From: Gammaproteobacteria bacterium
GTDB taxonomy: Bacteria > Pseudomonadota > Gammaproteobacteria > UBA6002
DNA length: 64,000 nucleotides
Direction: 5' to 3'
NCBI GenBank assembly: GCA_013697705.1
Contig: JACCWJ010000004.1
Coordinates: 30,938-94,937, forward strand
In this document: positions 1 through 64,000 of the stretch, piece by piece
Layout of the letters: every line of letters begins with the position of its first letter
Position numbering within the stretch: position 1 is the first letter of the stretch
The notes under the pieces: generated by a model
Told to the model about the DNA's origin: nothing
Databases searched by the model: none
What the model saw: only the letters and a program-made list of their open reading frames with translations
Translations under genes and position numbers: made by a program

Positions 1-1148
1 ATGGAATCTTTTTCATAGGTTTTGTTAGCAATTACCTGTGCTTTAACGCGCTCCAATTCTTGGGGACTAATCAATGAAGTTTGCAGAAGTTTAATTTCTT
101 CTAAAATCGCATTTTCCAGCAATTGATTATTCTTTCCTTGGGAGGGAATGGCGGTAATACTAAAAATATTATCCAATCGACTAAAGATGTCATAACCCAC
201 TTGAATGTCAGTAGCAAGTTGTTTGCCTCTCACAATTTTAGTAGGAAATCGTGCGCTATCTCCACCGCCTAAAACGGCCTGTAATACATCTAATGCATAA
301 GCTTCTTTTCGGGTGGGGGCGGTTTTTAAAGCAGGGGTATTGAATCCCATTACTATCAAGGGCAATTTAGCGGGGGTAGCCACCGTCATACGACGCAGTC
401 CAATATTTTTTAATTCCCCTGGTTGTTTTACCGGGGGCAAAACGCCTGCTTTCAAAGGACCAAAATATTTTTGGACTAGCTTAAAAGTCTCATCCGGTTT
501 GACATCGCCCACAATAACGAGCACTGCATTATTTGGCGCATACCACGTTTGATACCATTTTTGTACATCGGTGACCTTCATTTCATTCAAATCCCACATC
601 CAGCCAATAACCGGGTGATGATAAGGGCTTGCCACATTAGAGACGGCTAAGAAACGTTCGAAAGTTAGATTTTGAGGGTTATCATCGGTTCGTAATCGCC
701 GTTCCTCCTTCACCACCTCAAGTTCTTTTAGAAAATCCTGATCGCGAAGGTTTAGATTACGCATCCGATCTGATTCCAACTCTAAACTAATCGGCAACTT
801 ATTGACTTCAAACAGTTGATAGTAAGCAGTGTAATCATAAGAGGTAAAGGCATTTTCCTCGCCCCCATTTTCTGCGACCGTTTTGGAGAACATTCCAGGA
901 CCATACTTTGTGGTGCCTTTAAACATCATATGTTCAAGCGCATGCGAAATACCTGTTATGCCATTGGGTTCATAGCTAGAACCTACCCGGTACCATACCT
1001 GGGTGACAACTGCGGGCACCCGGTGGTCCTCTTTGATTAATACTTTTAACCCATTAGGGAGCTGGTACTCGTTTACCGCTGAATTTGCTAGCGCCAGATT
1101 GGAACTAATGATAAAAAACAGACTACATAGTAATATATAAAGACGCAT
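1..1148 (-). CDS. M16-family zinc metalloprotease (pitrilysin/PqqL-like), N-terminal ~380 aa; gene continues beyond window start
   Basis: ATG at 1148 on minus strand; hand translation MRLYILLCSLFF...ANSAVNEYQLPNGLKVLIKEDHRVPAVV...GISHALEHMMFKGT shows signal peptide and inverted zinc motif HxxEH; reading frame stays open to position 1. Confidence 0.8.
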   Translation of the reverse strand, partial: MRLYILLCSLFFIISSNLALANSAVNEYQLPNGLKVLIKEDHRVPAVVTQVWYRVGSSYEPNGITGISHALEHMMFKGTTKYGPGMFSKTVAENGGEENAFTSYDYTAYYQLFEVNKLPISLELESDRMRNLNLRDQDFLKELEVVKEERRLRTDDNPQNLTFERFLAVSNVASPYHHPVIGWMWDLNEMKVTDVQKWYQTWYAPNNAVLVIVGDVKPDETFKLVQKYFGPLKAGVLPPVKQPGELKNIGLRRMTVATPAKLPLIVMGFNTPALKTAPTRKEAYALDVLQAVLGGGDSARFPTKIVRGKQLATDIQVGYDIFSRLDNIFSITAIPSQGKNNQLLENAILEEIKLLQTSLISPQELERVKAQVIANKTYEKDS

Positions 1149-1232
1149 ATTATTTCCGTACCCCAATTAACCGACAAAGATGCATAGAATAGCTGATTTA
1201 ATGCGGTTTCCAAAGTAGAAAAGGGTTTTTAC

Positions 1233-2192
1233 ATGTTAAGTTTTCTTAAATCAAACAAAAATAAGGAGACAAAAGAAGACGGTTTTCTCGCTTCTGTCTC
1301 AAAAGGCTTAAAAAAAACCCGCGATTCCTTTTCTAGAGGCCTTGGAACCATCGTTCTGGGGAAAAAAGTAATTGATCAAGTCTTACTAGAAGAAATTGAG
1401 ACGCAACTAATATTAGCTGATATCGGTGTTGACGTTACTCAAGCCATCATCACAGATTTGACCAGAAAGATTTCTCGTAAAGAACTCGCAGATGCGGAAG
1501 CACTTTATGGCGCATTAAAACAAGATCTGCTAGAAATCCTTACGCCTAAAAATCAAAAAAAGTTTTTAGAAGTGACTGTTAAACCCGCAGTAATACTTGT
1601 TATTGGGGTAAATGGCTCAGGGAAAACAACCAGTATCGGCAAGCTTGCGCATCTTTTCCAAAAACAGAATACCAAAATAATGTTAGCCGCCGGTGATACC
1701 TTTCGTGCAGCCGCCATTGAGCAGCTCCAAGTCTGGGGTCAACGTAATAACATCCCTGTTATTGCTCAACATAGCGGTGCAGACAGCGCCTCGGTAATTT
1801 ATGATGCGTTACAAGCCGCCAAAGCAAGAGATTTTGATTTACTAATAGCAGATACAGCAGGTAGGTTACACACTCAAAATCATCTAATGGAAGAGCTCAT
1901 TAAGATTAAACGGGTCTTAGGCAAAATTGAAACCACAGCTCCTCATGAGATTTTACTCGTTCTTGATGCTACCACTGGCCAGAATGCTTTGCGGCAAGCC
2001 GAGCAATTTAATAAGGCAATGGGCGTCACGGGCATTATCATTACCAAGCTAGATGGAACTGCAAAGGGGGGAATAGTCTTTGCCATTGCACAAAAAACCC
2101 AGCTCCCTATTCATTTTATTGGGGTGGGTGAACAAGTCGAAGATCTTATTCCATTTGATCCCAAAGAGTTTGTGGATGCACTTTTTTCATAA
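1233..2192 (+). CDS. ftsY: Signal recognition particle receptor FtsY (short form lacking acidic A-domain)
   Basis: GTPase P-loop GVNGSGKTT, DTAGR, TKLDG motifs; followed by ftsE-ftsX as in the conserved ftsYEX operon. Confidence 0.93.
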   Translation: MLSFLKSNKNKETKEDGFLASVSKGLKKTRDSFSRGLGTIVLGKKVIDQVLLEEIETQLILADIGVDVTQAIITDLTRKISRKELADAEALYGALKQDLLEILTPKNQKKFLEVTVKPAVILVIGVNGSGKTTSIGKLAHLFQKQNTKIMLAAGDTFRAAAIEQLQVWGQRNNIPVIAQHSGADSASVIYDALQAAKARDFDLLIADTAGRLHTQNHLMEELIKIKRVLGKIETTAPHEILLVLDATTGQNALRQAEQFNKAMGVTGIIITKLDGTAKGGIVFAIAQKTQLPIHFIGVGEQVEDLIPFDPKEFVDALFS

Positions 2193-2214
2193 ATTAAGCT
2201 CAGCTCAGGAGTAA

Positions 2215-2886
2215 TTGATGATTAAGTTTGAACGCGTAAGCAAACGTTATGCAGGGGGCCATCAAGCATTAGCTGACGTTACTTTTCATCTTGAAAAAGG
2301 CGACATGGTCTTTCTAACTGGCCATTCAGGGGCCGGAAAAAGCACGCTCCTTCGCATCATTATGAAAATGGAAGATGCCTCCCAAGGCAACGTCATTATT
2401 AGCGGACAAAACCTCGCTAAAATTACCAAACAGGCCATCGCCGGCCTGCGACAAAGTATCGGAATGATTTTTCAAAATCCCTTGTTATTGCCCCATCGCA
2501 CCGTCTTCGAAAATGTAGCCCTACCACTGTATGTTTCAGGAATGGGCAATCAAGAGATCAGTCATCGGGTTCGGGCTGCATTAGATAAAGTGGGCCTACT
2601 CACGAAGGAAAAATGCTCCCCCACCAGCCTTTCAGCGGGAGAACAACAACGGGTGGGAATTGCTCGGGCGGTCGTAAACCGGCCTGCTATCCTATTGGCA
2701 GATGAGCCCACGGGAAATTTAGATCCGCATCTCTCGACGGAAATCATGAAGCTTTTTGAGCAATTTAATCAAGTCGGGACGACTGTGCTTATTGCAACCC
2801 ATGATCTTGGATTGATCGCTCAAATGAAATATCCAATATTAGGACTGAAAAAAGGTAACTTATCTCAAGGAGTTATCGATGCGTAA
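2215..2886 (+). CDS. ftsE: Cell-division ABC ATPase FtsE
   Basis: Walker A GHSGAGKST, ABC signature LSAGEQQRVGIARA, Walker B LLLADEPTG; operon position. Confidence 0.93.
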   Translation: MMIKFERVSKRYAGGHQALADVTFHLEKGDMVFLTGHSGAGKSTLLRIIMKMEDASQGNVIISGQNLAKITKQAIAGLRQSIGMIFQNPLLLPHRTVFENVALPLYVSGMGNQEISHRVRAALDKVGLLTKEKCSPTSLSAGEQQRVGIARAVVNRPAILLADEPTGNLDPHLSTEIMKLFEQFNQVGTTVLIATHDLGLIAQMKYPILGLKKGNLSQGVIDA

Positions 2887-3847
2887 ACCTGTTACGAAGC
2901 CTGTCAAAAAAAAGCCCCAGGTAAAGAAGTCGACCCCCAGTCGTGGGGACAAACGCTTACTTACCAACCATTACAAGGCTTTCACGGATGCACTTAACCA
3001 AAGCATAAGCAGCCCTCTAAGCACGTTAGTTACTTGCACGATTATTGCTATCACGCTGTTCCTAACATCCACCTTGCTCCTTACGTTGAAATCCCTGCAA
3101 CAGGCTACGGATTATATCAACTCAAGCAGCCAGGTGACTATTTATCTTAAAACCAGTGCTCAAGAAAACACTATTTCAGAATGGCTAAATCAACTTAAAC
3201 AAGATCCCGAAATTAAGGCAGTCACTTATATATCTGCAGCACAAGCCTTGCAGGAATTGGCGCAGCAAAAAGACTTTAGTGGTCTATTAACCAATGTAGA
3301 TCAAAACCCTCTGCCCCCTGTCGTGATGTTAAAACTTAATCCAACTACTCCCTCAAAAATCCAAGACTTAAGTCAAAAACTTCGTACTATGCCATTGGTA
3401 GCTAGCATTAATTTAGATTTTGATTGGTTAAACCGTCTGTCTGCCCTAATACAGTTAGGCAACAGACTCAGCTTGGTGCTTTCCATCGTCTTCAGTATTG
3501 GGGTGCTTTTTATCATTAGCCATGCCATTCAAGGAGCTACCCAAAAAAATCGACAAGAAATGGATATTTTGGAGCTTATTGGCGCATCGACCCCTTATAT
3601 AAGACGTCCCTTTTTATACCTCGGTTTTTTGTTGGGATTGGGAGCAGGCATCATTAGTCTGATATTACTGATTGTCCTTCTTATAGCCCTAAAAACGCCG
3701 CTTTTTGAATTGTTACGTTCTTATAATTTGAGTTACTCCACCCTCTTTAGTCTCTCTAAAGTTTTCTTCTTAACGCTCCTTATAAGTACCAGCCTCGGGT
3801 GGGTGGGGGCTTGGCTGGCCTTTTATAAACATGCTAAAATCTCATAA
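2879..3847 (+). CDS. ftsX: Cell-division permease-like protein FtsX
   Basis: 4-bp overlap with ftsE, ~320 aa, N-terminal basic tail then 4 TM segments typical of FtsX. Confidence 0.88.
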   Translation: MRKPVTKPVKKKPQVKKSTPSRGDKRLLTNHYKAFTDALNQSISSPLSTLVTCTIIAITLFLTSTLLLTLKSLQQATDYINSSSQVTIYLKTSAQENTISEWLNQLKQDPEIKAVTYISAAQALQELAQQKDFSGLLTNVDQNPLPPVVMLKLNPTTPSKIQDLSQKLRTMPLVASINLDFDWLNRLSALIQLGNRLSLVLSIVFSIGVLFIISHAIQGATQKNRQEMDILELIGASTPYIRRPFLYLGFLLGLGAGIISLILLIVLLIALKTPLFELLRSYNLSYSTLFSLSKVFFLTLLISTSLGWVGAWLAFYKHAKIS

Positions 3848-3855
3848 TTATTTTT

Positions 3856-3893
3856 GTTAGCACTCTCCCGCAAAGAGTGCTAACATTATTTTC
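3856..3893 (+). terminator. Rho-independent terminator after ftsX (11-bp perfect stem gttagcactct/agagtgctaac, loop cccgcaa, then attattttctgtt)
   Basis: Perfect inverted repeat 3856-3884 followed by T-rich tract; sits 9 nt after ftsX stop and upstream of rpoH. Confidence 0.7.
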
Positions 3894-3914
3894 TGTTAAA
3901 TTCCAAGGTGAGCT

Positions 3915-4766
3915 ATGGGAAAAAATTTACAAAAATTACAGTTTGCTGCCCCAATAGGCAGTCTAGAAGCCTATATTCATTGGGTAAATCAAATTCCACT
4001 ATTGAGTGTCGAAGAAGAAAAAGAGCTAACTCATAACCTCTATTATAACGGCGATTTAGAGGCAGCTCGTCAACTCATCTTATCGCATCTACGCTTTGTT
4101 ATCCGCGTAGCCAAAGGTTACGGCGGTTATGGCCTCCCCCAGTCTGATCTTATTCAAGAAGGCAATATTGGATTAATGAAGGCGGTTAAACGTTTCAATC
4201 CTGAGGTGGGAGTACGTTTAGTGTCTTTTGCTGTCCATTGGATAAAGGCAGAGATCCATGAGTTTATCCTTAAAAACTGGAAAATTGTCAAAGTCGCCAC
4301 GACTAAAGCTCAACGTAAACTTTTTTTTAATTTACGAAAAGCCTCCAAAAATTTAACCTGGTTTTCCCAAAAAGAAGTTCAGGATCTTGCGAATGATTTA
4401 AAGGTGAGCGAAAAAGATGTGCGTAAGATGGAAGCTAGGCTCCATTTACAAGACGAAACTTTTGATCCCCTGATTCAGGACGACGACAGCGAAAGGCAGT
4501 CTCCAGCACATTATTTAGAAGATCATCGCTATGACCCAGCAAGAACACTCGAGGCGGAAGATTGGTCTGAAAGTCGGGAACAAAAACTTCACCTTGTTAT
4601 GGCGAACCTAGATGAAAGAAGCAAAGATATTCTCCAACAACGCTGGCTAGTGGATAAAAAAGCCACTCTTCATGAACTGGCCAGTAAGTACAACGTCTCA
4701 GCAGAACGCATCCGTCAGCTTGAGAAAAATGCGATGAATAAAATCAAAGAATCCCTTCATAACTAG
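3915..4766 (+). CDS. rpoH: RNA polymerase sigma-32 heat-shock factor RpoH
   Basis: Contains the diagnostic RpoH box QRKLFFNLR plus sigma-70 regions 2 and 4; position downstream of ftsYEX as in E. coli. Confidence 0.93.
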
Positions 4767-4773
4767 TGCACTA

Positions 4774-4839
4774 ATGCAGCGCAGCAGCATCTGATACTTG
4801 CCCGCTAAAGCAAAAACCCGGATACCGCAGCGCTCCATC
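4774..4839. repeat. Two degenerate fragments of the REP-like palindrome family seen at 45710-45892 (atgcagcgcagcagcat at 4774-4790; aaacccggataccgcagcgctccatc at 4814-4839)
   Basis: 12-nt identity (atgcagcgcagc) to the reverse complement of copy A loop and 9-nt identity (aaacccgga) plus ~17/20 further matches to copy A-prime; located just 3' of rpoH. Confidence 0.45.
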
Positions 4840-4928
4840 TAAGCACCCTAAGTGCCCAATAAGTGTCTTGACTTGTAAGTAGTCCATGCTACTGTTAATT
4901 TGTAATAACCAGCAAGAAGGATAATCCA

Positions 4929-5753
4929 GTGAAGATAAACCATTTGTTAATGGCGGGTTTGTTTTCTTTTGCTTTGATTTCATCACAAGCAGCTAAAGGA
5001 ACTGAGCCCACAGCGACGCCCCCTGCGGCAGCGAAGAATACTGCCAATGTCACTCCCCCGATAAATGACCTTTCTGATACTCAAGTAAAACAAATTCAAA
5101 AAGTAGTCCATGACTATCTAGTTCAAAATCCTCAAGTTTTAGTTGAAGCCTCTCAGGCATATCAAGACCAGGAATTAGCAAAAGCGAAAACAAAAACGCA
5201 ACTGGCTGTCTCAAAAAATGCTAAATCTCTGTTTAATTCAGCTCACAGCCCTACCGTTGGCAATCATAACGGCGATGTTACGGTCATCGAGTTTTTAGAT
5301 TATCAATGCACTCATTGTCGCGAGATGTCAACGGTGGTTGGCGGTCTGATAAAAGGCGACGGGAAAATCCGAGTAGTTATCAAAGAACTGCCCATTTTCG
5401 GCGGCTCCTCAAAATATGCAGCTCAAGCCTCCATTGCTTCAATGAAACAAGGCCCAGATAAATTTTTAGCGTTTCATAAATCCTTGTTAGAAGCAGCGCC
5501 ACCTTTAACCGATCAGAAAGTAATGGAAGTAGCTAAAAATGCTGGACTAAATACCCAGCAGCTTGAAACCGATATGAAGAGTAAGATCGTCGAGGATCAA
5601 ATCAATGATAACTTCAAATTAGCACAAGCTTTGGGACTTTTAGGAACACCCGCTTTTATCGTTTCAAATAGAAGTGGTAGCCATGTGGAATATGTTCCCG
5701 GGGCGGTAACTATTGAGAGCTTAAAGCAGGCCATTACCCAAGTACGTAAATAA
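4929..5753 (+). CDS. Periplasmic thiol:disulfide oxidoreductase, DsbA family (Com1-like outer-membrane-associated protein)
   Basis: GTG start, signal peptide, thioredoxin CxxC active site DYQCTHCREM, KELPIFGG and GTPAFIV motifs; overall architecture and many residues resemble Coxiella Com1 as I recall it, but not identical. Confidence 0.8.
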   Translation: MKINHLLMAGLFSFALISSQAAKGTEPTATPPAAAKNTANVTPPINDLSDTQVKQIQKVVHDYLVQNPQVLVEASQAYQDQELAKAKTKTQLAVSKNAKSLFNSAHSPTVGNHNGDVTVIEFLDYQCTHCREMSTVVGGLIKGDGKIRVVIKELPIFGGSSKYAAQASIASMKQGPDKFLAFHKSLLEAAPPLTDQKVMEVAKNAGLNTQQLETDMKSKIVEDQINDNFKLAQALGLLGTPAFIVSNRSGSHVEYVPGAVTIESLKQAITQVRK

Positions 5754-5763
5754 TCTAACAACG

Positions 5764-5788
5764 CCTTCTCTCGTTCAGCGAGAGAAGG
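5764..5788. other. Perfect 10-bp-stem hairpin (ccttctctcg ttcag cgagagaagg) between dsbA-like gene and glyQ; no U-tract
   Basis: Exact inverted repeat read directly; lacks trailing T-run so either a weak terminator/attenuator or REP-like element. Confidence 0.4.
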
Positions 5789-5813
5789 TAACCCCGGTTC
5801 AGAGGTACGCCCA

Positions 5814-6764
5814 TTGATACATGATGCAGATAATATAGATGTTAAAACCTTCCAAGGCATGATTTTAGCTTTACAACATTACTGGGCAAAACAAGGCTGT
5901 ATTATCTTGCAGCCTTATGATATGGAAATTGGGGCGGGCACCTTTCATACCGCCACCTTCTTAAGGGCTATTGGCCCCGAACCCTGGAAAGCAGCTTATG
6001 TACAGCCCTCTCGTAGACCTACAGATGGTCGCTATGGAGATAGTCCCAATCGAACGCAACATTATTACCAATTCCAAGTGGTGCTCAAACCCTCTCCAGA
6101 CAACATCCAGGACCTCTATCTAGGTTCCTTACGTTACTTAGGAATCGACCCCCTTATCAATGATATCCGCTTCGTAGAAGACAATTGGGAATCACCCACC
6201 TTAGGAGCCTGGGGGCTGGGTTGGGAAGTATGGCAAAATGGTATGGAGATTAGTCAATTTACCTACTTTCAACAAATAGGCGGGCTTGAATGTCGACCTG
6301 TCACCGGTGAAGTCACTTATGGCTTAGAGCGAATTGCTCTCTACATACAGAAGGCTGACAGTTTTTATGATTTGGTGTGGACCAAAAATTCAGAAGGCAC
6401 GGTAACCTACGGTGATGTGTTTCACCAGAATGAAGTAGAAATGTCGACCTATAATTTTGAGTATGCAAATGTTGATTACTTATTCAGCCAATTTGATATT
6501 TACGAGCAAGAATCGCAAAAATTAATCGCGGCTAATCTGCCCCTTCCTGCCTACGAGTTTGTTCTTAAAGCTTCCCATACTTTTAATTTATTGGACGCAA
6601 GACGAGCCATATCAGTTACAGAAAGACAACGATTTATTCTTAGAGTAAGAAAATTGGCATTCGCCGTAGCGAAAGCCTATTATGAAACCCGAGAAAAATT
6701 GAACTTTCCACTGCTCTTAAAAAAAAACTCTAAACTAATGATGGATAAAGCCGCGGTCGTCTAA
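5814..6764 (+). CDS. glyQ: Glycyl-tRNA synthetase alpha subunit
   Basis: Near-identical blocks to E. coli GlyQ ([48 protein letters not shown]); annotated start is TTG at 5814, next in-frame ATG at 5859, so start uncertain. Confidence 0.9.
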
Positions 6765-6818
6765 GAATTATAATGTCTTGTCCATTTAAGCGGAGGAGAT
6801 GTAGCGTAAGAGGAAAAT

Positions 6819-8891
6819 ATGGATCAAACATATGATGATTTTTTAGTTGAAATAGGCACAGAGGAATTACCTCCTAAATCTTTATACTTACTCGCCTCTT
6901 GTCTCGCCGATAAAATCAGTCAGGAATTAACTGACGCATTTCTGCCTTACGAACAAATACAATTTTTTGCAACGCCCAGACGTTTGGCTGTATGGGTGCG
7001 AAATCTCAAACCAAATCAAGAGGATCGATGCCTTGAACGTGTGGGCCCGGCGGTTTCGATAGCCTATGATCCACAAGGCAATCCTACTCCTGCTGCAATC
7101 GGTTTTGCAAAATCCTGTCAGGTCACTTTGGACAAAATAGAAATAAAAAATACTCCCAAAGGAGATTGTCTTTTCTATAATCAATTACAACCTGGCGAAA
7201 CAATTTTTGAATTGGCTCCTTATTTGGTAAAAAAAGCGTTACAGGAGCTTCCTATTTCCAAACCCATGTTATGGGGTAACCATTCCACTGCGTTTGTGCG
7301 TCCAGTGCATTGGCTATTAATGATGTATGGATCGCAGGTGATACCTTGTCGATTATTCGATTTAGACACCGATAATAAAACCTATGGTCATCGTTTTCAT
7401 CATCCCGAACCCATTACTGTTAATGATCCAGCTCAATTTGAAGCCACTTTAAAAGAAAAAGGTTTCGTCATCGCTAACTTTGAACAGCGTAAAGAGGATA
7501 TTAGAGAAAAAATCATTGCAATAGCAAAGGAAAAAGGCCGTGTCATTATAGATGAAAGCCTACTAGATGAGGTGACCGGTCTCGTAGAATGGCCAGTCCC
7601 GTTTCTAGGCCGATTTGATTCGCGCTTTCTTAAAGTACCCCAAGAAGCCTTAATATCAGCTATGAAACTGCATCAAAAATGCTTTCCTCTCGTCAATGAC
7701 CAAGGATTGTTATTGCCCTATTTTATCGCCACTGCAAATATTGAAAGTAAAGAACCTGAAGAAGTAGTAACGGGTAATGAAAGAGTCATTAAGGCTCGAC
7801 TATCTGATGCCGAATTTTTCTACCATTCTGATCTCAAACAAGGCATCGAAGCCAATTTAACGAAGTTAAATACGATCGTGTTCCAAAACAAACTTGGAAC
7901 GTTGTACGAAAAGGCCATTCGAATTTCCAAACTTTCTGGTTTTATTGCGGAAAAAATTAACGCCGATAAGCAAAAGGCGCTACGTGCTGGGTTGCTTTGC
8001 AAGGCAGATCTTACTACCGAGATGGTAGGAGAATTCCCTGAATTGCAAGGTATAATGGGCTTTTACTATGCTTTGGAAAACAAAGAATCGGAAGAAGTCG
8101 CTACGGCAATTAAGGAGCACTATCATCCTAAATTTTCCGGAGATAGCGTCCCGACTTTACCGCTCAGCAGCGCCGTCGCCTTAGCAGATAAACTCGATAC
8201 CTTAGTGGGAGTTTTTGGCATTAAACAAGCCCCGACCGGCGAGAAAGACCCCTTTGCCTTGCGCCGCGCGGCGCTGGGGGTACTTAGAATACTAATTGAA
8301 AATGAATTAGCACTCGACTTGCGTGATTTATTACAGGAAGCCGCGAAAGGATACCACAGCTTAGAAAATGCGAACGTCGTAGAAGAAACGTTGATCTTTA
8401 TGTTAGAGCGTCTGCGATCATGGTATTTTGAAAAGGGTATTAGTGCGGATATTTTTGCTTCAGTCAATGCCCGTTTTCCCACCTCACCCCTCGATTTTGA
8501 TGCCCGTATTAGAGCTATTCAATACTTCCAACAACTGCCAAGCGCACAAGCCTTATCCGCTGCCAATAAAAGAGTGAGTAATATTTTAAAACAGACAATT
8601 TTTCCTCCCCATACTCATTATAATTTTGCCCTGTTTGAATTAACCGCTGAAAAAAACTTAGCGACCGTTATTGAACAAGTGGCTAAAAAAGTTGAAGAAT
8701 TTTGCCGTCACTATGATTATCAAGCCGCCTTGGGTCTCCTTGCAGATTTAAGAGGCCCCATAGACCATTTTTTTGATGAGGTAATGGTGATGGTCGATGA
8801 CGAAAAATTACGCAATAACCGCCTGCTACTCTTAGCTAACTTACGGCAATTATTCTTGCATATTGCTGATATATCCTTGCTTCAGAACTAA
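6819..8891 (+). CDS. glyS: Glycyl-tRNA synthetase beta subunit
   Basis: 690 aa directly downstream of glyQ; N-terminal IGTEELPPK motif typical of GlyS. Confidence 0.9.
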   Translation: MDQTYDDFLVEIGTEELPPKSLYLLASCLADKISQELTDAFLPYEQIQFFATPRRLAVWVRNLKPNQEDRCLERVGPAVSIAYDPQGNPTPAAIGFAKSCQVTLDKIEIKNTPKGDCLFYNQLQPGETIFELAPYLVKKALQELPISKPMLWGNHSTAFVRPVHWLLMMYGSQVIPCRLFDLDTDNKTYGHRFHHPEPITVNDPAQFEATLKEKGFVIANFEQRKEDIREKIIAIAKEKGRVIIDESLLDEVTGLVEWPVPFLGRFDSRFLKVPQEALISAMKLHQKCFPLVNDQGLLLPYFIATANIESKEPEEVVTGNERVIKARLSDAEFFYHSDLKQGIEANLTKLNTIVFQNKLGTLYEKAIRISKLSGFIAEKINADKQKALRAGLLCKADLTTEMVGEFPELQGIMGFYYALENKESEEVATAIKEHYHPKFSGDSVPTLPLSSAVALADKLDTLVGVFGIKQAPTGEKDPFALRRAALGVLRILIENELALDLRDLLQEAAKGYHSLENANVVEETLIFMLERLRSWYFEKGISADIFASVNARFPTSPLDFDARIRAIQYFQQLPSAQALSAANKRVSNILKQTIFPPHTHYNFALFELTAEKNLATVIEQVAKKVEEFCRHYDYQAALGLLADLRGPIDHFFDEVMVMVDDEKLRNNRLLLLANLRQLFLHIADISLLQN

Positions 8892-8893
8892 TT

Positions 8894-10180
8894 ATGCCTC
8901 GATTAATTGCAGCTAAATTAATTGTAAAAGTGCTTTATGAGAAAAGATCGTTATCTCAACTACGCTCTGAAATAGCTAAATTATCGCAGAAAGAGAAGTC
9001 CTTAGTGCAGGAACTTTGTTATGGCGTAATCCGTTGGTATTTTCAACTGAACTTCATCATCAATCAATTTATAAAAAAACCTTTAAAAAGCAAAGACCGG
9101 GATATTTATGCGCTTTTGTTAGTCGGTGTATACCAAATTTTATATACCCGCATCCCAGATCATGCCGCGCTCTCGGAAACAGTAAATGCTACTAAAAAAC
9201 TTAATAAAGAATGGGCGGCCAGCTTAGTTAATGCGGTACTGCGTAATGTTCTGAAACAGCAAGGCACGATTATGAGCAAGCTAGCAAAGAATGAAGAAGC
9301 TTTTTACGCTCATCCAGAATGGTTTATCACTCAAATTAAAAAAGACTGGCCAACATGGCAAACCATTTTAAAAACGAATAATGAGCATCCGCCCCTTTGT
9401 CTCCGAGTCAATAAACTAAAAATCTCTCGGGAAAATTATCTGAATTTGTTGCAGGAAAAGCAGATTGACGGAAGAGGCCTTCCTCACACCAACTCCAGTA
9501 TTTTTGTTAATCAAGCTGTAGATGTAAGAGAATTGCCCGGCTTCTATGAAGGGCTGATCTCAGTGCAAGATGGTTCCGCGCAATTAGCGGCTGAATTATT
9601 AGCACCGCAAGCCAATGAGCGAATTCTAGACGCTTGCGCGGCGCCTGGTGGGAAAACTTGTCACCTGCTTGAACTTCAACCTCAACTCAAAGAATTAATT
9701 GCTCTAGATGACGATTCCCAAAGGCTTGAAAAGGTCAGAGAGAACCTGGAGCGTTTGCATTTAACAGCCACTATTATTTGCCAAGATGTTTTGGCATTAG
9801 ATGAGTGGCAGAAGAATTATTTTGATCGAATTCTTCTGGATGTTCCTTGTTCGTCTACGGGGGTCATTAACCGTCACCCTGACATTAAAATTCTTAGAGA
9901 ACCTTCCGATATCACAGCATTAAGTAAAACGCAGTACGCTGCCTTAAACAGCCTCTGGCCCTTATTGAAACGAGGGGGGGTGTTACTTTATGTCACCTGT
10001 TCGATTTTCCCAGAAGAAAACGAAAACGTCGCGAGCCGCTTTATTGAGGAAACTCTCGACTGTAACGAAGAAAAAATAGAGGCCGCATGGGGAGTACCAG
10101 TGTCAGTGGGTAGACAGGTACTCCCCGGTATGCAGCTAGGCATGGATGGGTTCTACTTTGCAATGTTAAAAAAAGTATAA
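8894..10180 (+). CDS. rsmB: 16S rRNA m5C967 methyltransferase RsmB (Sun/NOL1/NOP2 family)
   Basis: NusB-like N domain, SAM motif DACAAPGGKT, catalytic motifs DVPCSSTG and TCSIFPEENE; 428 aa. Confidence 0.8.
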   Translation: MPRLIAAKLIVKVLYEKRSLSQLRSEIAKLSQKEKSLVQELCYGVIRWYFQLNFIINQFIKKPLKSKDRDIYALLLVGVYQILYTRIPDHAALSETVNATKKLNKEWAASLVNAVLRNVLKQQGTIMSKLAKNEEAFYAHPEWFITQIKKDWPTWQTILKTNNEHPPLCLRVNKLKISRENYLNLLQEKQIDGRGLPHTNSSIFVNQAVDVRELPGFYEGLISVQDGSAQLAAELLAPQANERILDACAAPGGKTCHLLELQPQLKELIALDDDSQRLEKVRENLERLHLTATIICQDVLALDEWQKNYFDRILLDVPCSSTGVINRHPDIKILREPSDITALSKTQYAALNSLWPLLKRGGVLLYVTCSIFPEENENVASRFIEETLDCNEEKIEAAWGVPVSVGRQVLPGMQLGMDGFYFAMLKKV

Positions 10181-10198
10181 TCCTATAAGAATACGCTA

Positions 10199-10636
10199 TT
10201 AATCTTTGATTCGTACGGCCAACACATCACATTTCGCACCATGTAATACTGCATTTGCGGTAGAGCCTAATAATAGTTGCATCCCATGACGTCCATGACT
10301 ACCCACTATAATCAGATTAATACCTAGATGCTCGGCTTCTTCCAGAATAAGCGCTTTAGCAGGGCCGACTTTAATATGCTGCTTGGCTTCGGGTACTTCT
10401 AGCTTTTTACCTATCTTAATCATTAATTCCTTAGCATTTTCCAGCAACATTTCTTCGATATCTGCGCCAGCAGCCACCCCATAAGCGGCTCCGTAGCTAC
10501 TCAAATGTTCTATAGCATGTAACAGGTAGATCTCGGCGTTAAATTCCTCGGCCAACATTTTAGCTTTTGCAACGGGTAGGTCATCACATTTTGTATCCAG
10601 TTCCACTGCTAATAAAATTTTACTGTACTTTTTCAT
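10199..10636 (-). CDS. uspA: Universal stress protein UspA family
   Basis: M-KKYSKILLAVELD..., IIVGSHGRHG and C-terminal GSTANAVLHGAKCDVL ATP-binding motif; probable start is the internal ATG at 10636 (RBS ggatgagg upstream) rather than ORF-track start 10660. Confidence 0.8.
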   Translation of the reverse strand: MKKYSKILLAVELDTKCDDLPVAKAKMLAEEFNAEIYLLHAIEHLSSYGAAYGVAAGADIEEMLLENAKELMIKIGKKLEVPEAKQHIKVGPAKALILEEAEHLGINLIIVGSHGRHGMQLLLGSTANAVLHGAKCDVLAVRIKD

Positions 10637-10809
10637 AGCCTCATCCCTTGTATTTAACAATTAAAAATATATCACAAGCACATGAACAGCCATAGCTTTT
10701 GAGCAGTTAAACTTAAAATAAGGGTTGTGTGAAAACGGTTAACTTCCTGTTATTTTACTGTGCGAGAACTAGGTTGCTTTTAAAGACCCTGAAATTATAC
10801 AGAGTTAAA

Positions 10810-10965
10810 CAGTTCTATCCCCAGGCTTATCCACACTCTCATAGGCTCAGATATTCTGTTAATGTATTAATTTTACTATGTTTTTCCAGGTTACCCACAT
10901 TAATAGGCCTCCTTAATAACCACAACTAAGTAATTAATTTAATTACTATTATTATTAATAATGCG
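10810..10965. promoter_or_regulatory. DnaA-box cluster plus AT-rich tract upstream of rpmH (oriC/ars-like or rpmH regulatory region)
   Basis: Perfect TTATCCACA at 10827-10835, 8/9 box TTACCCACA at 10891-10899, 7/9 boxes at 10814-10822 and 10915-10923; 40-nt >90% AT run 10925-10965; dnaA itself absent. Confidence 0.55.
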
Positions 10966-11058
10966 TTGGGGTTTTTATTTTTTTAGTGAATTTCTAGTTG
11001 AAAAATTATTAGCTCCTGTTATCCTTGGCTGTTTGATTTCGAACTGAAGAGAATCCCC

Positions 11059-11193
11059 ATGAAAAGAACCTTTCAACCCAGCAATTTAAGGCGTAAACGT
11101 GTCCATGGTTTTTTGGCTAGAATGGCTACTGCCAATGGTCGCAAGATATTAAAGAACAGAAGACGTAAAGGTCGCAAAGTATTAAGTGCTTAA
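11059..11193 (+). CDS. rpmH: 50S ribosomal protein L34
   Basis: 44-aa [47 protein letters not shown], textbook L34; not in ORF track because <60 aa. Confidence 0.95.
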
Positions 11194-11551
11194 ACCGAAA
11201 AAGTTAGAGAAGGATTCTAGACTTGCAGCCGCTGAGAGCTTTCAAAAAGTATACCGTAATGGGCGAAAATTCCGCCATCATGGTATCAGTGTCTTAGTAT
11301 GTCAGAATGAACTAGCTCATTCCCGGATTGGAATTAGCGTCGCCAAGAAGCAAGTGCCACGAGCAGTAGATCGTAATAGAATCAAGCGCATCGTCAGAGA
11401 AAGCTTTCGACTGAGACGAGATGATTTAACGGCCAATCTAGATATGGTGTTCTTGATTTATTCCACGCTGTTAGAGCTAAGTAATCACGAGATACAATTA
11501 TGTTTGGACTTTTTGTGGACAAAACTAATAAGTTTTTACAAAAAAGTATAA
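11186..11551 (+). CDS. rnpA: RNase P protein component
   Basis: GTG start overlapping rpmH stop; basic 121-aa protein with RNR-motif region [11 protein letters not shown]; canonical rpmH-rnpA linkage. Confidence 0.85.
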
Positions 11552-11781
11552 TTTTCGGTTTAAAAATTTATCGCTATACCCTAAGCCCCATGCTTGGGCC
11601 ACGATGCCGCTTTTACCCAAGTTGTTCGCAATACGCTATCGAGGCTTTAACTAACTGTGGCCTTATCAAAGGTAGTTATTTAATCGTACGACGTTTGTTA
11701 AAGTGTCATCCTTTTCATCCGGGCGGATATGACCCGGTCATTAGTTCGCATAATTTTTGTACCACGCCACAACCGAAGTAA
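11500..11781 (+). CDS. yidD: Membrane protein insertion efficiency factor YidD
   Basis: [26 protein letters not shown]...[13 protein letters not shown] matches YidD signature; start ambiguous (ATG 11500 or GTG 11515), overlaps rnpA 3' end. Confidence 0.8.
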
Positions 11782-11787
11782 TTAAAT

Positions 11788-13464
11788 ATGTATGATCGAA
11801 AAATTTACCTTTATTTTGCTTTAGCCATTACGGGTTTCCTACTTTGGACCGCATGGCAGAAAGATTACGCTCCAAAACCCCAAGTCGCAGCACAAGTTGC
11901 CCCTTCGGCTATTCAGCCTGTTTTAACTCCTGCAGCTCCAGGAAGTGTGACAACGGGAGAAAAAAATCCTCAAGACCGTTTTATTCAAGTGAAAACAGAT
12001 GCGCTTGATATAAAAATCGATAAAGTTGGGGGAAATATTGTTTCTCTTAAATTACTAAAGTACCCCGTAGCGTATGAAACTCCGCAAATTCCAGTCAGTT
12101 TGTTAACGGATGACACGGCAAATTACTATGTTACCGAGAGTGGCTTCGATAGCAAGAATGGACTCGAAACGTCAAAGACGATGTTTGAATCACCCCAAAG
12201 TGTTTATCAGTTAGACCCAAATAAAGACGATTTAGCGGTAGACCTTACTTGGAAGGGAAATAACATCACAGTCAAGAAGACCTATGTCTTCAAAAGAGGT
12301 AAGTACGATATCAACCTTAACCATGCTCTTCAAAATAATGCAAATGAAGCGTGGCAGGGCAATCTTTTTGCACAAATTAAGCGACGTGGCCTCTCCGATG
12401 AAAACAACATCTTTGGTTTACATACTTATCGCGGAGCTGCTATTTCCAGTCCTGCAGATGTGTATGAAAAAATCAGTTACAGCAAGATGGATAAGGAAAA
12501 CTTAAATAGGGTTGTTAAAAATGGCTGGCTTGCAATGCAGCAACGCTATTTTGTGAGCGCCTTAGTTCCCAACCTTGCTGAGCCGCTCCAATATTTTAGT
12601 AGTGTGTCTTCTATAGGCCCTACCGATAAACCCGCTGATAAAATCTATACCATTGGTTTTAAAACACCTGAACTTACAGTGCCGCCGCACAGTGTAAAAA
12701 ACGTTGCCACAACTTTGTACTCTGGTCCAGAAATTGCCGATGTGTTGAAACAAGTAGCACCTAACTTGGATCGCGTCATTGACTACGGATGGCTCTCTAT
12801 TTTTTCTGTTGCCATCTTCAAAGTAATGGAGTGGATACATCAATTTGTTAAGAATTGGGGCGTCGCCATCATTTTAGTAACGGTCATGATTAAGTTACTT
12901 TTCTACAAACTTTCAGAAACGAGTTATCGGTCCATGGCGAGGATGCGCAATTTACAACCTCGTTTATTAGCCTTGAAAGATAAATTTGGCGACGATCGAC
13001 AAAAATTAAGCCAAGCGACCATGGAGCTTTACAAAAAAGAAAAAGTAAATCCTTTGGGCGGTTGCTTGCCCATGGTCATACAGATCCCAGTGTTTATAGC
13101 ACTCTACTATGTGTTAATAGAAAGTGTCCAACTAAGACAAGCGCCCTTTATTTTTTGGATACATGATTTATCGGTAAAAGATCCCTTCTACGTTCTTCCC
13201 ATATTGATGGGGTTGAGCTGGATGATGCAACAAAAACTGAATCCGCCTCCGCCAGATCCTGTTCAAGCAAAAATGATGATGCTGTTTCCGGTCGTATTTA
13301 CGGTTTTATTTGCCACCTTCCCTGCAGGGCTAGTGCTCTACTGGATTGTAAATAACTGTTTATCTATTTTGCAGCAGTGGTACATCATGCGAAAGGTCGA
13401 AAATGAAGGCAAAAAATCGTTGCCGAAAACAAAGACAAAGACTCGAGTAAGCAGTAGTCGATAA
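11788..13464 (+). CDS. yidC: Membrane protein insertase YidC
   Basis: 558 aa, N-terminal TM, large periplasmic domain, C-terminal 5-TM core and lysine-rich tail; rnpA-yidD-yidC-mnmE synteny. Confidence 0.92.
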   Translation: MYDRKIYLYFALAITGFLLWTAWQKDYAPKPQVAAQVAPSAIQPVLTPAAPGSVTTGEKNPQDRFIQVKTDALDIKIDKVGGNIVSLKLLKYPVAYETPQIPVSLLTDDTANYYVTESGFDSKNGLETSKTMFESPQSVYQLDPNKDDLAVDLTWKGNNITVKKTYVFKRGKYDINLNHALQNNANEAWQGNLFAQIKRRGLSDENNIFGLHTYRGAAISSPADVYEKISYSKMDKENLNRVVKNGWLAMQQRYFVSALVPNLAEPLQYFSSVSSIGPTDKPADKIYTIGFKTPELTVPPHSVKNVATTLYSGPEIADVLKQVAPNLDRVIDYGWLSIFSVAIFKVMEWIHQFVKNWGVAIILVTVMIKLLFYKLSETSYRSMARMRNLQPRLLALKDKFGDDRQKLSQATMELYKKEKVNPLGGCLPMVIQIPVFIALYYVLIESVQLRQAPFIFWIHDLSVKDPFYVLPILMGLSWMMQQKLNPPPPDPVQAKMMMLFPVVFTVLFATFPAGLVLYWIVNNCLSILQQWYIMRKVENEGKKSLPKTKTKTRVSSSR

Positions 13465-14841
13465 ATGAATCCTCTCTTTCAAGATACCATTGCGGCCCAG
13501 GCTACTCCGCCGGGTCGCGGTGGCATCGGAATCATCCGAATTTCAGGTCAGGCAGCTTCAGAAGTTGCACAATTAATTTTAGGTAGATTACCGAGTCCGC
13601 GTTATGCCACTTTTTGCGATTTTTTAGATCACGATGGTTCTGTCATTGATCAGGGTCTGGCGCTTTATTTTAAGTCTCCTTATTCTTTCACGGGTGAAGA
13701 TGTCCTTGAGCTTCATGCCCATGGAGGAAGTGTTGTTATCGATATTTTATTACAAAGAATCTTGAAACTCGGTGTGAGAATGGCAAGGCCGGGAGAGTTT
13801 TCAGAAAGAGCTTTTTTGAATGATAAAATCGATTTGACACAAGCAGAAGCGATTGCAGACTTGATAGAAGCTTCGTCGGCTGAGGCGGCAAGAAGTGCAA
13901 TCAATTCTTTGCAAGGCAAATTTTCAGAACAAATTCGTCGCTTAGTAAATGAGTTCGTGACCTTACGGGTTTATGTGGAAGCAGCGATTGATTTTCCAGA
14001 AGAGGAAATTGATTTTTTATCTGATGGAAAAATTCTAACCCAATTAAAGGGGTTAATGGCGCAACTTGAAACCATCTTAATACAAGCCAAACAAGGACGT
14101 GCTTTGAACGAGGGGATGAAGGTCGTCATAGCAGGCTATCCAAATGCCGGCAAATCAAGTCTATTAAATAATTTAAGTGGTCATGACTCTGCTATTGTCA
14201 GTGATATTCCTGGGACAACCCGTGATGTCATTCGAGAAACAATTCTCATTGATGGTCTACCCCTGCACGTCATAGATACAGCGGGGCTTAGAGAAGAAAG
14301 TGAAACCGCCGATATAATCGAGTTGGAAGGGATGAAAAGAGCGTGGCACGAAATTCCTCAAGCTGACAGAATTTTATTAGTGGTTGATGCGGTATCAACT
14401 GCACCTTCGCAATGTGCGACTCATGAACTTCTACAGCAATTCAAAGGTTTGGAGCAGCGCCTAACCCTCATCCGAAATAAAATTGATTTGACGGGTGAAG
14501 CGCCCTTAATGGCTATTCCCGATAATTCAGGATTTACTGTCATCAATGTTTCTGCAAAAACAGATGCCGGTATTGATTTACTCAAAAAGCATTTAAAAGA
14601 GTGCATGGGGTATGGGGGTGGAAACAACCTTTTTATTGCGAGAAGAAGACACTTGGAGGCATTACTCAAGGCGCAATCCCACTGTTTAAAAGCGCTTGAA
14701 CAATTGGTGGAGTACAAAGCGGGCGAGTTAGTTGCACAAGAACTTAGAGAGGCGCAAAATGCTTTATCAGAAATCACCGGTGAATTTCGTAATGATGATC
14801 TGCTAGGTGAGATCTTTTCTTCTTTTTGTATAGGTAAGTAG
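13465..14841 (+). CDS. mnmE: tRNA modification GTPase MnmE (TrmE)
   Basis: G-domain motifs [22 protein letters not shown] and the invariant C-terminal CIGK. Confidence 0.93.
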
Positions 14842-14853
14842 CTGGACATTCAT

Positions 14854-16731
14854 ATGAGCAAGAATTCTTCAAATTGTTATGACGTCATTGTAGTAGGAGG
14901 AGGTCACGCCGGAACGGAAGCTGCATTAGCCGCCGCGCGCATGGGCGTTCAAACACTTTTGCTGACTCATAATATAGAAACCTTAGGCCAGATGTCGTGC
15001 AATCCTGCTATTGGTGGTATTGGTAAAGGTCACCTCGTGAAAGAAATTGATGCCCTGGGAGGGGCAATGGCCAGTGCGATTGATAAAGCAGGAATTCATT
15101 TTAGAACGTTAAATTCAAGTAAAGGTCCGGCAGTACAAGCAACCCGAGCGCAGGGCGATCGGCTTCTGTATAAACAAGCCATACGCTATAAACTTGAAAA
15201 TCAGCCTAATTTGAGAATATTTCAACAAGCTGTCGATGATATTTTACTTGAAAATGATCAAGTCATAGGTGTTCAGACTCAAATTGGAATAAAGTTTTAC
15301 GCAAGACAAGTCATTGTTACAGCGGGTACCTTTTTAGGTGGAAAAATCCACATAGGATTAGAAAACTATCAAGGAGGTCGCGCAGGTGATCCTCCTGCTA
15401 TGACTTTAGCCCTGCGCTTACGGGATTTGTCCTTGCGTGTTAATCGTTTAAAAACGGGGACACCCCCTCGCATAGATGGCAGAACTATTGATTATTCAAA
15501 GATCCAGAAACAGCCTGGCGATTCCCCTATTCCCCATTTTTCTTTCATAGCAAGTGAGTGTTATCCTGAGCAGGTTAATTGTTATATCACTCATACTAAT
15601 CTTCAGACCCATGAAATAATTTTACAAAGTTTTGATCGATCGCCCATGTATACAGGAATTATTGAGGGTATAGGGCCGCGGTATTGTCCTTCCATAGAAG
15701 ATAAAGTGGTGCGATTTGCTGACAAGCAATCCCATCAAATTTTCCTAGAGCCTGAAGGACTTACGACGCATGAAGTGTATCCCAATGGCATTTCTACGAG
15801 TTTACCTTTTGATATCCAAGAAAAATTCTTACGCACCATTACAGGTCTTGAACAAGCTCATATTACTCGCCCTGGCTATGCAATTGAGTACGATTTCTTT
15901 GATCCGAGAGACCTAACCCCCTATCTTGAAACTAAAGCCATCCCAGGATTATTTTTTGCTGGGCAAATTAATGGGACGACAGGTTACGAGGAAGCAGGAG
16001 CGCAAGGACTTATTGCTGGCTTAAATGCGGCGCGAAAATCTCTCGATTTAGAATTATGGTCGCCGAGACGAGATGAGGCTTATATAGGGGTTCTAATCGA
16101 CGATCTAATTACTGCCGGCACGCAAGAGCCCTATCGTATGTTTACGAGTCGCGCTGAACATCGGTTGATTCTTCGAGAGGATAATGCTGATTTACGTTTA
16201 ACCGAAATTGGGCGTCACTTAGGATTAGTTGATGATCACCGCTACGACCTGTTCAACCAAAAAAGTGAAGCGATAGCAAAAGAACGCGAACGATTGCATT
16301 CTACCTGGGTTCTACCCCATTCCGAGGCAGGTCTAGAAGTGGGTAAAGCGCTTGGGAAATCCTTAGAACGGGAATATAGAATCATGGACTTACTTAAACG
16401 GCCAGAAGCGCAATATGCTACTTTAATGAATATTAAAGGACTTGGAGAGCCGGTAGCAGATAGCAAGGTCTCAGAACAAATACAAATTCAGGCAAAATAT
16501 GAAGGTTATATTCAACGACAATTGGCAGAAATAGAGCGCCAGCGGCGCAATGAAGAAACCACGTTGCCCACTCGAATTGACTATGACAAGGTACAAGGAT
16601 TGTCGAGCGAAGTCAGACAAAAACTCAAGGAGGTTAAACCTACATCCATTGGTCAAGCTTCTCGCATCCCGGGTGTAACTCCGGCAGCCCTTTCGTTATT
16701 GCTTATTCATCTTAAAAAAACGACCTTTTAA
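14854..16731 (+). CDS. mnmG: tRNA uridine 5-carboxymethylaminomethyl modification enzyme MnmG (GidA)
   Basis: FAD-binding [14 protein letters not shown], 625 aa, followed by rsmG. Confidence 0.93.
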
Positions 16732-16749
16732 TCCCCTGGTACTAAGTTT

Positions 16750-17385
16750 ATGAATGAAAAGAATTCATTATTAACAGTGCTTGATGCTGGACTAAATGAA
16801 TTGGGCATAAAATTATCAGACATTGATCAAGAAAGATTACTGTTTTTTATTTCCCTGCTAATCAAATGGAATAAGGTCTATAACTTAACCGCTATTGTCC
16901 AGCCTGAAGCAATTATTCAGCGTCATCTTTTGGATAGTCTCAGCATTACACCTTATATTCGGGGCAAAAAAGTTCTAGATGTTGGTTCAGGCGCAGGTTT
17001 GCCTGGAATACCTTGTGCCTTAGCCCTACCCGCCCAGGATTTTACGTTGCTTGACAGCAATGGCAAAAAAACGCGTTTTATGACCCAGGCGGTTGCAGAA
17101 TTACAGATGAAAAATGTAGAGGTTATACAATCCAGAGTAGAGGATTATCACCCCAAGCAATATTTCGATACTATTTTAGTAAGAGCATTCTCCTCTATTG
17201 AGAATATTTTGTTACAAACAAGACACCTACTTTGTGCAGGCGGCGAATTACTTATTATGAAGGGTATTTATCCGAGTGCAGAGCTGCAAAATATAAACAA
17301 CCATGTTAAAGTTCACAAATTACTAGTTCCTGGGCTCAACGAACAGCGACATTTAGTCTGTATTAAAGGATCTCTTGATGGGTAA
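16750..17385 (+). CDS. rsmG: 16S rRNA m7G527 methyltransferase RsmG (GidB)
   Basis: SAM motif VLDVGSGAGLPGIP; mnmG-rsmG-parAB context. Confidence 0.88.
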   Translation: MNEKNSLLTVLDAGLNELGIKLSDIDQERLLFFISLLIKWNKVYNLTAIVQPEAIIQRHLLDSLSITPYIRGKKVLDVGSGAGLPGIPCALALPAQDFTLLDSNGKKTRFMTQAVAELQMKNVEVIQSRVEDYHPKQYFDTILVRAFSSIENILLQTRHLLCAGGELLIMKGIYPSAELQNINNHVKVHKLLVPGLNEQRHLVCIKGSLDG

Positions 17386-18184
17386 TGTTATAGCTGTTGC
17401 TAATCAAAAAGGGGGGGTTGGAAAGACCACCACCTGTGTCAATCTTGCAGCATCGCTTGCTGCGACCAAGCGGAAAGTTTTACTGGTTGATCTAGATCCT
17501 CAAGGCAATGCTTCCGTTGGCAGTGGAGTGCGTCCACTCGAAACATCCCCTACTATGAATGATATTTTAATAGGTGAAGCGGATGTAGCTGGGGTCAAGG
17601 TAATGGCGCCGGCGGGATACGAGGTGCTACCTTCTGATAATAGTTTGACTGTGGCTGAGGTCCGCTTGCTTAAGCAACAAAGACGTGAATTTCTGTTAAA
17701 AGAAAGCCTTAGTTCAGCAAAAAACGAGTATGACTATATCATAATAGACTGCCCTCCTTCGCTAAATATGCTGACCGTCAACGCCCTAGTCGCTTGTGAT
17801 TCTGTATTGATTCCTATGCAATGTGAATATTATGCAATGGAAGGTCTTGCGGGATTACTAAGCACCATTGAACAACTGCGTTATTCAGCTAACCCAACCC
17901 TGGAATTGGAAGGGTTGCTAAGGACAATGTTCGATGGAAGAAATCGATTGGCGATTGAAGTATCAGATCAACTAGTCAGCCACTTTGGCGAAAAAGTATA
18001 TCAAACAGTCATCCCACGAAATATTCGTCTGGCCGAAGCGCCCAGCCATGGCCTGCCCGTTTTATTGTATGACAATAAGTCTCAAGGAGCGGCTGCCTAC
18101 CTTGCTTTGGCAGGAGAGATTGTTCGCAAACAAACTAAAACGTCGGCTATTAATCAAAGACAAGAGGTTGAGTATGACAGTTAA
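17375..18184 (+). CDS. parA: Chromosome partitioning ATPase ParA/Soj
   Basis: Deviant Walker A KGGVGKTT, 269 aa. Confidence 0.9.
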   Translation: MMGNVIAVANQKGGVGKTTTCVNLAASLAATKRKVLLVDLDPQGNASVGSGVRPLETSPTMNDILIGEADVAGVKVMAPAGYEVLPSDNSLTVAEVRLLKQQRREFLLKESLSSAKNEYDYIIIDCPPSLNMLTVNALVACDSVLIPMQCEYYAMEGLAGLLSTIEQLRYSANPTLELEGLLRTMFDGRNRLAIEVSDQLVSHFGEKVYQTVIPRNIRLAEAPSHGLPVLLYDNKSQGAAAYLALAGEIVRKQTKTSAINQRQEVEYDS

Positions 18185-19070
18185 GAAGAGAGGATTAGGA
18201 CGAGGTCTTAGTGATCTTGGATTAAATGAATTACTTAGCCGTATGTCGACAGAGGTAAAAGTTGTTGACACCCCAAGTAGCGAAGCTGATAAGCACCCTG
18301 AACTAAAAAACTTGGATCTTGACGCTATTCAGCCTGGAAAATATCAGCCTCGAAGAGATATTGATGAAAAATCTTTGCAAGAATTAGCTGAGTCAATCCA
18401 ATCTCAAGGGATTATTCAGCCCATTGTAGTGCGTAAAATTGCAGCAAAACGCTATGAAATTATTGCTGGCGAAAGGCGGTGGCGTGCGGCAAAAATTGCC
18501 GGATTAAAAGAAATCCCGGTCATAGTAAGAGACATCCCTGATGAAGCTGCCATAGCAATGGCCTTGATCGAGAATATCCAAAGAGAAGATTTGAATGCAA
18601 TAGAGGAAGCGATTGCCTTACAAAGATTAAGCCAAGAGTTTTCATTAACACATCAAGAGATAGCGACGATAGTGGGCAAGTCGCGAGCAACAATCAGTAA
18701 TTTATTGAGGTTATTAACCCTTCCTTCTGAAATAAAGTTGATGGTGGAGAAAGGCGAGATCGAAATGGGCCATGCACGAGCACTATTGTCCCTCGATGAA
18801 GAACGCCAGCTACAAGTAGCAAAACAGATTAACTTAAAAAAATTATCCGTGCGAGAAACCGAGCTCTACATTAGACGCCTTTTAAATCTTTCTGATATCC
18901 CTATTCCTGTCGAAAAAGATGTAAATTTGGCTCGGATCGAAAAGACATTAGCTAAACATCTGGGTCTGAGAGTCACAATAAAGGCAAAGGATGAAAACAA
19001 GGGCAAGTTAATTGTGCATTATAAAAATAGTGACCAATTACATTCGATTTTGGAGCATTTTGAGGAATAA
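18174..19070 (+). CDS. parB: Chromosome partitioning protein ParB/Spo0J
   Basis: MTVKKRGLGRGLSDL N-terminus, GERRWRAA ParB box, HTH; true start is ATG 18174 (11-nt overlap with parA); ORF-track start 17985 is over-extended. Confidence 0.88.
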   Translation: MTVKKRGLGRGLSDLGLNELLSRMSTEVKVVDTPSSEADKHPELKNLDLDAIQPGKYQPRRDIDEKSLQELAESIQSQGIIQPIVVRKIAAKRYEIIAGERRWRAAKIAGLKEIPVIVRDIPDEAAIAMALIENIQREDLNAIEEAIALQRLSQEFSLTHQEIATIVGKSRATISNLLRLLTLPSEIKLMVEKGEIEMGHARALLSLDEERQLQVAKQINLKKLSVRETELYIRRLLNLSDIPIPVEKDVNLARIEKTLAKHLGLRVTIKAKDENKGKLIVHYKNSDQLHSILEHFEE

Positions 19071-19124
19071 GATCGATTCGTTTTGAAAATTTAATATTTT
19101 CATAAGCTATAGCATTAAACACAG

Positions 19125-19160
19125 TTGTAAATCATTCTCAAAATCATATATACTCCGCCA
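19125..19160 (+). promoter_or_regulatory. Candidate sigma-70 promoter for the atp operon (TTGTAA -16/17 nt- TATATA)
   Basis: Hexamers read directly 30-60 nt upstream of atpI start. Confidence 0.35.
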
Positions 19161-19191
19161 GGTCTCATAAAAACGGCAAAGAGGTGCAGCG

Positions 19192-20399
<1,208 letters not shown>

Positions 20400-20414
20400 T
20401 ATTAACAAAATTGA

Positions 20415-20720
<306 letters not shown>

Positions 20721-20739
20721 TCTACTAGAGGTCAGAGAC

Positions 20740-21210
20740 GTGAATATAAATCTTACTTTATTGGGCCAAATGATTACTTTCATGATTTTGGTCGGCGTGA
20801 CAATGAAGTATATTTGGCCACCTATGATGAAGGCGCTCGAGGATCGGCGTAAGCAAATAGCCGATGGTTTAGAGGCAGCAGAACGGGGTCATCATGAGCT
20901 TGAGCTTGCAAGACATAAAGCAACCGAAAGTCTGCGTGATGCCAAGCTCGAAGCCGCTAAATTAATCGATCAAGCGGCTCAGCGTGCTACTCGTATGATT
21001 GAAGATGCAAAAGGAAAGGCAAGAGAAGAAGGGGAGCGTCTAGTGATGCTCGCCAAAGATCAAATTGCTCAAGAAATGCAGACTGCAAAACATGATTTGT
21101 TACAACAAGTGGCGACGCTGGCTATTGCGAGTGCAGAAAAAATTCTAGAAAAAAAAATTGATGAGTCAGCCAATAACGCTTTGGTTGACCAGTTGATTGA
21201 TGAGATTTAA
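20740..21210 (+). CDS. atpF: F0F1 ATP synthase subunit b
   Basis: GTG start, N-terminal TM then long charged coiled coil, 156 aa. Confidence 0.9.
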   Translation: MNINLTLLGQMITFMILVGVTMKYIWPPMMKALEDRRKQIADGLEAAERGHHELELARHKATESLRDAKLEAAKLIDQAAQRATRMIEDAKGKAREEGERLVMLAKDQIAQEMQTAKHDLLQQVATLAIASAEKILEKKIDESANNALVDQLIDEI

Positions 21211-21212
21211 CT

Positions 21213-21749
21213 ATGTCTGAAATCACGACCGTTGCGAGACCTTATGCGAAAGCCATTTTTGAATCAGCTTGTGAAAAGCACTCGCTTAAAGAATGGTCAG
21301 ATACGCTAAAAAGATTAGCCTTCATTGCAAGTAGTAAAGAAATGCAACCTGTTTTAACGAGCCCGCTCGTGCCAAAAGAAGAGCTGGCTAGCATTTTTAT
21401 TGATCTTGGTGGCGAATCAATAAATGAGGACTCAAAAAACCTCATCAACTTACTTGCCGAAGGGAAGCGATTAAATTTACTGCCCGCTATTGCCAAACTA
21501 TTTGAAGACTGCGTGGCTGACCTTGAGAAACGAATTGAAGTGAAAGTGGTAAGCGCGTATTCCATCGACCCGCCCAGGTTGCAACGCTTAAAACAAGCCT
21601 TGGAAAATTATTTAAATCGCCAGGTTGCAATACGGTTTGTAGTAGACAACACGCTTATTGGCGGTGCAATTATATATGCTGGTGATGAAGTGATCGATGG
21701 CTCACTTCGCAGCAAGCTAAATAGACTTTTTGAAAGATTGAGTTGTTAG
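21213..21749 (+). CDS. atpH: F0F1 ATP synthase subunit delta
   Basis: 178 aa, position between atpF and atpA, ARPYAKAIFE N-terminus. Confidence 0.9.
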   Translation: MSEITTVARPYAKAIFESACEKHSLKEWSDTLKRLAFIASSKEMQPVLTSPLVPKEELASIFIDLGGESINEDSKNLINLLAEGKRLNLLPAIAKLFEDCVADLEKRIEVKVVSAYSIDPPRLQRLKQALENYLNRQVAIRFVVDNTLIGGAIIYAGDEVIDGSLRSKLNRLFERLSC

Positions 21750-21764
21750 GGGGATATAACCGAG

Positions 21765-23318
21765 ATGCAAACAAAGATGCAATTAAACCCATCCGAAATT
21801 AGTGAGCTCATAAAAAAGCGAATCGAAAGCGCAAAGTTGAGCCCAGAAATTTCTCGACAAGGGACTATCGTTAGATTGAAAGACGGTATCGCACAGATTC
21901 ATGGTCTTTATGAGGCAATGAACGGAGAAATGTTGGAATTTGAAGGTGGCACTGCGGGAATGGCTTTAAATCTGGAGCAGGATTCAGTAGGCGCTGTTGT
22001 GCTTGGACCTTACGAGCATCTTGCAGAAGGTCAAATCGTCAAATGCACAGGTCGAATTTTGGAAGTTCCGGTGGGCGAAGCATTGCTCGGTAGAGTAGTA
22101 AATGCTTTAGGTGCCCCGATTGATGGCAAAGGGCCAATTGATACACCTTATCTTTCTCCTATAGAGAAAGTGGCTCCTGGTGTAATTTCTCGACAATCCG
22201 TAGATCAACCCCTCCAAACCGGATTATTAGGTATTGATTCATTAGTACCCATAGGACGAGGCCAGCGAGAATTGATCATCGGTGACCGTCAAACAGGTAA
22301 AACTGCGATTGCAATTGACTCCATCATAAACCAAAAAAATACGGGTGTTATCTGTATATATGTGGCGATCGGTCAGAAGGCATCTTCAGTTGCAACCGTA
22401 GTTAGAAAATTAGAAGAGCATGGCGCGATGGATCATACCATTGTGGTTGCTGCGACAGCTGCAGAGTCAGCATCGCTCCAGTTTATTGCTCCTTATTCTG
22501 GCTGCACTATGGGTGAATACTTCCGGGATAGTGGCCGAGATGCACTGATTATCTATGATGATTTAACCAAACAAGCTTGGGCTTATCGTCAAATATCTCT
22601 TTTATTAAGAAGACCGCCAGGCCGCGAAGCGTATCCTGGGGATGTCTTTTATTTACATTCAAGATTATTAGAGCGTGCCGCACGGGTAAGTGCAAAATAC
22701 GTGGAAAAAATGACCGACGGTCGCGTGAAAGGTAAAACAGGTTCATTGACTGCATTACCCATTATCGAAACTCAAGCGGGCGACGTTTCTGCTTTCGTTC
22801 CTACTAATGTAATCTCTATTACAGACGGGCAAATTTATCTCGACACAGATTTGTTTAACTCGGGTATCAGGCCTGCTGTTAACGCAGGGTTATCAGTCTC
22901 TCGGGTGGGTGGTGCTGCGCAAACCAAGATAGTTAAAAAATTTGGTGGTGGCCTTCGATTAGCTCAAGCGCAATACCGTGAGTTAGAAGCCTTTGCACAA
23001 TTTGCGTCCGATTTAGATGAAACTACTCGAAAACAATTAGAGCGTGGGCAACGTAGTACTGAAATTTTAAAACAAAAACAATATTCTCCTCTTAGTGTTG
23101 CTGACATGGCTATCACCTTATTTACCGCCGATCAAGGATACCTTGACGACGTTGAACTTAAAAAGGTGGTTAGTTTCGAGGAAGAGCTGCGACGTTTTAT
23201 GAATGATAAGTACGCTGATTTATTGCAAACCATTAATGAGAATCCTGTTTATAATGACGAAATTGGTAAACAGCTTCATGAAGCAGTTAAAGAATTTAAG
23301 AAAACACAATCGTGGTAG
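21765..23318 (+). CDS. atpA: F0F1 ATP synthase subunit alpha
   Basis: Walker [10 protein letters not shown], 517 aa. Confidence 0.95.
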
Positions 23319-23324
23319 TTAATA

Positions 23325-24185
23325 ATGGCCATCGGTAGAGAAATTAAGACCAAAATCAAAAGCATAGAAAAGACGAAGAAAATTACGAGCGCGATGCAAT
23401 TGGTTGCTGTGAGTAAAATGCGTCGAGCTCAAGAGCATATGCTGCGCACACGTCCTTATGCTAAGGCTATATTAAGGGTGATTGAACACATCGCTCGTAG
23501 CCATAGTGAATATCGACATCCCTACCTGACTCCTCGTGAAAGTATTAAAAAGGTGGGGTACATAATTATCTCAACTGATCGTGGACTTTGTGGTGGCTTA
23601 AATATTAATTTATTTAGAACGGCGCTAGCGGATATGCAAGCTTGGAACAACAAAAATGTTGAGTCAGAGCTGTGTGTTATTGGTCAAAAAGGCGAACATT
23701 TCTTCAAGCGTATTGGAGCTAACATCGTCGCAGAAGCAGATCATCTAGGGGATAGACCCACTATTAATGATTTAATCGGTGTTATTAAAACAATGCTCGA
23801 TAAATATAATGAGGGCACCTTGGACGCCCTCTACTTAATCTCTAATGAATTTGTTAATACCATGACCCAAAAACCTGAAATCAAACGCTTACTTCCGGTG
23901 GTAGTGCCTTCGCAGAATACCCCAGAATACTGGGATTATATCTATGAGCCGGATGCGCGAGAAATTTTAGATGTGCTTTTGGTGCGTTATATAGAATTAC
24001 AGGTTTACCAGGCAACAATAGAAAATATAGCCAGTGAACAATCCGCAAGAATGGTGGCAATGAAAAATGCCACAGAGAATGCAGGTGAAATTATTAAAGA
24101 CCTGCAATTAATTTATAATAAGGCTCGCCAAGCTGCTATCACGCAAGAAATCGCTGAAATTGTAGCTGGTGCAGACGCTGTTTAG
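23325..24185 (+). CDS. atpG: F0F1 ATP synthase subunit gamma
   Basis: 286 aa, [19 protein letters not shown]-terminal helix. Confidence 0.93.
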
Positions 24186-24205
24186 TACTTTGTAGAGAGG
24201 ATTAA

Positions 24206-25591
<1,386 letters not shown>

Positions 25592-25605
25592 ATAAAGGTG
25601 TAAAA

Positions 25606-26046
25606 ATGGCGATGAGCGTACATTTAGATATTGTAAGCGCAGAAGGTGAAATTTTTTCGGGGCGAGCTGAAATGGTAGCCGTCTCAGGCAGTCAGGGGGA
25701 ACTTGGTATCATGCCCGGTCATACTCCCCTGTTAACAACCTTAAAGCCTGGCTTAATAAGAGTCACCTTGCAAGGCGGTAAGCAAGAAGTCTTTTATATT
25801 TCGGGTGGGACCGTTGAAGTGCAGCCTGATATTGTCACGGTATTGGCTGACACTGCAGTTCGAGCTGAAGACTTAGATGAAATAGCCGCGATGGAAGCGC
25901 GCCAGCGTGCAGAGAAAACCGCCTCAAGTCGCAAATCAAATATTGAATATTCCCAAACATTAAGTGAGCTCGCAGATGCAGCGGCAAGACTTCGCGCTAT
26001 CAAACACGTGAAACAAATTCGTAAGAAATTCGGTCGAGGCGAATGA
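25606..26046 (+). CDS. atpC: F0F1 ATP synthase subunit epsilon
   Basis: 146 aa, last gene of operon. Confidence 0.9.
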
Positions 26047-27410
26047 CCTTAAGTGTGGTTATTCTGGCCGCAGGCTATGGCAAACGAATGTATTCGAAAT
26101 TGCCTAAAGTACTTCATCAGCTCGCAGGTCAGCCCCTTCTTCTCCATGTAATTAAAACAGCGCAGACGCTCAATCCAGATGCCATCTATGTAGTATATGG
26201 TAACGGCGGAAGTCGCGTCAGAGAAACATTAGGGGATTTGCCCGTTAATTGGGTAAATCAAGCCAACCCTAAAGGCACGGGCCATGCAGTTCTGCAAGCC
26301 TTGCCCCATATTCCCGATGATCACCAAGTTTTAATTCTTTATGGTGATGTGCCGCTTATTAAAACGGCTACTTTAAAACAGTTGTTGGCCGACAATGAGC
26401 AGCAGTTTGCACTTTTAGTAGCGACATTCGATGATCCTACCGGATTTGGACGGATCATTAGAAATCCTGATAACGAGATTGTGGCGATTATCGAGCATAG
26501 AGACGCTACACCCGACCAGTTATTGATTCAGGAAGTGAATACTGGAATTTTAACAGGTCCCGCTGCTGCCTTTAAAAGATGGTTGCCCCAACTCAAAGAT
26601 CACAATGCGCAATCTGAATATTATTTAACTGATATCATCTCCCTTGTCGCTGAAAATGACCATAAAATCGCTGGTCTTTTAGCTCCCTCTCTCGAGGAAG
26701 TGGCGGGTGTTAATGACCGAAAAGAATTAATGCGGTTAGAGCGCTATTATCAGAGCCAAAAAGCGCTGGAGTTGCTAGAACAAGGTGTAACTATCATTGA
26801 TCCTTCACGTTTTGATTGTAGAGGCACACTAAATATTGCTAACGATGTAACCTTAGACATCAATGTGATCTTGAGCGGAGAAGTAGCTATTGACGAAGGT
26901 AGCTATATAGGACCGAATACCCTATTGAATAATGTAAAAATAGGCAAAAATGTAATCATAAAATCGAATTGTGTCATTGAGGATGCCGTTATAGAGGATG
27001 GCTGTCAAATTGGCCCCTTTGCGCGAATACGACCTCACACGCAACTGGGCAAAGAAGTTCACATCGGAAATTTTGTGGAGCTGAAAAATACGAAAATTGA
27101 TGACTTTAGCAAGGTGAATCACCTTACCTACCTGGGGGATTCAACCTTAGGTAAGAGAGTAAATGTGGGAGCAGGCACAATTACCTGTAATTATGATGGC
27201 ATCAATAAGTTTGAGACTCTCATTAAAGATGGTGCCTTTATTGGTTCTGGCACGGAACTGGTGGCGCCCATTACTATAGGTGAAAATGCCTATATCGGCG
27301 CAGGCTCAACGATTACTCGAGACGCCCCTGACGCTCAATTGACTCTAAGTAGAGCTAAACAAACCACTATTAATGGCTGGTCCAAGAAGAAAGGCGAATC
27401 CTTAGACTAA
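26043..27410 (+). CDS. glmU: Bifunctional GlcNAc-1-P uridyltransferase / glucosamine-1-P acetyltransferase GlmU
   Basis: N-terminal LAAGYGKRM nucleotidyltransferase motif and C-terminal left-handed beta-helix hexapeptide repeats; follows atpC as in E. coli. Confidence 0.93.
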
Positions 27411-28279
27411 TTGGAACACTCGACTTCGTCAAAACCTTTGCAAAAAGGTTGGCTGCAAATCGTTTGAGTACCGATGATAAAAGTGGGGGTACAGCGATTA
27501 CTATCTATTTTACAATTCACCGATTGTTTGAAACCCATCGACCGGCAAAATGAATCAGCAGCGGGTTTGCCACATTCTTTATTTAATTTTAAACAGCAAT
27601 CGACCCGTAAATTGCCCATTTTAGGCTTGCGATAGATTTTAGTGACTTTGCGTCGCACCGTTTTAACGACGGGTACTGTGGGAGAGGGTTGATCACTAAA
27701 GGTTTGATTAAAAACAGTTTGCGCCACGTCTTCTTTGTGTCTGGCAGCAGAGAGGGATAGAGCAATCGCTTCTTGTAAAATGGCTTGGTTGCGAGCTAAC
27801 GGTGGGTATTGACCCGTTATTGTTTCAAAAGGAGGGTATAAGCCGGTTCTTTCATTATAAACGCCCCCCAAATTAGTGTACTGAGTATTATTTTGATAAG
27901 CCTCTAGAGAGCATTGTGCTTTAGTAAGCCAGGGGTCGTCATCACATCGTAATTCTGCAACAACTGTTTGTTTACTGGAAGAAAAGGTAGTTGTTTCCTT
28001 GCCCCAATTTTGGTCACCGTCCCATTCAGCCACCACATCCGCCCATAAGTTTTGATAAATCCACCGGGTACCCACGGGGATTTTAATCGAACAAATGCCG
28101 CTGAAATAATAATAATGTTTTTTGCTCAGCGAAACCCCTTCAGCCCCTTTAAGCTTAAGTTTGCAAATATATGGGGGGCTTAAGTCGGTGATATAGCCAT
28201 GAAAAACGGACGTAGCAGAAGCGGAATAATTGTATGCTAAGCAAATAATAAATAATAATCCGCGTAAATAAAGTTGCAT
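27407..28279 (-). CDS. Hypothetical secreted protein, Cys-rich basic C-terminal region, no recognisable domain
   Basis: 290 aa, N-terminal signal peptide (MQLYLRGLLFIICLAYNYSASA), 12 Cys mostly in last 70 residues (CCLKLNKECGK...[11 protein letters not shown]); no family recognised. Confidence 0.5.
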   Translation of the reverse strand: MQLYLRGLLFIICLAYNYSASATSVFHGYITDLSPPYICKLKLKGAEGVSLSKKHYYYFSGICSIKIPVGTRWIYQNLWADVVAEWDGDQNWGKETTTFSSSKQTVVAELRCDDDPWLTKAQCSLEAYQNNTQYTNLGGVYNERTGLYPPFETITGQYPPLARNQAILQEAIALSLSAARHKEDVAQTVFNQTFSDQPSPTVPVVKTVRRKVTKIYRKPKMGNLRVDCCLKLNKECGKPAADSFCRSMGFKQSVNCKIDSNRCTPTFIIGTQTICSQPFCKGFDEVECSN

Positions 28280-28338
28280 GCATTATCCCTTGGGTAATTG
28301 ATTTCCTAAGATAGTATACCTTTGCAACGAAGCCCCTG

Positions 28339-29352
28339 TCATCCTAGGGTAGAGGTAAATGGCTTTAGGTTAGCGTTTTTGATGAGAATGTCAGATAGAG
28401 ATTGGATATGTAGATCAGTTGTATTTAAAGCAGAAATGTAATTGTAAATGAGCCCGCCTGCTTGATGAAAAATCTTTTTATTTGTTATTGCCATTTCCTC
28501 TAATGTTTCTAAACAATCGACCGCAAATCCGGGACAAATTACATCAATATGTTTATATCCTTCCTTCGGTAGATCTTGTAGCACCTTATTACAGTAAGGT
28601 TGTAACCACTCTTCACGACCAAAGCGAGATTGAAAGACCACACCCCATTTTTTTTCCTCTAAATTTAATTTTGAAGCAACTTGGGCTGCGGTATCTAAAC
28701 ATTGATCAAAATAGGGGTCACCTTTGGCAATGAGTTTTTTAGGAATCCCATGAAACGAAAATAGCAATTTTTGTCCGGGTATTTGTTTTTGCCAATGATT
28801 ATGAATGGTATGAGCCAACGCAGAAATATAACTGGGCTCATATGCATAATTTTCAATAAAATGTAATGTCGGTTCCCATTTAAGTTGTTGCAATTGCTTT
28901 TTAATGGCGTGGACCGTAGAAGCAGTCGTAGTGGTTGAATATTGTGGGTAAAGTGGGAATCCAATAATCTGAGTTACCCCCTGTTCACGAAGATTTATCA
29001 ATGCTTGTTTAATCGAAGGTTCGCCATAACGCATACCCAGCGCATATTTGAATGTATAGCCACGACTTGTCATAGCGCCACGTAGTTTTCTGACCAATTC
29101 CGAGCTAAAAACTAATAATGGCGAGCCAGATTTAGTCCAAATTTTTTGGTAAAGTTTTGCCGATTTTTTAGGCCGCGTGCGAAGAATGATCCCATTTAGG
29201 ATTAACCACCACAAAGGTCTTGGAATTTGAACAATGAATGGATCCCACAAAAATTCTTTTAAATATTTTTTTACTGCAGAGGGGGTCGGTTGGTCAGGGG
29301 TGCCTAAATTGGTGATCAACACACCTATTTTGGGGGGATTGGTATTACTCAT
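28339..29352 (-). CDS. hemH: Ferrochelatase
   Basis: 337 aa; KIGVLITNLGTPD start, FSFHGIP and conserved H/E active-site blocks. Confidence 0.88.
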   Translation of the reverse strand: MSNTNPPKIGVLITNLGTPDQPTPSAVKKYLKEFLWDPFIVQIPRPLWWLILNGIILRTRPKKSAKLYQKIWTKSGSPLLVFSSELVRKLRGAMTSRGYTFKYALGMRYGEPSIKQALINLREQGVTQIIGFPLYPQYSTTTTASTVHAIKKQLQQLKWEPTLHFIENYAYEPSYISALAHTIHNHWQKQIPGQKLLFSFHGIPKKLIAKGDPYFDQCLDTAAQVASKLNLEEKKWGVVFQSRFGREEWLQPYCNKVLQDLPKEGYKHIDVICPGFAVDCLETLEEMAITNKKIFHQAGGLIYNYISALNTTDLHIQSLSDILIKNANLKPFTSTLG

Positions 29353-29397
29353 ACATTATCTTTGCCATTGTGTTACGGGAGCCGTTCTCGTATTTAA

Positions 29398-30324
29398 TCA
29401 TTGGTAAATATGTCTTAACGCTGTAGTAATATCTGAATACGTAAATTTAAACCCGTGAGATAATAATACCTGAGGATCCACACATTGACCATTCAGTAGT
29501 AATTCCTCACCCATCTGACCTAATAGTGTTTTAATCAAAAAAGCAGGCGTTTTTAAAATAGCGGGTCGATGTAAAATGCTGGCAAATGCGTTGGCAAATT
29601 GTTTTTGCGATATACAGCCAGGAGCAGCAAAGTTTACTGGCCCTTGAATAGTGGGTTGGGTGATAAGAAAATTAATTGCTGCGATGAGATCGTCAAGTTC
29701 AATCCAAGCGAGCGGTTGATCTCCGGTGCCAATTGGACCGCCTAAACCTAAAGAAAACGGCAGCTTGAGTTTACCAAGCAGACCTTTTTTATCGAGCACC
29801 AATGAAAACCGCATATTCACTACTCTAACACCTGCATTGCTAGCTGGAAGAGTGGCCTCTTCCCATTGCTGCGCAACTTGATGTAAAAAATCTGTATTGT
29901 GAGTAAAACGATCAGCAGCTTCTTCAGTTAAGGGTTGGGCCACCTTGTTGTGTTGTCCATAAATTCCTACCGCGCTTGCATTGAACAGGGGCGGTGATTG
30001 CTCGCCGAGTTTAGCGCAGCTCTCTGCCACTGTGTGGGTAGTGTGTACACGACTTTCAATAATTGCTTGTTTCCTTTCCTTACTCCAGCGTTTTTCACCA
30101 ATATTTGTGCCGGCCAGATTGATGATGAGATCCGCGTTATGGAGTAAGGATAGACTCTCTTGATTAAACCTATCCCAGGTCAGGGCAACGACTTGATTGC
30201 GGTAGATGTCTTTAATTTTCTGTATGTTTCTTCCTAAAACTATAATCTCATTGCCACTCGCTAAAAAATAGCGAGCTAATGATTGACCAATAAACCCTGT
30301 GCCCCCTGCTATAATTATTTTCAT
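29398..30324 (-). CDS. NAD-dependent epimerase/dehydratase family protein (TIGR01777/YfcH-like, DUF1731 C-terminus)
   Basis: Rossmann GGTGFIGQ at N-terminus, 308 aa, C-terminal region typical of YfcH family. Confidence 0.75.
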   Translation of the reverse strand: MKIIIAGGTGFIGQSLARYFLASGNEIIVLGRNIQKIKDIYRNQVVALTWDRFNQESLSLLHNADLIINLAGTNIGEKRWSKERKQAIIESRVHTTHTVAESCAKLGEQSPPLFNASAVGIYGQHNKVAQPLTEEAADRFTHNTDFLHQVAQQWEEATLPASNAGVRVVNMRFSLVLDKKGLLGKLKLPFSLGLGGPIGTGDQPLAWIELDDLIAAINFLITQPTIQGPVNFAAPGCISQKQFANAFASILHRPAILKTPAFLIKTLLGQMGEELLLNGQCVDPQVLLSHGFKFTYSDITTALRHIYQ

Positions 30325-30336
30325 CTTTTGCCTCGT

Positions 30337-31350
30337 TTAATGGTAACCGCTTCCGGCATGCACCTTCCCTCTAAATACGGTATAGGCGTAGATACTATAG
30401 GTGATTAATAAAGGTAACAGAATAATAGCCCCCACTAATTGGAATAAGAGCGTTTTAGGATTGGCAGCCGCTTCCCATAATGTTAGCTGCCGAGGCACTA
30501 TATATGGCCATGTGCTTATTCCTAAGCCGATATAACCAAATATAAATAGCAACACGCTCAAAATGAAGGGCAATCCCTCCTTTTTACCCGTTGGATGTTT
30601 GAGACAATATGCCGCATATAAAGTGGTCATAATTGTTGCAGCGGGAAGAGGCAGTAAGTAGAAAAAATTAGGCAATGAGAACCAGCGAATTTTAATGTCT
30701 GGGTGAATGAAAGGCGTCCATATACTGACGATAAACATAAAAACCGCAACGCAAAAAAGTAAAATTTTGGCGGCTTGATACATGGTTTTTTGTAAATTGT
30801 TTTCTGTCTTCATAATGAGCCAGGTTGACCCTAGCAATGCATAGCCAAAAACAACGGCGATTCCAGTCGCCATACTAAAAGGGGTTAACCAACCATAAGC
30901 TTCGGCTGAGCCTGGAATTAAAAAATAGCCTTGGATAAAAGTGCCTAGTATGAGTCCCTGACAAAAAGCGGCCATGGTGGATCCACCTGCAAAGGCTAAA
31001 TCCCACAAAAAAAGACTTTTATGGGCTTTAATTCTGAACTCAAAAGCAACGCCGCGAAAAACCAGAGAGCCTAGCATGACCATAATAGGCATATATAATG
31101 CAGGCAACAAAGTGCTATAAGCTAAGGGAAAAGCCCCGTACAATGTTGCGCCCCCGAATACTAGCCACGTTTCATTACCGTCCCAGACAGGCGCGATGGT
31201 ATCCATCATAATACTGCGATACTCATGATCCTGGACCCAGGGAAATAAAATTCCAATGCCAAGATCAAACCCATCTAAAATAACATAGACGATGACGCCA
31301 AACGCAATTAGACCTGCCCAAATTAGGGGCAGCATATTATTCATTATCAT
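30337..31350 (-). CDS. cydB: Cytochrome bd ubiquinol oxidase subunit II
   Basis: 337 aa, 8-9 TM, overlaps cydA stop by 14 nt; DGFDLGIG and W/GN motifs. Confidence 0.88.
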   Translation of the reverse strand: MIMNNMLPLIWAGLIAFGVIVYVILDGFDLGIGILFPWVQDHEYRSIMMDTIAPVWDGNETWLVFGGATLYGAFPLAYSTLLPALYMPIMVMLGSLVFRGVAFEFRIKAHKSLFLWDLAFAGGSTMAAFCQGLILGTFIQGYFLIPGSAEAYGWLTPFSMATGIAVVFGYALLGSTWLIMKTENNLQKTMYQAAKILLFCVAVFMFIVSIWTPFIHPDIKIRWFSLPNFFYLLPLPAATIMTTLYAAYCLKHPTGKKEGLPFILSVLLFIFGYIGLGISTWPYIVPRQLTLWEAAANPKTLLFQLVGAIILLPLLITYSIYAYTVFRGKVHAGSGYH

Positions 31351-32713
31351 CTAAAACCTCATCGTTAGGTTGAGGCATGTAACCTAATGTTAATGTGGGG
31401 ATCTCTAAATGCTCCGGTCCTTTCCGAATGGTTTTGAATAAATAATAGAGATAAAAGCTAAAAACAAAACCATAGCCCACAATGAAAAGCATTAAGGAAA
31501 TAAGAACATGTTCCATGGGGATGTTTGAGGCTGCATTCGCAGTGCGCATTAATCCATAAACGATCCAGGGTTGCCGTCCCGATTCTGCGGTAATCCACCC
31601 AGCAATTGCTGCAATAAAACCTAAAGGGCTAATCCAGATACAGAGACGTAGAAACCAGTTCTTGGTAAAAAGTGCTTTACGGTAGAGCAAAATTGCGCCC
31701 ATCCAGGCAGTCAGGATAAAAAGCATCCCTATGGCTACCATAATACGAAAACCGAAAAACGTGGGGGCCACTACGGGTTGGTCAGCTTTAGGCACTGAAT
31801 TTAGCCCAATGAGTGTACCCTGAAATGAATGTGTATTAATTAAGCTCGCACCATAAGGAATTTTCACTTCAAAAAGATTTTTGCCTTGAGTCGACGATGG
31901 AATTGCAAACACAACAAAGGGGGCGCCTTGCATCGTATTCCAGTTAGCTTCGATGGCTGCGGTTTTTAGAGGTTGATAATGGTAGATGTTGAGGCCCATA
32001 AGATCACCCACAAACAGCTGTAAGGGCCCTACGATTGCCGCCAGACAAATCGCTATGGCCAGGCAGGGTTTTGCTAAATCGATAGCGCGTTTTTTTAGAA
32101 TATACCAACTGGATATGCCGGTAATGACAAAACAGGTTGTTAAGAGTGCAGCGAGTATCATATGAATAAAACGAGGGATGAAAGAAGGATTGAAAATAAC
32201 TTCAGACCACGCTTTTACTATGAACTTATTGCCTATCAAATAATATCCCGTGGGAGTCTGCATCCAAGAGTTTGCTGATAAAATCCAGAACGCAGAGATA
32301 ATGGTGCCGATTGTCACGAGCAAAGTAGCGGAATAATGAATTTTAGGATTTACCTTTTTCCAGCCAAACAACATGATGCCGAGAAATCCTGCCTCCAAGA
32401 AGAAAGCGCTCATGACTTCATAGGCAAAAAGTGGCCCTAACACTTCACCTACTGCATTAGTGAAGCCATTGAAATTAGTTCCTAACTCATAGGAGAGTAC
32501 AACACCAGAGACCACGCCCATGCCAAAGGTAAGTGCGAAAATTTTTGTCCAGAATTTACAGATTTGGAGATATTTAGGATTTTGAGTTTTTAGCCAAATA
32601 CCTTCAAATATACAAATGAAAATAGCTAAACCAATGTTCAGGGTGGGGAACAAAATATGAAATCCAATCGTAAAGCCAAATTGGATGCGAGATAAAATTA
32701 ACGTTGTAAACAC
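31337..32713 (-). CDS. cydA: Cytochrome bd ubiquinol oxidase subunit I (short Q-loop type)
   Basis: 458 aa; conserved GRQPW, heme-ligand His/Met positions; shorter than E. coli CydA consistent with short Q-loop. Confidence 0.88.
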   Translation of the reverse strand: MFTTLILSRIQFGFTIGFHILFPTLNIGLAIFICIFEGIWLKTQNPKYLQICKFWTKIFALTFGMGVVSGVVLSYELGTNFNGFTNAVGEVLGPLFAYEVMSAFFLEAGFLGIMLFGWKKVNPKIHYSATLLVTIGTIISAFWILSANSWMQTPTGYYLIGNKFIVKAWSEVIFNPSFIPRFIHMILAALLTTCFVITGISSWYILKKRAIDLAKPCLAIAICLAAIVGPLQLFVGDLMGLNIYHYQPLKTAAIEANWNTMQGAPFVVFAIPSSTQGKNLFEVKIPYGASLINTHSFQGTLIGLNSVPKADQPVVAPTFFGFRIMVAIGMLFILTAWMGAILLYRKALFTKNWFLRLCIWISPLGFIAAIAGWITAESGRQPWIVYGLMRTANAASNIPMEHVLISLMLFIVGYGFVFSFYLYYLFKTIRKGPEHLEIPTLTLGYMPQPNDEVLDDNE

Positions 32714-32832
32714 GCTGATTTTCTCCTAAAAAAACAGGTTTTATTAAACCATGATCGAGAATAAATGTATAATATCTAAATCATTTTTTTAAAATATATT
32801 TAAATTCACCTTACTTAATAATTAGACAAACT

Positions 32833-34167
32833 ATGAGAAACTCCATTACCCGAGAATTTAAGGGTATTTTTCATCTGGCCCTCCCTTTAATTTTTAATTT
32901 ACTAGCATACATGGCAATGCAGGTTATTAGCACCGTTATGCTCGGAAGGTTAGGCCCTCAAGCATTAGCCGCAGCTGCAGTGGGTAACGTTATTTATATT
33001 ATTATCTTGGTGGGATGTATGGGTGTTCTTACTGCTGTAGGAACATTAGCCGCAGAGGCATTTGGTAAAAAAGATCAGATGAAAGTACAAACGATTAGTC
33101 AGCAAGGAATTTGGCTTGCCATATTTTTAAGTATTCCTGCTCTGTTAGTCGTTTGGAACGCGCATCATATATTATTAGCTATCCACCAGCCGGTGGAAGT
33201 CGTTCGGGGGGCAAAAAGTCTCTTGCACGGACTTTTTTGGGGGTTCCTACCCGAATTATGTTTTATTGGTTTGAGAGAATTTTCCACCGCCATTTCAAGA
33301 CCTAAAATTGTTATGTTTATCTCTGTTGGAACCATCCCCGTAAATATAATGTTAAATTATTGGTTCATTTATGGTGGATTAGGTTTACCGGCTATGAAAA
33401 TATTCGGAGTAGGGTTGGCTACTTCAATTGTTTGTTGGCTATCCTTCCTTGTATTAGCGCTCTATCTTTCGCTGCATCGCAATATTTATCATTATAAAAT
33501 TTTGCAATTTACACTTCCACATTGGAATACGCTAAAACGTATTGTCAAATTAGGGCTTCCCGTTGGAACGAGTTTTGTGGTTGAAGAACTCTTATTTGTG
33601 ATTGTCGCATTACTTATTGGTTACTTTGGTGTCGTTGCACTTGCAGCGCACCAAATAGCCATTCAATGCATGTACCTATTTGTAATGATACCTATTGGGA
33701 TCGCACAAGCGGTAGCCGTAAAGGTGAGCCAGGCTCGAGCAGATCCAACAAGGGTGTCTGCCTTTCGCGTCGCTTACATTGCTATCGGCTCTGGCCTAGG
33801 TTTAGCATTTATAACCGCTTGCCTATTTTGGTTTTTTCCAAAATTTTTCGTTCATTTTTTTCTAAATGTGCACATAGCTCAAAATCAACCTGTGCTTCAG
33901 CTGGCTGTAAAACTACTGGCCATTACAGCCATATTCCATATTATTGATGCGGGGCAATTAATAACAAATGGTGCGCTGCGTGGATTTCAAGATACATTAG
34001 TGCCGATGTTTTTAGGGTTAATTTCATTTTGGTTGATGGGAATAGGAAGTGGATATGTGTTTGGTTTCATTTATCACTATGGGGCGGTGGGATTATGGTG
34101 GGGTTTGGCGCTAGGTATTGCAAGCTCCGCAATCTTGCTACAACTGCGTCTGCAAACACATAAATAA
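32833..34167 (+). CDS. MATE family multidrug/Na+ efflux transporter (NorM/DinF-like)
   Basis: 444 aa, 12 predicted TM, N-terminal GIFHLALPLIFNLLAYMAMQVISTVMLGRLG typical of MATE. Confidence 0.82.
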   Translation: MRNSITREFKGIFHLALPLIFNLLAYMAMQVISTVMLGRLGPQALAAAAVGNVIYIIILVGCMGVLTAVGTLAAEAFGKKDQMKVQTISQQGIWLAIFLSIPALLVVWNAHHILLAIHQPVEVVRGAKSLLHGLFWGFLPELCFIGLREFSTAISRPKIVMFISVGTIPVNIMLNYWFIYGGLGLPAMKIFGVGLATSIVCWLSFLVLALYLSLHRNIYHYKILQFTLPHWNTLKRIVKLGLPVGTSFVVEELLFVIVALLIGYFGVVALAAHQIAIQCMYLFVMIPIGIAQAVAVKVSQARADPTRVSAFRVAYIAIGSGLGLAFITACLFWFFPKFFVHFFLNVHIAQNQPVLQLAVKLLAITAIFHIIDAGQLITNGALRGFQDTLVPMFLGLISFWLMGIGSGYVFGFIYHYGAVGLWWGLALGIASSAILLQLRLQTHK

Positions 34168-34175
34168 ACTGAAGT

Positions 34176-34220
34176 GATTGCATTCCTTGATGTAGCGAAG
34201 CGAAATCAAGGAATGCAATC
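34176..34220. repeat. REP-like palindrome: 16-bp perfect stem (gattgcattccttgat / atcaaggaatgcaatc) with 13-nt loop gtagcgaagcgaa
   Basis: Exact inverted repeat between convergent MATE gene and OM protein gene; loop is near-identical (12/13) to loop of hairpin copy at 45797-45833 whereas stem sequence differs (compensatory). Confidence 0.7.
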
Positions 34221-34235
34221 GCCTTGTGAAAGATT

Positions 34236-34877
34236 TCAGAACCAATAACGCAGCGCTAATCCGACTGCTGTAGAGCCGGTATTGTTTGCATGGTAAAGAC
34301 CGAATGCCCCTGAGCGATGATGAATACGAGCAATGATCTCCCATTCTGGATGACTAGGAAGACCAAAGGCCAGATCGAGTAATAAAAAATTTAATAACTT
34401 TTTTGCCTCTTCTGAATTTTTTTCTTCCGAGTAAGGTACCTTGGTGACATAGGATATCCCCTCCCCTACAGAAATGGTGGTTTTAAATTTGTGTCGCCAG
34501 GGAAAATGATACCAATTGAAAGCAATGTAAGGATTAAACTCTAAGATATCGCCATAGGTATCCTGCAGAACAGTAAAATTACCTCTGAAATCTACCGAGC
34601 TCATGATGGGTTGAAGAAAGCGTCGGACTGGATTGCAAGGATTTAACTCCTTGCCTATTTCTAATGAGTAAAGCGTATCTTTGTTTAAGGAATAATTGAA
34701 TGCGATTACTTCACCTAAATTATCGTTAGTCATTTTTCCGTAATAGATTAATGCAAACCATTGGGGATAATAGGCTGTGGGAAAAGCGGTTGTGCTATTG
34801 CACAAATCAGCGTAGGAATTAGTTCCCATTAATAATAATATAAGAACATATAAGCGTTTCAAGTAGTATTCCCTCAT
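34236..34877 (-). CDS. Small outer-membrane beta-barrel protein, possibly PagL-like lipid A deacylase
   Basis: Signal peptide, 213 aa, alternating amphipathic strands, C-terminal ...LALRYWF with terminal Phe (OMP signature); HHRSG segment loosely resembles PagL His-x-Ser catalytic motif. Confidence 0.45.
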   Translation of the reverse strand: MREYYLKRLYVLILLLMGTNSYADLCNSTTAFPTAYYPQWFALIYYGKMTNDNLGEVIAFNYSLNKDTLYSLEIGKELNPCNPVRRFLQPIMSSVDFRGNFTVLQDTYGDILEFNPYIAFNWYHFPWRHKFKTTISVGEGISYVTKVPYSEEKNSEEAKKLLNFLLLDLAFGLPSHPEWEIIARIHHRSGAFGLYHANNTGSTAVGLALRYWF

Positions 34878-34987
34878 CGTTGGGACGAAAAAACTGTAAT
34901 ATAACTGTAACTATTCAGCACTATTTGATATTTGGCAAGAACATCTAGAGGCATACAATTGTTAATAACATCTAAAGAGAAATATAA

Positions 34988-37669
34988 GTGACGTTATCTC
35001 AAAAGCCAGTCGTTTTGATTGATGGTTCATCCTATCTTTATCGGGCATTTCACGCCTTACCCCCATTAGCAAATACTAAGGGAGAACCTACAGGCGCTAT
35101 TTATGGGGTGATAAGTATGATCAAAAAACTTATCAATGATTATGAGCCTGATTACATGGCGGTCATATTTGACCCGAAAGGCAAAACACAGCGGGATGCC
35201 ATTTATAGTGAATATAAAGCGCACCGCCCTCCTATGCCAACCGATTTATCCATGCAAGTGGGACATATTTTTGAAATTATTAAGGCAATGGGTTTGCCCA
35301 TTATCATCGAGGATGGAATTGAAGCAGATGATGTGATTGGTACTTTAGCGAACCAGGCAACCGAGTTAGGCATGTCAACGCTCATTTCTACGGGTGACAA
35401 AGACATGGCGCAGCTAGTGAGCCCTACTGTGACCCTAATTAATACAATGAATGGCATAATTTTTGACCGTGAAGGCGTGATCAAAAAATTTGGTATTCCT
35501 CCAGAACAGATCGTCGACTACCTCTCTTTAATAGGGGATAAAGTAGACAATGTCCCTGGTATACCAAATGTAGGTCCAAAAACCGCAGTTAAATGGCTAG
35601 CTGAGTATGGATCCCTTGAAGGTGTCATAGCGCACGCCGGAGAAATAAAAGGTAAGGTCGGAGAAAATTTACGAGAACATTTGCCTATCCTTTCACTCTC
35701 AAAAAAACTGGTCACCATTTTCACAGATATAAACTTAGCCGAAAAAATACCCGATCTCACTAAACAAGAACCGGATAAAGCATTACTCCTTGCTCTTTAT
35801 AAACATTTAGAATTCAAAACATGGTTGTCAGAATTACTCTCGGAGCAAGTCAGTCATGCGCATGAAAAATATCACGTAATTTTAAACGAAACAGATCTTG
35901 CAAAGTGGGTAGAACGATTGTCGCTTTGTAACATTTATTCGTTTGATATTGAAACGACGCATTACGATGCAATGTTGGCTGAATTAGTGGGTATTGCATT
36001 TGCAATTGCGCCTAAAGAATCAATCTATATTCCCTTAGCTCATGATTACGAGGACGCTCCAGCACAGCTAAATACCCAGAGAGTTTTAGCTGCGCTTTTG
36101 CCAATTCTTCAAGATCAAAACAAAATTCTTATTGGAGAGAATTTAAAATTTGTGTTGAATGTATTGCTGCATTACGGAGTAGAAGTGAGTAATCAAATGT
36201 ACGACACGATGTTAGAGTCCTACGTGCAAAATAGTTCGCTTGCGCGTCATGATAAAAATAGCTTATCACTAAAATATTTAGGAAGACAATCTATCAGTTA
36301 TGAAGAAGTTGCGGGTAAGGGGGCGAAGCAAATTATCTGTAACAAATTAGATATTGAAAAAGTGACTCAATATGCCGCTGAAAGCGCGGACATTATTTTT
36401 CAATTACACCACACTATGTGGGAAAAAATAGCTAACGATCAACATATGAAAAAAATCTTAGTTACGTTAGAAATGCCACTTCTCAGAGTATTAGCGCGCA
36501 TGGAATATGAGGGGGTGTTGATTAGCGCCGAGATGTTACATCAACATAGTATCGAACTAACCAAGCGCATCCAGTCATTAGAAGAAGAAGCCTACACTTT
36601 AGCGGGATGCAAATTTAATTTAGGTTCACCCAAGCAATTACAAACAGTGTTTTATGAAAAATTACAGCTGCCCATCTTAAGTAAAACGCCTACCGGACAG
36701 CCCTCAACATCGGAAGCCATTTTACAAGAATTAGCGCATGACTATCCTTTGCCGCGCATTATTCTTGAATATCGTACGTTAAATAAAATCAAAACGACTT
36801 ATACGGATAAACTTCCTCTGCAGATTAATCCCAAAACAGGGCGAGTGCATACTTGTTACAATCAAGCGGTTACAGCCACTGGACGTCTTTCTTCAACTGA
36901 TCCCAATCTTCAAAATATACCTATTAGAACTGAGGAGGGGCGCAGAATTCGCCAAGCCTTTATTGCATCACCCCACCATAAAATAGTGTCTGCCGACTAT
37001 TCTCAAATCGAACTGCGAATTATGGCGCATCTAGCAAAAGACCCGGGTTTATTGCATGCATTTGCCAATGACCAAGACATTCATATTGCTACTGCAGCAG
37101 AAGTTTTTGGATTAACTATTGATCAGGTGACCCACAGCCAAAGACGTAGTGCAAAGGCCATTAATTTTGGACTCATTTATGGCATGTCTGCCTTCGGGTT
37201 ATCGCGTCAATTAGGCATAGATCGCCAAACCGCGCAAAACTATATCGAGCGGTATTTTGAGCGTTATCCTAAAATCAAAGGTTATATGGAAATGACACGT
37301 GTTTTTGCCCACCAACATGGTTATGTAGAAACTTTACAAAAACGACGTCTTTATTTACCCGAAATTAATGCCACCAATTTACAACGGCAGAAGGCTGCTG
37401 AAAGAGCGGCAATCAATGCACCTCTGCAAGGAACAGCAGCTGAGATTATTAAAATGGCGATGATTCATATTGATAACTGGCTGCAAACTTCTAAGCTCGG
37501 CACCAAGATGATAATGCAAGTACATGACGAATTGGTTTTTGAGGTACCCGAGTCGGAAGTTGATGAAGTGATTGCGAAAGTTACATCTTTTATGGTGAAT
37601 ACTATTGAATTAGATGTTCCATTGGCAATTGATATAGGAATTGGAAATAATTGGGATGAGGCACATTAA
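34988..37669 (+). CDS. polA: DNA polymerase I
   Basis: 893 aa; 5'-3' exonuclease N domain, 3'-5' exo motifs, polymerase motif A DYSQIELR and motif C QVHDELVFEV; GTG start. Confidence 0.95.
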   Translation: MTLSQKPVVLIDGSSYLYRAFHALPPLANTKGEPTGAIYGVISMIKKLINDYEPDYMAVIFDPKGKTQRDAIYSEYKAHRPPMPTDLSMQVGHIFEIIKAMGLPIIIEDGIEADDVIGTLANQATELGMSTLISTGDKDMAQLVSPTVTLINTMNGIIFDREGVIKKFGIPPEQIVDYLSLIGDKVDNVPGIPNVGPKTAVKWLAEYGSLEGVIAHAGEIKGKVGENLREHLPILSLSKKLVTIFTDINLAEKIPDLTKQEPDKALLLALYKHLEFKTWLSELLSEQVSHAHEKYHVILNETDLAKWVERLSLCNIYSFDIETTHYDAMLAELVGIAFAIAPKESIYIPLAHDYEDAPAQLNTQRVLAALLPILQDQNKILIGENLKFVLNVLLHYGVEVSNQMYDTMLESYVQNSSLARHDKNSLSLKYLGRQSISYEEVAGKGAKQIICNKLDIEKVTQYAAESADIIFQLHHTMWEKIANDQHMKKILVTLEMPLLRVLARMEYEGVLISAEMLHQHSIELTKRIQSLEEEAYTLAGCKFNLGSPKQLQTVFYEKLQLPILSKTPTGQPSTSEAILQELAHDYPLPRIILEYRTLNKIKTTYTDKLPLQINPKTGRVHTCYNQAVTATGRLSSTDPNLQNIPIRTEEGRRIRQAFIASPHHKIVSADYSQIELRIMAHLAKDPGLLHAFANDQDIHIATAAEVFGLTIDQVTHSQRRSAKAINFGLIYGMSAFGLSRQLGIDRQTAQNYIERYFERYPKIKGYMEMTRVFAHQHGYVETLQKRRLYLPEINATNLQRQKAAERAAINAPLQGTAAEIIKMAMIHIDNWLQTSKLGTKMIMQVHDELVFEVPESEVDEVIAKVTSFMVNTIELDVPLAIDIGIGNNWDEAH

Positions 37670-37747
37670 CGTATCCGTTGTTAACGTTAATTGGATGCGA
37701 TGAAGCAACTTCTCATCGAGAGGGCACTTCGCTGAACACGTGCAATA

Positions 37748-39580
37748 TTATTCTACAGTAACCGATTTCGCTAAATTTCGTGGCTGATCCACATCGGTGC
37801 CTTTTAACACAGCAACATGGTACGCCAATAATTGGAGTGGAATAGTATATAGTATTGGTGCCAATTCCTTGCTCACGGTGGGCATGTGAAATACATGGGT
37901 ATGTTCTGACTCCGGAATGTTTGCAGATTGATCAGCAAATATAATTAATTCTCCACCCCTAGCTTGTACTTCGCAAATATTCGATTTTAATTTCTCGAGC
38001 AATTCATCATTAGGTGCTACAGCAATCACAGGCATCTCTTTATCTACTAGCGCGAGTGGACCATGTTTTAATTCTCCAGCGGGGTAAGCTTCCGCATGAA
38101 TATAAGAAATTTCTTTGAGTTTGAGCGCTCCTTCCATGGCTATGGGAAAATGTAATCCTCGCCCTAAAAATAAGGCATGTTGTTTATCAATGAATTTTCG
38201 GGCTAGTTGTCTAATCACGTCATCCAAGGCAAGCGCTTGCTCTACGTAAGAGGGTAAATAGCGGAGTTCTTGAACAAAATATTGCTCTTGTTCTGCGCTA
38301 ATTTTACGGTTTCTGCCTAATAGCAGGGTTAACAAGAATAAGGTGGCAAGCTGCGTAGTAAATGCCTTTGTTGATGCCACACCGATCTCCATGCCTGCTC
38401 GGGTCATCAGTATTAGATCAGATTCACGAACTAGGGAACTTTGAGAGACATTACAAATGCCTAATGTTGCCATATGCCCTATAGATTTAGCTTGTCGCAA
38501 AGACGCTAGAGTGTCGGCGGTTTCTCCGGATTGAGAGATGCACACGAATAAAGAATTCGCCTCGACCACGCCCTGACGATATCTGTTTTCGCTGGCAATT
38601 TCGACTTGACAAGGAAGGCCGGCAAGACTCTCCAGCCAATATCGACCTACCATTGCCGCATGATAACTTGTGCCGCAAGCGACGATTTGCACACGCTCAA
38701 TACGACTGATATCGGCCAGGGTTTTATCCAGGGTATCGACAATCACCTTGTTGTCATCGAGACGGCCATCCAGGGTATCGCGAATAGCTTGTGGTTGATC
38801 AAAGATCTCTTTTAACATGTAGTGGCGATAGGGGCCTCGTTCTACAGAATCTTGATGAATATTCAAGGTATGAATTTTCCGAGAGACTTGGTTACCCAAA
38901 TTATCATAGATGATGAGATGGTCTCTTCTAACATCGGCAATGTCCCCTTCTTCAAGGTAGATAAATTGCTGGGCTACGGGCATTAAAGCCAGCGGATCTG
39001 AAGCAAAAAAATGTTCCTTAATTCCCAGTCCGACAACTAATGGGCAGCCACTTCTCACAGCAATGAGGCGATTCGGCTCGTTTTTAATCATGATTCCTAA
39101 TGCATACGCACCTTTAAATGTTTTGACCGCAGCTTGAACGGCAGCAAGTATATCTTTATGTTCGATATAGTATTGATGAATGATATGCGCACCTACTTCG
39201 GTATCAGTTTCAGAACTAAAAGAGTAGCCTGATTCCAATAGGGCCGCTCTTAAGAGCGCATGATTTTCAATAATTCCATTGTGGACAATAGCGATATAGT
39301 CATTAGAAATGTGGGGATGTGCGTTGAGCTCGCTGGGTTTTCCATGGGTTGCCCAACGCGTATGGGCAATGCCGGTGTGTCCGGGAATGTCTGTTAGGTT
39401 TAAAACATCTGCCAGTTCACACACCTTCCCCTGGGTTCGAATGCGCTGTAGTGTTTGATTATTGGGATCTAAAATTGCAATGCCTGCAGAGTCATATCCT
39501 CTATACTCCAAGCGCTTAAGGCCTTCCAATAAAATGGGAGCAACATTCCTTTGCGCAACAGCGCCTACAATCCCACACAT
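37748..39580 (-). CDS. glmS: Glutamine-fructose-6-phosphate aminotransferase GlmS
   Basis: True start MCGIVGAV (catalytic Cys2) at ATG 39580, ORF-track start 39634 adds 18 non-native residues; two SIS domains, C-terminal ...AKSVTVE. Confidence 0.93.
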
Positions 39581-39735
39581 ATGTGATTCCTCTTTGATTA
39601 TTCTATTCTGATAACGTAATATCTTTTCTATCAAAAAACCAGTGTAACCCGCAATTAATTAGGTAATTCTTTATGCATACAGACGATCTTTTGCAACGTT
39701 CTGATATCGATTCTACCCATGGAGCTAAGAAATTC

Positions 39736-41730
39736 ATGCCACGCCGCCGACACCTTGCTAATGCTATTCGTGCTCTTGCTATGGATTCAGTACAGAAAGC
39801 AAACTCTGGACATCCGGGAATGCCCATGGGAATGGCAGATATTGCAGAAGTCCTCTGGAATGATTTTTTGAAGCATAATCCTGCTAATCCAAATTGGATT
39901 AATAGAGATAGATTTATCCTCTCAAATGGCCATGGTGCCATGCTTCATTACGCCTTATTACATTTAACCGGTTATGATTTAAGCATTGAAGATTTGCAAC
40001 AATTTCGCCAATTACATTCGCGTACGCCTGGACATCCCGAATTTGGTCTTACCCCGGGTGTCGAAACAACGACTGGGCCGCTTGGGCAAGGATTGGCCAA
40101 TGCAGTAGGAATGGCTATTGCAGAAAAAAAATTAGCGAGCGATTTTAATAGAGCTGATTTTTCTATCATCAATCATTTTACCTATGTGTTTGTAGGAGAC
40201 GGTTGTTTGATGGAAGGGATTTCCCATGAAGCCTGTTCTTTGGCAGGTGTTTTAGGCCTAGGCAAATTAATTGCCTTCTATGATGACAATGGCATATCAA
40301 TTGATGGTGAAGTGGCTAATTGGTATAAAGACGACACCCCTGCCCGATTCAACGCATACGGATGGCACGTCATTCCGCATGTGGATGGTCATGATGCTGA
40401 ATCAATACGCCAAGCTATTTTAGAAGCTCAAGCGGTAGAAGATAAACCGACCTTAATTTGTTGCCGCACGGTTATTGCCTACGGAGCTCCTACCCTAGCA
40501 GGAACGTCAGAAGCACACGGGGCTCCTTTAGGAGAAGAGGAAATAAGGTCTACAAGAAAGGCACTGGGTTGGGAGTTTCCTCCCTTTAGCATTCCCGGTG
40601 ATATTTATGAAGGATGGAATGCCAAGGATAAAGGCAGGGAAACCGAACAGTTGTGGCAAGCGCAATTTGATGCTTATTTGGCATCATACCCTGAGCTGGC
40701 GAAAGAGTTTGTAAGACGTATCGAAGGTAAAATGCCTGACAATTGGCAGGAAGAAAGCACTAAATTTATTAGCCAGCTTAATGACAAACATCAAGAAATG
40801 GCCACACGAAAAGCCTCAAAATTATGTCTCGATGCATTCGGACCGCTTTTACCCGAAATGATGGGGGGATCAGCGGATCTTACGGGATCAAATTTAACAT
40901 TGTGGGATGGCTCTCACACGTTCAGTAATGAAACTCCTAGTGGCAATTATATTTATTACGGCGTCAGAGAATTCGGAATGTTCGCCATTATGAATGGGAT
41001 AGCTCTGCATAAAGGGTTACTGCCTTATGGCGGCACTTTTTTAACCTTCGTGGATTACGGCAAAAACGCGGTGCGTTTAAGCGCCCTCATGAAGGCCCAT
41101 GTGGTTTATGTTTTAACGCATGATTCTGTTGGACTCGGAGAAGATGGGCCCACTCATCAACCGATCGAGCATATAAGCATGCTTCGTCTAATTCCCAATC
41201 TTTACGTTTGGCGACCTGGAGATGCTGTGGAAACGGCCGTTGCCTGGAAATATGCAATAGAAAACAAAGTGCCGTCTTGTCTTCTCTTGTCACGGCAAAA
41301 TATTGCTCCTCAATCACATGCTAATAATCTCAATGAGATAGCTAGGGGGGGGTATATATTAACGAGCACTGATCGCGCCCCTGATTTAATTTTAATCGCC
41401 ACTGGCTCCGAAGTATCGCTCGCAGTAGAAGCAGCCGATAAGTTGCAGCAGGATGGTATAGCAGTGCGTGTTGTCTCTATGCCCTGTTTAGAGGTCTTTG
41501 AAGAGCAGCCCAATGATTATCGTGAACATGTTTTACCGAGTGAAAGCACGTGTCGTATCGTGATTGAGGCAGGGTCAACCGCTCCTTGGTACAAGTATGT
41601 AGGCTTGACCGGCAAGGTGATTGGTATTGATCGTTTTGGCGAATCTGCTCCCTATAAAGATGTCTTTAAAACACTTGGTTTTACGACTGAAAATGTAGTT
41701 ACAACTGCAAAAACCTTATTAAACAAATAA
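39736..41730 (+). CDS. tkt: Transketolase
   Basis: N-terminus [32 protein letters not shown] aligns with E. coli TktA from residue 1; ORF-track start 39673 likely over-extended; 664 aa from 39736. Confidence 0.92.
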
Positions 41731-41827
41731 CCATTTTTGTTAGCGCTTTCTTCACTGTTCTTCTCCTAAGAAAGGGGCCCGTAGGGGCGATGAAGAATGA
41801 ATTTTTTTATTATGAGAGGGGAATACC

Positions 41828-42838
41828 ATGACGATAAAGTTAGGAATCAATGGCTATGGGCGTATAGGAAAAAATATTCTTCGCGCTTTATATGAATCAA
41901 AAAACCATCAAGATATGAAGATTGTAGCCATTAATGATTTGGGGGATGTTAATACCAATGTTCATCTCACTCGTTACGACACTGTACATGGAAAATTCCA
42001 AGGTGATGTGTCTGTAGACAATAACGAGATGGTGGTGAACGGCGATAGAATTCGCGTATTTGCTGAAAGGGATCCTGCAAAGCTTCCTTGGGGTGAGCTA
42101 GGGGTTGATATTGTTTTAGAATGCACCGGGTTTTTTGATTCTCGTCAAAAAGCAGAAGCGCATTTAAGAGGGGGCGCTAAGAAGGTTATTATTTCGGCTC
42201 CGGCAGGAAAAGACGTTGATGCCACCATCGTATATGGTGTCAATCAGCATACATTAAAGTCCAGCTTCACAATCATTTCCAATGCTTCTTGCACCACAAA
42301 TTGCCTGGCACCATTGGTAAAACCTTTGGACGAAAAGATTGGCATCGTAAATGGATTGATGACAACTATCCATGCTTATACTAATGACCAAAAATTGATT
42401 GATGTTTATCATGAAGATCTGCGTCGCGCTCGCTCAGCTACTCAGTCAATGATTCCAACAAAAACCGGTGCAGCGGCGGCCGTAGGACTAGTCTTGCCTG
42501 AACTAGCAGGTAAATTAGATGGGTTCGCTATACGCGTCCCCACCATTAATGTATCTATTGTGGATTTAACATTCGAAGCTAAACGCGAAACGAGTGTCGA
42601 TGAAGTTAATCAAATTCTTAAGTCCGCCTCTGAAGGCGAACTCAAAGGAGTGCTTAGTTATAACGCAGACCCCCTTGTTTCTATCGATTTTAATCATAAC
42701 CCCGCGTCCTCTATCTTTGATTCCACTTTAACCAAGGTGATAGGCAAAACGGTTAAAGTTCTTTCTTGGTACGATAATGAATGGGGCTTCTCTAATAGAA
42801 TGTTAGATACCGCTGCAGCTTGGATGAAGGCGAAATAA
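41828..42838 (+). CDS. gap: Glyceraldehyde-3-phosphate dehydrogenase
   Basis: NGYGRIGKN Rossmann, active-site [10 protein letters not shown], 336 aa. Confidence 0.95.
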
Positions 42839-42874
42839 GGAAGGATGCCGAATTAATTGATAAAGAGGTTTGCA

Positions 42875-44065
42875 ATGTCCCCATTGAAAATGGCTGATCT
42901 TGATTTGAACAATAAACAACTTCTCATCAGAGTTGATCTCAATGTTCCCATTGAAAACGGAAAAATTACCAGCACCACACGTATTGAAGCCATATTGCCT
43001 ACAATACAAATGGCGTGCCAACAAAATGCCAAAGTAATATTAATGTCGCATCTGGGACGGCCTAAAGAAGGATATTATGACGCTGATTTTTCTCTGGCGC
43101 CGGTGGCAACTTATTTAAGTGAACGACTAGGTCAGCCTGTAAAATTAATCGATAAACTCGATACCATCGCCTTACAGCCCGGACAGGTGGTGTTGCTTGA
43201 AAACATACGTTTTATGCAAGGAGAAAAAGAAAATAGCGCCCTCCTTGGAAAAAAATTAGGCGATCTTTGCGATATTTTTGTAATGGATGCTTTCGCAACA
43301 GCGCATAGAAAAGAAGCCTCCACTTATAGTGTGGCTGAGCACGCCCCTGTCGCCTGTGCGGGCCCCTTACTGGTGTCTGAGATGGATGCACTGCAACAAA
43401 TTTTGAAACAACCTGCCAAACCTTTAGTGGCTATTGTCGGCGGGTCAAAAGTATCTACAAAGTTAAGTATCCTCAAAAATATTTTAAAGGATGTCGATGT
43501 CTTAATTGTCGGCGGTGGCATTGCTAATACTTTTTTAGCTGCGAAAGGATATAATGTGGGTAAATCTTTGTATGAGCCTGATCTTATCCCCCAAGCGATT
43601 GAAATGTTAAATTTTGCTGAGCAGAATAATAAAACAATTGCATTGCCCGAAGATGTTGTGGTGGCTAAAGACTTTTCGTCGGAAGCCAAAGCCGTTATCT
43701 TAGACATAGATCAGATTACGGATGAGTTTATTCTAGATATTGGGCCTCGCACTATAAAACGATTATTGCCTATTATTCAGAATGCCAAAACGCTCCTTTG
43801 GAATGGACCCGTAGGACTCTTTGAATGGGAGCAATTTAGCGGTGGCACTGAAGCGTTAGCAAAAGCAATTGCAAATAGCCAAGCTTATACCGTAGCGGGA
43901 GGCGGGGACACGCTCGCTGCGATCGAAAAATACCACGTTAAGGATAGTATCTCGTATATTTCAACAGGAGGCGGAGCCTTCTTGGAAGTTTTAGAAGGGA
44001 AAAAGTTACCGGCAATCGCCATTTTAGAACGTCGTAATGAAAAAAACGATATAACTATTCATTAA
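42875..44065 (+). CDS. pgk: Phosphoglycerate kinase
   Basis: MSPLKMADLDLNNKQLLIRVDLNVP aligns with E. coli Pgk N-terminus (so start 42875 preferred over 42857); 396 aa. Confidence 0.93.
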   Translation: MSPLKMADLDLNNKQLLIRVDLNVPIENGKITSTTRIEAILPTIQMACQQNAKVILMSHLGRPKEGYYDADFSLAPVATYLSERLGQPVKLIDKLDTIALQPGQVVLLENIRFMQGEKENSALLGKKLGDLCDIFVMDAFATAHRKEASTYSVAEHAPVACAGPLLVSEMDALQQILKQPAKPLVAIVGGSKVSTKLSILKNILKDVDVLIVGGGIANTFLAAKGYNVGKSLYEPDLIPQAIEMLNFAEQNNKTIALPEDVVVAKDFSSEAKAVILDIDQITDEFILDIGPRTIKRLLPIIQNAKTLLWNGPVGLFEWEQFSGGTEALAKAIANSQAYTVAGGGDTLAAIEKYHVKDSISYISTGGGAFLEVLEGKKLPAIAILERRNEKNDITIH

Positions 44066-44076
44066 AAGGGTACTTT

Positions 44077-45504
44077 ATGCGACGCACCAAAATTGTGGCC
44101 ACACTAGGCCCTTCTTCCGATAATGTAGATATTCTCTGTCAGATGTTGCAACAAGGCGTCGACGTGGTACGCGTAAATTTTTCACACGGTGAGGCAGGGG
44201 AACAAGAGGGCCGGGTTAATCGGGTGAGAGAAGTTGCCAAAAAAGTGGGCAAAGAAGTCGCTATCCTTGCCGACCTCCAAGGTCCCAAAATTCGTATTGC
44301 GAAATTTAGAAATCGCCAAGTTACCTTAATTCGTGGTGACAGTTTCATTTTAGATGCGGCAATGGCCTCCGGAGAGGGTGATGAAAAAGCGGTTGGGATA
44401 GATTATAAAGAATTACCCAATGACGTTTTTGCAGGTGATACCTTATTATTAGATGATGGACGTATCGTGTTGCATGTTGAACAAGTCAGCTCCCCCCAAA
44501 TCCAATGTCGAGTTGAAGTAGGCGGCTTATTGTCGAACAATAAAGGTATCAACCGTAGAGGTGGTGGCTTATCTGCAAAGGCATTAACAGAAAAAGATAA
44601 AAAAGACATTAAAACCGCTTGTAGCTTAGAAGTGGACTATATTGCGGTCTCCTTTCCCCGTACTGCAGAAGATATCAAAGAAGCCCGCAATCTCATTCAT
44701 GAAGCAGGGGGCAATGCCTGCATTATTGCCAAAATTGAACGTCAAGAAGCGGTCAATGCTATCGACGAAATTATCCTCGCGTCTGACGGAGTGATGGTGG
44801 CGCGAGGCGATCTTGCTGTTGAAATTGGTGAGGCAGCAGTGCCTGGCGTCCAAAAACATATCATTCATCGGGCGCGCACGTTAGACCGACCTGTTATAAC
44901 GGCGACACAGATGATGGAGTCGATGATTCACAGCAGTGTCCCTACACGTGCGGAGGTTTCCGATGTAGCGAATGCGATATTGGATGGCACAGATGCCGTT
45001 ATGTTATCTGCTGAGACAGCAGTGGGATCCTATCCGGTAGAAGTAATTGAGGCAGTATCTCGCATTTGTGTGGGCGCTGAAAAACACCCTAGAACGTTAG
45101 TCTCTAAACATCGTGTGGAAAGTCATTTTGGTCGCATTGATGAAGCCATTGCTATGGCAACTATGTATGCTGCTAACCACATGAATATCAAAGCAATAGT
45201 GGCATTAACTGAATCCGGTGCCACCCCTTTATGGATGTCGCGTATTCGCTCCGGGATACCTATTTTTGGATTGAGTAGACATCTGCGCACTCTTCGTAAA
45301 ATGACCTTATTTCGAGGAGTTTATCCTATTCATTTCGATGCTACCCAAATTCACCGCCCTGAAATAAATAAACGCGCCGTAGAAGAGTTACTACAAAAAG
45401 GCCTAGTAAGTAAGGGCGACCTTGTTATTGTCACTAAGGGGTCTGCGATGGGGGTGCATGGGGGCACCAATTCAATGAAGATCGTTGAGGTGGGTAAGAA
45501 ATGA
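44077..45504 (+). CDS. pyk: Pyruvate kinase
   Basis: MRRTKIVATLGPS N-terminus, 475 aa, tkt-gap-pgk-pyk glycolytic cluster. Confidence 0.93.
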   Translation: MRRTKIVATLGPSSDNVDILCQMLQQGVDVVRVNFSHGEAGEQEGRVNRVREVAKKVGKEVAILADLQGPKIRIAKFRNRQVTLIRGDSFILDAAMASGEGDEKAVGIDYKELPNDVFAGDTLLLDDGRIVLHVEQVSSPQIQCRVEVGGLLSNNKGINRRGGGLSAKALTEKDKKDIKTACSLEVDYIAVSFPRTAEDIKEARNLIHEAGGNACIIAKIERQEAVNAIDEIILASDGVMVARGDLAVEIGEAAVPGVQKHIIHRARTLDRPVITATQMMESMIHSSVPTRAEVSDVANAILDGTDAVMLSAETAVGSYPVEVIEAVSRICVGAEKHPRTLVSKHRVESHFGRIDEAIAMATMYAANHMNIKAIVALTESGATPLWMSRIRSGIPIFGLSRHLRTLRKMTLFRGVYPIHFDATQIHRPEINKRAVEELLQKGLVSKGDLVIVTKGSAMGVHGGTNSMKIVEVGKK

Positions 45505-45695
45505 TGCAAACACTCACCCAGGTGCTACTTATCATAGGCGCCGGATTTATTTTATGGTTCACCTATCAATCAATAAAACGCAATCCACAGGTATTTTCAG
45601 CGGAAAATATTAATAAAAGCATTTTCACCTTGGGAATTTTGGCCCTCTGTTTAATCGCTATTATTGCCTTTCTTGTTTATCTATTAAAAAATTGA
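45501..45695 (+). CDS. Small two-TM membrane protein (64 aa), translationally coupled to pyk (ATGA overlap)
   Basis: ORF start overlaps pyk stop; two hydrophobic helices (VLLIIGAGFILWF and IFTLGILALCLIAIIAFLVYLL); no family recognised. Confidence 0.4.
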   Translation: MMQTLTQVLLIIGAGFILWFTYQSIKRNPQVFSAENINKSIFTLGILALCLIAIIAFLVYLLKN

Positions 45696-45709
45696 AAGTT
45701 AACTACAAT

Positions 45710-45892
45710 CAACAACCTGGATTCCGCTGCGCTGCATCCAGGCTACATTAAAGATCGTGAGGTGGGTAAGATGATGCAACGCTCATCCAGGTACTCTAAT
45801 GTAGCCTGGATGTAGCGCAGCGAAATCCGGGTTTTTTACTGGCAACGAGTGTCAACAACCTGGATTCCGCTGCGCTGCATCCAGGCTACGTT
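45710..45892. repeat. Cluster of three ~40-bp REP-like palindromic elements: copy A 45710-45750 (+), inverted copy A-prime 45797-45833, copy B 45853-45892 (+)
   Basis: Copies A and B identical over 37/40 nt (caacaacctggattccgctgcgctgcatccaggctac[ag]tta); A-prime is their near-exact reverse complement; each forms a 7-8 bp stem (cctggat/atccagg) with 13-nt loop. Confidence 0.8.
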
Positions 45893-45962
45893 AGGGCCTC
45901 CCTAGGAAACTCGGTTACTCAACTGCTATTATCAAATAGTTAGGATAATAAGTGAGAGCCAG

Positions 45963-46967
45963 TTGAAAGTTATCTTTTTTACGATGTTACTTTTCCTGCT
46001 AGGAAGTTGCTCGGACTATGAAGGTCAGCCTTTACAAGGCTATGTAGAGGGTGAATATACCTTGATGGCATCGACTGTTTCAGGAAAGTTATTCAAATTA
46101 CATGTAGAACGGGGGCAATCTGTTAAGGCAGATCAACGGTTGTTTGATTTAGATCCTGAACCTGAATCCTCCGCATTTAAAAAAGCAAAATCCAATCTTG
46201 ATGCAGAAAAATCTAAGCTAAGAGACTACATGTCGGGCGAGCGCTCCACCGTATTGGGGGGCATTATTGCGCAACGGGAGCAAGCACAAGCTGATCTTGA
46301 GTTAGCTAAAAGCAATTTCAGTCGTACTGAACAGCTCTACCAGAAAGCAGTAGTTAGCAAATCTGACTATGATGATGCACTGGCAAAACTTAAATCCACC
46401 CAACAAAAAGTGACACAGTTTGAAGAGAATCTTAAAGAAGCAGAGTTGGGAGAACGACAATATCGAATATTAGAGCAAGCTGAACAAGTACGGGCTGCAG
46501 AGGCTACGTTACAAGAAGCAAAATGGCGACTAGAACAAAAAACAATTACAGCCCCGGAAGCAAGCCTTGTATTTGACACGTTATTTAATGAGGGAGAACA
46601 AGTTGCTGCGAACCAGGCAGTTGTTTCATTATTGGCACCTCGTTACATCCGTTTAATATTTTATGTCCCAGAGCCTATTCGCTCCAAACTTGCGCTCAAT
46701 GCACGGGTCGAGTTCGATTGTGATGGGTGTAACCAAAGATTTACGGCTTATATTAATTATATTTCGCCTGAAGCAGAGTACACCCCCCCTGTTATTTTTA
46801 GCCGCGAAAGCAGAATTAAATTAGTGTACCGTGTTCAAGCAAAGTTGCCCCTTGGGGTAGCGGCCAAAGTGACTCCTGGTCAGCCAGTGGATGTTTACAT
46901 TCCCCTGCAGACACATAAAAGAAAATATTTTTTCGGAATTAATTTATGGCAACTCATGAAAAAATAA
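45963..46967 (+). CDS. HlyD-family membrane fusion (periplasmic adaptor) protein of ABC-type efflux system, possible lipoprotein
   Basis: 334 aa, N-terminal signal with LLGSC, long coiled-coil region, C-terminal beta-barrel/lipoyl-like segments; TTG start at 45963 (ATG at 45984 alternative). Confidence 0.75.
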   Translation: MKVIFFTMLLFLLGSCSDYEGQPLQGYVEGEYTLMASTVSGKLFKLHVERGQSVKADQRLFDLDPEPESSAFKKAKSNLDAEKSKLRDYMSGERSTVLGGIIAQREQAQADLELAKSNFSRTEQLYQKAVVSKSDYDDALAKLKSTQQKVTQFEENLKEAELGERQYRILEQAEQVRAAEATLQEAKWRLEQKTITAPEASLVFDTLFNEGEQVAANQAVVSLLAPRYIRLIFYVPEPIRSKLALNARVEFDCDGCNQRFTAYINYISPEAEYTPPVIFSRESRIKLVYRVQAKLPLGVAAKVTPGQPVDVYIPLQTHKRKYFFGINLWQLMKK

Positions 46968-47890
46968 TTGATGTGCAAGGCCTGAAAAAAAATTTTCAGG
47001 GGAAGACTGCGGTGAATGACGTTTCATTACAAGTTAATAAAGGCGAGATTTTTGGATTTCTGGGGCCTAATGGTAGCGGTAAAACTACCACCATTCGAAT
47101 GTTATGTGGTTTATTAATCCCGGATGGAGGCAGTGGCACTTGTCTGGGGTATGACATCATTACTGAAGCACATAAAATCAAACAGCAAGTCGGCTATATG
47201 GCTCAAAAATTTAGCCTGTATGATGATTTAACCATTTATGAAAATTTAGAATTTATCGCCAACATTTATGGTATGAAGGATGTTAAAGAGCGGGTAAAGG
47301 AGGCGATAGATGAATTAGGTTTAGCTGAAAGACAAAACCAGTTGGCTGGGCAGTTGTCTGGCGGTTGGAAACAACGTTTAGCCTTAACCGCGGCATTATT
47401 ACATAATCCAAAACTGTTGCTGCTCGATGAACCCACCGCAGGTGTTGATCCCAAAGCGCGACGGGATTTTTGGGATCAAGTGCATTATCTGGCAACAAAA
47501 GGAATAACCACCTTAGTTAGCACGCATTATATGGATGAAGCTGAGCGATGTAATCGTCTCACCTATATTATGAAAGGAAATGTGTTGGTAAGAGGCACAG
47601 CGAATGAAATTATCCAAAAATCAAAGATTATAACGTGGCAAGTTACCGGTGAAAATTTACCTTCCTTAGCCCAACACATACAAAAAGAAAGTGGTATTGA
47701 GCAAGTCATTTCATATGGTCAGTCACTGCATGTTTCAAGTAGATCTGAAGCTGCATTAGTAAACGTCGCCGAAAAATATTCTAAAGATAATCTATGGCAA
47801 CCCATGCCCACAAGTCTCGAAGATGTCTTCATAAATTTGGTGAGTAATGAAACAATAACTTTTCCGCTGGGGCCCGAAGTGGAAACGTGA
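46946..47890 (+). CDS. ABC transporter ATP-binding protein (ABC-2/YbhF-like exporter ATPase)
   Basis: Walker A GPNGSGKTT, signature LSGGWKQRLAL, Walker B LLLDEPTAGVD; 314 aa. Confidence 0.88.
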   Translation: MATHEKIIDVQGLKKNFQGKTAVNDVSLQVNKGEIFGFLGPNGSGKTTTIRMLCGLLIPDGGSGTCLGYDIITEAHKIKQQVGYMAQKFSLYDDLTIYENLEFIANIYGMKDVKERVKEAIDELGLAERQNQLAGQLSGGWKQRLALTAALLHNPKLLLLDEPTAGVDPKARRDFWDQVHYLATKGITTLVSTHYMDEAERCNRLTYIMKGNVLVRGTANEIIQKSKIITWQVTGENLPSLAQHIQKESGIEQVISYGQSLHVSSRSEAALVNVAEKYSKDNLWQPMPTSLEDVFINLVSNETITFPLGPEVET

Positions 47891-48031
47891 TTTTAATAGT
47901 TACCAGAAAGGTTTGGTTATTGACGAGTTTAAGTTGGGATCTACTCGCAGCACCCAAAGAGATTCGTTGGCTATCAGGCCAAAAGTGGACGGGGCGAGTA
48001 GTTACGCCATCAACATGGAAGTTAGTTTTGT

Positions 48032-49162
48032 ATGAAATTTTCGTCACGTCGGCTTTTGGCCATAATAAGAAAAGAATTTATCCAGATGAAAAGGGATCGG
48101 CTTACCTTCGCCATGCTGATCGGCGTCCCAATTATGCAACTCATTTTGTTTGGGTTTGCGATCAACACTAATCCTAAAAACCTGCCAACAGCAGTGCTCT
48201 CAAACGACAACAGTATTTATACTCGCGCATTCTTGGCAGGTTTAAAAAATACTGAATATTTTCGTATTGTAAAAGAAGCAAAAAATGAACAAGAAGCCCG
48301 AGATTTGCTCGCTAAAGGGGATGCACTCTTTGTGATCAATATTCCGAGTGATTTTACTCGACGTTTCCTAAGAGGCGAGCGTCCCAATATTTTAGTAGAG
48401 ATGGACGCAACTGACCCTGTCGCAACGGGAAGCGCGAGTGCTGCTGTGAATGTATTAACTCAATCTGTCTATAACAGCGTTTTGCGGGGAAGCTTGGCGA
48501 ATTTGCAAAATCAACCGGGGCCTGCAGGCGTGATCATTCATGCAAAATATAATCCGGAGAATATCACTCAATATAATATTGTCCCCGGATTATTAGGCGT
48601 GGTGTTGACTATGACCATGGTGCTTATTACCAGTCTTGCCATCACTCGCGAAAGAGAGCGTGGTACGATGGAAAATCTATTAGCCACACCTGTCCAGCCA
48701 CTTGAAGTGATGTTAGGCAAAATAACGCCTTACATTATGGTGGGATATATCCAAATTACCTTAATTTTGGCAGCCTCATATTTTTTATTCAAGGTGCCAA
48801 TTGAAGGCAGTATAGCGTTATTATATTTATCTGCTTTACCTTTTATTGCTGCAAATCTTTCCATAGGTTTAACCTTTTCCAGTCTTGCTAGAAATCAACT
48901 TCAAGCTATGCAGATGGCCTTTTTCTTTTTCCTGCCTTCTATTTTATTGTCTGGCTTCATCTTCCCTTTCACCGGCATGCCTACTTGGGCGCAGTGGGTG
49001 GGAAGTGCATTACCGCTGACCTATTTTGTTCGAGTGGTGCGCGGTATTATTCTAAAAGGTAATGGTATATCTGAAATCTGGCCGAATGTGTGGCCAATTA
49101 TATTATTCACTATCGTTGTGCTTTTTTGGGGTGTTAAACGTTATCACAGGACACTTGATTAG
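48032..49162 (+). CDS. ABC-2 type transporter permease (YbhS/YhhJ-like)
   Basis: 376 aa; N-terminal RRLLAIIRKEFIQMKRDRLTF cytoplasmic segment, large periplasmic loop then 5 C-terminal TM helices typical of ABC-2 permeases. Confidence 0.82.
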   Translation: MKFSSRRLLAIIRKEFIQMKRDRLTFAMLIGVPIMQLILFGFAINTNPKNLPTAVLSNDNSIYTRAFLAGLKNTEYFRIVKEAKNEQEARDLLAKGDALFVINIPSDFTRRFLRGERPNILVEMDATDPVATGSASAAVNVLTQSVYNSVLRGSLANLQNQPGPAGVIIHAKYNPENITQYNIVPGLLGVVLTMTMVLITSLAITRERERGTMENLLATPVQPLEVMLGKITPYIMVGYIQITLILAASYFLFKVPIEGSIALLYLSALPFIAANLSIGLTFSSLARNQLQAMQMAFFFFLPSILLSGFIFPFTGMPTWAQWVGSALPLTYFVRVVRGIILKGNGISEIWPNVWPIILFTIVVLFWGVKRYHRTLD

Positions 49163-49164
49163 CG

Positions 49165-49213
49165 CAGAAGAGAGTTTCCTTCTAAGGCAGTGAACAAAAC
49201 TCTTTTCTTATTC
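49165..49213 (+). terminator. Probable rho-independent terminator after ABC-2 permease (agaagagagttt...aaactcttttct, then ttttcttatt)
   Basis: 11-bp stem with one mismatch and internal mini-stem, followed by T-rich run. Confidence 0.45.
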
Positions 49214-49275
49214 GACGCTTGGATAAAATTTCGCTAAGATAGGTCTACTCTGCTTTACTCCCATGAAGAAAAAAA

Positions 49276-49884
49276 ATGAAAAGACCACATTACAATAACG
49301 CTACATTCTTGCTTAGTTCTCCAACCCTTGCAGAACTCCCTCCTGATGAGGGCACAGAAGTGGCTTTCATCGGTCGATCAAATGCAGGTAAATCAAGTGC
49401 ATTGAATACTATTACTGGCCTTAAAGCATTGGCTAGGACCAGTAAAACACCGGGTCGAACTCAGATGATTAATTTATTTAAATTAGATGATCATCGGCGT
49501 CTTGTTGATTTGCCAGGCTATGGTTATGCAAAAGTACCTTTAGGTGTTAAGCAACGGTGGCAAAGAACGATTAATGATTATCTGCAAACCCGACAATGTC
49601 TCAAAGGACTCGTTCTCATTATGGATGTTCGCCATCCTCTGAAAGAGAATGATAAACACTGTATCGCTTGGGCTGCGCTATCGAATCTACCGATTCATAT
49701 TCTTTTGACTAAAGCCGACAAACTTAGTCGAGGCGCAGCTATTAATACGCTTATTGAGGTACGTAAGGCTTTAGAGACGACGAACGGCGTCACGGTGCAA
49801 CTCTTTTCTTCCTTGAATAAAACAGGTTTAGAAGAGGCGCTCATGCAACTAGACAGTTGGTTTGAGGCAAAAGTTATAGATTAA
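49276..49884 (+). CDS. engB: Ribosome biogenesis GTP-binding protein YihA/EngB
   Basis: G1 [10 protein letters not shown]3 DLPGYG, G4 TKADK; 202 aa. Confidence 0.9.
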
Positions 49885-49906
49885 AAAAATTTAATGGGGC
49901 GGTGTA

Positions 49907-51649
49907 GTGTCATTTTCACCAAAAAAAACATTCGCAAAAATTGATATGACTGCACTGCCCTATCCTAATTATTGGGATCTCGCCGCCATCTTATTGGTGT
50001 TAAGCGTTATTGTCTTAATTGCTTGGGGTGTTAGAGAAATGGGCCTACCCTATCAGGTAGGTGAAACCATTCCCATTTCGTTAGATCCTTGGAACTTGCC
50101 TTACTATGCTTTACGCTCCGTGTTGCGCATGTTGATTGCCATGGTTTTTTCCCTAGGATTTACTTTCATTTTTGGCACATTAGCGGCTAAGAATAAACAT
50201 GCAGAACGTTTAATCGTTCCATTAATAGACGTGTTGCAATCAGTTCCTGTCTTGGCATTCCTCTCTATTACCATTGTTGGTTTTATCGCACTTTTCCCTG
50301 GAAGCATGTTGGGACCGGAATGTGCAGCTATTTTTGCAATCTTTACTTCTCAAGCTTGGAATATTGCGTTGAGTTTTTACCAAAGTCTGAGAACAGTGCC
50401 GCACGATCTGCGTGAAGCCGCATCCATGTTTCATCTCTCTTTTTGGCAAGGTTTTTGGCGCGTCGATGTGCCGTTTGCTATGCCTGGTTTGCTGTGGAAT
50501 ATTATGGTCTCCATGTCCGCTAGCTGGTTTTTTGTGGTTGCCGCCGAGTCTATAACTGTCGCTAATCGAAATATCATGTTGCCTGGAATAGGTTCCTATA
50601 TTTCTCTTGCTGTCATGAAAGCTGATGCACCCAGTGTCCTCTATGCCATCGTGGCCATGTTGATTGTGATTTTGCTTTATGATCAATTGCTATTTAGACC
50701 GCTGAGTAATTGGGCGAATCGCTTCAAGTTTGAACAAGACATGGAGTATTCGGGAGGCAGAGCGTGGCTAGTCAATTTGTTCGAGCATACCCGATTGATG
50801 CGGCGTACCAGTGTTTTAGCCGGAAAGTTTTGGAGCATTTTTGTTAATTTACGTCTGTACAGAAACAATACGTCGACGGTCTCGGCTCATAAAGGTATTT
50901 GGCACCGGTGGATAATTGCAACATGGTACATTTTGCTGTCAGCGATGTTAGGAGTAGCTTGCTATATTCTCATACATTTCGTATTTCAGTATGTGTCTTG
51001 GCGCGAGAGTGTCTATGTGATTTATCTCGGCTTGTTAACCGGTATTCGGGTAATGGTTCTCATTGCAATATGTTCCATCATCTGGGTTCCAGTTGGCGTA
51101 TGGATTGGACTTAGACCAAAATTTGTCGATATTTTCCAACCTATTATCCAGATCTTAGCCGCCTTCCCAGCCAATTTATTCTTTCCAGTCGTCGTGATGC
51201 TTATCGTTACCTATCACCTAAACGTAGAAATATGGACCTCGCCTTTAATGGTTCTTGGAACCCAGTGGTATATCCTGTTTAATGTTATAGCTGGCGCAAG
51301 TGCGTTACCCAAAGAAATGCAACAAGTGGCTAGTAATTTCAATGTCACGGGTTGGCTCTGGTGGAAAAGAATAATTTTACCGGGCATCTTTCCCTATTAT
51401 GTGACTGGTGCGGTGACTGCAGCAGGCGGTGCGTGGAATGCAAGTATTATCGCCGAAGCCGTAAATTGGGGGCATACTAAATTATTGGCCACGGGTTTAG
51501 GGGCATATATTACCGAACAAGCAACGAAAGGTGATTTTCCGCGCCTTGCTCTGGGCACCGCCGTGATGTGTTTATTTGTAATATTTATTAACCGGGTACT
51601 CTGGAAGCCTTTGTATAATGTTGCTGAACAACGATGTAGCCTAGAATAA
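49907..51649 (+). CDS. ABC transporter permease, NitT/TauT (nitrate/sulfonate/bicarbonate) family, fused tandem duplication of two 6-TM permease domains
   Basis: 580 aa; two EAA-loop-containing permease repeats (LREAASMFHLSFWQGFWRVDVPFAMP and EMQQVASNFNVTGWLWWKRIILPGIFP); GTG start, ATG at 49946 alternative. Confidence 0.8.
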   Translation: MSFSPKKTFAKIDMTALPYPNYWDLAAILLVLSVIVLIAWGVREMGLPYQVGETIPISLDPWNLPYYALRSVLRMLIAMVFSLGFTFIFGTLAAKNKHAERLIVPLIDVLQSVPVLAFLSITIVGFIALFPGSMLGPECAAIFAIFTSQAWNIALSFYQSLRTVPHDLREAASMFHLSFWQGFWRVDVPFAMPGLLWNIMVSMSASWFFVVAAESITVANRNIMLPGIGSYISLAVMKADAPSVLYAIVAMLIVILLYDQLLFRPLSNWANRFKFEQDMEYSGGRAWLVNLFEHTRLMRRTSVLAGKFWSIFVNLRLYRNNTSTVSAHKGIWHRWIIATWYILLSAMLGVACYILIHFVFQYVSWRESVYVIYLGLLTGIRVMVLIAICSIIWVPVGVWIGLRPKFVDIFQPIIQILAAFPANLFFPVVVMLIVTYHLNVEIWTSPLMVLGTQWYILFNVIAGASALPKEMQQVASNFNVTGWLWWKRIILPGIFPYYVTGAVTAAGGAWNASIIAEAVNWGHTKLLATGLGAYITEQATKGDFPRLALGTAVMCLFVIFINRVLWKPLYNVAEQRCSLE

Positions 51650-51665
51650 GTTATTAGGGACCATA

Positions 51666-52985
51666 ATGGTTGATATTGTTACTGACATTAAAAAAAACCT
51701 TATTGAAACAGTGGGGGTAAAAAAGTCATTTAGAAAAAGCGATCACCAAGAGTTGCTTGTTCTTGAAGACGTTAATTTCATTCTACAAGAAAATGAAATC
51801 GTTGCATTGCTGGGTAAATCCGGGTCTGGAAAATCTACTTTACTGCGTATTATTGCGGGTTTAATTCCTCCAACGTCTGGTGATGTAGTTTATGCCGGTA
51901 AACCCGTGAAGGGTCCTGTAAAGGGGATGGCCATGGTATTTCAAAGTTTTGCTTTATTGCCGTGGCTAACCGTACTCCAGAATGTTGAGTTAGGTTTAGA
52001 AGCGCAAGGGGTCGCAAAAGCAAAAAGACGGGCGCGGGCTATTGAAGCTATTGATATCATTGGATTGGATGGCTTTGAGTCAGCCTACCCCAAAGAATTA
52101 TCAGGCGGAATGCGCCAACGTGTTGGCTTTGCAAGAGCCTTGGTCGTAAATCCAACAGTTCTCTTAATGGACGAACCTTTTTCTGCATTGGATGTATTAA
52201 CCACAGATAACTTACGCAGCGATCTAGTGGATCTTTGGACCGAGAAGAAAACCAATATTAAGGGAATTATCTGTGTCACTCATGATATTGAAGAAGCAGC
52301 AATTTTAGCTGATCGGATACTCATTTTTGGCGCTAATCCAGGCTATATTAAGGACGAATTACAAGTCGATTTACCCCATCCTCGCAACGATCAAGATCCA
52401 AAGTTTAGAAAGTTAGTCGATGATATTTATACCTTAATGACCACGCCTTCAGCTGATCGTGTCAGTGTAGCGGGGGTCCGATACAAAACTATTGGCCTTG
52501 GGTATCGGTTACCCGATGTGGAAATCTCTGAGTTGACCGGTTTTTTAGAGGCATTAGACTCTCCGGATTATAAAGATAAGGTCGATCTCCCCGAGTTAGC
52601 CGAAGATTTGCAATTGAATGTAGATGATTTATTTCATATCATCGAAGCCCTTGAAATAATGCGTTTTGCCTATGTTTCAAAGGGAGATATCGAATTAACT
52701 GGCGCTGGAAAATTATTTGCCAAGGCGGATATTCTCCGCCGCAAACAGATTTTTGCGGCCCATCTATTAAGTTACGTTCCACTAGCCCGCCATATTCGAA
52801 GGGTGCTCGACGAGCGACCGGGACATGTCGCTTCAGAAGACAGATTTCTAAGAGAGTTAGAAGACTACCTGAGCGAGGAAGCGGCAGAAGAGGTATTAAA
52901 GATTGTCATCGAGTGGGGTCGTTATGCTGAAATTTTTGCTTACGATTACAACACAGGTATGCTTAGTCTTGAAAACCCAGAATAA
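51666..52985 (+). CDS. ABC transporter ATP-binding protein, NitT/TauT family, with ~190-aa C-terminal AAA-associated-type extension
   Basis: Walker A GKSGSGKST, signature LSGGMRQRVGFARAL, Walker B LLMDEPFSALD; 439 aa vs ~255 for SsuB/TauB. Confidence 0.85.
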   Translation: MVDIVTDIKKNLIETVGVKKSFRKSDHQELLVLEDVNFILQENEIVALLGKSGSGKSTLLRIIAGLIPPTSGDVVYAGKPVKGPVKGMAMVFQSFALLPWLTVLQNVELGLEAQGVAKAKRRARAIEAIDIIGLDGFESAYPKELSGGMRQRVGFARALVVNPTVLLMDEPFSALDVLTTDNLRSDLVDLWTEKKTNIKGIICVTHDIEEAAILADRILIFGANPGYIKDELQVDLPHPRNDQDPKFRKLVDDIYTLMTTPSADRVSVAGVRYKTIGLGYRLPDVEISELTGFLEALDSPDYKDKVDLPELAEDLQLNVDDLFHIIEALEIMRFAYVSKGDIELTGAGKLFAKADILRRKQIFAAHLLSYVPLARHIRRVLDERPGHVASEDRFLRELEDYLSEEAAEEVLKIVIEWGRYAEIFAYDYNTGMLSLENPE

Positions 52986-53006
52986 GGATATTAATTCTAC
53001 CATTGA

Positions 53007-53888
53007 GTGATTGAAATGTTGCAAACGCTAAATCTTTTAAATTGGGATGAACCTGTTTCTCAGGAGACACAACAGTTTGCTTTAACTGCCCTGGAGTCAG
53101 GGGAGGTAATGTATTTGCCTGAGTTATCTTTCAGACTGTTTCCTCAAGAAAAAGTTTTTTTGTCTCATCACTATGCTAGTCCAAAAACTAAAAATGTTAG
53201 TTTTGATTGGAATCACTCGATGCTTCAAGGGGCAGTTTGTACCAAAACTGAATCGATACAGCTCACTCAGATGCTCAACCGTTATGCCACTTATACCAAG
53301 CAATTGTTGACCAATTTATTTCCTCTCTATCAAGACGAGGTTGAACAAGGGCGTACCAGTTTTCGTCCTGTTGAAATAATGGGCAGAGTAAGTCCTTCCT
53401 ATCGTAAAGATGATACAAGGCTTCACGTCGATGCTTTTCCTTCCACTCCCACTCAAGGAAAACGAATCTTGCGTGTTTTCACTAATGTGAATCCAGCGCA
53501 TCCACGAGTCTGGCGAATTGGTGCCCCTTTTAATAAAGTAATTGAATATTTCTACCCGAAGTTGCGAGCACCGGTGGTGGGTGCTGCCACGATGTTAAAT
53601 GCTTTAAAAATAACGAAGCAGAAACGGACCCCTTATGATCATTACATGTTACAGCTGCACAACGCAATGAAGGCTGATATGGAGTATCAAGAACAGGTGC
53701 CCCAAACTCAGCAACTTTTTCAGCCAGGTAGTTCCTGGATTGTATATACCGATCAAGTGTCTCACGCTGCAATGGCAGGCCAATTTACCTTCGAGCAAAC
53801 TTTTTATGTGCCCCCTCATGCCCTCGACGAGATAGAGAAATCTCCCTGTAAAATTCTTGAGAAATTTTTGCGAAAACCTTTGTTGTAA
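53007..53888 (+). CDS. Fe(II)/2-oxoglutarate-dependent dioxygenase, KdoO (Kdo 3-hydroxylase)-like
   Basis: 293 aa, size and HxD (LHVDAF) ... distal His arrangement consistent with KdoO family as I recall it; no paralog context. Confidence 0.45.
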   Translation: MIEMLQTLNLLNWDEPVSQETQQFALTALESGEVMYLPELSFRLFPQEKVFLSHHYASPKTKNVSFDWNHSMLQGAVCTKTESIQLTQMLNRYATYTKQLLTNLFPLYQDEVEQGRTSFRPVEIMGRVSPSYRKDDTRLHVDAFPSTPTQGKRILRVFTNVNPAHPRVWRIGAPFNKVIEYFYPKLRAPVVGAATMLNALKITKQKRTPYDHYMLQLHNAMKADMEYQEQVPQTQQLFQPGSSWIVYTDQVSHAAMAGQFTFEQTFYVPPHALDEIEKSPCKILEKFLRKPLL

Positions 53889-53971
53889 CTTCATCCTCAA
53901 TTCTCCTTAGCTTATTCGCGGGTGAGGGTAGGTTGCAGGGCGACGTGCTAGATGCTTAAGCCTTAACTGCA

Positions 53972-54985
53972 TTAAAAAGAATTGATACGCATCTTGCAGA
54001 TAAAAAAACCTGACATCATTGCATCTGGAATGATTCGGATTGCATTTTCCATTACGGGGGAGAAAAAATCATTCTTCCAACTTGATAACCCAGTTTGAAA
54101 GTTTGGAAAAGGAACAGTAATAGGCAGTATTTCTATGGCTTGCCCAAATTTATCTAATGCGTATTGTACAATTGCCTCATTTTCTTCGGGAGAAAATGAA
54201 CACGTACAGTAAACTAAAATTCCATTGGGCTTAACACATTGTATCGCTGAATAAATAAGCTGTTTTTGTTTGCGAGTCATTTCCGTAATTTTCTTTTCAT
54301 TCCAATACAAATAAGATTCGGGATTATTCAAGTCAAAGCGACCCTCTGAAGAACAGGGGGCATCCAGCAATACACGATCAAATCGCTTAGGAACTAAACG
54401 GCCAATTAAAGCACCGTCTTTGTGATAGGCTTGAACTATGTTAGCGCCCGCATTAGCAATGTTATTTTTTAAGCGGAAAAATCTATTTTTTACGGCTTCC
54501 ACTGCGGCAATCCTACCTTCGTTTTTCATCAAGGCAGCGAGGTGCAACGTTTTACCGCCTGGAGCTGCTGCTAAATCTAGCACTTCTTCACCGGGTTTTG
54601 GGCTTAATACTAAACTCGCGAATAAGCTAGAGGGATTCTGAATATAAAGCAGACCTGTTTGAAATTCTGTTGTTTCTGTGAGCATGCGCCTCTGGTCGTT
54701 CGCTACCGAATAACCCTCCTCACACCAACTAATAGGGTGCGTAATAATTTTTTGAGCATGCAATCGATCAATGAGTTCAGCAATCGAAATTTTAAGCGTA
54801 TTTACACGAAAGCAGGTTGTTTTTGTGGCTGCTAAAAAATGTAGATACTGTTCATAATTCTCAGGGGAGAGGATGTTTTGCAGACGCTGCATGAATAGGG
54901 GCGGCAGGCCCGGGAGATCTGGGTAATCTGATTTCATAATTCTTACTAAAAAATGTTGTATAATCGATGTTATTGAATTGGTCAA
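53972..54985 (-). CDS. rsmF: 16S rRNA m5C methyltransferase, RsmF (YebU)-like Sun-family paralog
   Basis: LDLAAAPGGKT SAM motif, DAPCSSEGRF, YCTCSFSPEENE catalytic Cys motifs; lacks NusB-like N domain of RsmB; 337 aa. Confidence 0.78.
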   Translation of the reverse strand: MTNSITSIIQHFLVRIMKSDYPDLPGLPPLFMQRLQNILSPENYEQYLHFLAATKTTCFRVNTLKISIAELIDRLHAQKIITHPISWCEEGYSVANDQRRMLTETTEFQTGLLYIQNPSSLFASLVLSPKPGEEVLDLAAAPGGKTLHLAALMKNEGRIAAVEAVKNRFFRLKNNIANAGANIVQAYHKDGALIGRLVPKRFDRVLLDAPCSSEGRFDLNNPESYLYWNEKKITEMTRKQKQLIYSAIQCVKPNGILVYCTCSFSPEENEAIVQYALDKFGQAIEILPITVPFPNFQTGLSSWKNDFFSPVMENAIRIIPDAMMSGFFICKMRINSF

Positions 54986-55022
54986 AGCGACTACATTGCT
55001 AGACTATTTTACAGGAGGTTAC

Positions 55023-56393
55023 ATGTCCACTATTGAAATACGAAATCCCGCAAATGGCAACTTAGTCAAAACCTACGAAGAAATGTCCGAAGCCGAATTA
55101 AATACCATTATTGATAGTACCTTTAACGCTTTTCAAGAGTGGAAATCAACCTCTTTTAAAACGCGTAGTAGTTTAATGAGAAAAGCAGGCGAAATTTTAC
55201 GTAATAATTCTCGCGAATATGCTGAATTGATGATGATTGAGATGGGGAAACCCATTAAAAGTGGCATTAGTGAGGTGGAAAAGTGCGCGTGGTGCTGCGA
55301 TTATTTTGCGGAAAATGCTGAAAGTTTTTTAGCGCCTGAAATGGTAGCAACTGGGGCGAGCAAAAGTTATGTAACCTACCCCCCCCTAGGCGTGGTATTA
55401 GCTATTATGCCGTGGAATTTCCCTTTTTGGCAGGTGTTTAGATTTGCTGCGCCCGGTTTAATGGCGGGTAACGTGGGTATTCTAAAACATGCATCTAATA
55501 CCACGGGTTGTTCTGTAGCCATTGAAGAAGTATTTTCCAAAGCAGGATTCCCTCGGAATGTGTTTCGATCTGTGATCGTTAGCAATCAAGTCATTGATGA
55601 GGCGATTCCTAATAAGAAAATAGCCGCAGTGACATTAACTGGCAGTACCCGAGCTGGAATGACTGTAGGAGAAATTGCCGGTTCCTGTTTAAAAAAAGGC
55701 GTTTATGAATTAGGCGGCAGCGATCCTTATTTAATTCTTGCTGATGCCGACCTTGTTGCTGCAGTAGAAATCTGTGTGGCGAGTCGTCTTACCAATGCGG
55801 GACAAAGTTGTATTGCTGCCAAACGTTTCATTGTGGTGGAAGAGGTCAAGGAAGAATTTGAAAACTTATTTGTTAAAAAAATGAGTGAAGTAAAGATGGG
55901 CGATCCTGCTAAAGAAGACACAGAGATGGGCCCTCAAGCACGTTATGATTTACGCGATGCATTACATAGACAGGTAAAAGAAAGTATAGAAAAAGGGGCT
56001 GTTTGTCTTCTCGGAGGATCAATACCAAATTTAGCGGGCGCGTATTATCCGCCCACCGTGCTTACCAATGTTAAAAAAGGGATGCCGGCGTATGAAGAAG
56101 AATTATTCGGACCCGTTGCGGCCATTATTCCCGTGAAAGATGAAGAAGAGGCTGTCTTTGTTGCTAATGACTCCGAGTTTGGTTTAGGCGCGGCTGTATT
56201 CACCCAAAACCGCGAGAAAGGAGAAGACATTGCAGCAAATCGATTAGAGGCAGGAAGTTGTTTTGTAAATGGGTTAGTAAAGTCAGATCCTCGAATGCCC
56301 TTTGGAGGGATCAAGCATAGTGGTTACGGACGCGAACTCTCTCGATATGGGATCCAAGAGTTTGTAAATATTAAAAGCGTGATAGTAGAGTAA
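55023..56393 (+). CDS. NAD(P)-dependent aldehyde dehydrogenase (succinate-semialdehyde DH-like)
   Basis: Catalytic Cys GQSCIAAKR, Glu motif ELGGSDP, NAD-binding; strong RBS aggagg before ATG 55023 (ORF-track GTG 54978 likely over-extended). Confidence 0.88.
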   Translation: MSTIEIRNPANGNLVKTYEEMSEAELNTIIDSTFNAFQEWKSTSFKTRSSLMRKAGEILRNNSREYAELMMIEMGKPIKSGISEVEKCAWCCDYFAENAESFLAPEMVATGASKSYVTYPPLGVVLAIMPWNFPFWQVFRFAAPGLMAGNVGILKHASNTTGCSVAIEEVFSKAGFPRNVFRSVIVSNQVIDEAIPNKKIAAVTLTGSTRAGMTVGEIAGSCLKKGVYELGGSDPYLILADADLVAAVEICVASRLTNAGQSCIAAKRFIVVEEVKEEFENLFVKKMSEVKMGDPAKEDTEMGPQARYDLRDALHRQVKESIEKGAVCLLGGSIPNLAGAYYPPTVLTNVKKGMPAYEEELFGPVAAIIPVKDEEEAVFVANDSEFGLGAAVFTQNREKGEDIAANRLEAGSCFVNGLVKSDPRMPFGGIKHSGYGRELSRYGIQEFVNIKSVIVE

Positions 56394-56849
56394 TTACAGT
56401 TGGGCTAATAATTCTTGGATGTCGGAAAGTGTTTGTGCTAGATGCTTAACCGATTTAGGAATGACAATTAAGGTGTCATCTCCGGCCACAGTTCCAAGCA
56501 CTTTTAGTTTAACCATGTTGTGGTCAATTAAACGTCCAAAAAGGGAAGCAGAACCTGGGCTAGTGTGTATTACTATAAGTGACTCATTAGCATTAATGTC
56601 AATAATCAGATTAGACAGTAGACTTTTGGCCTGCGGCAGGGCAGGTTCTTTGGGCATAAGATACACTACATGGCCATATTCATTGCTCGTCTTCACCGCA
56701 CCTAATTTTCGCAGAAGCCTAGAAATTTTCGCCTGATTGACTTCGTAACCTAGATTTATCAAATGTTGTTTGATACCTTCTTGAGTAGCGGCTGTCCCCT
56801 CTACTAATAATTTTTTCATGTCCTCAAGCATCTTTGAAGATTTTGCCAT
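56394..56849 (-). CDS. argR: Arginine repressor ArgR
   Basis: N-terminal winged-helix (NQAKISRLLRKLGAVK) and C-terminal oligomerisation domain with IVIHTSPGSA and GTVAGDDT motifs paralleling E. coli ArgR. Confidence 0.85.
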   Translation of the reverse strand: MAKSSKMLEDMKKLLVEGTAATQEGIKQHLINLGYEVNQAKISRLLRKLGAVKTSNEYGHVVYLMPKEPALPQAKSLLSNLIIDINANESLIVIHTSPGSASLFGRLIDHNMVKLKVLGTVAGDDTLIVIPKSVKHLAQTLSDIQELLAQL

Positions 56850-56899
56850 ATAGCTATCCGATAATGTTGATCTAGAGCGATTAAATAACAGGACTACTT

Positions 56900-57625
56900 A
56901 TGCGAATTTCTCGATTCTATTACAATGGTCCATTAAGTAAAGATACCATTGTTAAGCTTTGCGAAGAAACTAGCCATTACATACTGCATGTTTTGCGCTT
57001 AAAGGTAGGGGCGAAAAGCGTATTGTTCAATGGTGATGGTAAAGATTATCTTGCAATACTGACGGACTGCTCCAAAAAAATAGTCACCTTAGAGATACAA
57101 GAGTCCATTAATGTTCATAAAGAGTCGCCGCTTAAAATTCATTTAGTCCAGGGAATTTCACGGGGTGAAAAAATGGATTGGACGATCCAAAAAGCAGTCG
57201 AGCTCGGGGTGACAGAAATCACGCCTATTATCACAGAGCATTGCTCTATTAAACTGGATGCAAGTCGCAGAGAAAAGCGTTTAGTGCATTGGCAAAAGAT
57301 TATGGTTAGCGCGTGTGAGCAATCGGGTCGTAGCAGCCTGCCCTCGCTAAATCCCATTGTTCAATTTGAGGACTGGATTTATCATCCCAGGCAGGAGATG
57401 AAATTATTCTGCGATCCTAACAGTAGCCAGCGCTTGTCTCATCTTCCCGCTGCACAAGAGATATTACTCATTATTGGTCCCGAAGGCGGTTTATCAAACA
57501 ATGAAATTTCTCTGGCGAACAAATATAACTTCACCGGTATCTCTCTTGGTCCTCGAATTCTTAGAACAGAAACGGCCGCAGTGTCTGCTATAAGTGTTGC
57601 TCAAGCGTTGTGGGGCGATCTATAA
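56900..57625 (+). CDS. rsmE: 16S rRNA m3U1498 methyltransferase RsmE
   Basis: 241 aa; N-terminal PUA-like domain, SPOUT C-terminus with GPEGG motif (IIGPEGGLS). Confidence 0.85.
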   Translation: MRISRFYYNGPLSKDTIVKLCEETSHYILHVLRLKVGAKSVLFNGDGKDYLAILTDCSKKIVTLEIQESINVHKESPLKIHLVQGISRGEKMDWTIQKAVELGVTEITPIITEHCSIKLDASRREKRLVHWQKIMVSACEQSGRSSLPSLNPIVQFEDWIYHPRQEMKLFCDPNSSQRLSHLPAAQEILLIIGPEGGLSNNEISLANKYNFTGISLGPRILRTETAAVSAISVAQALWGDL

Positions 57626-57727
57626 GGCGAGTCATTCAATTCAATTCTGTGGGAAATTCGCGATTGCAGTTGTAGTCTATATGCTTGTTAGGGATTATTT
57701 ATTCAATTAATTTGGCCTAATAAAATA

Positions 57728-57769
57728 GCTAAATGATTGATTCTAAATGATTGATTCTAAATGATTGTT
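57728..57769. repeat. Three tandem copies of a 14-bp unit (ctaaatgattgatt x2 + ctaaatgattgtta)
   Basis: Read directly; lies in 450-bp non-coding gap upstream of candidate sRNA. Confidence 0.8.
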
Positions 57770-57904
57770 AAATTCACAGGTATTTTTCAATACTGTAATT
57801 TTTACTTTGGTATCTTGTAACTCTAGCTGATTGCATTAGAGTGCCCATGGAATTGGGACGGAGTGGCTAGGATAGCAGCATAAGCATTTGCTTGTGGTAG
57901 ATAC

Positions 57905-58025
57905 CAAATGGAAATTTATGGTTTGCTCAGGGAGTGAGAGCTAAGCAAAGGAGTGTTGTGTCAGTTTTCAGGCAAGGATTGCCTGGAGGGGGCGGTTGAT
58001 CATTCAATTGCCTCCTTTTTTATTT
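57905..58025 (+). ncRNA. Candidate CsrA/RsmA-sequestering sRNA (CsrB/RsmY/RsmZ-like): five GGA motifs, stem-loops presenting GGA, strong terminator
   Basis: GGA at 57910, 57931 (gcuc-AGGGAguga-gagc), 57950 (CAAAGGAGUG), 57976 (ggca-AGGAu-ugcc hairpin), 57985; terminator stem 57985-58015 (ggcgguug/caauugcc, G-U wobbles) + U8 at 58016-58023; no ORF; 5' end uncertain. Confidence 0.45.
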
Positions 58026-58076
58026 AAAACTAGCTTTTCAGTGTTCATTTTGTACAATAACTCTTTCCCCTAAGTT

Positions 58077-58472
58077 TTGAGTTGTTTTATGACAGATTGG
58101 ACCTTTCTTATTCCTCTCTTCGGTCGTTTCTTACTTGCTTCTTATTTTTTAAAAGCAGGGATCAACAATGCACTTCATTGGCACAAAGTCTTAGGCTTAA
58201 TTAAATTCAAGAAAATTCCCTTTCCTAATCTAGTCTTATTTGCCGTAATTGCCACGCAAATTGTAGGCTCGCTGGCTATTATTTTTAATTATTACGCTGT
58301 CATTGCCTCGATTGCCTTAATTATTTTTACCTTGGTCGCTAATTTTTTAGTGTGTAATTATTGGAAAATGGAGGGAGTACAGCGCAGAAATGTCTCTTTT
58401 ATCTTTTACGCTAACATTGCAGTAATAGGTGCATTATTGCTTATTACTTCTATGGCGCCTGGAATTTACTAA
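58077..58472 (+). CDS. DoxX-family inner-membrane protein
   Basis: 131 aa, four TM helices, WTFLIPLFGRFLLASYFLKAG N-terminal pattern typical of DoxX; start may be ATG 58089. Confidence 0.7.
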   Translation: MSCFMTDWTFLIPLFGRFLLASYFLKAGINNALHWHKVLGLIKFKKIPFPNLVLFAVIATQIVGSLAIIFNYYAVIASIALIIFTLVANFLVCNYWKMEGVQRRNVSFIFYANIAVIGALLLITSMAPGIY

Positions 58473-58642
58473 TGCAGAAACGTTTTATAGCAGGTGCGAT
58501 GTGCCCTGCCTGCAAATCACTTGATAAAATTTGTTTGGAAAAATTACCCACAGAGCACAGGGTGGAGTGCGTTAGTTGTGGATATACAGATACTCGACTC
58601 TTAACACCGATGACTGATAACTTAAATGGGACTCCAAAATGA
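58472..58642 (+). CDS. YheV-family zinc-ribbon protein (DUF2387)
   Basis: 56-aa ORF MQKRFIAGAMCPACKSLDK...VECVSCGY with two CxxC pairs, aligns with E. coli YheV (KRFIAGAKCPKC...VECVKCGH); start overlaps DoxX stop, stop overlaps next start; missed by ORF track (<60 aa). Confidence 0.65.
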   Translation: MQKRFIAGAMCPACKSLDKICLEKLPTEHRVECVSCGYTDTRLLTPMTDNLNGTPK

Positions 58643-59427
58643 AAAAAATATTAATAGGCCTCTTTCTTGTTTCGTCAATGCAATGTGCTCTGGGATATAA
58701 CCCCCAAGATTTGAAAAGACTGCAGGAAACTTGCAGCTGTCCAGGCGGGGATTTATCAAATGCTAACCTTTCAAACTTCAAATTAGGCGATAAAAGCACG
58801 CTAAATATTCAGAAAGTAAAGATGGATAATAAGGGTTTCATTATCTGTAACATTTCAAACGCGAATTTTTCAGGCGCAAATCTACAAAATGCTTATTTCA
58901 GCCCATCGGATTTCGGGCCGGGAATTCATGAAAAAGTGGGCCAGATTATTATGCAACGAACCAATTTTAGTCGGGCAAATCTAGCGAATGCACATTTAAA
59001 CGCCGTTATGAGCGACTATGCTAATTTCGAAAATGCTAATCTCAAAAACGCAACTATTATGAAGGGAGCTTCTTTTAAAAACTGCAATTTTAGCCATGCT
59101 CAAATGAACAATATTTCAGTTTCCCCTCCTATGGGTGGTTGTGGTGCTATGTTTACTTTCAGTAATTTTTCACATGCTAATTTAATAAACAGCAAACTTA
59201 ATGCCGATTTCACCCAAGCAAATTTCAGCTTTGCAGATTTGATGAAGGCACAACTTACCCCTTGCGATGAAGATCCTAAGAATAGCTTTAAAGGCACAAA
59301 TTTTTTGAGTGCTAATTTAACGGGAACGACTTTTAATAATGAAAATCTAACTGAAGATCAGCTTATTAATGCAAAGTTATGCCATACAAAATTATCAAGC
59401 AGTATCAGTAATCGGGATTGTCAATAA
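58639..59427 (+). CDS. Secreted pentapeptide-repeat protein
   Basis: Signal peptide MKKILIGLFLVSSMQCALG; >30 tandem A(N/D)L/F-xx pentapeptides (ANLSN FKLGD ... ANLQN AYFSP ... ANLAN AHLNA ... ANLKN ATIMK ...). Confidence 0.85.
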   Translation: MKKILIGLFLVSSMQCALGYNPQDLKRLQETCSCPGGDLSNANLSNFKLGDKSTLNIQKVKMDNKGFIICNISNANFSGANLQNAYFSPSDFGPGIHEKVGQIIMQRTNFSRANLANAHLNAVMSDYANFENANLKNATIMKGASFKNCNFSHAQMNNISVSPPMGGCGAMFTFSNFSHANLINSKLNADFTQANFSFADLMKAQLTPCDEDPKNSFKGTNFLSANLTGTTFNNENLTEDQLINAKLCHTKLSSSISNRDCQ

Positions 59428-59441
59428 CTGAGATTTGGGAG

Positions 59442-59473
59442 GTCCTGGGTGACACGCGATGTTATTCCAGGAC
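59442..59473. other. Hairpin (gtcctgg ... ccaggac) between convergent pentapeptide-repeat gene and PNP gene; possible bidirectional terminator
   Basis: 7-bp stem with 18-nt loop followed by acgtttt on + strand; weak. Confidence 0.3.
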
Positions 59474-59480
59474 ACGTTTT

Positions 59481-60338
59481 CTAGGTGCAGACATCAGAAT
59501 CTACTTGCCGATTCGACACGGTAATTTTATTAATCAGTGCAATAATTAATTGACTTAAGTCTTCAGCCGCCATCTTTGCAACTCGCAGAACATTCTCATG
59601 TGTTAGGAATTCATCGCTCATTCCTACCGCCATATTCGTTATCGTTGAGATCGCTAACACTTTCATATTACAGTGCCTGGCAATAATAACTTCGGGTACG
59701 GTAGACATTCCCACCATATCCGCGCCCATAATTTTAAATGCCCGAATTTCTGCTGGGGTTTCATAACACGGTCCTAACGTAGCGAGGTATACGCCCGTCG
59801 AAATATTGATATTGAGTTCAGAAGCAGTTTGAGAAGCTATTTCCATGAATTCACTATCGTATGCATTTTGTAAAGAAGGGAAACGGGGACCAAAAGAGTC
59901 ATCGTTAGCGCCTACCAAGGGATTTTGAAACTGAAAATTAATGTGATCACTAATTAATACCAAATTACCCGGAGTGACTTCCTTTCTGAGGGACGCCGCA
60001 GCATTGGTTAAAATGATAGACTCGCAGCCGAGAAGTTTTAAGGTGCGAATAGGCGTTGAGATAGCAGCGCTATTCTTCCCCTCATAGGAATGCGAACGAC
60101 CTTGAAGACATGCAATTGGCACGCCATTGAGTAATCCTAATATTAAATTACCTTGGTGCCCAGCGACGCTCGTATCACTAAACCCGGGAATTTCACTATA
60201 GGGAATAACTATAGGGTTATTGAGCATGTCTGCAAGTTTGTTTAGGCCTGAACCTAACACAAGGGCCAATTGAGGCGAGAATTTGCCAGCACGTTTTTTA
60301 ATTAACTCTGCTGCTTGATGGGGAGAAGTAATATTCAT
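59481..60338 (-). CDS. Purine nucleoside phosphorylase (PNP/MTAP family, PunA/XapA type)
   Basis: 285 aa; LALVLGSGL, phosphate-binding HSYEG, MSTVPEVI motifs. Confidence 0.85.
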   Translation of the reverse strand: MNITSPHQAAELIKKRAGKFSPQLALVLGSGLNKLADMLNNPIVIPYSEIPGFSDTSVAGHQGNLILGLLNGVPIACLQGRSHSYEGKNSAAISTPIRTLKLLGCESIILTNAAASLRKEVTPGNLVLISDHINFQFQNPLVGANDDSFGPRFPSLQNAYDSEFMEIASQTASELNINISTGVYLATLGPCYETPAEIRAFKIMGADMVGMSTVPEVIIARHCNMKVLAISTITNMAVGMSDEFLTHENVLRVAKMAAEDLSQLIIALINKITVSNRQVDSDVCT

Positions 60339-60617
60339 TCATTTTTTTCGTATAGGTTATGAAAGGATCAGTTTTAAATTTTACGGGACCTGCAAAAGCA
60401 CGCAAATAATCCCATTTATTTCCTGTCTTATCAAGAACCTTTCTGTAGTCTAGTTAAATACAACTGTGCATTATTAAAAAAAAGAAGTCATTGCCGCTTA
60501 ACCAGCAGCCCGTAGACCTCATTTTTAACAGATTATACAGCTATAATTTTCTAAAGGGCTGTTATTAATGAGACGGAGCTCATGGCTATCTCAACGATTA
60601 CACTAAGGAGGTTGATT

Positions 60618-61073
60618 ATGAAAACCACCTGGATCTTAATTGCTAACGCGAGTGAAGCTCGATTATTTCAAGCAGAAAAAGTCACAAAAAAGATATTGCT
60701 CATCGATGAATTTTTCCATCCTGCCAGCCGCAAAAAAATTGCGAGTCTAGTCACTGACGTGCCAGGTCGCTATCGTAAATCGACCTCTACCCCGCTCAGC
60801 TCTTTTGAAGAGACATTTAATCCGAAGCAAGCAGAAGCCCTGCGTTTTGCGCGTGAATTAGCTGAAAAGCTCAACCTAGGGAGAGCCACTAATCGTTATA
60901 CTAATCTTATTCTGGTAGCGCCGCCTCATTTTCAGGGCTTGTTGAATAAATGTTGCAATCACCATGTAAAAAATCTAATTAGCAACACCCTCGATAAAGA
61001 TTACACAAAAATAAGAGAATATGATTTGCCGCATTACCTTAATGGCAAGCTATCATTTCGCAATGCCGCGTAG
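60618..61073 (+). CDS. Host-attachment protein family (PF10116-like)
   Basis: MKTTWILIANASEARLFQ N-terminus typical of this family; strong RBS aggagg 8 nt upstream of ATG 60618 (ORF-track start 60582 over-extended); ~151 aa. Confidence 0.5.
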   Translation: MKTTWILIANASEARLFQAEKVTKKILLIDEFFHPASRKKIASLVTDVPGRYRKSTSTPLSSFEETFNPKQAEALRFARELAEKLNLGRATNRYTNLILVAPPHFQGLLNKCCNHHVKNLISNTLDKDYTKIREYDLPHYLNGKLSFRNAA

Positions 61074-61133
61074 AGAAACGTTGACTCTAGATTACTAACT
61101 ACCGGGCAGGTTTTTAGTGCTAATAGTTACAAC

Positions 61134-61661
61134 TTACGTTGTAACTTGATGGGCCTGCAAACTGTCACCCGCGTTATTTTCTAAGAAATGCACAGTGGTT
61201 CCTATGCTGAGCTCTGCAAAAGGAACTTGGAGAACATTTGTTTCGTGAAAATAATATTCATTGCCCTCTGAGGTTTCAATGAATCCATAATCGGGAAACA
61301 AACGCACTATTTTGCCGGTAAGTTGCAGTTGGTGACTTTTAGTGGCACCTCGCAAAATATCGACGTAATCTTCTAGTTGGCGTTTCATCGCATTAAACGA
61401 ATCACGAATTGCCACATACAAATCTTCATTGCGATGACTGTGACGATTTACTACTAGCACTTTACCGGGGACATCAACTTCAATATTAACTTGAAATTCT
61501 TTTCCTTGATGTTTGTTTTTTTGTGGCGCTTCAACCACAACTCGACAGTAAATGATGCGATCATATAAATGATGTAGTTTTTCAGCTTTTTGCCTGATTT
61601 TGGTGTCAATTGCTTCGGTGTGCTCAATGTCGCGAATAGTAATTTCTAATGGTAATTGCAT
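61134..61661 (-). CDS. hpf: Ribosome hibernation promoting factor (HPF/RaiA, S30AE family) fused to C-terminal cold-shock-domain-like module
   Basis: N-terminal 105 aa align with E. coli HPF (MQL.I...TEA....KLHHLYDRI..VVV...DLYVAIRDSFNAMKRQL); C-terminal 65 aa TGKIVRLFPDYGFIETSEGNEYYFHETNV...GTTVHF resembles CspA fold pattern (G.V..F...GFI....G...FH...V). Confidence 0.7.
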   Translation of the reverse strand: MQLPLEITIRDIEHTEAIDTKIRQKAEKLHHLYDRIIYCRVVVEAPQKNKHQGKEFQVNIEVDVPGKVLVVNRHSHRNEDLYVAIRDSFNAMKRQLEDYVDILRGATKSHQLQLTGKIVRLFPDYGFIETSEGNEYYFHETNVLQVPFAELSIGTTVHFLENNAGDSLQAHQVTT

Positions 61662-61700
61662 AATAACCCCTTCTTATAATTGTCTTAACTTTTTAGCTCA

Positions 61701-62156
61701 TCAATGTTTTAAAATATTAGGGTGCACTAATTTTTCGAAATCTTTATAAGACATCTTTATTAGCTCCGTATGTTTTCCTCCACTAAAAGCAATTTGATCA
61801 TCCTTAGTTAATTTCTCTGAGACATACACGTCCATATCGTACAAATTACCAAACGGGGGCACTGCGCCCACTTCGCAATCTGGAAATTTATCTTGAAATT
61901 CAGATTCGCTTGCTAATTCTATTTTCGAGCCTTTTAAGAGCTCTTTCAAGGATTTTAAATTCACTCTTTGATGTGCGGGTTCAACCACCATTGCAAATTT
62001 ATCATCTACTTTAATAATGACTACTTTTGCAAGATACTTACCAGAAATGTGACAATTAGCGGCAATTTCTGGTGCAGTATAGGCCGGTGTATGCTGAATT
62101 ACTGAATAATTAACATGATTTTTATCTAAAAAATCTTTCACAATATGTTTAGCCAT
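61701..62156 (-). CDS. YbaK/ProX-type aminoacyl-tRNA deacylase domain protein
   Basis: 151 aa; conserved ...YTAPEIAANCHISGKYLAKVV...VGAVPPFG pattern of YbaK/EbsC family. Confidence 0.65.
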   Translation of the reverse strand: MAKHIVKDFLDKNHVNYSVIQHTPAYTAPEIAANCHISGKYLAKVVIIKVDDKFAMVVEPAHQRVNLKSLKELLKGSKIELASESEFQDKFPDCEVGAVPPFGNLYDMDVYVSEKLTKDDQIAFSGGKHTELIKMSYKDFEKLVHPNILKH

Positions 62157-62195
62157 TGTAGTGACCTCCTGTAAAAAGAGAGCTACTTACTCATA

Positions 62196-62879
62196 TTATA
62201 GCTTTATTTTATCAGAGCTTCTTTTGAATGATTCAACGCTATCTGGCGTGGACATAAGTATTACATCTGCAGGCCGATGCGCAAATAAGCCATTATCAAC
62301 AACGCCTGTGATTGTTTTGATCTCATCTTCTAATTTCAAAGGTTCCATTATTTTCAAATTATAGACGTCGAGAATGATATTGCCATTATCGGTAATGCAT
62401 CCTTCACGATAAACTGGGCTACCACCCAATTTTACCAGTTGCCTGGCCACATAGCTTCTTGCCATGGGTATAACTTCGACAGGGACGGGACAATCAACAC
62501 CCAACACCGAAACTCTTTTCGACTCATCAATAATACAAACAAATTTTTTGGCTACTGTGGCAATAATTTTTTCACGCGTCAGTGCACCTCCGCGACCTTT
62601 GATAAGGTAGAAATAATCATTGACCTCATCAGCGCCATCCACATACAAAGCTACTTGATCAACTGTGTTTAACTCAAATACAGGAATGCCAAATTTTTTC
62701 AGCTCATTTTCAGTGGCTTTAGAACTTGCAATGGTGCCTTCAATTTGATGTTTAACCTTGGCGAGGGCCTCAATAAAATACTGGACTGTAGTTCCTGTCC
62801 CTACGCCTATGATGCCCTCTTCAGGGAGATATTGAAGCGCAGCTTCAGCCGCTTTTTTTTTCATTTCGTTGGCATTCAT
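62196..62879 (-). CDS. rpiA: Ribose-5-phosphate isomerase A
   Basis: [23 protein letters not shown] motifs; 227 aa (start may be ATG at 62864). Confidence 0.9.
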
Positions 62880-62897
62880 ACAGGTGTCCTTATCGTG

Positions 62898-64000
62898 TTA
62901 AGAATAAATTCCAGCTTGTTTTAACAGAGCTTCCACAGACGGTTCACGTCCTCTAAATGCAATGAAAAGTTCCATAGGATCTTTTGCGCCGCCCTGCTCT
63001 AAAATATTTTCCATAAATGATCGTCCAGTTTCTTCATCGAAAATACCCTGCTCCGTAAATTTTGAGAAAGCGTCGCTTGAGAGAACTTCTGCCCATTTGT
63101 AACTATAATATCCCGCTGCGTATCCCCCAGAGAAAATATGAGAGAAGCCATGTTGAAAACGATTAAACTCTGGAATAGGAATGACGCACACTTGTTCGCG
63201 TGCTTCATCTAAAAATCGTTGTATTTGTTGTTCTTCTGCTTCATTGAAAAACATATGTAGGTGGAAGTCAAAAATCGCAAATTCAAGTTGTCGCACCATT
63301 TGCATGGCTGAATGAAAATTACGAGCTCGAATCATTTTGTCGAACAAATCTTGCGGCAGTGCCTCACCTGTTTTGTAATGACAGGCCATTAAATCAAGTG
63401 CAGGTTTTTCCCAGCACCAATTTTCTAAAAACTGACTCGGTAGTTCTACGGCATCCCATGGTACACCATTGATTCCAGAGACTTCAGCATAATCAATCTT
63501 GGTGAGCAAATGGTGTAGTCCGTGGCCAAATTCATGAAACAGTGTTTGCACATCGTCATGCGTAAAAAGAGCAGGGTCACCGCCGACAGGTCGGTTAAAA
63601 TTACAGGTTAAATAAGCGATAGGCGTTTGAACGTGCGAGTTAATGAGCCGCCTAACGCGACACTCATCCATCCAGGCGCCGCCTCTTTTGTTGGGGCGTG
63701 CATATAAGTCCAAATAAAATTGTCCACGAAGTTCGCCATCTTGACCGTAAATATTAAAAAATTTAACATCGGGATGCCAAACTTCTACTCCTTGTACTTC
63801 ATGGATAACGATACCAAATAACTTATTTACTATTTTGAAAAGGCCTTGCACGACTTGATCTTCGGGAAAATAGGGTCTGAGGTCTTCTTGTGAAATGTTG
63901 TAGCGGAATTCACGCAATTTTTCGCTGTAATAAGCAACGTCCCACGCAGCTATTTTTTCAATGGCGTATTTTTCTTTAACGAATCCATTGAGTTCATTAT
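62898..64000 (-). CDS. prlC: Oligopeptidase A (M3 family), C-terminal ~365 aa; gene continues beyond window end
   Basis: HEFGHGLHH zinc motif; hand translation upstream of ORF-track start (which is an internal TTG) continues ...AWDVAYYSEKLREFRYNISQEDLRPYFPE aligning with E. coli PrlC; open to position 64000. Confidence 0.88.
   Translation of the reverse strand, partial: NELNGFVKEKYAIEKIAAWDVAYYSEKLREFRYNISQEDLRPYFPEDQVVQGLFKIVNKLFGIVIHEVQGVEVWHPDVKFFNIYGQDGELRGQFYLDLYARPNKRGGAWMDECRVRRLINSHVQTPIAYLTCNFNRPVGGDPALFTHDDVQTLFHEFGHGLHHLLTKIDYAEVSGINGVPWDAVELPSQFLENWCWEKPALDLMACHYKTGEALPQDLFDKMIRARNFHSAMQMVRQLEFAIFDFHLHMFFNEAEEQQIQRFLDEAREQVCVIPIPEFNRFQHGFSHIFSGGYAAGYYSYKWAEVLSSDAFSKFTEQGIFDEETGRSFMENILEQGGAKDPMELFIAFRGREPSVEALLKQAGIYS

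Follow-up and report, generated by a model that had tools for sequence, protein, structure and literature searches.

In about 64 of 80 related loci the ribosomal protein gene rpmH has dnaA upstream of it on the opposite strand. In the 64 kb of gammaproteobacterial DNA analysed here (the whole stretch, hereafter the window), the slot usually held by dnaA is taken by a gene of the universal stress protein family (usp), as the initial annotation of this DNA had recognised, and DnaA boxes and an AT-rich tract lie directly upstream of rpmH. The locus thus raises the question of whether such a module is the place where the chromosome starts to replicate, the relic of such a place, or part of a promoter region. 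We conclude that the usp-rpmH gap is most likely a functional, DnaA-dependent chromosomal oriC of the rpmH-linked type, whose initiator operon has been relocated 19 kb away. In the best explanation its ancestor is the origin that many gammaproteobacteria have between rpmH and dnaA.

Anatomy of the gap between usp and rpmH

The gene usp (10199-10636, minus strand) was identified by NCBIfam Usp matches and by Pfam PF00582, and is transcribed away from the gap. Its start codon is most likely the in-frame ATG at 10636, which is preceded by a Shine-Dalgarno-like sequence and yields a product of 145 aa that is recorded in identical form in public assemblies. This start is preferred to the TTG at 10660 that was assumed before. 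The gap, previously put at about 400 bp, therefore extends from 10637 to 11058 and measures 422 bp. On its right, the plus strand encodes rpmH (11059-11193, NCBIfam equivalog matches), rnpA, yidD, yidC, mnmE, mnmG, rsmG, parA and parB, followed by the atp operon. To the left of usp, up to 10180, the plus strand encodes ftsY, ftsE, ftsX, rpoH, a DsbA-like gene, glyQ, glyS and rsmB. Family profile matches bear out the minus-strand placement of usp and the gene order downstream of rpmH as first described. No tRNA genes or Rfam families were found in the window. A promoter scan places the promoters of both usp and rpmH inside the gap. That of rpmH (10998-11025, plus strand; TTGAAA, 16 nt, TG-n-TATCCT) points away from the predicted unwinding element, as does the gene itself, and is kept as GTTGAAAAA...CCTGTTAT(C/G)CTT in three lineages (the window and its relatives L084 and L002).

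Sequence reading and pattern scans confirm the perfect DnaA box TTATCCACA at 10827-10835 and the 8/9 box TTACCCACA at 10891-10899. The former is the sole perfect box in the 64 kb and is invariant in the window, L084 and L002. Three 7/9 boxes were identified where at least two had been claimed. The box TTATACAGA (10795-10803) marks the distal end of the array and belongs to a block, TTA(T/C)-ACA(G/A)(A/T)GTT, that is kept in L084 and L002; CTATCCCCA (10815-10823) is replaced in L084 by the 8/9 box TTATCCCCA; and ATAACCACA occupies 10916-10924. The array is small (one perfect box, one 8/9 and three 7/9), with all five boxes on the plus strand and within 130 bp (10795-10924). The gap is nevertheless the highest-scoring 422-bp window for boxes in the 64 kb, and 0.5% of windows match its score. 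Windows of this length with at least five boxes of up to two mismatches make up 2.7% of the total, and box enrichment within this single sequence is modest.

The 8/9 box at 10891-10899, the one closest to rpmH (the proximal box), departs from the consensus TTWTNCACA at position 4. It lies 64 bp from the perfect box and is oriented towards the predicted unwinding element. L002 and several other lineages have a perfect TTATCCACA at the homologous position, and TTACCCACA itself is the proximal box in L004 and L094. The proximal box is the counterpart of box R1 of E. coli.

The proximal box is separated from the AT-rich element by a spacer of 13 nt (10900-10912) that ends in the G+C cluster GGCCTCC (10906-10912). 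The spacer is followed on the plus strand, at 10913-10925, by a conserved element TTAATAAC(C/A)ACAA that is kept in the window, L084 and L002 and has (A/T)TAATAA(C)AATAA as its counterpart in the remaining lineages. The 7/9 match at 10916-10924 falls within this element, which may not be a true box but a DnaA-trio-like sequence at which the unwinding region starts.

The predicted DNA unwinding element (10923-10964) is indicated by its AT-richness, by an approximation of stress-induced duplex destabilisation (SIDD), and by a core that is kept in L084 and L002. The near-pure A/T run noticed earlier at 10925-10965 is real (35 of 41 positions, and 31 of 32 over the core at 10931-10962). The stretch from 10933 to 10962 is the joint most AT-rich 30-mer of the window, and 10923-10962 its second most AT-rich 40-mer. 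In the SIDD calculation, a single-run approximation of our own and not the published SIST program, 10923-10964 opens first and deepest within 9600-12100 at every superhelicity and at both salt settings tested. At 0.01 M salt its G(x) is 2.7 kcal/mol at sigma -0.04 and about 0.1 kcal/mol at sigma -0.05, and at 0.1 M salt and sigma -0.06 it is the sole site below 3.

The box, the spacer ending in G+C and the A/T tract with triplet periodicity resemble the basal unwinding system of DnaA box, spacer and DnaA-trios (Richardson 2016/2019; Pelliciari 2021; PMC8287927). In that system the box has at most two mismatches, the spacer measures 0-16 bp (13 being commonest) and at least three NAN trios follow (PMC8287927). 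The gap differs in that two NAN triplets, rather than at least three within 16 nt of the box, stand in frame directly after the 13-nt spacer. In L092, L095, L090 and L006 there are three to four by our own reading of the alignment, in accordance with the trio rule. In the window, a run of seven consecutive NAN triplets (CAT TAT TAA TAA TAA TAG TAA) is present on the minus strand at 10963-10943, inside the AT tract; it starts 43 nt from the proximal box, and AT-rich sequence fits the NAN pattern easily.

Five criteria for origin prediction have been set out by Weigel (2025; bioRxiv 10.1101/2025.08.05.668638, section 2.2.12). The gap clearly has an unwinding element (in the SIDD approximation), a flanking gene transcribed away from it (rpmH) and a contiguous box array. 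The mandatory proximal box fits in position, 24-33 bp from the unwinding element, and in orientation, with its one consensus mismatch. For the optional DnaA-trios, there are the two triplets after the spacer and the seven deeper in the AT tract. Five boxes is the lowest count mentioned in that work.

Some features sometimes sought at origins are faint or were not detected. The gap contains one weak IHF-like site (10860-10872), with a mismatch at the conserved C. It has no Fis-like sites, no GATC and no AT-rich 13-mer or 21-mer repeats; the repeat search gave two short two-copy repeats. No parS consensus, with up to two mismatches allowed, was found in the 64 kb.

Conservation of the module and the location of dnaA

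The closest match to the encoded YidC, in a search with one genome per bacterial or archaeal species, is 66% identical and comes from a gammaproteobacterial MAG (L002). Further matches are at about 50% or less to Coxiellaceae MAGs, at about 50% to other Gammaproteobacteria MAGs and at 41-46% to Pseudomonas. Given these values for Coxiellaceae, an identity with Coxiella is ruled out, and the relationship to Coxiellaceae MAGs is distant. Protein-guided retrieval showed usp and rpmH to be divergently arranged in ten distinct lineages, the window included, with Usp identity down to 54%. On the megabase contigs L083 and L085 the usp orthologues are not beside rpmH, and the adjacency is thus confined to a subclade.

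All ten lineages carry a box with at most one mismatch in the gap, and nine have a perfect TTATCCACA; in every one the rpmH-proximal box is oriented towards rpmH. Perfect boxes number 15 in 5.2 kb of gap sequence and 11 in 149 kb of flanks (2.87 and 0.074 per kb), a 39-fold enrichment with a Poisson P of about 3e-19. This comparison across sequences makes for very strong evidence of box enrichment. The two strongest boxes of L002, the closest relative, are both perfect and have the same 64-bp spacing as those of the window. A three-way alignment of the window, L084 and L002 shows conserved islands with diverged DNA between them. Four of the islands are boxes (the weak ones at 10795 and 10815, the perfect one and the proximal one); the others are the TTAATAAC(C/A)ACAA element, the AT core and the rpmH promoter.

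When all lineages were lined up at their proximal boxes, a common signature emerged: this box, in many cases with GAAAA directly after it, a spacer of 12-13 nt, (A/T)TAATAA(C)AATAA, and 40-60 nt of AT-rich sequence. The spacer is relatively rich in G+C in most lineages, with a G+C cluster at its end, but not in L002 and L006. The signature of box, spacer and AT-rich sequence is also present in L006, where the region is linked to dnaA, and in a Pseudomonas rpmH-dnaA region (L016).

Searches of the window by tblastn with DnaA and DnaN from a Pseudomonas locus gave no match, so that the initial description of dnaA as absent holds for the window, but the gene lies 8.3 kb beyond its left edge. It was found on a contig of the same organism (L082) that was located via FtsY and reaches 8,768 nt further left. 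This contig encodes dnaA-dnaN-recF-gyrB on the plus strand, then three minus-strand genes, then ftsY and the genes that follow it in the window. Measured from its start, dnaA precedes rpmH by 19.4 kb, and both genes share a strand; the box cluster had been called an orphan, a term that does not suit a cluster with the initiator operon on the same contig. The encoded DnaA (457 aa) is intact and has all three Pfam DnaA domains (N-terminal, AAA+ and C-terminal). In the other direction, the protein encoded at 62196-62879 had no record by which the sequence could be extended to the right.

There are 86 bp of intergenic space upstream of dnaA and 24 bp between dnaA and dnaN, and both spaces are too small to hold an origin. 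A further box cluster belonging to dnaA had been suggested as something to look for. The 86-bp gap contains one DnaA box, a perfect one, at 65 bp from the start codon of dnaA. A box just upstream of dnaA is in the classical position for dnaA autoregulation. In two of the Pseudomonas loci, glyS has the same orientation as in the window and is found upstream of rpmH, past dnaA-dnaN, at a distance of about 8.5 kb. In the simplest history, the dnaA operon would have left a place between glyQS and rpmH, taking its promoter box along, and the origin would have stayed by rpmH.

The resulting layout is unusual. About 17 kb of plus-strand genes, many of them essential (dnaA-dnaN-recF-gyrB, ftsYEX, rpoH, glyQS and rsmB), lie to the left of the gap, broken by three minus-strand genes. 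These genes would run head-on into a fork moving leftward from the gap, and this counts against the origin reading, as do the small array, the off-consensus proximal box, the irregular DnaA-trios, the weak IHF match and the lack of a parS match.

Strand composition around the gap

Over L082 and the window combined (72.8 kb of chromosome, the scope within which the minimum is established locally), cumulative G-C has its global minimum at 10926, in the gap and in the first bases of the AT tract. The gap therefore lies, over these 72.8 kb, within the roughly 20 kb of the cumulative skew minimum in which an oriC is generally expected. In the initial annotation, a skew minimum elsewhere was to demote the site to a promoter; the local minimum is at 10926 and recurs in relatives. 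A per-gene regression with orientation as a covariate places the best switch at 10.5-14 kb when all positions are used and at 10.5-12.5 kb for third codon positions (GC3). In the GC3 regression the replication term amounts to about 0.07; allowing a switch lowers the residual sum of squares by one third against a model that has none. The switch does not arise from gene orientation, because most of the left 19.7 kb shares its coding strand with the right-hand genes and yet has the opposite skew.

The GC3 skew of dnaA, dnaN, recF, gyrB, ftsYEX, rpoH and glyQS is negative on their own coding strand. This consistent sign means that the left genes have long occupied the lagging strand. The layout is accordingly old, and the switch does not stem from a recent inversion.

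The cumulative minimum also falls inside the gap in L002, L084 and L004, relatives with divergent usp and rpmH for which 10-kb flanks are available. In L005, which has boxes upstream of rpmH and no usp, it is at most 170 bp from the gap. L007 and L009, with no DnaA boxes upstream of rpmH, have positive skew on both sides and no switch. DnaA boxes and the skew switch occur together. The local skew in Pseudomonas L016 is weak and opposite in sign, and for this reason L016 was not taken as a positive control.

Alternative readings, known origins and implications

The sole serious rival is a vestigial or secondary origin, as had been proposed at the outset: a relic of the rpmH-dnaA origin that may still bind DnaA or replicate a plasmid while the chromosome fires elsewhere. 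The relocated dnaA and the small box array would fit such a relic, as would the autonomously replicating sequence (ars) of Coxiella burnetii, which is reportedly not the in vivo origin. Repeated "downgrading" of the rpmH-linked oriC1 is described for Halomonadaceae by Weigel (2025; bioRxiv 10.1101/2025.08.05.668638). A relic would not account for a skew minimum exactly at the gap, which survives correction for orientation and is found likewise in three to four relatives, nor for boxes and an unwinding element kept across deep divergence. In a screen of all intergenic gaps of at least 100 bp between -8.8 kb and 64 kb of the window coordinates, none but this one has a consensus DnaA box, which leaves no competing region from -19.7 kb to +53 kb of the gap. 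The mnmE-mnmG gap measures 12 bp, and with no intergenic space there a second origin upstream of mnmG is excluded. We regard the relic as unlikely.

The second reading offered at the outset, in which the boxes serve solely for control of rpmH and/or usp transcription by DnaA, is quite improbable. DnaA is a transcription factor at box-bearing promoters, the usp and rpmH promoters are both in the gap, and the box before dnaA is a clear example of the kind in the same genome. The boxes of the gap, however, are 100-170 bp upstream of the conserved rpmH -35 element and do not overlap the promoter, and regulation leaves unexplained both an AT-rich tract at a fixed distance from an oriented box and the switch in strand composition. 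A non-origin cluster of the datA or DARS type, which would tune the level of active initiator by titrating or recharging DnaA, is more improbable still. A cluster of few boxes outside dnaA, with a possible weak IHF site, resembles such elements, but these need neither an unwinding element nor a tie to the skew minimum, and the gap has both, at a site whose homologue in relatives is the rpmH-linked origin. That box-like 9-mers came together by chance in an AT-rich promoter region is the least probable explanation. The frequency of five-box windows would allow it for the window by itself; the enrichment in ten lineages and the conserved spacing and orientation of the boxes speak against it, and the comparative data effectively refute it. 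Between an origin and a regulated promoter, the two readings first put forward, the origin fits better, and the original observation of an origin-type module of DnaA boxes and AT-rich unwinding tract directly upstream of rpmH stands.

The sequence data establish the anatomy of the gap, its conservation and the switch in strand composition; for DnaA binding, unwinding and firing in vivo, we infer the following course of events. DnaA-ATP would bind the five same-oriented boxes, anchored on the perfect box and the proximal box. Spanning the spacer, the DnaA oligomer would then extend into the AT tract (about 10923-10964) and open it. Helicase would be loaded, and forks would depart both ways. Transcription from the rpmH promoter, directed away from the unwinding element, may help the opening.

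In E. coli, oriC lies between mnmG (gidA) and mioC, 42 kb from dnaA, and has GATC-rich 13-mers and SeqA/Dam control. The gap resembles it in being tens of kilobases from dnaA, in having an oriented R1-type box by an AT-rich unwinding element, and in having a flanking gene that is transcribed away from that element. It differs in its slot, upstream of rpmH rather than upstream of mnmG, and in the lack of GATC.

The closest well-characterised relative is the Pseudomonas oriC1, to which the gap is positionally homologous on the rpmH side and like which it would work. In Pseudomonas aeruginosa, P. putida and the Halomonadaceae, oriC1 is the rpmH-dnaA intergenic region, according to bioRxiv 10.1101/2025.08.05.668638, which cites Yee & Smith (1990) and Jiang et al. 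(2006). Its order is rpmH transcribed away, unwinding element, DnaA-trios, box R1, IHF site, further boxes and dnaA (bioRxiv 10.1101/2025.08.05.668638). The window has the same rpmH side: read on the minus strand, it presents rpmH, AT tract, spacer, TGTGGGTAA, boxes, and usp in place of dnaA. Box, 12-13-nt spacer and AT tract can be aligned by eye with L016 and L006. The differences are that the far flank is usp, with dnaA 19.4 kb off on the same strand as rpmH, that the array is shorter and that the IHF match is weak. Moreover, Pseudomonas has a second origin upstream of mnmG, for which there is no room in the window. Because dnaA is not the other flank, the gap falls outside the literal rpmH-dnaA definition of oriC1.

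The C. burnetii ars is the closest described rpmH-linked box cluster without an adjacent dnaA. It is reported to lie beside rpmH-rnpA, to have consensus DnaA boxes, an AT-rich region and three AT-rich 21-mer repeats, and to lack GATC. Reportedly, it gave no initiation bubbles in 2D gels and is not the in vivo origin. The parallel with this ars, an analogy already drawn in the initial annotation, holds for the rpmH-rnpA neighbourhood, the consensus boxes, the AT-rich region and the absence of GATC in the gap. It does not extend to the 21-mers, reported for the ars and absent from the gap, nor to the skew minimum on the gap element, and the window is not from Coxiella. The C. burnetii gene CBU_1916 presumably adjoins rpmH, to judge by the order of locus tags. 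That gene is a Usp paralogue (PMC11841066), ARS plasmids replicate in C. burnetii (PMC10315504), and its oriC is stated to map to the gidA/rpmH region (PMC1470461).

Most likely, the element is an ordinary kind of chromosomal origin whose sole twist is that dnaA is 19 kb away and not adjacent, and nothing here would surprise replication specialists. An origin call for this uncultured lineage helps in orienting assemblies, in estimating growth rates from ori/ter coverage and in supplying origin databases. As a case in which the origin stayed with rpmH while dnaA moved, it helps to tell "origin follows dnaA" from "origin follows rpmH" in origin prediction. It is possible, and we suggest it tentatively, that the usp-oriC-rpmH layout serves as the origin in a broad gammaproteobacterial clade, uncultured for the most part, whose initiator operon has been split from the origin; among the genomes with divergent usp and rpmH, the position of dnaA was seen in that of the window only (at about 17-19 kb, oriented head-on). 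Should C. burnetii have this layout too, its rpmH-linked ars, reportedly dismissed as an origin because of 2D gels, would, under the same tentative proposal, be a true oriC, and the comparison presented here provides an argument on whether that ars is the real origin.

The dnaA operon beyond the left edge

A contig of the same organism, L082, extends the window to the left, with its positions 1–8768 corresponding to window coordinates −8767 to 0. Immediately beyond the left edge, this contig carries dnaA-dnaN-recF-gyrB on the plus strand (dnaA at L082 419–1792). With an origin at 10.9 kb, these four genes would be read towards it, head-on to the leftward fork. Third-position GC skew in the operon is negative, and therefore this layout is an old one. 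The 86-bp gap preceding dnaA holds a perfect DnaA box (L082 346–354, minus strand), at a distance of 65 bp from the ATG, where a box for autoregulation would be expected.

Repeats, boxes and partitioning genes around the predicted origin

Within the usp-rpmH gap, the rpmH promoter core (TGAAAA...TCCTGTTAT) recurs upstream of the DnaA-box array, as a 24-nt direct repeat with 71% identity (10730–10753 and 10999–11022, plus strand). The CTGTTATTTT-CTGT block is kept in the closest relative, L002. The upstream copy may act as an additional promoter, from which transcription would cross the boxes and enter the unwinding element, or the match may be due to chance.

In another relative with the divergent usp and rpmH layout (L004; MAG JAUIAD010000005.1, 1–21713), TTATCCACA occurs as a perfect box 12 times in 21.7 kb versus 0.23 expected. 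Nine of these are outside the usp-rpmH gap, some within mnmG, rsmG and parB. The gap itself has grown to 993 bp because a GC-rich element of ~130 bp, which contains inverted repeats, is inserted twice between the AT tract and rpmH.

We did not identify a match to the parS consensus TGTTNCACGTGAAACA at two or fewer mismatches anywhere in the window (1–64000), despite the presence of parA and parB (17375–19070) 6–8 kb from the predicted origin.

The right end of the window

Cumulative GC skew reaches its maximum at 57998 and has a second downturn at ~58.0 kb. From there to 64000 the genes are mostly on the minus strand and are housekeeping or unknown, including those for a pentapeptide-repeat protein, purine nucleoside phosphorylase and oligopeptidase A. 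A 166-bp gap contains a convergent pair of 8/9 DnaA boxes (58544, plus strand; 58577, minus strand). Skew at 57600–64000 is more negative than predicted from gene orientation alone, and the excess could indicate an inverted or acquired segment.

Gene context of usp and origin position among relatives

Two contigs of 1.7 and 1.3 Mb (L083 and L085) encode Usp orthologues (68–70% identical) in other gene contexts: one is adjacent to psd and an amino-acid permease, the other adjacent to rsmB but not rpmH. Because neither orthologue is beside rpmH, we conclude that the usp-rpmH adjacency is confined to a subclade. The rsmB-usp linkage looks older than this adjacency.

Two other relatives, L007 and L009 (L009 carries the label Coxiellaceae), lack both dnaA and DnaA boxes in the 700 bp upstream of rpmH, and there is no skew switch upstream of this gene. 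In these genomes the origin must have moved to another site. Evidently, origin position is labile among these gammaproteobacteria.

What the first reader, a model, noticed from the sequence alone, without database searches (positions are those of the whole stretch)
34176..34220. REP-like hairpin family with a conserved 13-nt loop and covarying stems
The element at 34176-34220 is a perfect 16-bp stem (gattgcattccttgat / atcaaggaatgcaatc) around the loop gtagcgaagcgaa. The inverted copy at 45797-45833 has the loop gtagcgcagcgaa, which is 12/13 identical. Its stem is different (cctggat / atccagg; only the innermost gat/atc is shared). Loop conservation with compensatory stem change is the signature of selection on a structured DNA or RNA element. 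Random palindromes and simple terminators do not show it, and neither element has a U-tract. Both sit just 3' of genes (the MATE gene and pyk-sORF), and 34176 lies between convergent genes. Such structures are typical substrates for RAYT/IS200-like transposases and known targets of IS110-family insertion sequences (IS1111 in Coxiella inserts into palindromic repeats). These could be unoccupied insertion targets.
Basis: seen in the sequence. Interest (0 to 1): 0.6.

Follow-up and report, generated by a model that had tools for sequence, protein, structure and literature searches.

The report
REP palindromes, one atypical tagless copy
The hairpins belong to a known, widespread family of small bacterial repeats (REP elements, copied by a domesticated transposase), so the finding is largely ordinary; the flagged copy is an unusual member that has lost its recognition tag and sits as a recent insertion between two converging genes.

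Summary
The hairpin at 34176-34220 (A) is real: a perfect 16-bp stem with a 13-nt "loop". The shared 19-nt core occurs 4 times in the window, against 0.08 expected.

At 45716-45889 there are three copies, all reading GTAG-CCTGGAT-loop-ATCCRGG. B is on the + strand and is followed by TTTTTT. C and D are on the - strand. B and D form an inverted doublet with a 27-nt spacer.

Public-sequence scans show the same core, in the same GTAG + 7-bp stem architecture, in more than 250 copies from Alpha-, Beta- and Gammaproteobacteria. The stems covary. Most neighbouring copies are doublets with GTAG on the outside. In six loci a REP-associated tyrosine transposase (RAYT) gene lies directly beside a copy.

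This is therefore the known GTAG-tagged REP/REPIN kind, close to Di Nocera's GTAG-3 family.

A is an atypical derivative. It has the REP stem-loop but no GTAG, and its palindrome runs 9 bp further than usual. It lies in about 60 nt of lineage-specific DNA, at a place where the two convergent genes overlap by 10-18 nt in relatives.

Whether this genome carries a RAYT could not be tested. The suggested IS110 targeting was not tested.

Verdict: a new member of a known kind, of low to moderate interest.

The parts
34176..34220 (+). Element A: a 45-nt hairpin with perfect 16-bp arms (34176-34191 and 34205-34220). Its 13-nt centre (34192-34204) contains a GC/GC mini-stem. The REP-like stem-loop proper is 34185-34211. 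There is no GTAG tag.
   Evidence: Sequence. Inverted repeat I2. Folds. Covariance model R1 matches positions 5-31 only, at 36.5 bits, E = 7.7e-8.
34170..34229 (.). Lineage-specific extra DNA of about 60 nt that contains A. It separates the 3' ends of the MATE gene (32833-34167, +) and the 213-aa ORF (34236-34877, -). The boundaries are approximate.
   Evidence: In relatives L247, L249 and L250 the same two genes overlap by 10-18 nt. The alignment shows the gap. The old MATE reading frame (..FQNQ*) still runs in frame to the TAA at 34246-34248.
45716..45746 (-). REP copy C: GTAG CCTGGAT GCAGCGCAGCGGA ATCCAGG. It is a singlet, starting about 20 nt after the stop of the 64-aa sORF.
   Evidence: R1 score 55 bits, E = 4.6e-13. 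It is a 42-nt direct repeat of D (D1).
45746..45797 (+). A degenerate copy (about 85% identical, with 3 indels) of the pyk 3' end plus the sORF start (original at 45473-45527). It lies between C and B. This is flanking DNA reiterated inside the REP cluster.
   Evidence: (D2, D4).
45801..45837 (+). REP copy B: GTAG CCTGGAT GTAGCGCAGCGAA ATCCGGG, with a T.G mismatch in the stem, followed by TTTTTT (45832-45837). It resembles an intrinsic terminator on the strand of the tkt-gap-pgk-pyk-sORF genes.
   Evidence: R1 score 52.1 bits. RNA fold -14 kcal/mol followed by U6. The simple terminator scan does not call it, because its loop exceeds 8 nt.
45859..45889 (-). REP copy D, the inverted partner of B. 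B and D together (45801-45889) form a doublet with GTAG on the outside and a 27-nt spacer (REPIN/BIME-like).
   Evidence: 55 bits; I2. The doublet folds at -68.9 kcal/mol, z = -12.6. The spacer length falls within the usual 23-31 nt seen in 61 doublets from other loci.
4773..4839 (.). A decayed inverted pair of REP cores: AATGCAGCGCAGCAGCATC on + at 4773-4791 and GATGGAGCGCTGCGGTATC on - at 4821-4839, the latter followed by CGGGTTTTTG. It lies between a sigma-70-family (rpoH-like) gene and a DsbA-like gene.
   Evidence: 3 mismatches each to the 19-nt core. The fold is not significant. It scores below the R1 threshold.

Best explanation
**What the elements are.** They are copies of a GTAG-tagged repetitive extragenic palindrome (REP). 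The unit is GTAG, a 7-bp stem (CCYKGAT/ATCMRGG), and a bulged centre GNA-GC-GNA-GC-GNA.

**How the family works (shown in E. coli, inferred here).** The hairpin forms on single-stranded DNA. A REP-associated tyrosine transposase (RAYT/TnpA_REP, a HUH Y1 enzyme) recognises the GTAG together with the imperfect hairpin. It cleaves at nearby C|T sites and transfers strands. In this way inverted doublets (REPINs/BIMEs) are excised, inserted or amplified without target duplications.

**The cluster after pyk.** B and D are such a doublet. C is a singlet. The cluster also carries a reiterated piece of flanking DNA. B's U-run probably also makes it the terminator of the tkt-gap-pgk-pyk-sORF operon.

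**Element A.** A is a derivative of the same family.
- Its 27-nt stem-loop is a normal low-GC variant (CCTTGAT...ATCAAGG).
- The GTAG has been replaced by the complement of the 3' flank, which gives a perfect 16-bp palindrome.
- It arrived with about 60 nt of DNA in the spot where the MATE gene and the 213-aa gene overlap in relatives.
- Without GTAG it is predicted to be invisible to a RAYT. It is then an immobile relic that now acts, at most, as a strong hairpin between two convergent transcripts.

**Shown:** family membership of B, C and D; RAYT association of the family in other genomes; the insertion status of A.

**Inferred:** RAYT activity in this genome; how A lost its tag; any terminator role.
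For: **Core is non-random.** It occurs 4 times in the window against 0.08 expected.

**Genome scan.**
- 141 copies from about 120 loci were analysed.
- 107 carry GYRG exactly 7 nt upstream of the core.
- The four stem positions that the search pattern did not fix pair in 76-97% of copies by Watson-Crick rules. The lowest position adds a further 19% as G.T.
- Pairing falls to chance immediately outside the 7-bp stem.
- Pair types alternate: C-G/T-A/T.G, G-C/T-A/C-G and C-G/G-C.

**Metagenome scan.**
- 155 copies of the CCTTGAT variant were found, and 141 are GTAG-tagged.
- 28 of 32 neighbouring pairs are + then -, with GTAG on the outside.
- Across the 61 doublets found in all fetched loci, spacers are mostly 23-31 nt. 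The B+D spacer is 27 nt.

**RAYT association.**
- tblastn with E. coli RayT finds full-length genes 43-52% identical in L035, L087, L056 and L136. The two scanned against NCBIfam (L035, L136) score 192 and 177 bits on NF047646, against a cut-off of 80.
- All of them lie within about 300 nt of a REP copy.
- L035 is flanked by REP copies on both sides.
- Partial RAYT matches lie beside REP copies in L161 and L158.

**Covariance model R1.** C and D score 55 bits and B 52 bits over the full model. A scores 36.5 bits over positions 5-31.

**Literature.**
- PMC3733652 describes GTAG-3 REPs, in which non-complementary di- or trinucleotides separate the stem from a GC-flanked loop of 2-4 nt.
- PMC2817692 lists the P. 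mendocina REP GTAGCCCGGATGCAATCCGGG.
- PMC3333891 shows that GTAG and the stem mismatch are required for binding and cleavage.

**A is an insertion.** No R1 hit occurs in about 58 kb of syntenic DNA from relatives, nor downstream of pyk-sORF in L251.
Against: - No RAYT gene lies in the 64-kb window or in the 9 kb to its left. The rest of the genome could not be searched, so the REPs here may be orphans.
- Copy number in this genome is unknown. The density seen is low: 4 intact copies and one decayed pair in about 73 kb.
- A lacks the defining GTAG, and nothing like its outer arms was found elsewhere. The A-specific pattern gave 0 metagenome hits.
- B's fold alone is not better than shuffled sequence (z = -1.0 to -1.2).
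- The covariation table is inflated, because the second scan fixed both stem arms. Only one search is unbiased.
- No transcript data exist for any terminator role.
Confidence: 0.85

Rival explanations
1. A is a hairpin that evolved in place as a bidirectional transcription terminator or 3'-end RNA stabiliser for the convergent MATE and 213-aa genes, and its resemblance to REPs is incidental.
For: - A sits 8 nt after one stop codon and 15 nt before the other.
- It is very stable as RNA on both strands: -30.9 and -26.9 kcal/mol.
- REP-type hairpins are reported in the literature to stabilise mRNA 3' ends (abstracts of PMC3733652 and PMC3479197).
Against: - The 27-nt centre of A matches the REP model at E = 7.7e-8.
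- Its centre is identical to metagenomic REP copies (CCTTGATGTAGCGAAGCGAAATCAAGG).
- There is no U-tract on either strand.
- Relatives manage without any spacer, since the genes overlap.
- A role as an RNA hairpin is compatible with a REP origin rather than an alternative to it.
Confidence: 0.1
2. The hairpins matter chiefly as unoccupied insertion targets for IS110/IS1111-family elements.
For: - From my own knowledge, not verified here: several IS110-family elements insert into REPs, for example IS621 in E. coli and some Pseudomonas ISs.
- Nothing found here contradicts the idea that REPs can be targets.
Against: - Nothing in the window matched a transposase or IS family. The Pfam scans covered only part of its ORFs and the tblastn was specific to RayT.
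- No interrupted copy was seen among the copies read.
- The family's distribution and its RAYT association already account for it.
Confidence: 0.03
3. The elements are a structured non-coding RNA motif selected at the RNA level, such as a regulatory 3'-UTR element.
For: - G.T (G.U) pairs are common at one stem position: 20 of 107 copies.
- 70 of 153 low-GC copies are followed by TTT.
Against: - No Rfam family matches.
- Copies occur in both orientations relative to neighbouring genes, and as inverted doublets.
- The strand-specific GTAG tag and the adjacent RAYT genes point to recognition at the DNA level (PMC3333891).
Confidence: 0.02

Closest known systems
E. coli REP/BIME elements and their TnpA_REP (RayT, NP_414763)
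   Same: - A 5' GTAG tag.
- A stem of the ..CCGGAT/ATCCGG.. type.
- An imperfect centre with bulges.
- An extragenic position.
- Inverted doublets.
- RAYTs beside copies with the same core in other genomes are 43-52% identical to E. coli RayT.
   Different: - The centre is a fixed 13-nt GNA-GC-GNA-GC-GNA, not the longer E. coli y/z loops.
- The stem is CCYKGAT.
- No RAYT has been found for this genome.
- Copy density here looks much lower than in E. coli.
GTAG-3 family of Di Nocera et al. 2013 (PMC3733652), including the P. mendocina REP GTAGCCCGGATGCAATCCGGG (PMC2817692) and the Bradyrhizobium / R. palustris REPs
   Same: - The identical GTAG + CCCGGAT/ATCCGGG frame.
- The text's description fits: non-complementary di- or trinucleotides between the stem and a short GC-flanked loop.
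- Bradyrhizobium and Rhodopseudomonas were among the commonest hits for the exact core.
   Different: - Assignment to GTAG-3 rests on the paper's text. Its Figure 1 with the consensus sequences is not held, so the match could not be checked base by base.
- This host is an uncultured low-GC gammaproteobacterium with the T-containing stem variants.
REPINs of Pseudomonas fluorescens SBW25 (Bertels and Rainey, PMC3116915, PMC3337134)
   Same: - B and D are two inverted REPs with a short spacer, forming one long hairpin.
- Doublets dominate among neighbouring copies in the metagenome set (28 of 32).
- The singlets and the decayed pair fit the view that singlets are remnants.
   Different: - The sequence family is different.
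- Replication of doublets has not been shown here.
REPs embedded in longer palindromes (A. variabilis GTAG-15, T. roseum GTAG-23, H. neapolitanus CGTC-1; PMC3733652)
   Same: A is a REP stem-loop lying inside a longer perfect palindrome.
   Different: - In those cases tagged REPs or dimers sit in a recurrent palindromic target.
- A has no tag, and its outer arms were found nowhere else.
- The nearest analogue is one tagless copy in L133, whose palindrome extends 7 bp beyond the REP stem.

Membership tests
REP (GTAG-tagged repetitive extragenic palindrome) | A short (20-40 bp) imperfect palindrome able to form a stem-loop | tested here: met
   B, C and D have a 7-bp stem and a bulged 13-nt centre. 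A has the same centre.
REP (GTAG-tagged repetitive extragenic palindrome) | A conserved GTAG tetranucleotide at the 5' foot of the hairpin | tested here: met
   Met for B (45801-45804), C and D. Not met for A, whose 5' flank is GCATT. A is therefore reported as REP-derived, not as a canonical member.
REP (GTAG-tagged repetitive extragenic palindrome) | Extragenic location | tested here: met
   All copies lie between ORFs. A lies between convergent stop codons.
REP (GTAG-tagged repetitive extragenic palindrome) | Many dispersed copies in the same genome | tested here: inconclusive
   There are three loci (4 intact copies and 1 decayed pair) in about 73 kb. A Logan contig breaks inside copy C.
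REPIN / BIME organisation | Inverted doublets with a short, regular spacer | tested here: met
   B and D have GTAG on the outside and a 27-nt spacer. The same arrangement holds in 28 of 32 neighbouring pairs elsewhere, with spacers mostly 23-31 nt.
REP-RAYT system | A cognate RAYT (TnpA_REP) gene in the same genome, typically flanked by the REPs | not testable with these tools
   None lies in the window or in L246 (tblastn). For the same REP core in other genomes the feature is met: L035, L056, L087 and L136, plus partial genes in L161 and L158.
REP-RAYT system | Binding and cleavage of the single-stranded REP by the RAYT, dependent on GTAG | not testable with these tools
   Shown only for E. 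coli (PMC3333891) and for three other pairs (PMC8266576).
Intrinsic (rho-independent) terminator | A GC-rich stem with a short loop, followed directly by a U-tract | tested here: inconclusive
   B has a 7-bp stem including one G.U pair, followed by U6, but its centre is 13 nt, so the consensus scan does not call it. A has no U-tract on either strand.
IS110/IS1111 target sites | IS110-family elements present in the genome and found inserted in copies of the palindrome | not tested
   Nothing in the window matched a transposase family, though the Pfam scans covered only part of its ORFs. Interrupted copies were not searched for.
Known structured RNA families (Rfam) | A match to a curated covariance model | tested here: not met
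   No matches at gathering score in the whole window.

The most novel reading that the evidence does not exclude
A may be more than a dead REP. It may be a REP stem-loop converted into a perfect 16-bp tagless palindrome, either by hairpin-templated repair or under selection. It would then have been retained because it pulled apart two convergent genes that overlap in relatives, and now serves as an insulator or bidirectional RNA 3'-end hairpin. If such tagless extended copies recur (one analogue was seen among 155 metagenomic copies, in L133), they would mark a regular route by which REPs escape their transposase and become fixed host structures.
Probability: 0.12. Interest if true: 0.45.

Novelty: new member of a known kind. 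Interest (0 to 1): 0.25.

Why it matters
The value is mainly for annotation. It places these hairpins, in an uncultured low-GC gammaproteobacterial MAG, within the GTAG-tagged REP/REPIN-RAYT world. It also corrects the picture of the pyk-downstream cluster.

Two points could interest people who work on REPs:
- **Breadth of the core.** One 19-nt REP core, with the same tag and stem frame, turns up almost unchanged in Alpha-, Beta- and Gammaproteobacteria. REP-RAYT pairs are usually described as lineage-specific.
- **A clean before-and-after case.** A REP-derived hairpin has been inserted exactly where two convergent genes overlap in relatives. It has lost the GTAG tag and gained a perfect long stem. 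This could be used to test what a RAYT really needs and what becomes of copies that escape it.

Tried and rejected
1. **Chance palindrome.** Rejected on shuffle statistics and on recurrence of the core.
2. **Known RNA family.** None matched.
3. **A as a member of an A-type subfamily.** The pattern TTCCTTGATGNAGCGNAGCGNAATCAAGGAA gave 0 hits in metagenome contigs. Searches for the outer arms in about 250 loci found only partial resemblances in L113 and L169.
4. **A as a circular permutation of a REPIN, with spacer halves flanking one REP.** Rejected because none of 61 doublets has spacer ends complementary over more than 4 nt, and none starts with AATGCA.
5. **MATE as a unique insertion bringing A along.** Rejected. 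First impressions from L124 and L125 suggested it. However, L247-L250 have MATE at the same place without A.
6. **Looking up P0001 and a right-edge protein to walk further along the genome.** Neither is on record.
7. **NCBI locus for P0014.** It had no DNA available.
8. **Full-text search for the core sequence in papers, and a search of Di Nocera's supplements.** One unrelated paper and no supplement hits.
9. **Rfam scan of the Firmicutes loci that carry the core in another context.** Nothing at the motif.
10. **A third homologue search to find this genome's RAYT.** Not attempted. NCBI names for annotated proteins do not carry the locus tag, so a hit could not have been tied to this MAG.

Full report
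**1. The observation**

The sequence at 34176-34220 is as described. The arms GATTGCATTCCTTGAT and ATCAAGGAATGCAATC are perfectly complementary around GTAGCGAAGCGAA. This is among the longest short-range inverted repeats in the window, and the longest that forms a well-paired hairpin (I2).

- As single-stranded DNA it folds at -18.7 kcal/mol, against -4.7 +/- 1.7 for shuffles (z = -8.5).
- As RNA it folds at -30.9 kcal/mol (z = -7.6).
- In every fold the "loop" is structured: a two-pair GC/GC mini-stem closes a 3-nt loop and is flanked by 3-nt bulges.

The core GATGYAGCGNAGCGRAATC occurs four times in the window when up to 3 mismatches are allowed. Dinucleotide shuffles give 0.08.

- The copy at 45801-45831 (B) is on the same strand as A.
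- Its right arm is ATCCGGG, which gives a T.G mismatch.
- Its stem CCTGGAT differs from A's inner stem CCTTGAT at one position only.
- It is followed at once by TTTTTT.
- Two further copies on the other strand were missed: C (45716-45746) and D (45859-45889). Both read GTAGCCTGGATGCAGCGCAGCGGAATCCAGG.
- The GTAG in front of B, C and D was also missed.
- A decayed inverted pair lies at 4773-4839.

**2. The family**

A pattern scan of one genome per species hit its 120-locus limit.

- Of 141 copies read, 107 have GYRG (103 have exactly GTAG) exactly 7 nt upstream of the core.
- The hosts include Bradyrhizobium, Rhodopseudomonas, Rhodocyclaceae, Gallionellales, Rhodanobacteraceae, Methylococcales, Chromatiales, a Legionellales MAG and Legionella massiliensis.
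- The search pattern left the four outer stem positions free. At those positions Watson-Crick pairing is 97, 76 (plus 19% G.T), 97 and 93%.
- Pairing drops to 3-29% immediately outside the stem.
- Alternative pair types occur: G-C/T-A/C-G, C-G/T-A/T.G and C-G/G-C.

A second scan, in metagenome contigs, searched for A's stem variant CCTTGAT...ATCAAGG.

- It returned 155 copies, of which 141 (91%) are GTAG-tagged.
- In 142 the palindrome stops at the 7-bp stem.
- Of 32 neighbouring pairs, 28 are + then -, with GTAG on the outside.
- Across all loci, 61 such doublets have spacers mostly 23-31 nt long.
- In the window, B and D form exactly this doublet with a 27-nt spacer. It folds as one long hairpin at -68.9 kcal/mol, z = -12.6.

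A covariance model was built from 70 distinct tagged copies (A2, R1).

- It scores C and D at 55 bits and B at 52 bits over the full length.
- It scores A at 36.5 bits (E = 7.7e-8) over model positions 5-31 only. That is the whole stem-loop without the tag.
- The pair counts (98% paired, 0 of 500 shuffles as high) are partly inflated, because the second scan fixed both arms. One search is the unbiased test.

**3. The enzyme**

The E. coli K-12 RayT protein was taken from the annotated record. tblastn against all fetched loci found four full-length homologues:

| Locus | Source | Identity to RayT |
|---|---|---|
| L035 | Formivibrio | 52% |
| L087 | Chromatiaceae | 51% |
| L056 | Halofilum | 47% |
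| L136 | metagenome | 43% |

- Partial homologues lie in L161 and L158.
- Each lies within about 300 nt of a REP copy. In L035 copies flank both sides of the gene.
- All four full-length proteins hit Pfam Y1_Tnp. Three pass the curated cut-off and L056 falls just below it.
- L035 and L136 reach 192 and 177 bits on NCBIfam NF047646, "REP-associated tyrosine transposase" (cut-off 80).

The published work agrees with this picture.

- Ton-Hoang et al. (PMC3333891) showed that E. coli TnpA_REP acts only on single-stranded DNA.
- They showed that it needs both the GTAG and the mismatch in the stem. A GTAG mutant, or a REP made perfectly palindromic, is neither bound nor cleaved.
- They showed that it cuts at C|T sites in the inverted partner or the linker.
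- Di Nocera et al. (PMC3733652) describe a GTAG-3 family covering E. coli, P. mendocina, C. burnetii and rhizobial REPs. In it, non-complementary di- or trinucleotides separate the stem from a short GC-flanked loop.
- Nunvar et al. (PMC2817692) list the P. mendocina REP as GTAGCCCGGATGCAATCCGGG, which is the same tag and stem.

The elements here fit that description. I could not check Di Nocera's Figure 1 consensus directly.

**4. This genome**

The window comes from an NCBI MAG labelled Gammaproteobacteria bacterium, with locus tags H0U71_. It starts about 9 kb from dnaA.

- The ORFs scanned encode housekeeping and transporter functions: ftsYEX, rpoH-like, glyQS, cydAB, polA, tkt-gap-pgk-pyk and ABC transporters. 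The 11.8-27.4 kb stretch was not scanned; I read it as yidC and the atp operon from ORF sizes and the synteny of the relatives.
- No tRNA genes were found, and no scanned ORF matched a transposase family.
- There is no RayT-like sequence in the window or in the 9 kb to its left.
- Whether the genome has a RAYT could not be tested.
- A Logan contig of the same organism ends inside copy C, as expected for a repeated sequence.

**5. Element A in context**

Relatives with the same gene order (cydBA, MATE, the 201-255-aa homologue, polA) were recovered through homologues of the two flanking genes.

- In L247, L249 and L250 the MATE gene and the convergent gene overlap by 10, 13 and 18 nt. Both proteins keep the same C-terminal motifs, including ..ALRY[RHW]F*.
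- The window instead has a 68-nt spacer.
- The nucleotide alignment places about 60 extra nt there, roughly 34170-34229, including the whole hairpin.
- The former MATE reading frame can still be followed through the insertion to ..FQNQ*, ending at the TAA at 34246-34248. Compare ..TQNR* in L249.
- The present stop codon aligns with a sense codon in relatives.
- None of the relatives' loci (about 58 kb) contains a REP.

A is therefore a lineage-specific insertion, not an ancient conserved structure.

- Its stem-loop is an ordinary low-GC REP variant. The 27-mer is identical to metagenomic copies.
- Where those copies have GTAG, A has the exact complement of its own 3' flank.
- Among 155 metagenomic copies, one tagless copy (L133) likewise has a palindrome extended 7 bp beyond the stem.
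- Several others have GTAG paired with a downstream CTAC.
- How A's arms became perfect is inferred, not shown. Hairpin-templated correction of a quasi-palindrome is the simplest idea.
- By analogy with the E. coli enzyme, loss of GTAG should make A invisible to a RAYT.

**6. The cluster after pyk**

- The 64-aa sORF that follows pyk is a real conserved gene. A 73% identical ORF follows pyk in L251.
- That relative has no REP within 330 nt downstream.
- In the window, the 52 nt between C and B are an approximately 85% copy of the pyk end plus the sORF start.
- A 13-mer at the sORF end recurs at the start of the HlyD-like gene with the same spacing of about 272 nt.
- This suggests a local duplication associated with the REPs. 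Di Nocera et al. note the same for REP clusters. I could not resolve it fully.
- B, with its U6 run on the operon strand, is the obvious candidate for the operon's terminator.
- 70 of 153 low-GC copies elsewhere are also followed by TTT.
- The consensus terminator scan does not call B because of its 13-nt centre. No expression data exist.

**7. Verdict**

- The REP/RAYT reading is right for the family and for B, C and D.
- It is doubtful for the flagged copy A itself.
- The IS110-target idea is untested.

This is a new member of a known kind. What remains mildly interesting is the near-identical core across three proteobacterial classes, and A as a tagless, lengthened, recently inserted derivative sitting where two genes used to overlap.

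Noticed in passing
L002, L012, L037, L049, L070, L080, L086, L092, L098 (motif positions listed): The same 19-nt core occurs in Lachnospiraceae and other Firmicutes-type contigs with a different, conserved flank (..gccacatcga[core]gagatgg..) and no GTAG. It is not a proteobacterial REP. An Rfam scan finds nothing at the motif.
   Followed up: partly
L015 ~6396, L026 ~3250, L111 ~3626; window 34209-34218: Partner REPs in some doublets carry the centre GGAATGCAATGGA instead of GCAGCGCAGCGGA. The inner mini-stem changes from GC/GC to AT/AT, a double compensatory change. The 10-mer GGAATGCAAT is also A's outer right arm, and the meaning of that is unclear.
   Followed up: partly
window 45473-45527 versus 45746-45797; 45692-45704 versus 45963-45975: A copy of the pyk end plus the sORF start lies between REP C and REP B. 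A second short repeat has the same spacing of about 272 nt. This suggests a local tandem duplication tied to the REP cluster. The intervening 165 nt cannot be aligned.
   Followed up: partly
window 45501-45695 (+); L251 5001-5189: The 64-aa hydrophobic sORF, whose start overlaps the pyk stop, is conserved. A 62-aa ORF 73% identical follows pyk in a JGI contig. JGI labels it a TRAP transporter small permease, which looks doubtful for a protein of this size.
   Followed up: partly
window 32833-34877; L247, L249, L250; L124, L125: The MATE gene between cydA and the 213-aa gene is present in some relatives and absent in others. Where it is present, the two convergent genes overlap by 10-18 nt.
   Followed up: yes
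window 4773-4839: A decayed inverted REP pair lies downstream of the rpoH-like gene. The - strand half ends in CGGGTTTTTG.
   Followed up: partly
L246 ~4063 (recF-gyrB spacer, about 4.7 kb left of the window): A REP-core-like fragment, GGTGAAGCGTAGCAAAATCAAGG, with no matching left arm.
   Followed up: no
L002-L121 copies; window 45807/45829: A T.G mismatch at the third stem position (CCTGGAT/ATCCGGG, as in B) is frequent: 20 of 107 tagged copies. It may be an intermediate between the C-G and T-A stem variants, or a sign of function at the RNA level.
   Followed up: no
L001 (Logan SRR11719871 contig), end at 11662: The 56-kb contig of the same organism ends inside REP copy C. An assembly break at that point fits a repeated sequence.
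   Followed up: no
L251 5340-5440: A GC-rich stretch with internal complementarity lies downstream of the sORF in the relative (cggaccccaaaaagcc...gcggaccagcc...cgggacgtgtgg). It is unrelated to the REP family.
   Followed up: no

Follow-up and report, generated by a model that had tools for sequence, protein, structure and literature searches.

What are the palindromic sequences that lie between a glycolytic operon and an efflux operon in this gammaproteobacterial genome, and why does a damaged copy of the junction between the two upstream genes stand among them? The question arises from a 64-kb stretch of DNA, referred to below as the window, in which an earlier note, made from the sequence alone, had recognized a cluster of palindromes downstream of the pyruvate kinase gene pyk, together with a spacer resembling the end of pyk and the beginning of the small open reading frame (sORF) that follows it. 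Very different origins are conceivable for such a configuration, namely, the att sites of an integrative element, a duplication mediated by the palindromes, or a structural terminator that evolved in place. Here, we describe the elements of the locus, their relatives in other genomes, and the origin and role that we consider most probable.

The pyk-sORF locus and its three palindromes

The gene pyk (44077–45504, plus strand) encodes a pyruvate kinase of 475 aa, as established from its ORF and from the Pfam families PK and PK_C on an identical product, and the upstream gene order identifies it as the last large gene of a tkt-gap-pgk-pyk operon. Its stop codon is overlapped by the start codon of the sORF (45501–45695, plus strand; 64 aa), for which no Pfam hit is on record and whose sequence, with two hydrophobic stretches, suggests a small membrane protein. 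The region spanning this junction, S1 (45478–45525, plus strand), was delimited from the sequence and from its alignment to the copy S1′ described below; it comprises the last pyk codons, the stop codon, a Shine-Dalgarno-like gaggtgg motif, the overlapping ATGA start, and the first 8 sORF codons. A spacer of 267 nt separates the pyk-sORF pair from the downstream gene (45963–46967, plus strand), the first gene of an ABC-2 efflux operon, which, according to its ORF and Pfam families, encodes an HlyD/RND-adaptor-like membrane-fusion lipoprotein; the ORF in the window has a TTG start, and the gene caller places the start at a later ATG. The neighbors of the palindrome cluster are thus pgk, pyk, and the efflux genes. 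No integrase or tRNA gene was found within ±5 kb of the cluster, and an Rfam scan of positions 44000–47000 at E ≤ 1 yielded no match.

The three related palindromic elements reported downstream of pyk are real. Each copy is about 42 nt long: A (45709–45750, minus strand; defined by repeat search, core match, and RNA fold), A′ (45797–45840, plus strand), and B (45852–45893, minus strand), with an 11 nt linker (45841–45851) between A′ and B. A and B, for which an identity of 37/40 had been given, are in fact identical in 41 of 42 positions (98%), and A′ has 3 mismatches to A. The 31-nt core CCTGGATTCCGCTGCGCTGCATCCAGGCTAC has 3 matches in the window at up to 3 mismatches, with 0 expected from 100 shuffles. 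The orientation of the palindromes alternates along A, A′, and B. A and A′ form the long inverted repeat that had been noticed before (48-nt arms, 85% complementary), A′ and B form another one (44-nt arms, 86% complementary, 11 nt apart), and the outer pair, A and B, constitutes a direct repeat.

All three copies carry an unpaired GTAG end (CTAC on the opposite strand), which comes first on the minus strand in A and on the plus strand in A′. The predicted fold of a copy consists of a stem of 7–10 bp, depending on the copy and the strand, 3-nt internal loops, a 2-bp GC stem, and a 3-nt loop, with energies of −11.8 to −15.8 kcal/mol for the better-folding strand of each copy. For A, the RNA folds with −11.8 kcal/mol on the plus strand and −15.8 kcal/mol on the minus strand, and the structure has a 7-bp stem CCTGGAT/ATCCAGG, trinucleotide bulges, and a 3-nt loop flanked by GC. 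The REP stem of E. coli is CCGGAT, to which the CCTGGAT of the window is close. A′ folds with −14.0 kcal/mol, compared with only −6 for its reverse strand, and is directly followed by TTTTTT. The z-scores of the single hairpins are modest (between −1.5 and −2.8), in contrast to the fold of the entire block (210 nt), which reaches −100.8 kcal/mol with z = −9.2 and in which the minimum free energy (MFE) structure pairs A′ with B.

Altogether, the window holds three intact copies and two to three degenerate or related copies at three loci, and all of them are extragenic, located between ORFs just past stop codons. Degenerate copies of the same family are found at 4775–4851 (minus strand), between the co-directional ORFs 3915–4766 and 4929–5753. 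A related palindrome at 34176–34220 (plus strand; 21-nt arms, 90% complementary) lies between the convergent genes 32833–34167 (plus strand) and 34236–34877 (minus strand); it has a longer stem and lacks the GTAG, and its center GATGTAGCGAAGCGAAATC contains GCGAAGC. This palindrome may be a derived or independent relative of the others that serves as a bidirectional terminator.

The palindromes are GTAG-tagged REPs

The exact core GTAGCCTGGATGYAGCGCAGCGRAATCC is present in at least 120 metagenome contigs from JGI, and 80 contigs were retrieved among the at least 120 matches listed, with G + C contents ranging from 36% to 70%. In 111 metagenome copies, conservation stops at the borders of the palindrome, with a preference for Y before the GTAG and for R after the last G, the GTAG itself being invariant by the design of the search. 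The presence of the core in at least 120 contigs and the confinement of the conservation to the palindrome indicate a discrete, widespread element and not a local structure. The T-rich tails of the copies in the low-GC window genome (TTTTTTAC, TTGTTGA) are outside the consensus of the metagenome copies.

Several features of the metagenome copies deserve mention in their own right. Across the retrieved contigs (L085–L164), the 31-nt core is often identical base for base despite the range from 36% to 70% G + C of the hosts, and such constancy across very different hosts is striking for an element that is said to be mostly vertically inherited. The commonest variant of the core, GTAGCCTGGATGCAGCGCAGCGGAATCCGGG, has a T/G mismatch in the stem. 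Two contigs harbor BIME-like tandem arrays (L101, 77–507; L134, 51–439) with periods of 113 and 110 nt and 3.5–3.8 copies, in which the REP alternates with a second type (GTAGCCCGGGTGAAGCGAAGCGAAACCCGGG).

Association with RAYT genes was assessed by tblastn using the sequence of E. coli YafM as the probe, with the matches re-tested by Pfam. No RAYT gene was matched in the 64-kb window. In six metagenome contigs (L093, L107, L115, L123, L108, and L137), strong matches adjoin the palindrome, and in the first three of these, Y1_Tnp (PF01797) scored above the curated cut-off (26–28 bits vs. 23). In L093, the Y1_Tnp gene (1545–2063) is located between a GTAG-first REP at 1455 and an inverted REP at 2100, which is the REPtron arrangement. 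The palindromes downstream of pyk are GTAG-tagged REPs of a kind that, in other bacteria, flanks genes for RAYTs, the IS200-like Y1 transposases that mobilize such repeats.

In Di Nocera et al. (2013; PMC3733652), GTAG-outside pairs are described as HH dimers, GTAG-inside pairs as TT dimers, and trimers as “singletons next to dimers.” GTAG-3 REPs, a family described for E. coli, C. burnetii, and others, are characterized there by short loops flanked by GC and by trinucleotides that separate the loop from the stem, with C. burnetii as an example, and REPs are reported to be repeated along with flanking DNA in clusters. The terminal GTAG, the extragenic location, the alternation in dimers and trimers, and the repeated flanking DNA are all shared by the cluster in the window. 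An assignment to the GTAG-3 group, by analogy with the text description in that source, would fit. A′ and B form a GTAG-outside (HH) dimer that has a start-to-start distance of 58 nt and folds as one long hairpin; among the 80 metagenome loci, 13 pairs are GTAG-outside, 10 of them at 48–57 nt start-to-start, and a single pair is GTAG-inside. The cluster, accordingly, is composed of a singleton, A, and a canonical GTAG-outside dimer, A′-B, which resembles a REPIN hairpin, with S1′ between the GTAG ends of A and A′.

The inverted arrangement of A′ and B around a short linker, their folding into one hairpin, and the presence of the identical REP core on both sides of a Y1_Tnp gene in L093 are features in common with the REPIN-RAYT system (Bertels and Rainey, 2011, PMC3116915; PMC8266576). 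In contrast to that system, the 64-kb window contains no RAYT gene, and the GTAG-inside pair A/A′ with its captured 46-nt spacer departs from the usual unit; putative mobility of A′-B is supported by its presence or absence between species.

S1′ is a copy of the pyk-sORF junction

S1′ (45751–45796, plus strand), the 46-nt stretch that separates the GTAG ends of A and A′, is a degenerate, frame-shifted copy of S1. Aligned with positions 45478–45526, S1′ shows 42 identities, 3 mismatches, and 4 gap positions. The local score of 61 compares with a mean of 25.0 (s.d. 2.2) and a maximum of 37 for 200 shuffled versions of the spacer searched against the whole window on both strands, so that the earlier description of the spacer as a degenerate copy of the end of pyk and the start of the sORF is well founded. 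There is no further match to S1′ in the window, where the next best score is 23. The two copies are offset by 272–273 nt, with about 225 nt between them, and S1′ is a copy of the pyk-stop/sORF-start junction taken from about 270 nt upstream.

The decay of S1′ amounts to three substitutions and three indels, which break the reading frames of both pyk and the sORF. The gaggtgg and ATGATG motifs are retained, and the pseudo-ORF that starts there extends over 14 codons (MMQRSSRYSNVAWM*), not over nine as had been stated. S1′ is non-functional filler that has been decaying since its capture. Its borders are flush with the REP units at both ends. A second, shorter repetition was noticed in the same region: TTGAAAGTTAaCT, located at the stop of the sORF, has a counterpart, TTGAAAGTTAtCT, at the start codon of the downstream gene. 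The offset of this repeat, 271 nt, nearly equals that of S1 and S1′, but the repeat is not significant by itself.

The sORF is older than the REP cluster

The comparison with related genomes suggested in the earlier note gave the polarity of the insertion, since the sORF is present in ten relatives and the REPs and the pyk-end copy are present in none of them. A protein search retrieved an sORF homolog, P0003, which is 73% identical and is encoded directly after pyk on L083. Searching the genomes retrieved via pyk with tblastn revealed further homologs directly after pyk in L011, L013, L029, L005, L022, and L035, and the closest pyk relatives, L207, L208, and L209 (85–87% identity in a large protein search), also have a gene of 63–65 aa after pyk. 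In these ten related loci, neither a REP nor a second pyk-end junction was detected, the best scores being 12–22 vs. 58 in the window. A scan of the genome collection with pyk, in which the relatives were at most 67% identical, likewise showed the REP in none of the 80 loci listed.

A 62–65-aa ORF with two hydrophobic stretches thus follows pyk in at least 10 Legionellales-like genomes, and it appears to be an uncharacterized conserved small protein tied to the glycolytic operon. In the five loci that are closest to the window, its start overlaps or adjoins the pyk stop, and in some of the more distant ones (L011, L013, and L005), it lies 50–200 nt downstream; the coordinates of the homologs are 6001–6189 in L083 and about 4425–4622 in L207, L208, and L209. 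One source labels the homolog as a TRAP transporter small subunit, a label that looks doubtful.

A weak likeness at the nucleotide level between the start of the sORF and an arm of the REP, on which the earlier note had remarked, does exist, but the stretch in question encodes a TLTQ-V/I-LLIIGAG motif that is conserved in REP-free relatives, including L083, the DNA of which is unlike the REP at this place. Because the N-terminus is conserved at the protein level where no REP is present, the start of the sORF was not derived from the element, contrary to what had been proposed.

The gene order in L209, namely, pyk-sORF, a membrane-fusion lipoprotein gene with a conserved MKV start, an ABC ATPase gene, and an ABC-2 permease gene, is the same as in the window. 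The spacer in L209 measures 80 nt vs. 267 nt in the window, and the excess of about 187 nt compares with a length of 185 nt for the block A-S1′-A′-linker-B. The spacers of the window and L209 are not significantly similar in pairwise comparison, the exception being a collinear 15-mer whose distance from the start codon is conserved: GTT(A/T)CT(C)AACTGCTA is located 35–36 nt before the start codon in both (45913–45928 in the window), with GTTACTCAACTGCTA at a distance of 35 nt in the window and GTTTCTAACTGCTA at 36 nt in L209. Aligning the relatives' spacers with MAFFT yielded nothing informative. The collinear match suggests that the remainder of the spacer upstream of the efflux gene (45894–45962, plus strand) is probably ancestral. 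The absence of the REP and of S1′ from the ten related loci and the 80-nt spacer of L209 identify the 185-nt block as a lineage-specific insertion. On this comparison of sequences, the sORF is judged to be ancestral and the block to have been inserted downstream of it.

Two of the relatives show unusual sequences at contig ends beyond the sORF. In L207, the closest relative with a pyk identity of 87%, the contig stops about 170 nt past the sORF, and the end of the sequence (4740–4795; gtcgtccccgcgaagg...gtcattcccgcg) resembles CGTC-tagged palindromes, a different REP super-family. If the L207 end indeed consists of CGTC-tagged REPs, the spacer may have been colonized by a different palindrome family in a sister lineage. 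The L083 contig terminates, downstream of the sORF, in a GC-rich sequence that differs from the DNA around it (6330–6480; gcggaccccaaaaagcctatggatatgtggacgcgtcctgcggaccagcc...), which may be part of another repeat or structured RNA.

A likely role at the 3′ end of the transcript

REPs are involved in transcription termination and in the stabilization of mRNAs. On the pyk-sORF transcript, the hairpin of A lacks a U tract. The hairpin of A′ is directly followed by U6, and for this reason, a role as a terminator or as a 3′ hairpin barrier is proposed: A′ with U6 is, in the predicted fold, most likely a candidate intrinsic terminator of the tkt-gap-pgk-pyk-sORF transcript, combined with protection of the 3′ end. 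A scan for consensus promoters and terminators did not flag the REPs, A′ included, which is explained for A′ by the interruption of its stem by internal loops. A′ and B can form one hairpin of about 44 bp. The dimer could act in both directions and, as DNA, might serve as a substrate for a RAYT. The direct repeat of A and B is a potential recombination site.

Discussion

Taken together, we consider it highly probable that the cluster is a trimer of RAYT-type GTAG REPs that was inserted in this lineage, that S1′ is a copied, non-functional scrap of the junction upstream, and that the hairpins have a role at the 3′ end of the transcript. In this lineage alone, the 185-nt block A-S1′-A′-linker-B would have been inserted into the short stretch that separates the ancestral pyk-sORF pair from the efflux operon, and S1′ would have been taken up from the upstream junction as the REP cluster was built or amplified. 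The notion of a palindrome-mediated duplication, which the earlier note had also entertained, is in keeping with this scenario in kind: the elements are REPs, and the repetition of a REP together with its flank is described in PMC3733652 and is seen within the same family, in L137.

Two specific routes by which S1′ may have been copied were considered. In one of them, a tandem duplication of a 273-nt unit comprising S1, the sORF, and a REP would have joined the two units at the GTAG end of the REP, after which the second sORF body would have been lost and A′ acquired. Such a duplication accounts for both pairs of direct repeats, S1/S1′ and A/B, in the correct order, at the cost of at least two events and the removal of the second sORF body. 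Furthermore, A and B differ in 1 of 42 positions (2%), vs. about 13% for S1 and S1′, so that a single duplication requires the REPs to have been constrained or homogenized. When the second 272 nt were compared with the first as a possible decayed duplicate, the only similarity beyond S1′ was a 13-mer at offset 271, which is not significant. We regard a tandem duplication as possible but rather doubtful. In another scenario, S1′ would have been acquired by template switching or by a RAYT-type strand transfer at the REPs during the build-up of the cluster, and this route, taken in the broad sense, is a plausible, if still tentative, option. That some other mechanism copied S1′ is conceivable, and we deem it rather unlikely.

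Other members of the family provide a context for such copying. In L137, a REP and 129 nt of the 3′ end of the neighboring RAYT-like gene occur in three copies with 75–96% identity. The 129-nt repeats (L137, 1891–3470) encode the C-terminal part of the RAYT-like protein, so that parts of the cluster's own transposase gene are repeated within it; a complete RAYT gene was not observed in this region, where the best match begins at residue 97 of the query. More generally, 40-nt flanks of REPs have a second local copy in 11 of 109 cases on the GTAG side and in 22 of 92 cases on the other side, vs. 2 of 302 controls at random positions, an excess that partly consists of unmasked partner REPs of another type and not of true flanking DNA. 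The copying of flanks appears, from these sequence comparisons, to be recurrent in this REP family.

The borders of S1′ invite a more specific interpretation. Both lie immediately 3′ of a CT, and each CT is 5 nt from the GTAG of the adjacent REP; the border sequences, each read on the GTAG-first strand of the REP, are GATCT^TTAAT-GTAG (minus strand) and GGTACT^CTAAT-GTAG (plus strand). The source S1 has a CT at both points that correspond to the borders of S1′. In vitro, TnpA_REP cuts at a CT on the 5′ or the 3′ side of a REP, and the cut REP is linked to another 3′-OH (PMC8266576). S1′ might conceivably be a natural footprint of cleavage and strand transfer catalyzed by a RAYT; being post hoc and drawn from one locus, this interpretation is improbable as it stands and is offered as a lead only.

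Several other explanations of the locus must be weighed against the REP cluster. If S1 and S1′ were attL/attR-like duplicates left by an integrative element that brought the sORF, with the palindromes as its recombination sites, direct repeats of a gene 3′ end would be expected to bracket a small segment, as they do here, and as in the att duplications of known integrative elements, the 3′ end is repeated a short distance downstream. The bracketed segment, however, has only about 225 nt, consisting of the sORF and one REP, and contains no recombinase; the interval is 273 bp; the only gene inside it is ancestral, being located after pyk in ten related genomes; neither an integrase gene nor a tRNA gene is present within ±5 kb; and the copy stands between transposase-associated palindromes. 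The empty site of L209, a plain spacer of 80 nt, moreover places the insertion downstream of the sORF and not around it. The att site suggested in the earlier note is therefore hardly credible. A structural terminator of purely local origin, immobile and unrelated to any repeat family, would be in place at the 3′ end of an operon, and the U6 tail of A′ and the very stable fold of the block are what one would expect of it. Nevertheless, the same 28–31-nt sequence is found in at least 120 unrelated contigs, also beside RAYT genes, there are other copies in the window, and the block is absent from 10 of 10 orthologous sites, so that an origin in place is very improbable. The evidence contradicts a local origin; a function in termination is compatible with the REP cluster. 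The opposing case raised in the earlier note, a static terminator with no other copies, is at odds with the further copies in the window and in many other organisms.

A further alternative treats the 258 nt from 45705 to 45962 as a single MITE-like insertion with the target-site duplication TTGAAAGTTA (45692–45704 and 45963–45975). It draws on a direct repeat of 12/13 nt at offset 271, close to the offset of S1 and S1′, and on QMITE2 of Coxiella, an element of 150–190 bp that contains a GTAG REP, has direct repeats of 7–11 nt, and sits in 3′ UTRs (PMC5896051). By description, the likeness extends to the size, the 3′ UTR or intergenic position, the related order of the host, and a highly stable RNA fold, but QMITE2 has terminal inverted repeats and unique 7–11-nt direct repeats; in the window, the former are missing and no target duplication is credible. 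Also, the score of the 13-mer was reached by 26 of 300 shuffles, no terminal inverted repeats were seen at the ends at 45705 and 45962 when the sequence was read by eye, positions 45913–45928 look ancestral given their L209-like distance from the start codon, the second copy of the 13-mer falls in the conserved MKV start of the downstream gene, and the outer REPs A and B are direct and not inverted. We consider a MITE quite unlikely. Little credence is also given to a functional S1′, whether as a decoy ribosome-binding site, a 14-codon leader peptide, or a regulatory RNA in the A/A′ loop: the ribosome-binding and start motifs are kept and the region is structured, but S1′ has accumulated three indels and three substitutions in 46 nt with a broken pyk frame, has no Rfam match, is absent from all ten relatives, so that there is no conservation arguing for a function, and is not looped in the MFE fold, in which A′ pairs with B. 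Finally, the order A-S1′-A′-B might be the product of a mis-join at the identical 42-nt repeats during assembly. Indeed, in the short-read Logan assembly of this organism, the sequence is interrupted within A and taken up again within B, and a single assembly spans the locus (L205, identical to the window and evidently the same record). However, S1′ is diverged and not identical to S1, a divergence that a collapse or mis-join would not create, and a genuine A = B repeat that exceeds the k-mer in length is expected to break contigs; the direct repeat is the likely cause of the break. An artefact is, hence, exceedingly unlikely.

The correct label for this locus is, therefore, a REP/BIME-type cluster, and neither an integration site nor a new element. 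The cluster shows nothing beyond what is described for REP clusters, and it explains why short-read assemblies of this organism break at this locus. Within an uncultured Legionellales-like lineage, the window and L209 represent a clean pair of a filled and an empty site for this REP family. The feature of broader relevance is the piece of host DNA, 46 nt long and with CT-flush borders, that the cluster captured. If the RAYT footprint were true, the locus would record the in vivo capture of host DNA by REP clusters and would bear on the open question of how REPs and BIMEs are disseminated. Should CT-flush captured fragments prove to be recurrent genome-wide, they would constitute sequence-level evidence for the building of REP clusters by RAYTs.

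Follow-up and report, generated by a model that had tools for sequence, protein, structure and literature searches.

In Legionella pneumophila, the short sRNAs RsmY and RsmZ (and RsmX) carry GGA motifs in loops and, under the control of LetA/LetS, sequester CsrA (PMC5338858, PMC5928044). The rsmY gene is flanked by gyrB and lpp0005, rsmZ by lpp1662 and lpp1663 (PMC1488887, Table 1), the latter coding for a minimal ProQ homolog (PMC7668265). RsmY and RsmW of Pseudomonas aeruginosa contain seven GGA each; RsmW (224 nt, three GGA in loops) derives from a 3′ UTR and exemplifies a CsrA/RsmA-binding RNA that lacks a good GacA box, and rsmZ has a GacA upstream activating sequence at −196 (PMC4950607). 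In Vibrio fischeri, the 416-nt CsrB1 contains 21 motifs; CsrB1 and CsrB2 were assayed by over-expression in Escherichia coli with glycogen (iodine staining) and biofilm as readouts, and Kulkarni et al. (2006) formulated five sequence criteria for CsrA-sequestering sRNAs (PMC1488887).

An earlier note on the DNA studied here, a 64-kb gammaproteobacterial stretch (the window), had used the CsrA-titrating sRNAs of this type, as found in Legionellales, as the functional model for an RNA encoded between rsmE and doxX. As judged from the analyses below, this gap most likely holds a stand-alone conserved sRNA gene on the plus strand. The predicted product resembles RsmZ/RsmY of Pseudomonas in being a small (100–200 nt) intergenic RNA with seven to nine GGA, several in apical loops of short hairpins, in having its last GGA hairpin adjoin a rho-independent terminator, and in having a weak promoter that may need an activator site far upstream. 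It differs from them in lacking sequence or structure homology at Rfam thresholds, in a GacA-type box that reaches only 9/12 in the window, and in its genomic context. Csr sponges usually occur in two or three copies, and the DNA examined yielded neither a second nor a third paralog. The GGA density is similar to that of Escherichia coli CsrB (5.1 versus 6.0 per 100 nt, measured alike; 2.4–7.2 in the orthologs), and a candidate box is located at −228 compared with −191 in csrB. However, CsrB is a 369-nt RNA with 22 GGA in approximately 18 near-identical repeats, whereas the window RNA has three conserved hairpins and a variable region. The neighborhood of L. pneumophila rsmY or rsmZ, compared by gene context only, is shared by none of the seven orthologous loci. 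McaS of E. coli is an atypical CsrA-binding sRNA that also acts by base pairing. McaS and RsmW show that few GGA sites can be present in a CsrA-binding RNA; unlike these, the window RNA comes with a conserved promoter-like element of its own.

Gene boundaries of the predicted sRNA

The earlier note had described the gap as approximately 450 bp long and free of ORFs. It spans 463 bp, and inside it no ORF of at least 30 aa was found, only ones of at most 26 aa, mostly with non-ATG starts (Table 1). The adjacent rsmE codes for the 16S rRNA m3U1498 methyltransferase, which is unrelated to the CsrA-family protein RsmE. Coding potential was rejected because the gap lacks an ORF and the orthologs are separated by indels whose lengths are not divisible by three. 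A functional minus strand was also rejected, since the plus strand carries the promoter-like element and the terminator and is the one favored by the GGA/TCC asymmetry.

An element of the form TTGyAA-N16-TAnAGT was present at the equivalent place in all seven orthologs. It places the 5′ end of the RNA near 57849 and thus predicts a length of about 175 nt with nine GGA, instead of the 60–130 nt originally expected. The element matches the sigma-70 consensus at 8 of 12 positions, and a generic promoter scan that needs 9/12 missed it for this reason. The predicted 175-nt RNA had a minimum free energy of −58.7 kcal/mol (z = −3.29).

Table 1. Features of the rsmE–doxX region; positions refer to the window.
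Feature	Position	Strand	Description
rsmE	56900-57625	+	5′ neighbor of the gap
Intergenic gap	57626-58088		463 bp, between rsmE and doxX
Tentative UvrY/GacA-type box	57621-57638	.	TATAAGGCGAGTCATTCA; 9/12 versus TGTAAG-N6-CTTACA, best in the upstream region of the window
Upstream block (candidate)	57648-57688	+	two TGTnnG direct-repeat half-sites, TGTGGG (57648) and TGTAGT (57671), 23 bp apart
Tandem repeat	57729-57770	.	three copies of CTAAATGATTGATT, between upstream block and promoter-like element
Promoter-like element	57815-57842	+	−35 TTGTAA (57815-57820), 16-nt spacer, −10 TAGAGT (57837-57842), then GC
Predicted sRNA	57849-58023	+	~175 nt, 9 GGA; start placed by promoter-like element
Variable 5′ region	57849-57903	+	4 GGA; includes hairpin GCUA-GGA-UAGC (57866-57876)
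Near-palindrome	57879-57896	+	CATAAGCATTTGCTTGTG; inside the predicted transcript, RNA hairpin without GGA, window-specific
Linker with GGA	57904-57925	+	CCAAAUGGAAAUUUAUGGUUUG; the six other orthologs read ...AAAGGAAAGUUUCAUAGUUCUUC, nearly invariant
Hairpin H2	57926-57938	+	CUCA-GGGAG-UGAG; GGA 57931-57933 in loop
Hairpin H2b	57944-57957	+	AGCA-AAGGAG-UGUU; orthologs ACA-nnGGA-UGU
Hairpin H3	57969-57985	+	CAGGCA-AGGAU-UGCCUG; GGA 57976-57978 at apex; abuts terminator
Intrinsic terminator	57985-58025	+	15-bp stem (57985-58018), 4-nt loop, T6-A-T3 (58016-58025)
doxX	58089-58472	+	3′ neighbor of the gap; Pfam DoxX

Conservation and distribution

Seven distinct orthologs, including that of the window, were found in uncultured Gammaproteobacteria (the others: L045, L047, L050, L051, L052 and L070), with the shared gene order argR(−)-rsmE(+)-[RNA]-doxX/DUF2387. 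The RsmE proteins of these loci are only 51–57% identical to that of the window, and the RNA was kept in the two loci without doxX (L047, L051). When the window was left out, a covariance model of the six other orthologs recovered 57897-58024 with 82.3 bits (E = 3.4e-17) as the sole significant match in the 64 kb. The earlier note had proposed a search of related genomes and covariance modeling; across the orthologs, the GGA hairpins H2 and H3 were present in 7/7 and the terminator showed compensatory changes.

Among more distant RsmE relatives (≤48% identity; Shewanella, Marinobacter and others, from a scan of genome contigs with RsmE), no RNA element was found within ±4 kb of the gene, and it was also absent from the short gaps next to the RsmE relatives P0016 and P0010, where synteny differs. 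Of two pattern scans of metagenomes, one gave no match and the other 17, all of them chance hits without a terminator or upstream block. No paralog was found in the 64-kb window with filters off, and blastn found no match in plasmids or in any E. coli genome. The placement of the locus in the Legionellales was not borne out: neither a Legionella nor a Coxiella protein was among the best 120 matches of RsmE or MnmG.

Hairpins, linker and terminator

The most constrained parts of the RNA are two hairpins. H2 (CUCA-KGGAG-UGAG) is identical in all seven orthologs except for G or U at the first loop base, and as its four pairs never change, it carries no covariation information. H3 folds at −10.5 kcal/mol (z = −3.4), and seven of its eight pairs never vary across the orthologs; invariance leaves both stems without covariation support. 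The GGA of H3 had an unpaired probability of 0.95–1.0 in six orthologs and of 0.51 in L045. H3 is the AGGAU-loop hairpin of the earlier note in an extended form, and the motif CAAGGAUUG reported there was present one base off the given coordinates, at 57973-57981. A second GGA-loop hairpin had also been correctly anticipated, but the GCUC...GAGC stem assigned to it cannot form in the other orthologs and is better replaced by that of H2.

Between H2 and H3, the stem of H2b is weak alone (−0.7 kcal/mol). Its middle pair is C-G in four orthologs, A-U in one and U-A in one; L047 retained the stem and lost the GGA. The CsrA consensus from SELEX, attributed to Dubey et al. (2005), is reportedly RUACARGGAUGU, which the ortholog form of H2b resembles. 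The three hairpins H2, H2b and H3 are spaced by 19 and 26 nt.

The terminator folds at −21.8 kcal/mol (z = −6.7). Three of its stem pairs were changed on both sides across the orthologs, and 94% of its helix cells were paired; for the whole structure, 94.2% of cells were paired compared with 36–53% when the partners were slid. The strong stem proposed in the earlier note is real, whereas the run of eight U is actually an interrupted tract (Table 1). Upstream of H2, the linker of the window has a 3-nt deletion and substitutions relative to the six other orthologs. The 5′ region varies in length and sequence between orthologs and keeps its enrichment in GGA. All sequence-level tests applied agree with an independent intergenic sRNA that ends at an intrinsic terminator and carries GGA in hairpin loops, as originally suggested, and the conservation across species strengthens this assignment.

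GGA content and exposure

The nine GGA of the predicted RNA start at 57849, 57856, 57860, 57870, 57910, 57931, 57950, 57976 and 57985; four of them are A(R)GGA. Dinucleotide-shuffled versions of the RNA contain 4.72 ± 1.50 GGA (P = 0.0065). The last five of the nine are those that had been counted in the 110 nt before the terminator, 57985 being located in the terminator stem. Pooled over the seven orthologs, 64 GGA were counted versus 40.5 ± 4.2, a value reached by 0 of 2000 shuffles. In the non-alignable 5′ parts alone, the count was 29 versus 18.6 ± 2.7 in shuffles. GGA was the most enriched trinucleotide of the family (4.1-fold over the window background); GGG, AGG and GAG were also enriched (2.2- to 3.1-fold), and TCC occurred only seven times.

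The whole gap contains 11 GGA on the plus strand and two on the minus strand, the highest plus-strand count and density among window gaps below approximately 500 nt, and its five A(R)GGA were exceeded by no inter-ORF gap of the window. The density is not unique in the window, as two coding stretches also reach nine GGA per 180 nt. L047 has only four GGA, which is no excess over shuffled sequences (P = 0.48). In the predicted fold of the window RNA, the GGA at 57870, 57931 and 57976 are placed in hairpin loops and that at 57950 in a free region. A mean unpaired probability above 0.5 was obtained for six of the nine GGA, compared with 19 of 22 in E. coli CsrB.

Upstream region

The near-palindrome CATAAGCATTTGCTTGTG had been put forward as a LetA/GacA box. 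It is located exactly where described; its assignment as an upstream activating sequence was rejected because it matches TGTAAG-N6-CTTACA at only 7 of 12 positions and cannot be aligned in the orthologs, and because a 5′ end near 57849 places it within the transcript. There it would form a hairpin (−8.2 kcal/mol, z = −3.0) in the variable 5′ part.

A GacA-type site, if one exists, would be located close to the stop codon of rsmE, 165–230 bp ahead of the transcription start. The best candidate in the window overlaps this stop codon at about −228 from the predicted start. The background frequency of boxes of at least 9/12 in the window is 0.34 per kb. Such boxes were present in five of the seven orthologous upstream regions, where they are not positionally aligned with each other; those of L045 (TGTAAGTATTTACTGATA) and L051 (TGTGAGATATTTCTCACA, a perfect palindrome) reach 10/12. 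The same scoring recovered the known box of E. coli csrB with 11/12 at −191.

The conserved block at 57648-57688 is a possible activator site with two half-sites, which are spaced by exactly 23 bp in L047, L050, L051 and L070 and by 26 bp in L052; the pair is absent in L045. The positionally conserved block at 57671 itself matches the GacA-type consensus at only 5–7 of 12 positions. Further downstream, AATCAATCATTTA, the reverse complement of the repeat unit, fits the IHF consensus WATCAANNNNTTR. The repeat might, speculatively, serve as a bending site; it is not kept as a repeat in the orthologs.

Relation to known Csr/Rsm families

Four of the five features listed by Kulkarni et al. were found at the locus, namely intergenic location, GGA enrichment, a rho-independent terminator, and repeated GGA in loops or free regions. 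The fifth is a conserved upstream site of the UvrY/GacA type, for which the candidate boxes described above were observed. None of the Csr/Rsm families of Rfam (clan CL00106: CsrB RF00018, CsrC, RsmY, PrrB_RsmZ and rsmX) matched the window at gathering thresholds, nor did a riboswitch or leader family. The best match in a permissive search was to CsrB with 15.7 bits (cutoff 71; local E = 0.028), in which the 3′ GGA hairpin and the terminator were aligned. The orthologs L070 and L051 gave no match to the Csr clan in Rfam at E values up to 10. Neither a csrA-like ORF nor a gacA/uvrY homolog was found within the 64-kb window. As predicted from these data, the RNA is a sequence family new to Rfam, and of a well-known kind of regulator.

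Discussion

The conserved RNA downstream of rsmE is probably a CsrA/RsmA-sequestering sRNA of the CsrB/RsmY/RsmZ functional class. In the mechanism that we infer, transcription would start from a weak promoter of the sigma-70 type that all orthologs share. This promoter would probably depend on an activator that binds far upstream, close to where rsmE ends, comparable to the sites at −191 in E. coli csrB and at −196 in P. aeruginosa rsmZ. The strong intrinsic terminator would end transcription, and GGA motifs would be presented in the loops of H2, H2b and H3, with additional ones in the variable 5′ region. By binding to pairs of these sites, CsrA/RsmA dimers would be drawn away from their mRNA targets, and CsrA translational control would be relieved. 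It speaks for such a sponge that the invariant blocks coincide exactly with the GGA hairpins H2 and H3. The nearly invariant linker of about 20 nt in six orthologs speaks against it, as a pure sponge does not require conservation to this degree. Also counted against it are the failure of the Rfam models, the stems of H2 and H3 that never covary, the lack of csrA and gacA/uvrY in the window, the accessibility of only six of nine GGA, the four GGA of L047 and the imperfect, unaligned boxes.

The same linker is an argument for a trans-acting sRNA that base pairs with its targets in an Hfq- or ProQ-dependent manner, with the U/C-rich block AGUUUCAUAGUUCUUCUCA of the six orthologs as seed and the terminator as chaperone handle; the GGA motifs would then be incidental or serve a second function as in McaS. 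The strong, U-tailed terminator of the RNA and its nature as a single-copy gene with a promoter of its own also fit such a role, whose seed would be constrained beyond the needs of GGA display. However, the window copy of the block has suffered the deletion and several substitutions while H2 and H3 stayed invariant, which identifies the hairpins as the most constrained part, and a seed does not predict that GGA enrichment extends into the non-conserved 5′ region. We consider a base-pairing sRNA of this type unlikely. The more specific idea that the conserved linker contains a seed complementary to a ribosome-binding site plus AUG was rejected, as this seed is not conserved in the window copy. 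A combination of both activities may be envisaged, in which a dual-function regulator of an unstudied, possibly host-associated gammaproteobacterial lineage would titrate CsrA by its GGA hairpins, pair with mRNAs or recruit Hfq/ProQ by the U/C-rich block of about 20 nt, and be transcribed under the control of the 23-bp TGTnnG direct repeats rather than of a GacA palindrome. We regard this as quite unlikely; if true, it would define a regulatory input that is new for a Csr system.

The element could also act in cis, either as a terminator-containing leader or attenuator of a doxX-DUF2387 operon or as a processed rsmE 3′ UTR, for which RsmW provides a precedent (PMC4950607). The next gene, at a distance of about 65–135 nt, is in every case doxX or DUF2387 in the same orientation, and as the stretch from rsmE to the element has no predicted terminator, transcription could read through from rsmE. 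Yet the promoter-like element between rsmE and the RNA is kept in 7/7 orthologs, the RNA persists where doxX was lost, and it matches no riboswitch or leader of Rfam. Moreover, since the terminator arms vary while the blocks upstream of them are invariant, no conserved antiterminator pairing is apparent. These findings make a cis-acting function improbable. Slightly less probable, in our opinion, is a conserved structured RNA with another partner or role, the GGA richness of which would merely reflect a purine-rich composition. The co-enrichment of GGG, AGG and GAG and the failure of the Rfam Csr models to recognize the family point in this direction; GGA, however, exceeds dinucleotide-preserving shuffles, which fix composition, and the conserved loops put it where CsrA sites are expected.

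For the CsrA/RsmA-sequestering RNA that we favor, the knowledge of how sponge RNAs work is unchanged by this locus. Csr/Rsm sponge RNAs evolve fast, and homology searches therefore miss them outside well-studied genera. The locus adds a family of seven members from an uncultured gammaproteobacterial clade, together with a functional covariance model and a constant gene neighborhood. Its value is that of a curated new family and of a test case in which a CsrA sponge is predicted from conservation and not from motif counts alone. A family model would let annotators mark the RNA and seek a Gac/Csr-type cascade in these genomes.

Conservation of an intergenic element downstream of rsmE

The gap between rsmE and doxX spans 463 bp and contains no open reading frame of at least 30 amino acids, in line with the earlier note. 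The upstream gene product is a 16S rRNA m3U1498 methyltransferase and shares only its name with the CsrA-family protein RsmE. The nearest relatives of this protein are 57% identical and those of MnmG 75–81%; because no Legionella or Coxiella protein was among the best 120 matches of either search, the proposed Legionellales framing is unsupported. Contigs encoding the closest RsmE relatives gave six further distinct loci, L045 (L044 and L046 identical), L047 (L048 close), L050, L051, L052, and L070, with the gene order of the window: aldehyde dehydrogenase, argR (−), rsmE (+), a gap of 300–780 bp, and then doxX and/or a DUF2387 gene. The element was present in all six ortholog gaps. Its 3′ part of ~125 nt aligned with 73% mean column identity and included two invariant blocks, CTCAKGGAGTGAG and TTnTCAGGCAnGGA..GCCTGG, with a terminator 3′ of both whose arms vary by species while complementarity is kept. 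When a covariance model was derived solely from the six other orthologs, with the window left out, it matched window 57897–58024 (+) at 82.3 bits (E = 3.4e-17); the second-best match in the 64 kb had E = 0.92. Searches of the window and of the DNA flanking the related loci found no paralog, and neither plasmids nor E. coli genomes showed any similarity. Judged by this conservation, the element is a real, selected noncoding element.

Several features of the lineage and the window were recorded alongside. A relative encodes a Ser/Thr kinase of eukaryotic type (Pkinase, 583 aa; L044 1–503), and Host_attach/baeRF_family12 proteins occur in the window (60582–61073) and in relatives (L047 7862–8317); these are weak hints at a host-associated lifestyle and give no grounds for assigning the lineage to Legionellales. 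One MnmG match (P0222, 71% identity) ranking among gammaproteobacterial proteins is labelled Kaarinaea lacus, which NCBI taxonomy assigns to Cyanobacteria, order Nostocales, and may reflect contamination of that assembly. A 174-aa ORF (61134–61658, −) carries an S30AE/hibernation-factor domain (residues 5–100) together with a weak C-terminal cold-shock-domain match, which at 22.3 bits falls short of the Pfam cutoff of 27; if genuine, this combination would be unusual. In L052, the called DoxX gene (4029–4544, 171 aa versus 125–127 aa in other orthologs) begins within the sRNA, whose hairpin H3 starts at 4039; the gene has probably been called too long, so that it runs across the terminator of the sRNA.

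Promoter-like element and candidate activator sites

All orthologs share TTGyAA-N16-TAnAGT followed by GC, with constant 16-nt spacing, on the 5′ side of the conserved core. The window copy matches 8 of 12 consensus positions, which suggests a weak promoter of the type that usually needs an activator; a generic scan omitted it because the scan needs 9 of 12. From the predicted transcription start near 57849, the RNA would measure about 175 nt (162–225 nt in the orthologs); neither the length nor the sequence of the part between start and conserved core is constant.

The near-palindrome at 57879–57896 is present, and its earlier interpretation as a LetA box acting as upstream activating sequence was rejected: it matches TGTAAG-N6-CTTACA at 7 of 12 positions, is located within the predicted transcript, ~30 nt in from its start, has no alignable counterpart in the orthologs, and forms an RNA hairpin (−8.2 kcal/mol). 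When the DNA separating the rsmE stop from the −35 element was scored for this GacA/UvrY box in all seven orthologs, sites with at least 9/12 matches occurred in five, compared with a window-wide frequency of 0.34 per kb. These sites are mutually unaligned; four lie at about −165 to −230 from the inferred start and that of L051 at about −350, positions comparable to the E. coli csrB box (−191, 11/12 by the same scoring) and the P. aeruginosa rsmZ UAS (−196, PMC4950607). The positionally conserved upstream element is a direct repeat of two TGTnnG half-sites just 3′ of the rsmE stop in 6/7 orthologs, not the canonical GacA inverted repeat. Four orthologs additionally contain a TTTAAT-N5-CTTAAG-nTTA block ~35–45 nt upstream of −35, absent from the window copy, which could be UP-like or a second regulator site. 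The window also carries CTAAATGATTGATT three times in tandem (57729–57770), after the rsmE stop and ahead of the sRNA promoter, a repeat not itself conserved in the orthologs. Its reverse complement AATCAATCATTTA fits the IHF consensus WATCAANNNNTTR; an IHF-like repeat would be in keeping with a promoter that is bent and activated from far upstream, as at P. fluorescens rsmZ.

Features of the rsmE-doxX locus and its orthologs
Feature	Locus	Position (strand)	Sequence or description
rsmE	window	56900–57625 (+)	Pfam Methyltrans_RNA/PUA_4 in its homologs
GacA/UvrY-like site	window	57621	TATAAGGCGAGTCATTCA, 9/12
GacA/UvrY-like site	L045		TGTAAGTATTTACTGATA, 10/12
GacA/UvrY-like site	L051		TGTGAGATATTTCTCACA, 10/12, perfect palindrome
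GacA/UvrY-like sites	L050, L052		9/12 each
TGTnnG pair	window	57648 and 57671 (within 57648–57676)	exactly 23 bp apart
TGTnnG pair	L047, L050, L051, L070	4762/4785, 1345/1368, 3005/3028, 3719/3742	23 bp apart
TGTnnG pair	L052	3738/3764	26 bp apart
TTTAAT-N5-CTTAAG-nTTA block	L045, L050, L051, L070	~1445–1465, ~1464–1482, ~1268–1290 region, ~3830–3850	
Promoter-like −35	window	57815–57820 (+)	TTGTAA
Promoter-like −10	window	57837–57842 (+)	TAGAGT
H2	window	57926–57938	CUCA-KGGAG-UGAG; stem invariant across orthologs
H2b	window	57944–57957	AGCA-AAGGAG-UGUU (most orthologs ACA-nnGGA-UGU); one pair C-G to A-U or U-A
H3	window	57969–57985	CAGGCA-AGGAU-UGCCUG; 7/8 pairs invariant
Terminator	window	57985–58018	15-bp stem; 3 pairs altered on both sides across orthologs
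doxX	window	58089–58472 (+)	
DUF2387 and pentapeptide-repeat genes	window		downstream of the gap, along with doxX

Structure and GGA content of the predicted RNA

The consensus structure comprises the hairpins H2, H2b, and H3 and the terminator; over all helices, 94.2% of cells are paired, versus 36–53% with the 3′ partners slid by 1–3 columns. At full length, the window RNA has a predicted folding energy of −58.7 kcal/mol (z = −3.29). Its terminator (−21.8 kcal/mol, z = −6.7) is the sole terminator-like site within 57400–58300 and is real as proposed, except that the T tract reads T6-A-T3, not U8. Likewise, H3 and the named GGA triplets are present, one motif with coordinates one base off, and CUCA-GGGAG-UGAG is the better form of the second hairpin. 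H2 and H3 lack covariation evidence because their stems never vary and only seven sequences are available; their support is strict conservation of stem and loop together.

The window RNA contains nine GGA, whereas shuffles that preserve dinucleotides give 4.72 ± 1.50 (P = 0.0065). Counts in the seven RNAs were 9, 12, 4, 8, 10, 6, and 15; the pooled 64 (shuffles: 40.5 ± 4.2) was reached by 0/2000 shuffles, and the nonalignable 5′ parts alone held 29 versus 18.6 ± 2.7. Of all trinucleotides, GGA showed the strongest over-representation against the window (4.1-fold), with just seven occurrences of TCC. The gap has 11 GGA on the + strand versus 2 on the − strand, the highest + strand density among window gaps below ~500 nt. 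In the same analysis, E. coli CsrB gave 22 GGA in 369 nt versus 14.7 ± 2.6, corresponding to 6.0 per 100 nt compared with 2.4–7.2 in the new family and 5.1 in the window RNA. Coding stretches at 40457–40680 (+), 43805–43985 (+), and 53260–53500 (−) have GGA or A(R)GGA densities at least equal to that of the sRNA; motif density alone, unless limited to intergenic DNA, would yield false positives. For six of the nine GGA in the window RNA, the predicted probability of being unpaired exceeds 0.5, and three of the nine lie in hairpin loops. The loop GGA triplets of H2, H2b, and H3 are spaced by 19 and 26 nt, reportedly within the CsrA-dimer bridging range (Mercante et al. 2009).

Proposed assignment to the Csr/Rsm class

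Five features are common to all known CsrA-regulating sRNAs (Kulkarni et al. 2006, PMC1488887): intergenic location, high AGGA/ARGGA density, a rho-independent terminator, GGA in loops or free regions, and a conserved upstream UvrY/GacA-type site. The window RNA shows the first four, and for the fifth there are the candidate, mutually unaligned sites described above; its anatomy makes the proposed role in titrating CsrA/RsmA likely. Membership of a named Rfam family fails: no window sequence reached any gathering score, the best permissive match was CsrB (15.7 bits versus a cutoff of 71), and L070 and L051 had no Csr-clan match at all. The context also differs from L. pneumophila rsmY (gyrB/lpp0005, PMC1488887) and rsmZ (lpp1662/lpp1663, of which lpp1663 encodes a ProQ homolog; PMC1488887, PMC7668265).

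With its own promoter-like element and terminator, the element is very probably a conserved, independently transcribed sRNA gene; it is also kept in L047 and L051, where doxX is missing, and a cis-acting leader or 3′ UTR element appears improbable. A base-pairing sRNA would use the linker 5′ of H2, which is nearly invariant; we regard this reading as unlikely, if slightly less so. The strict stem-and-loop conservation of H2 and H3 is the pattern expected if the hairpin itself is the protein-binding site; another protein partner, or some different role, seems the least probable explanation. As a predicted CsrA/RsmA-sequestering RNA, it is, by its sequence, a new family inside a well-known functional class, unsurprising to the specialist and deserving curation as a new RNA family.
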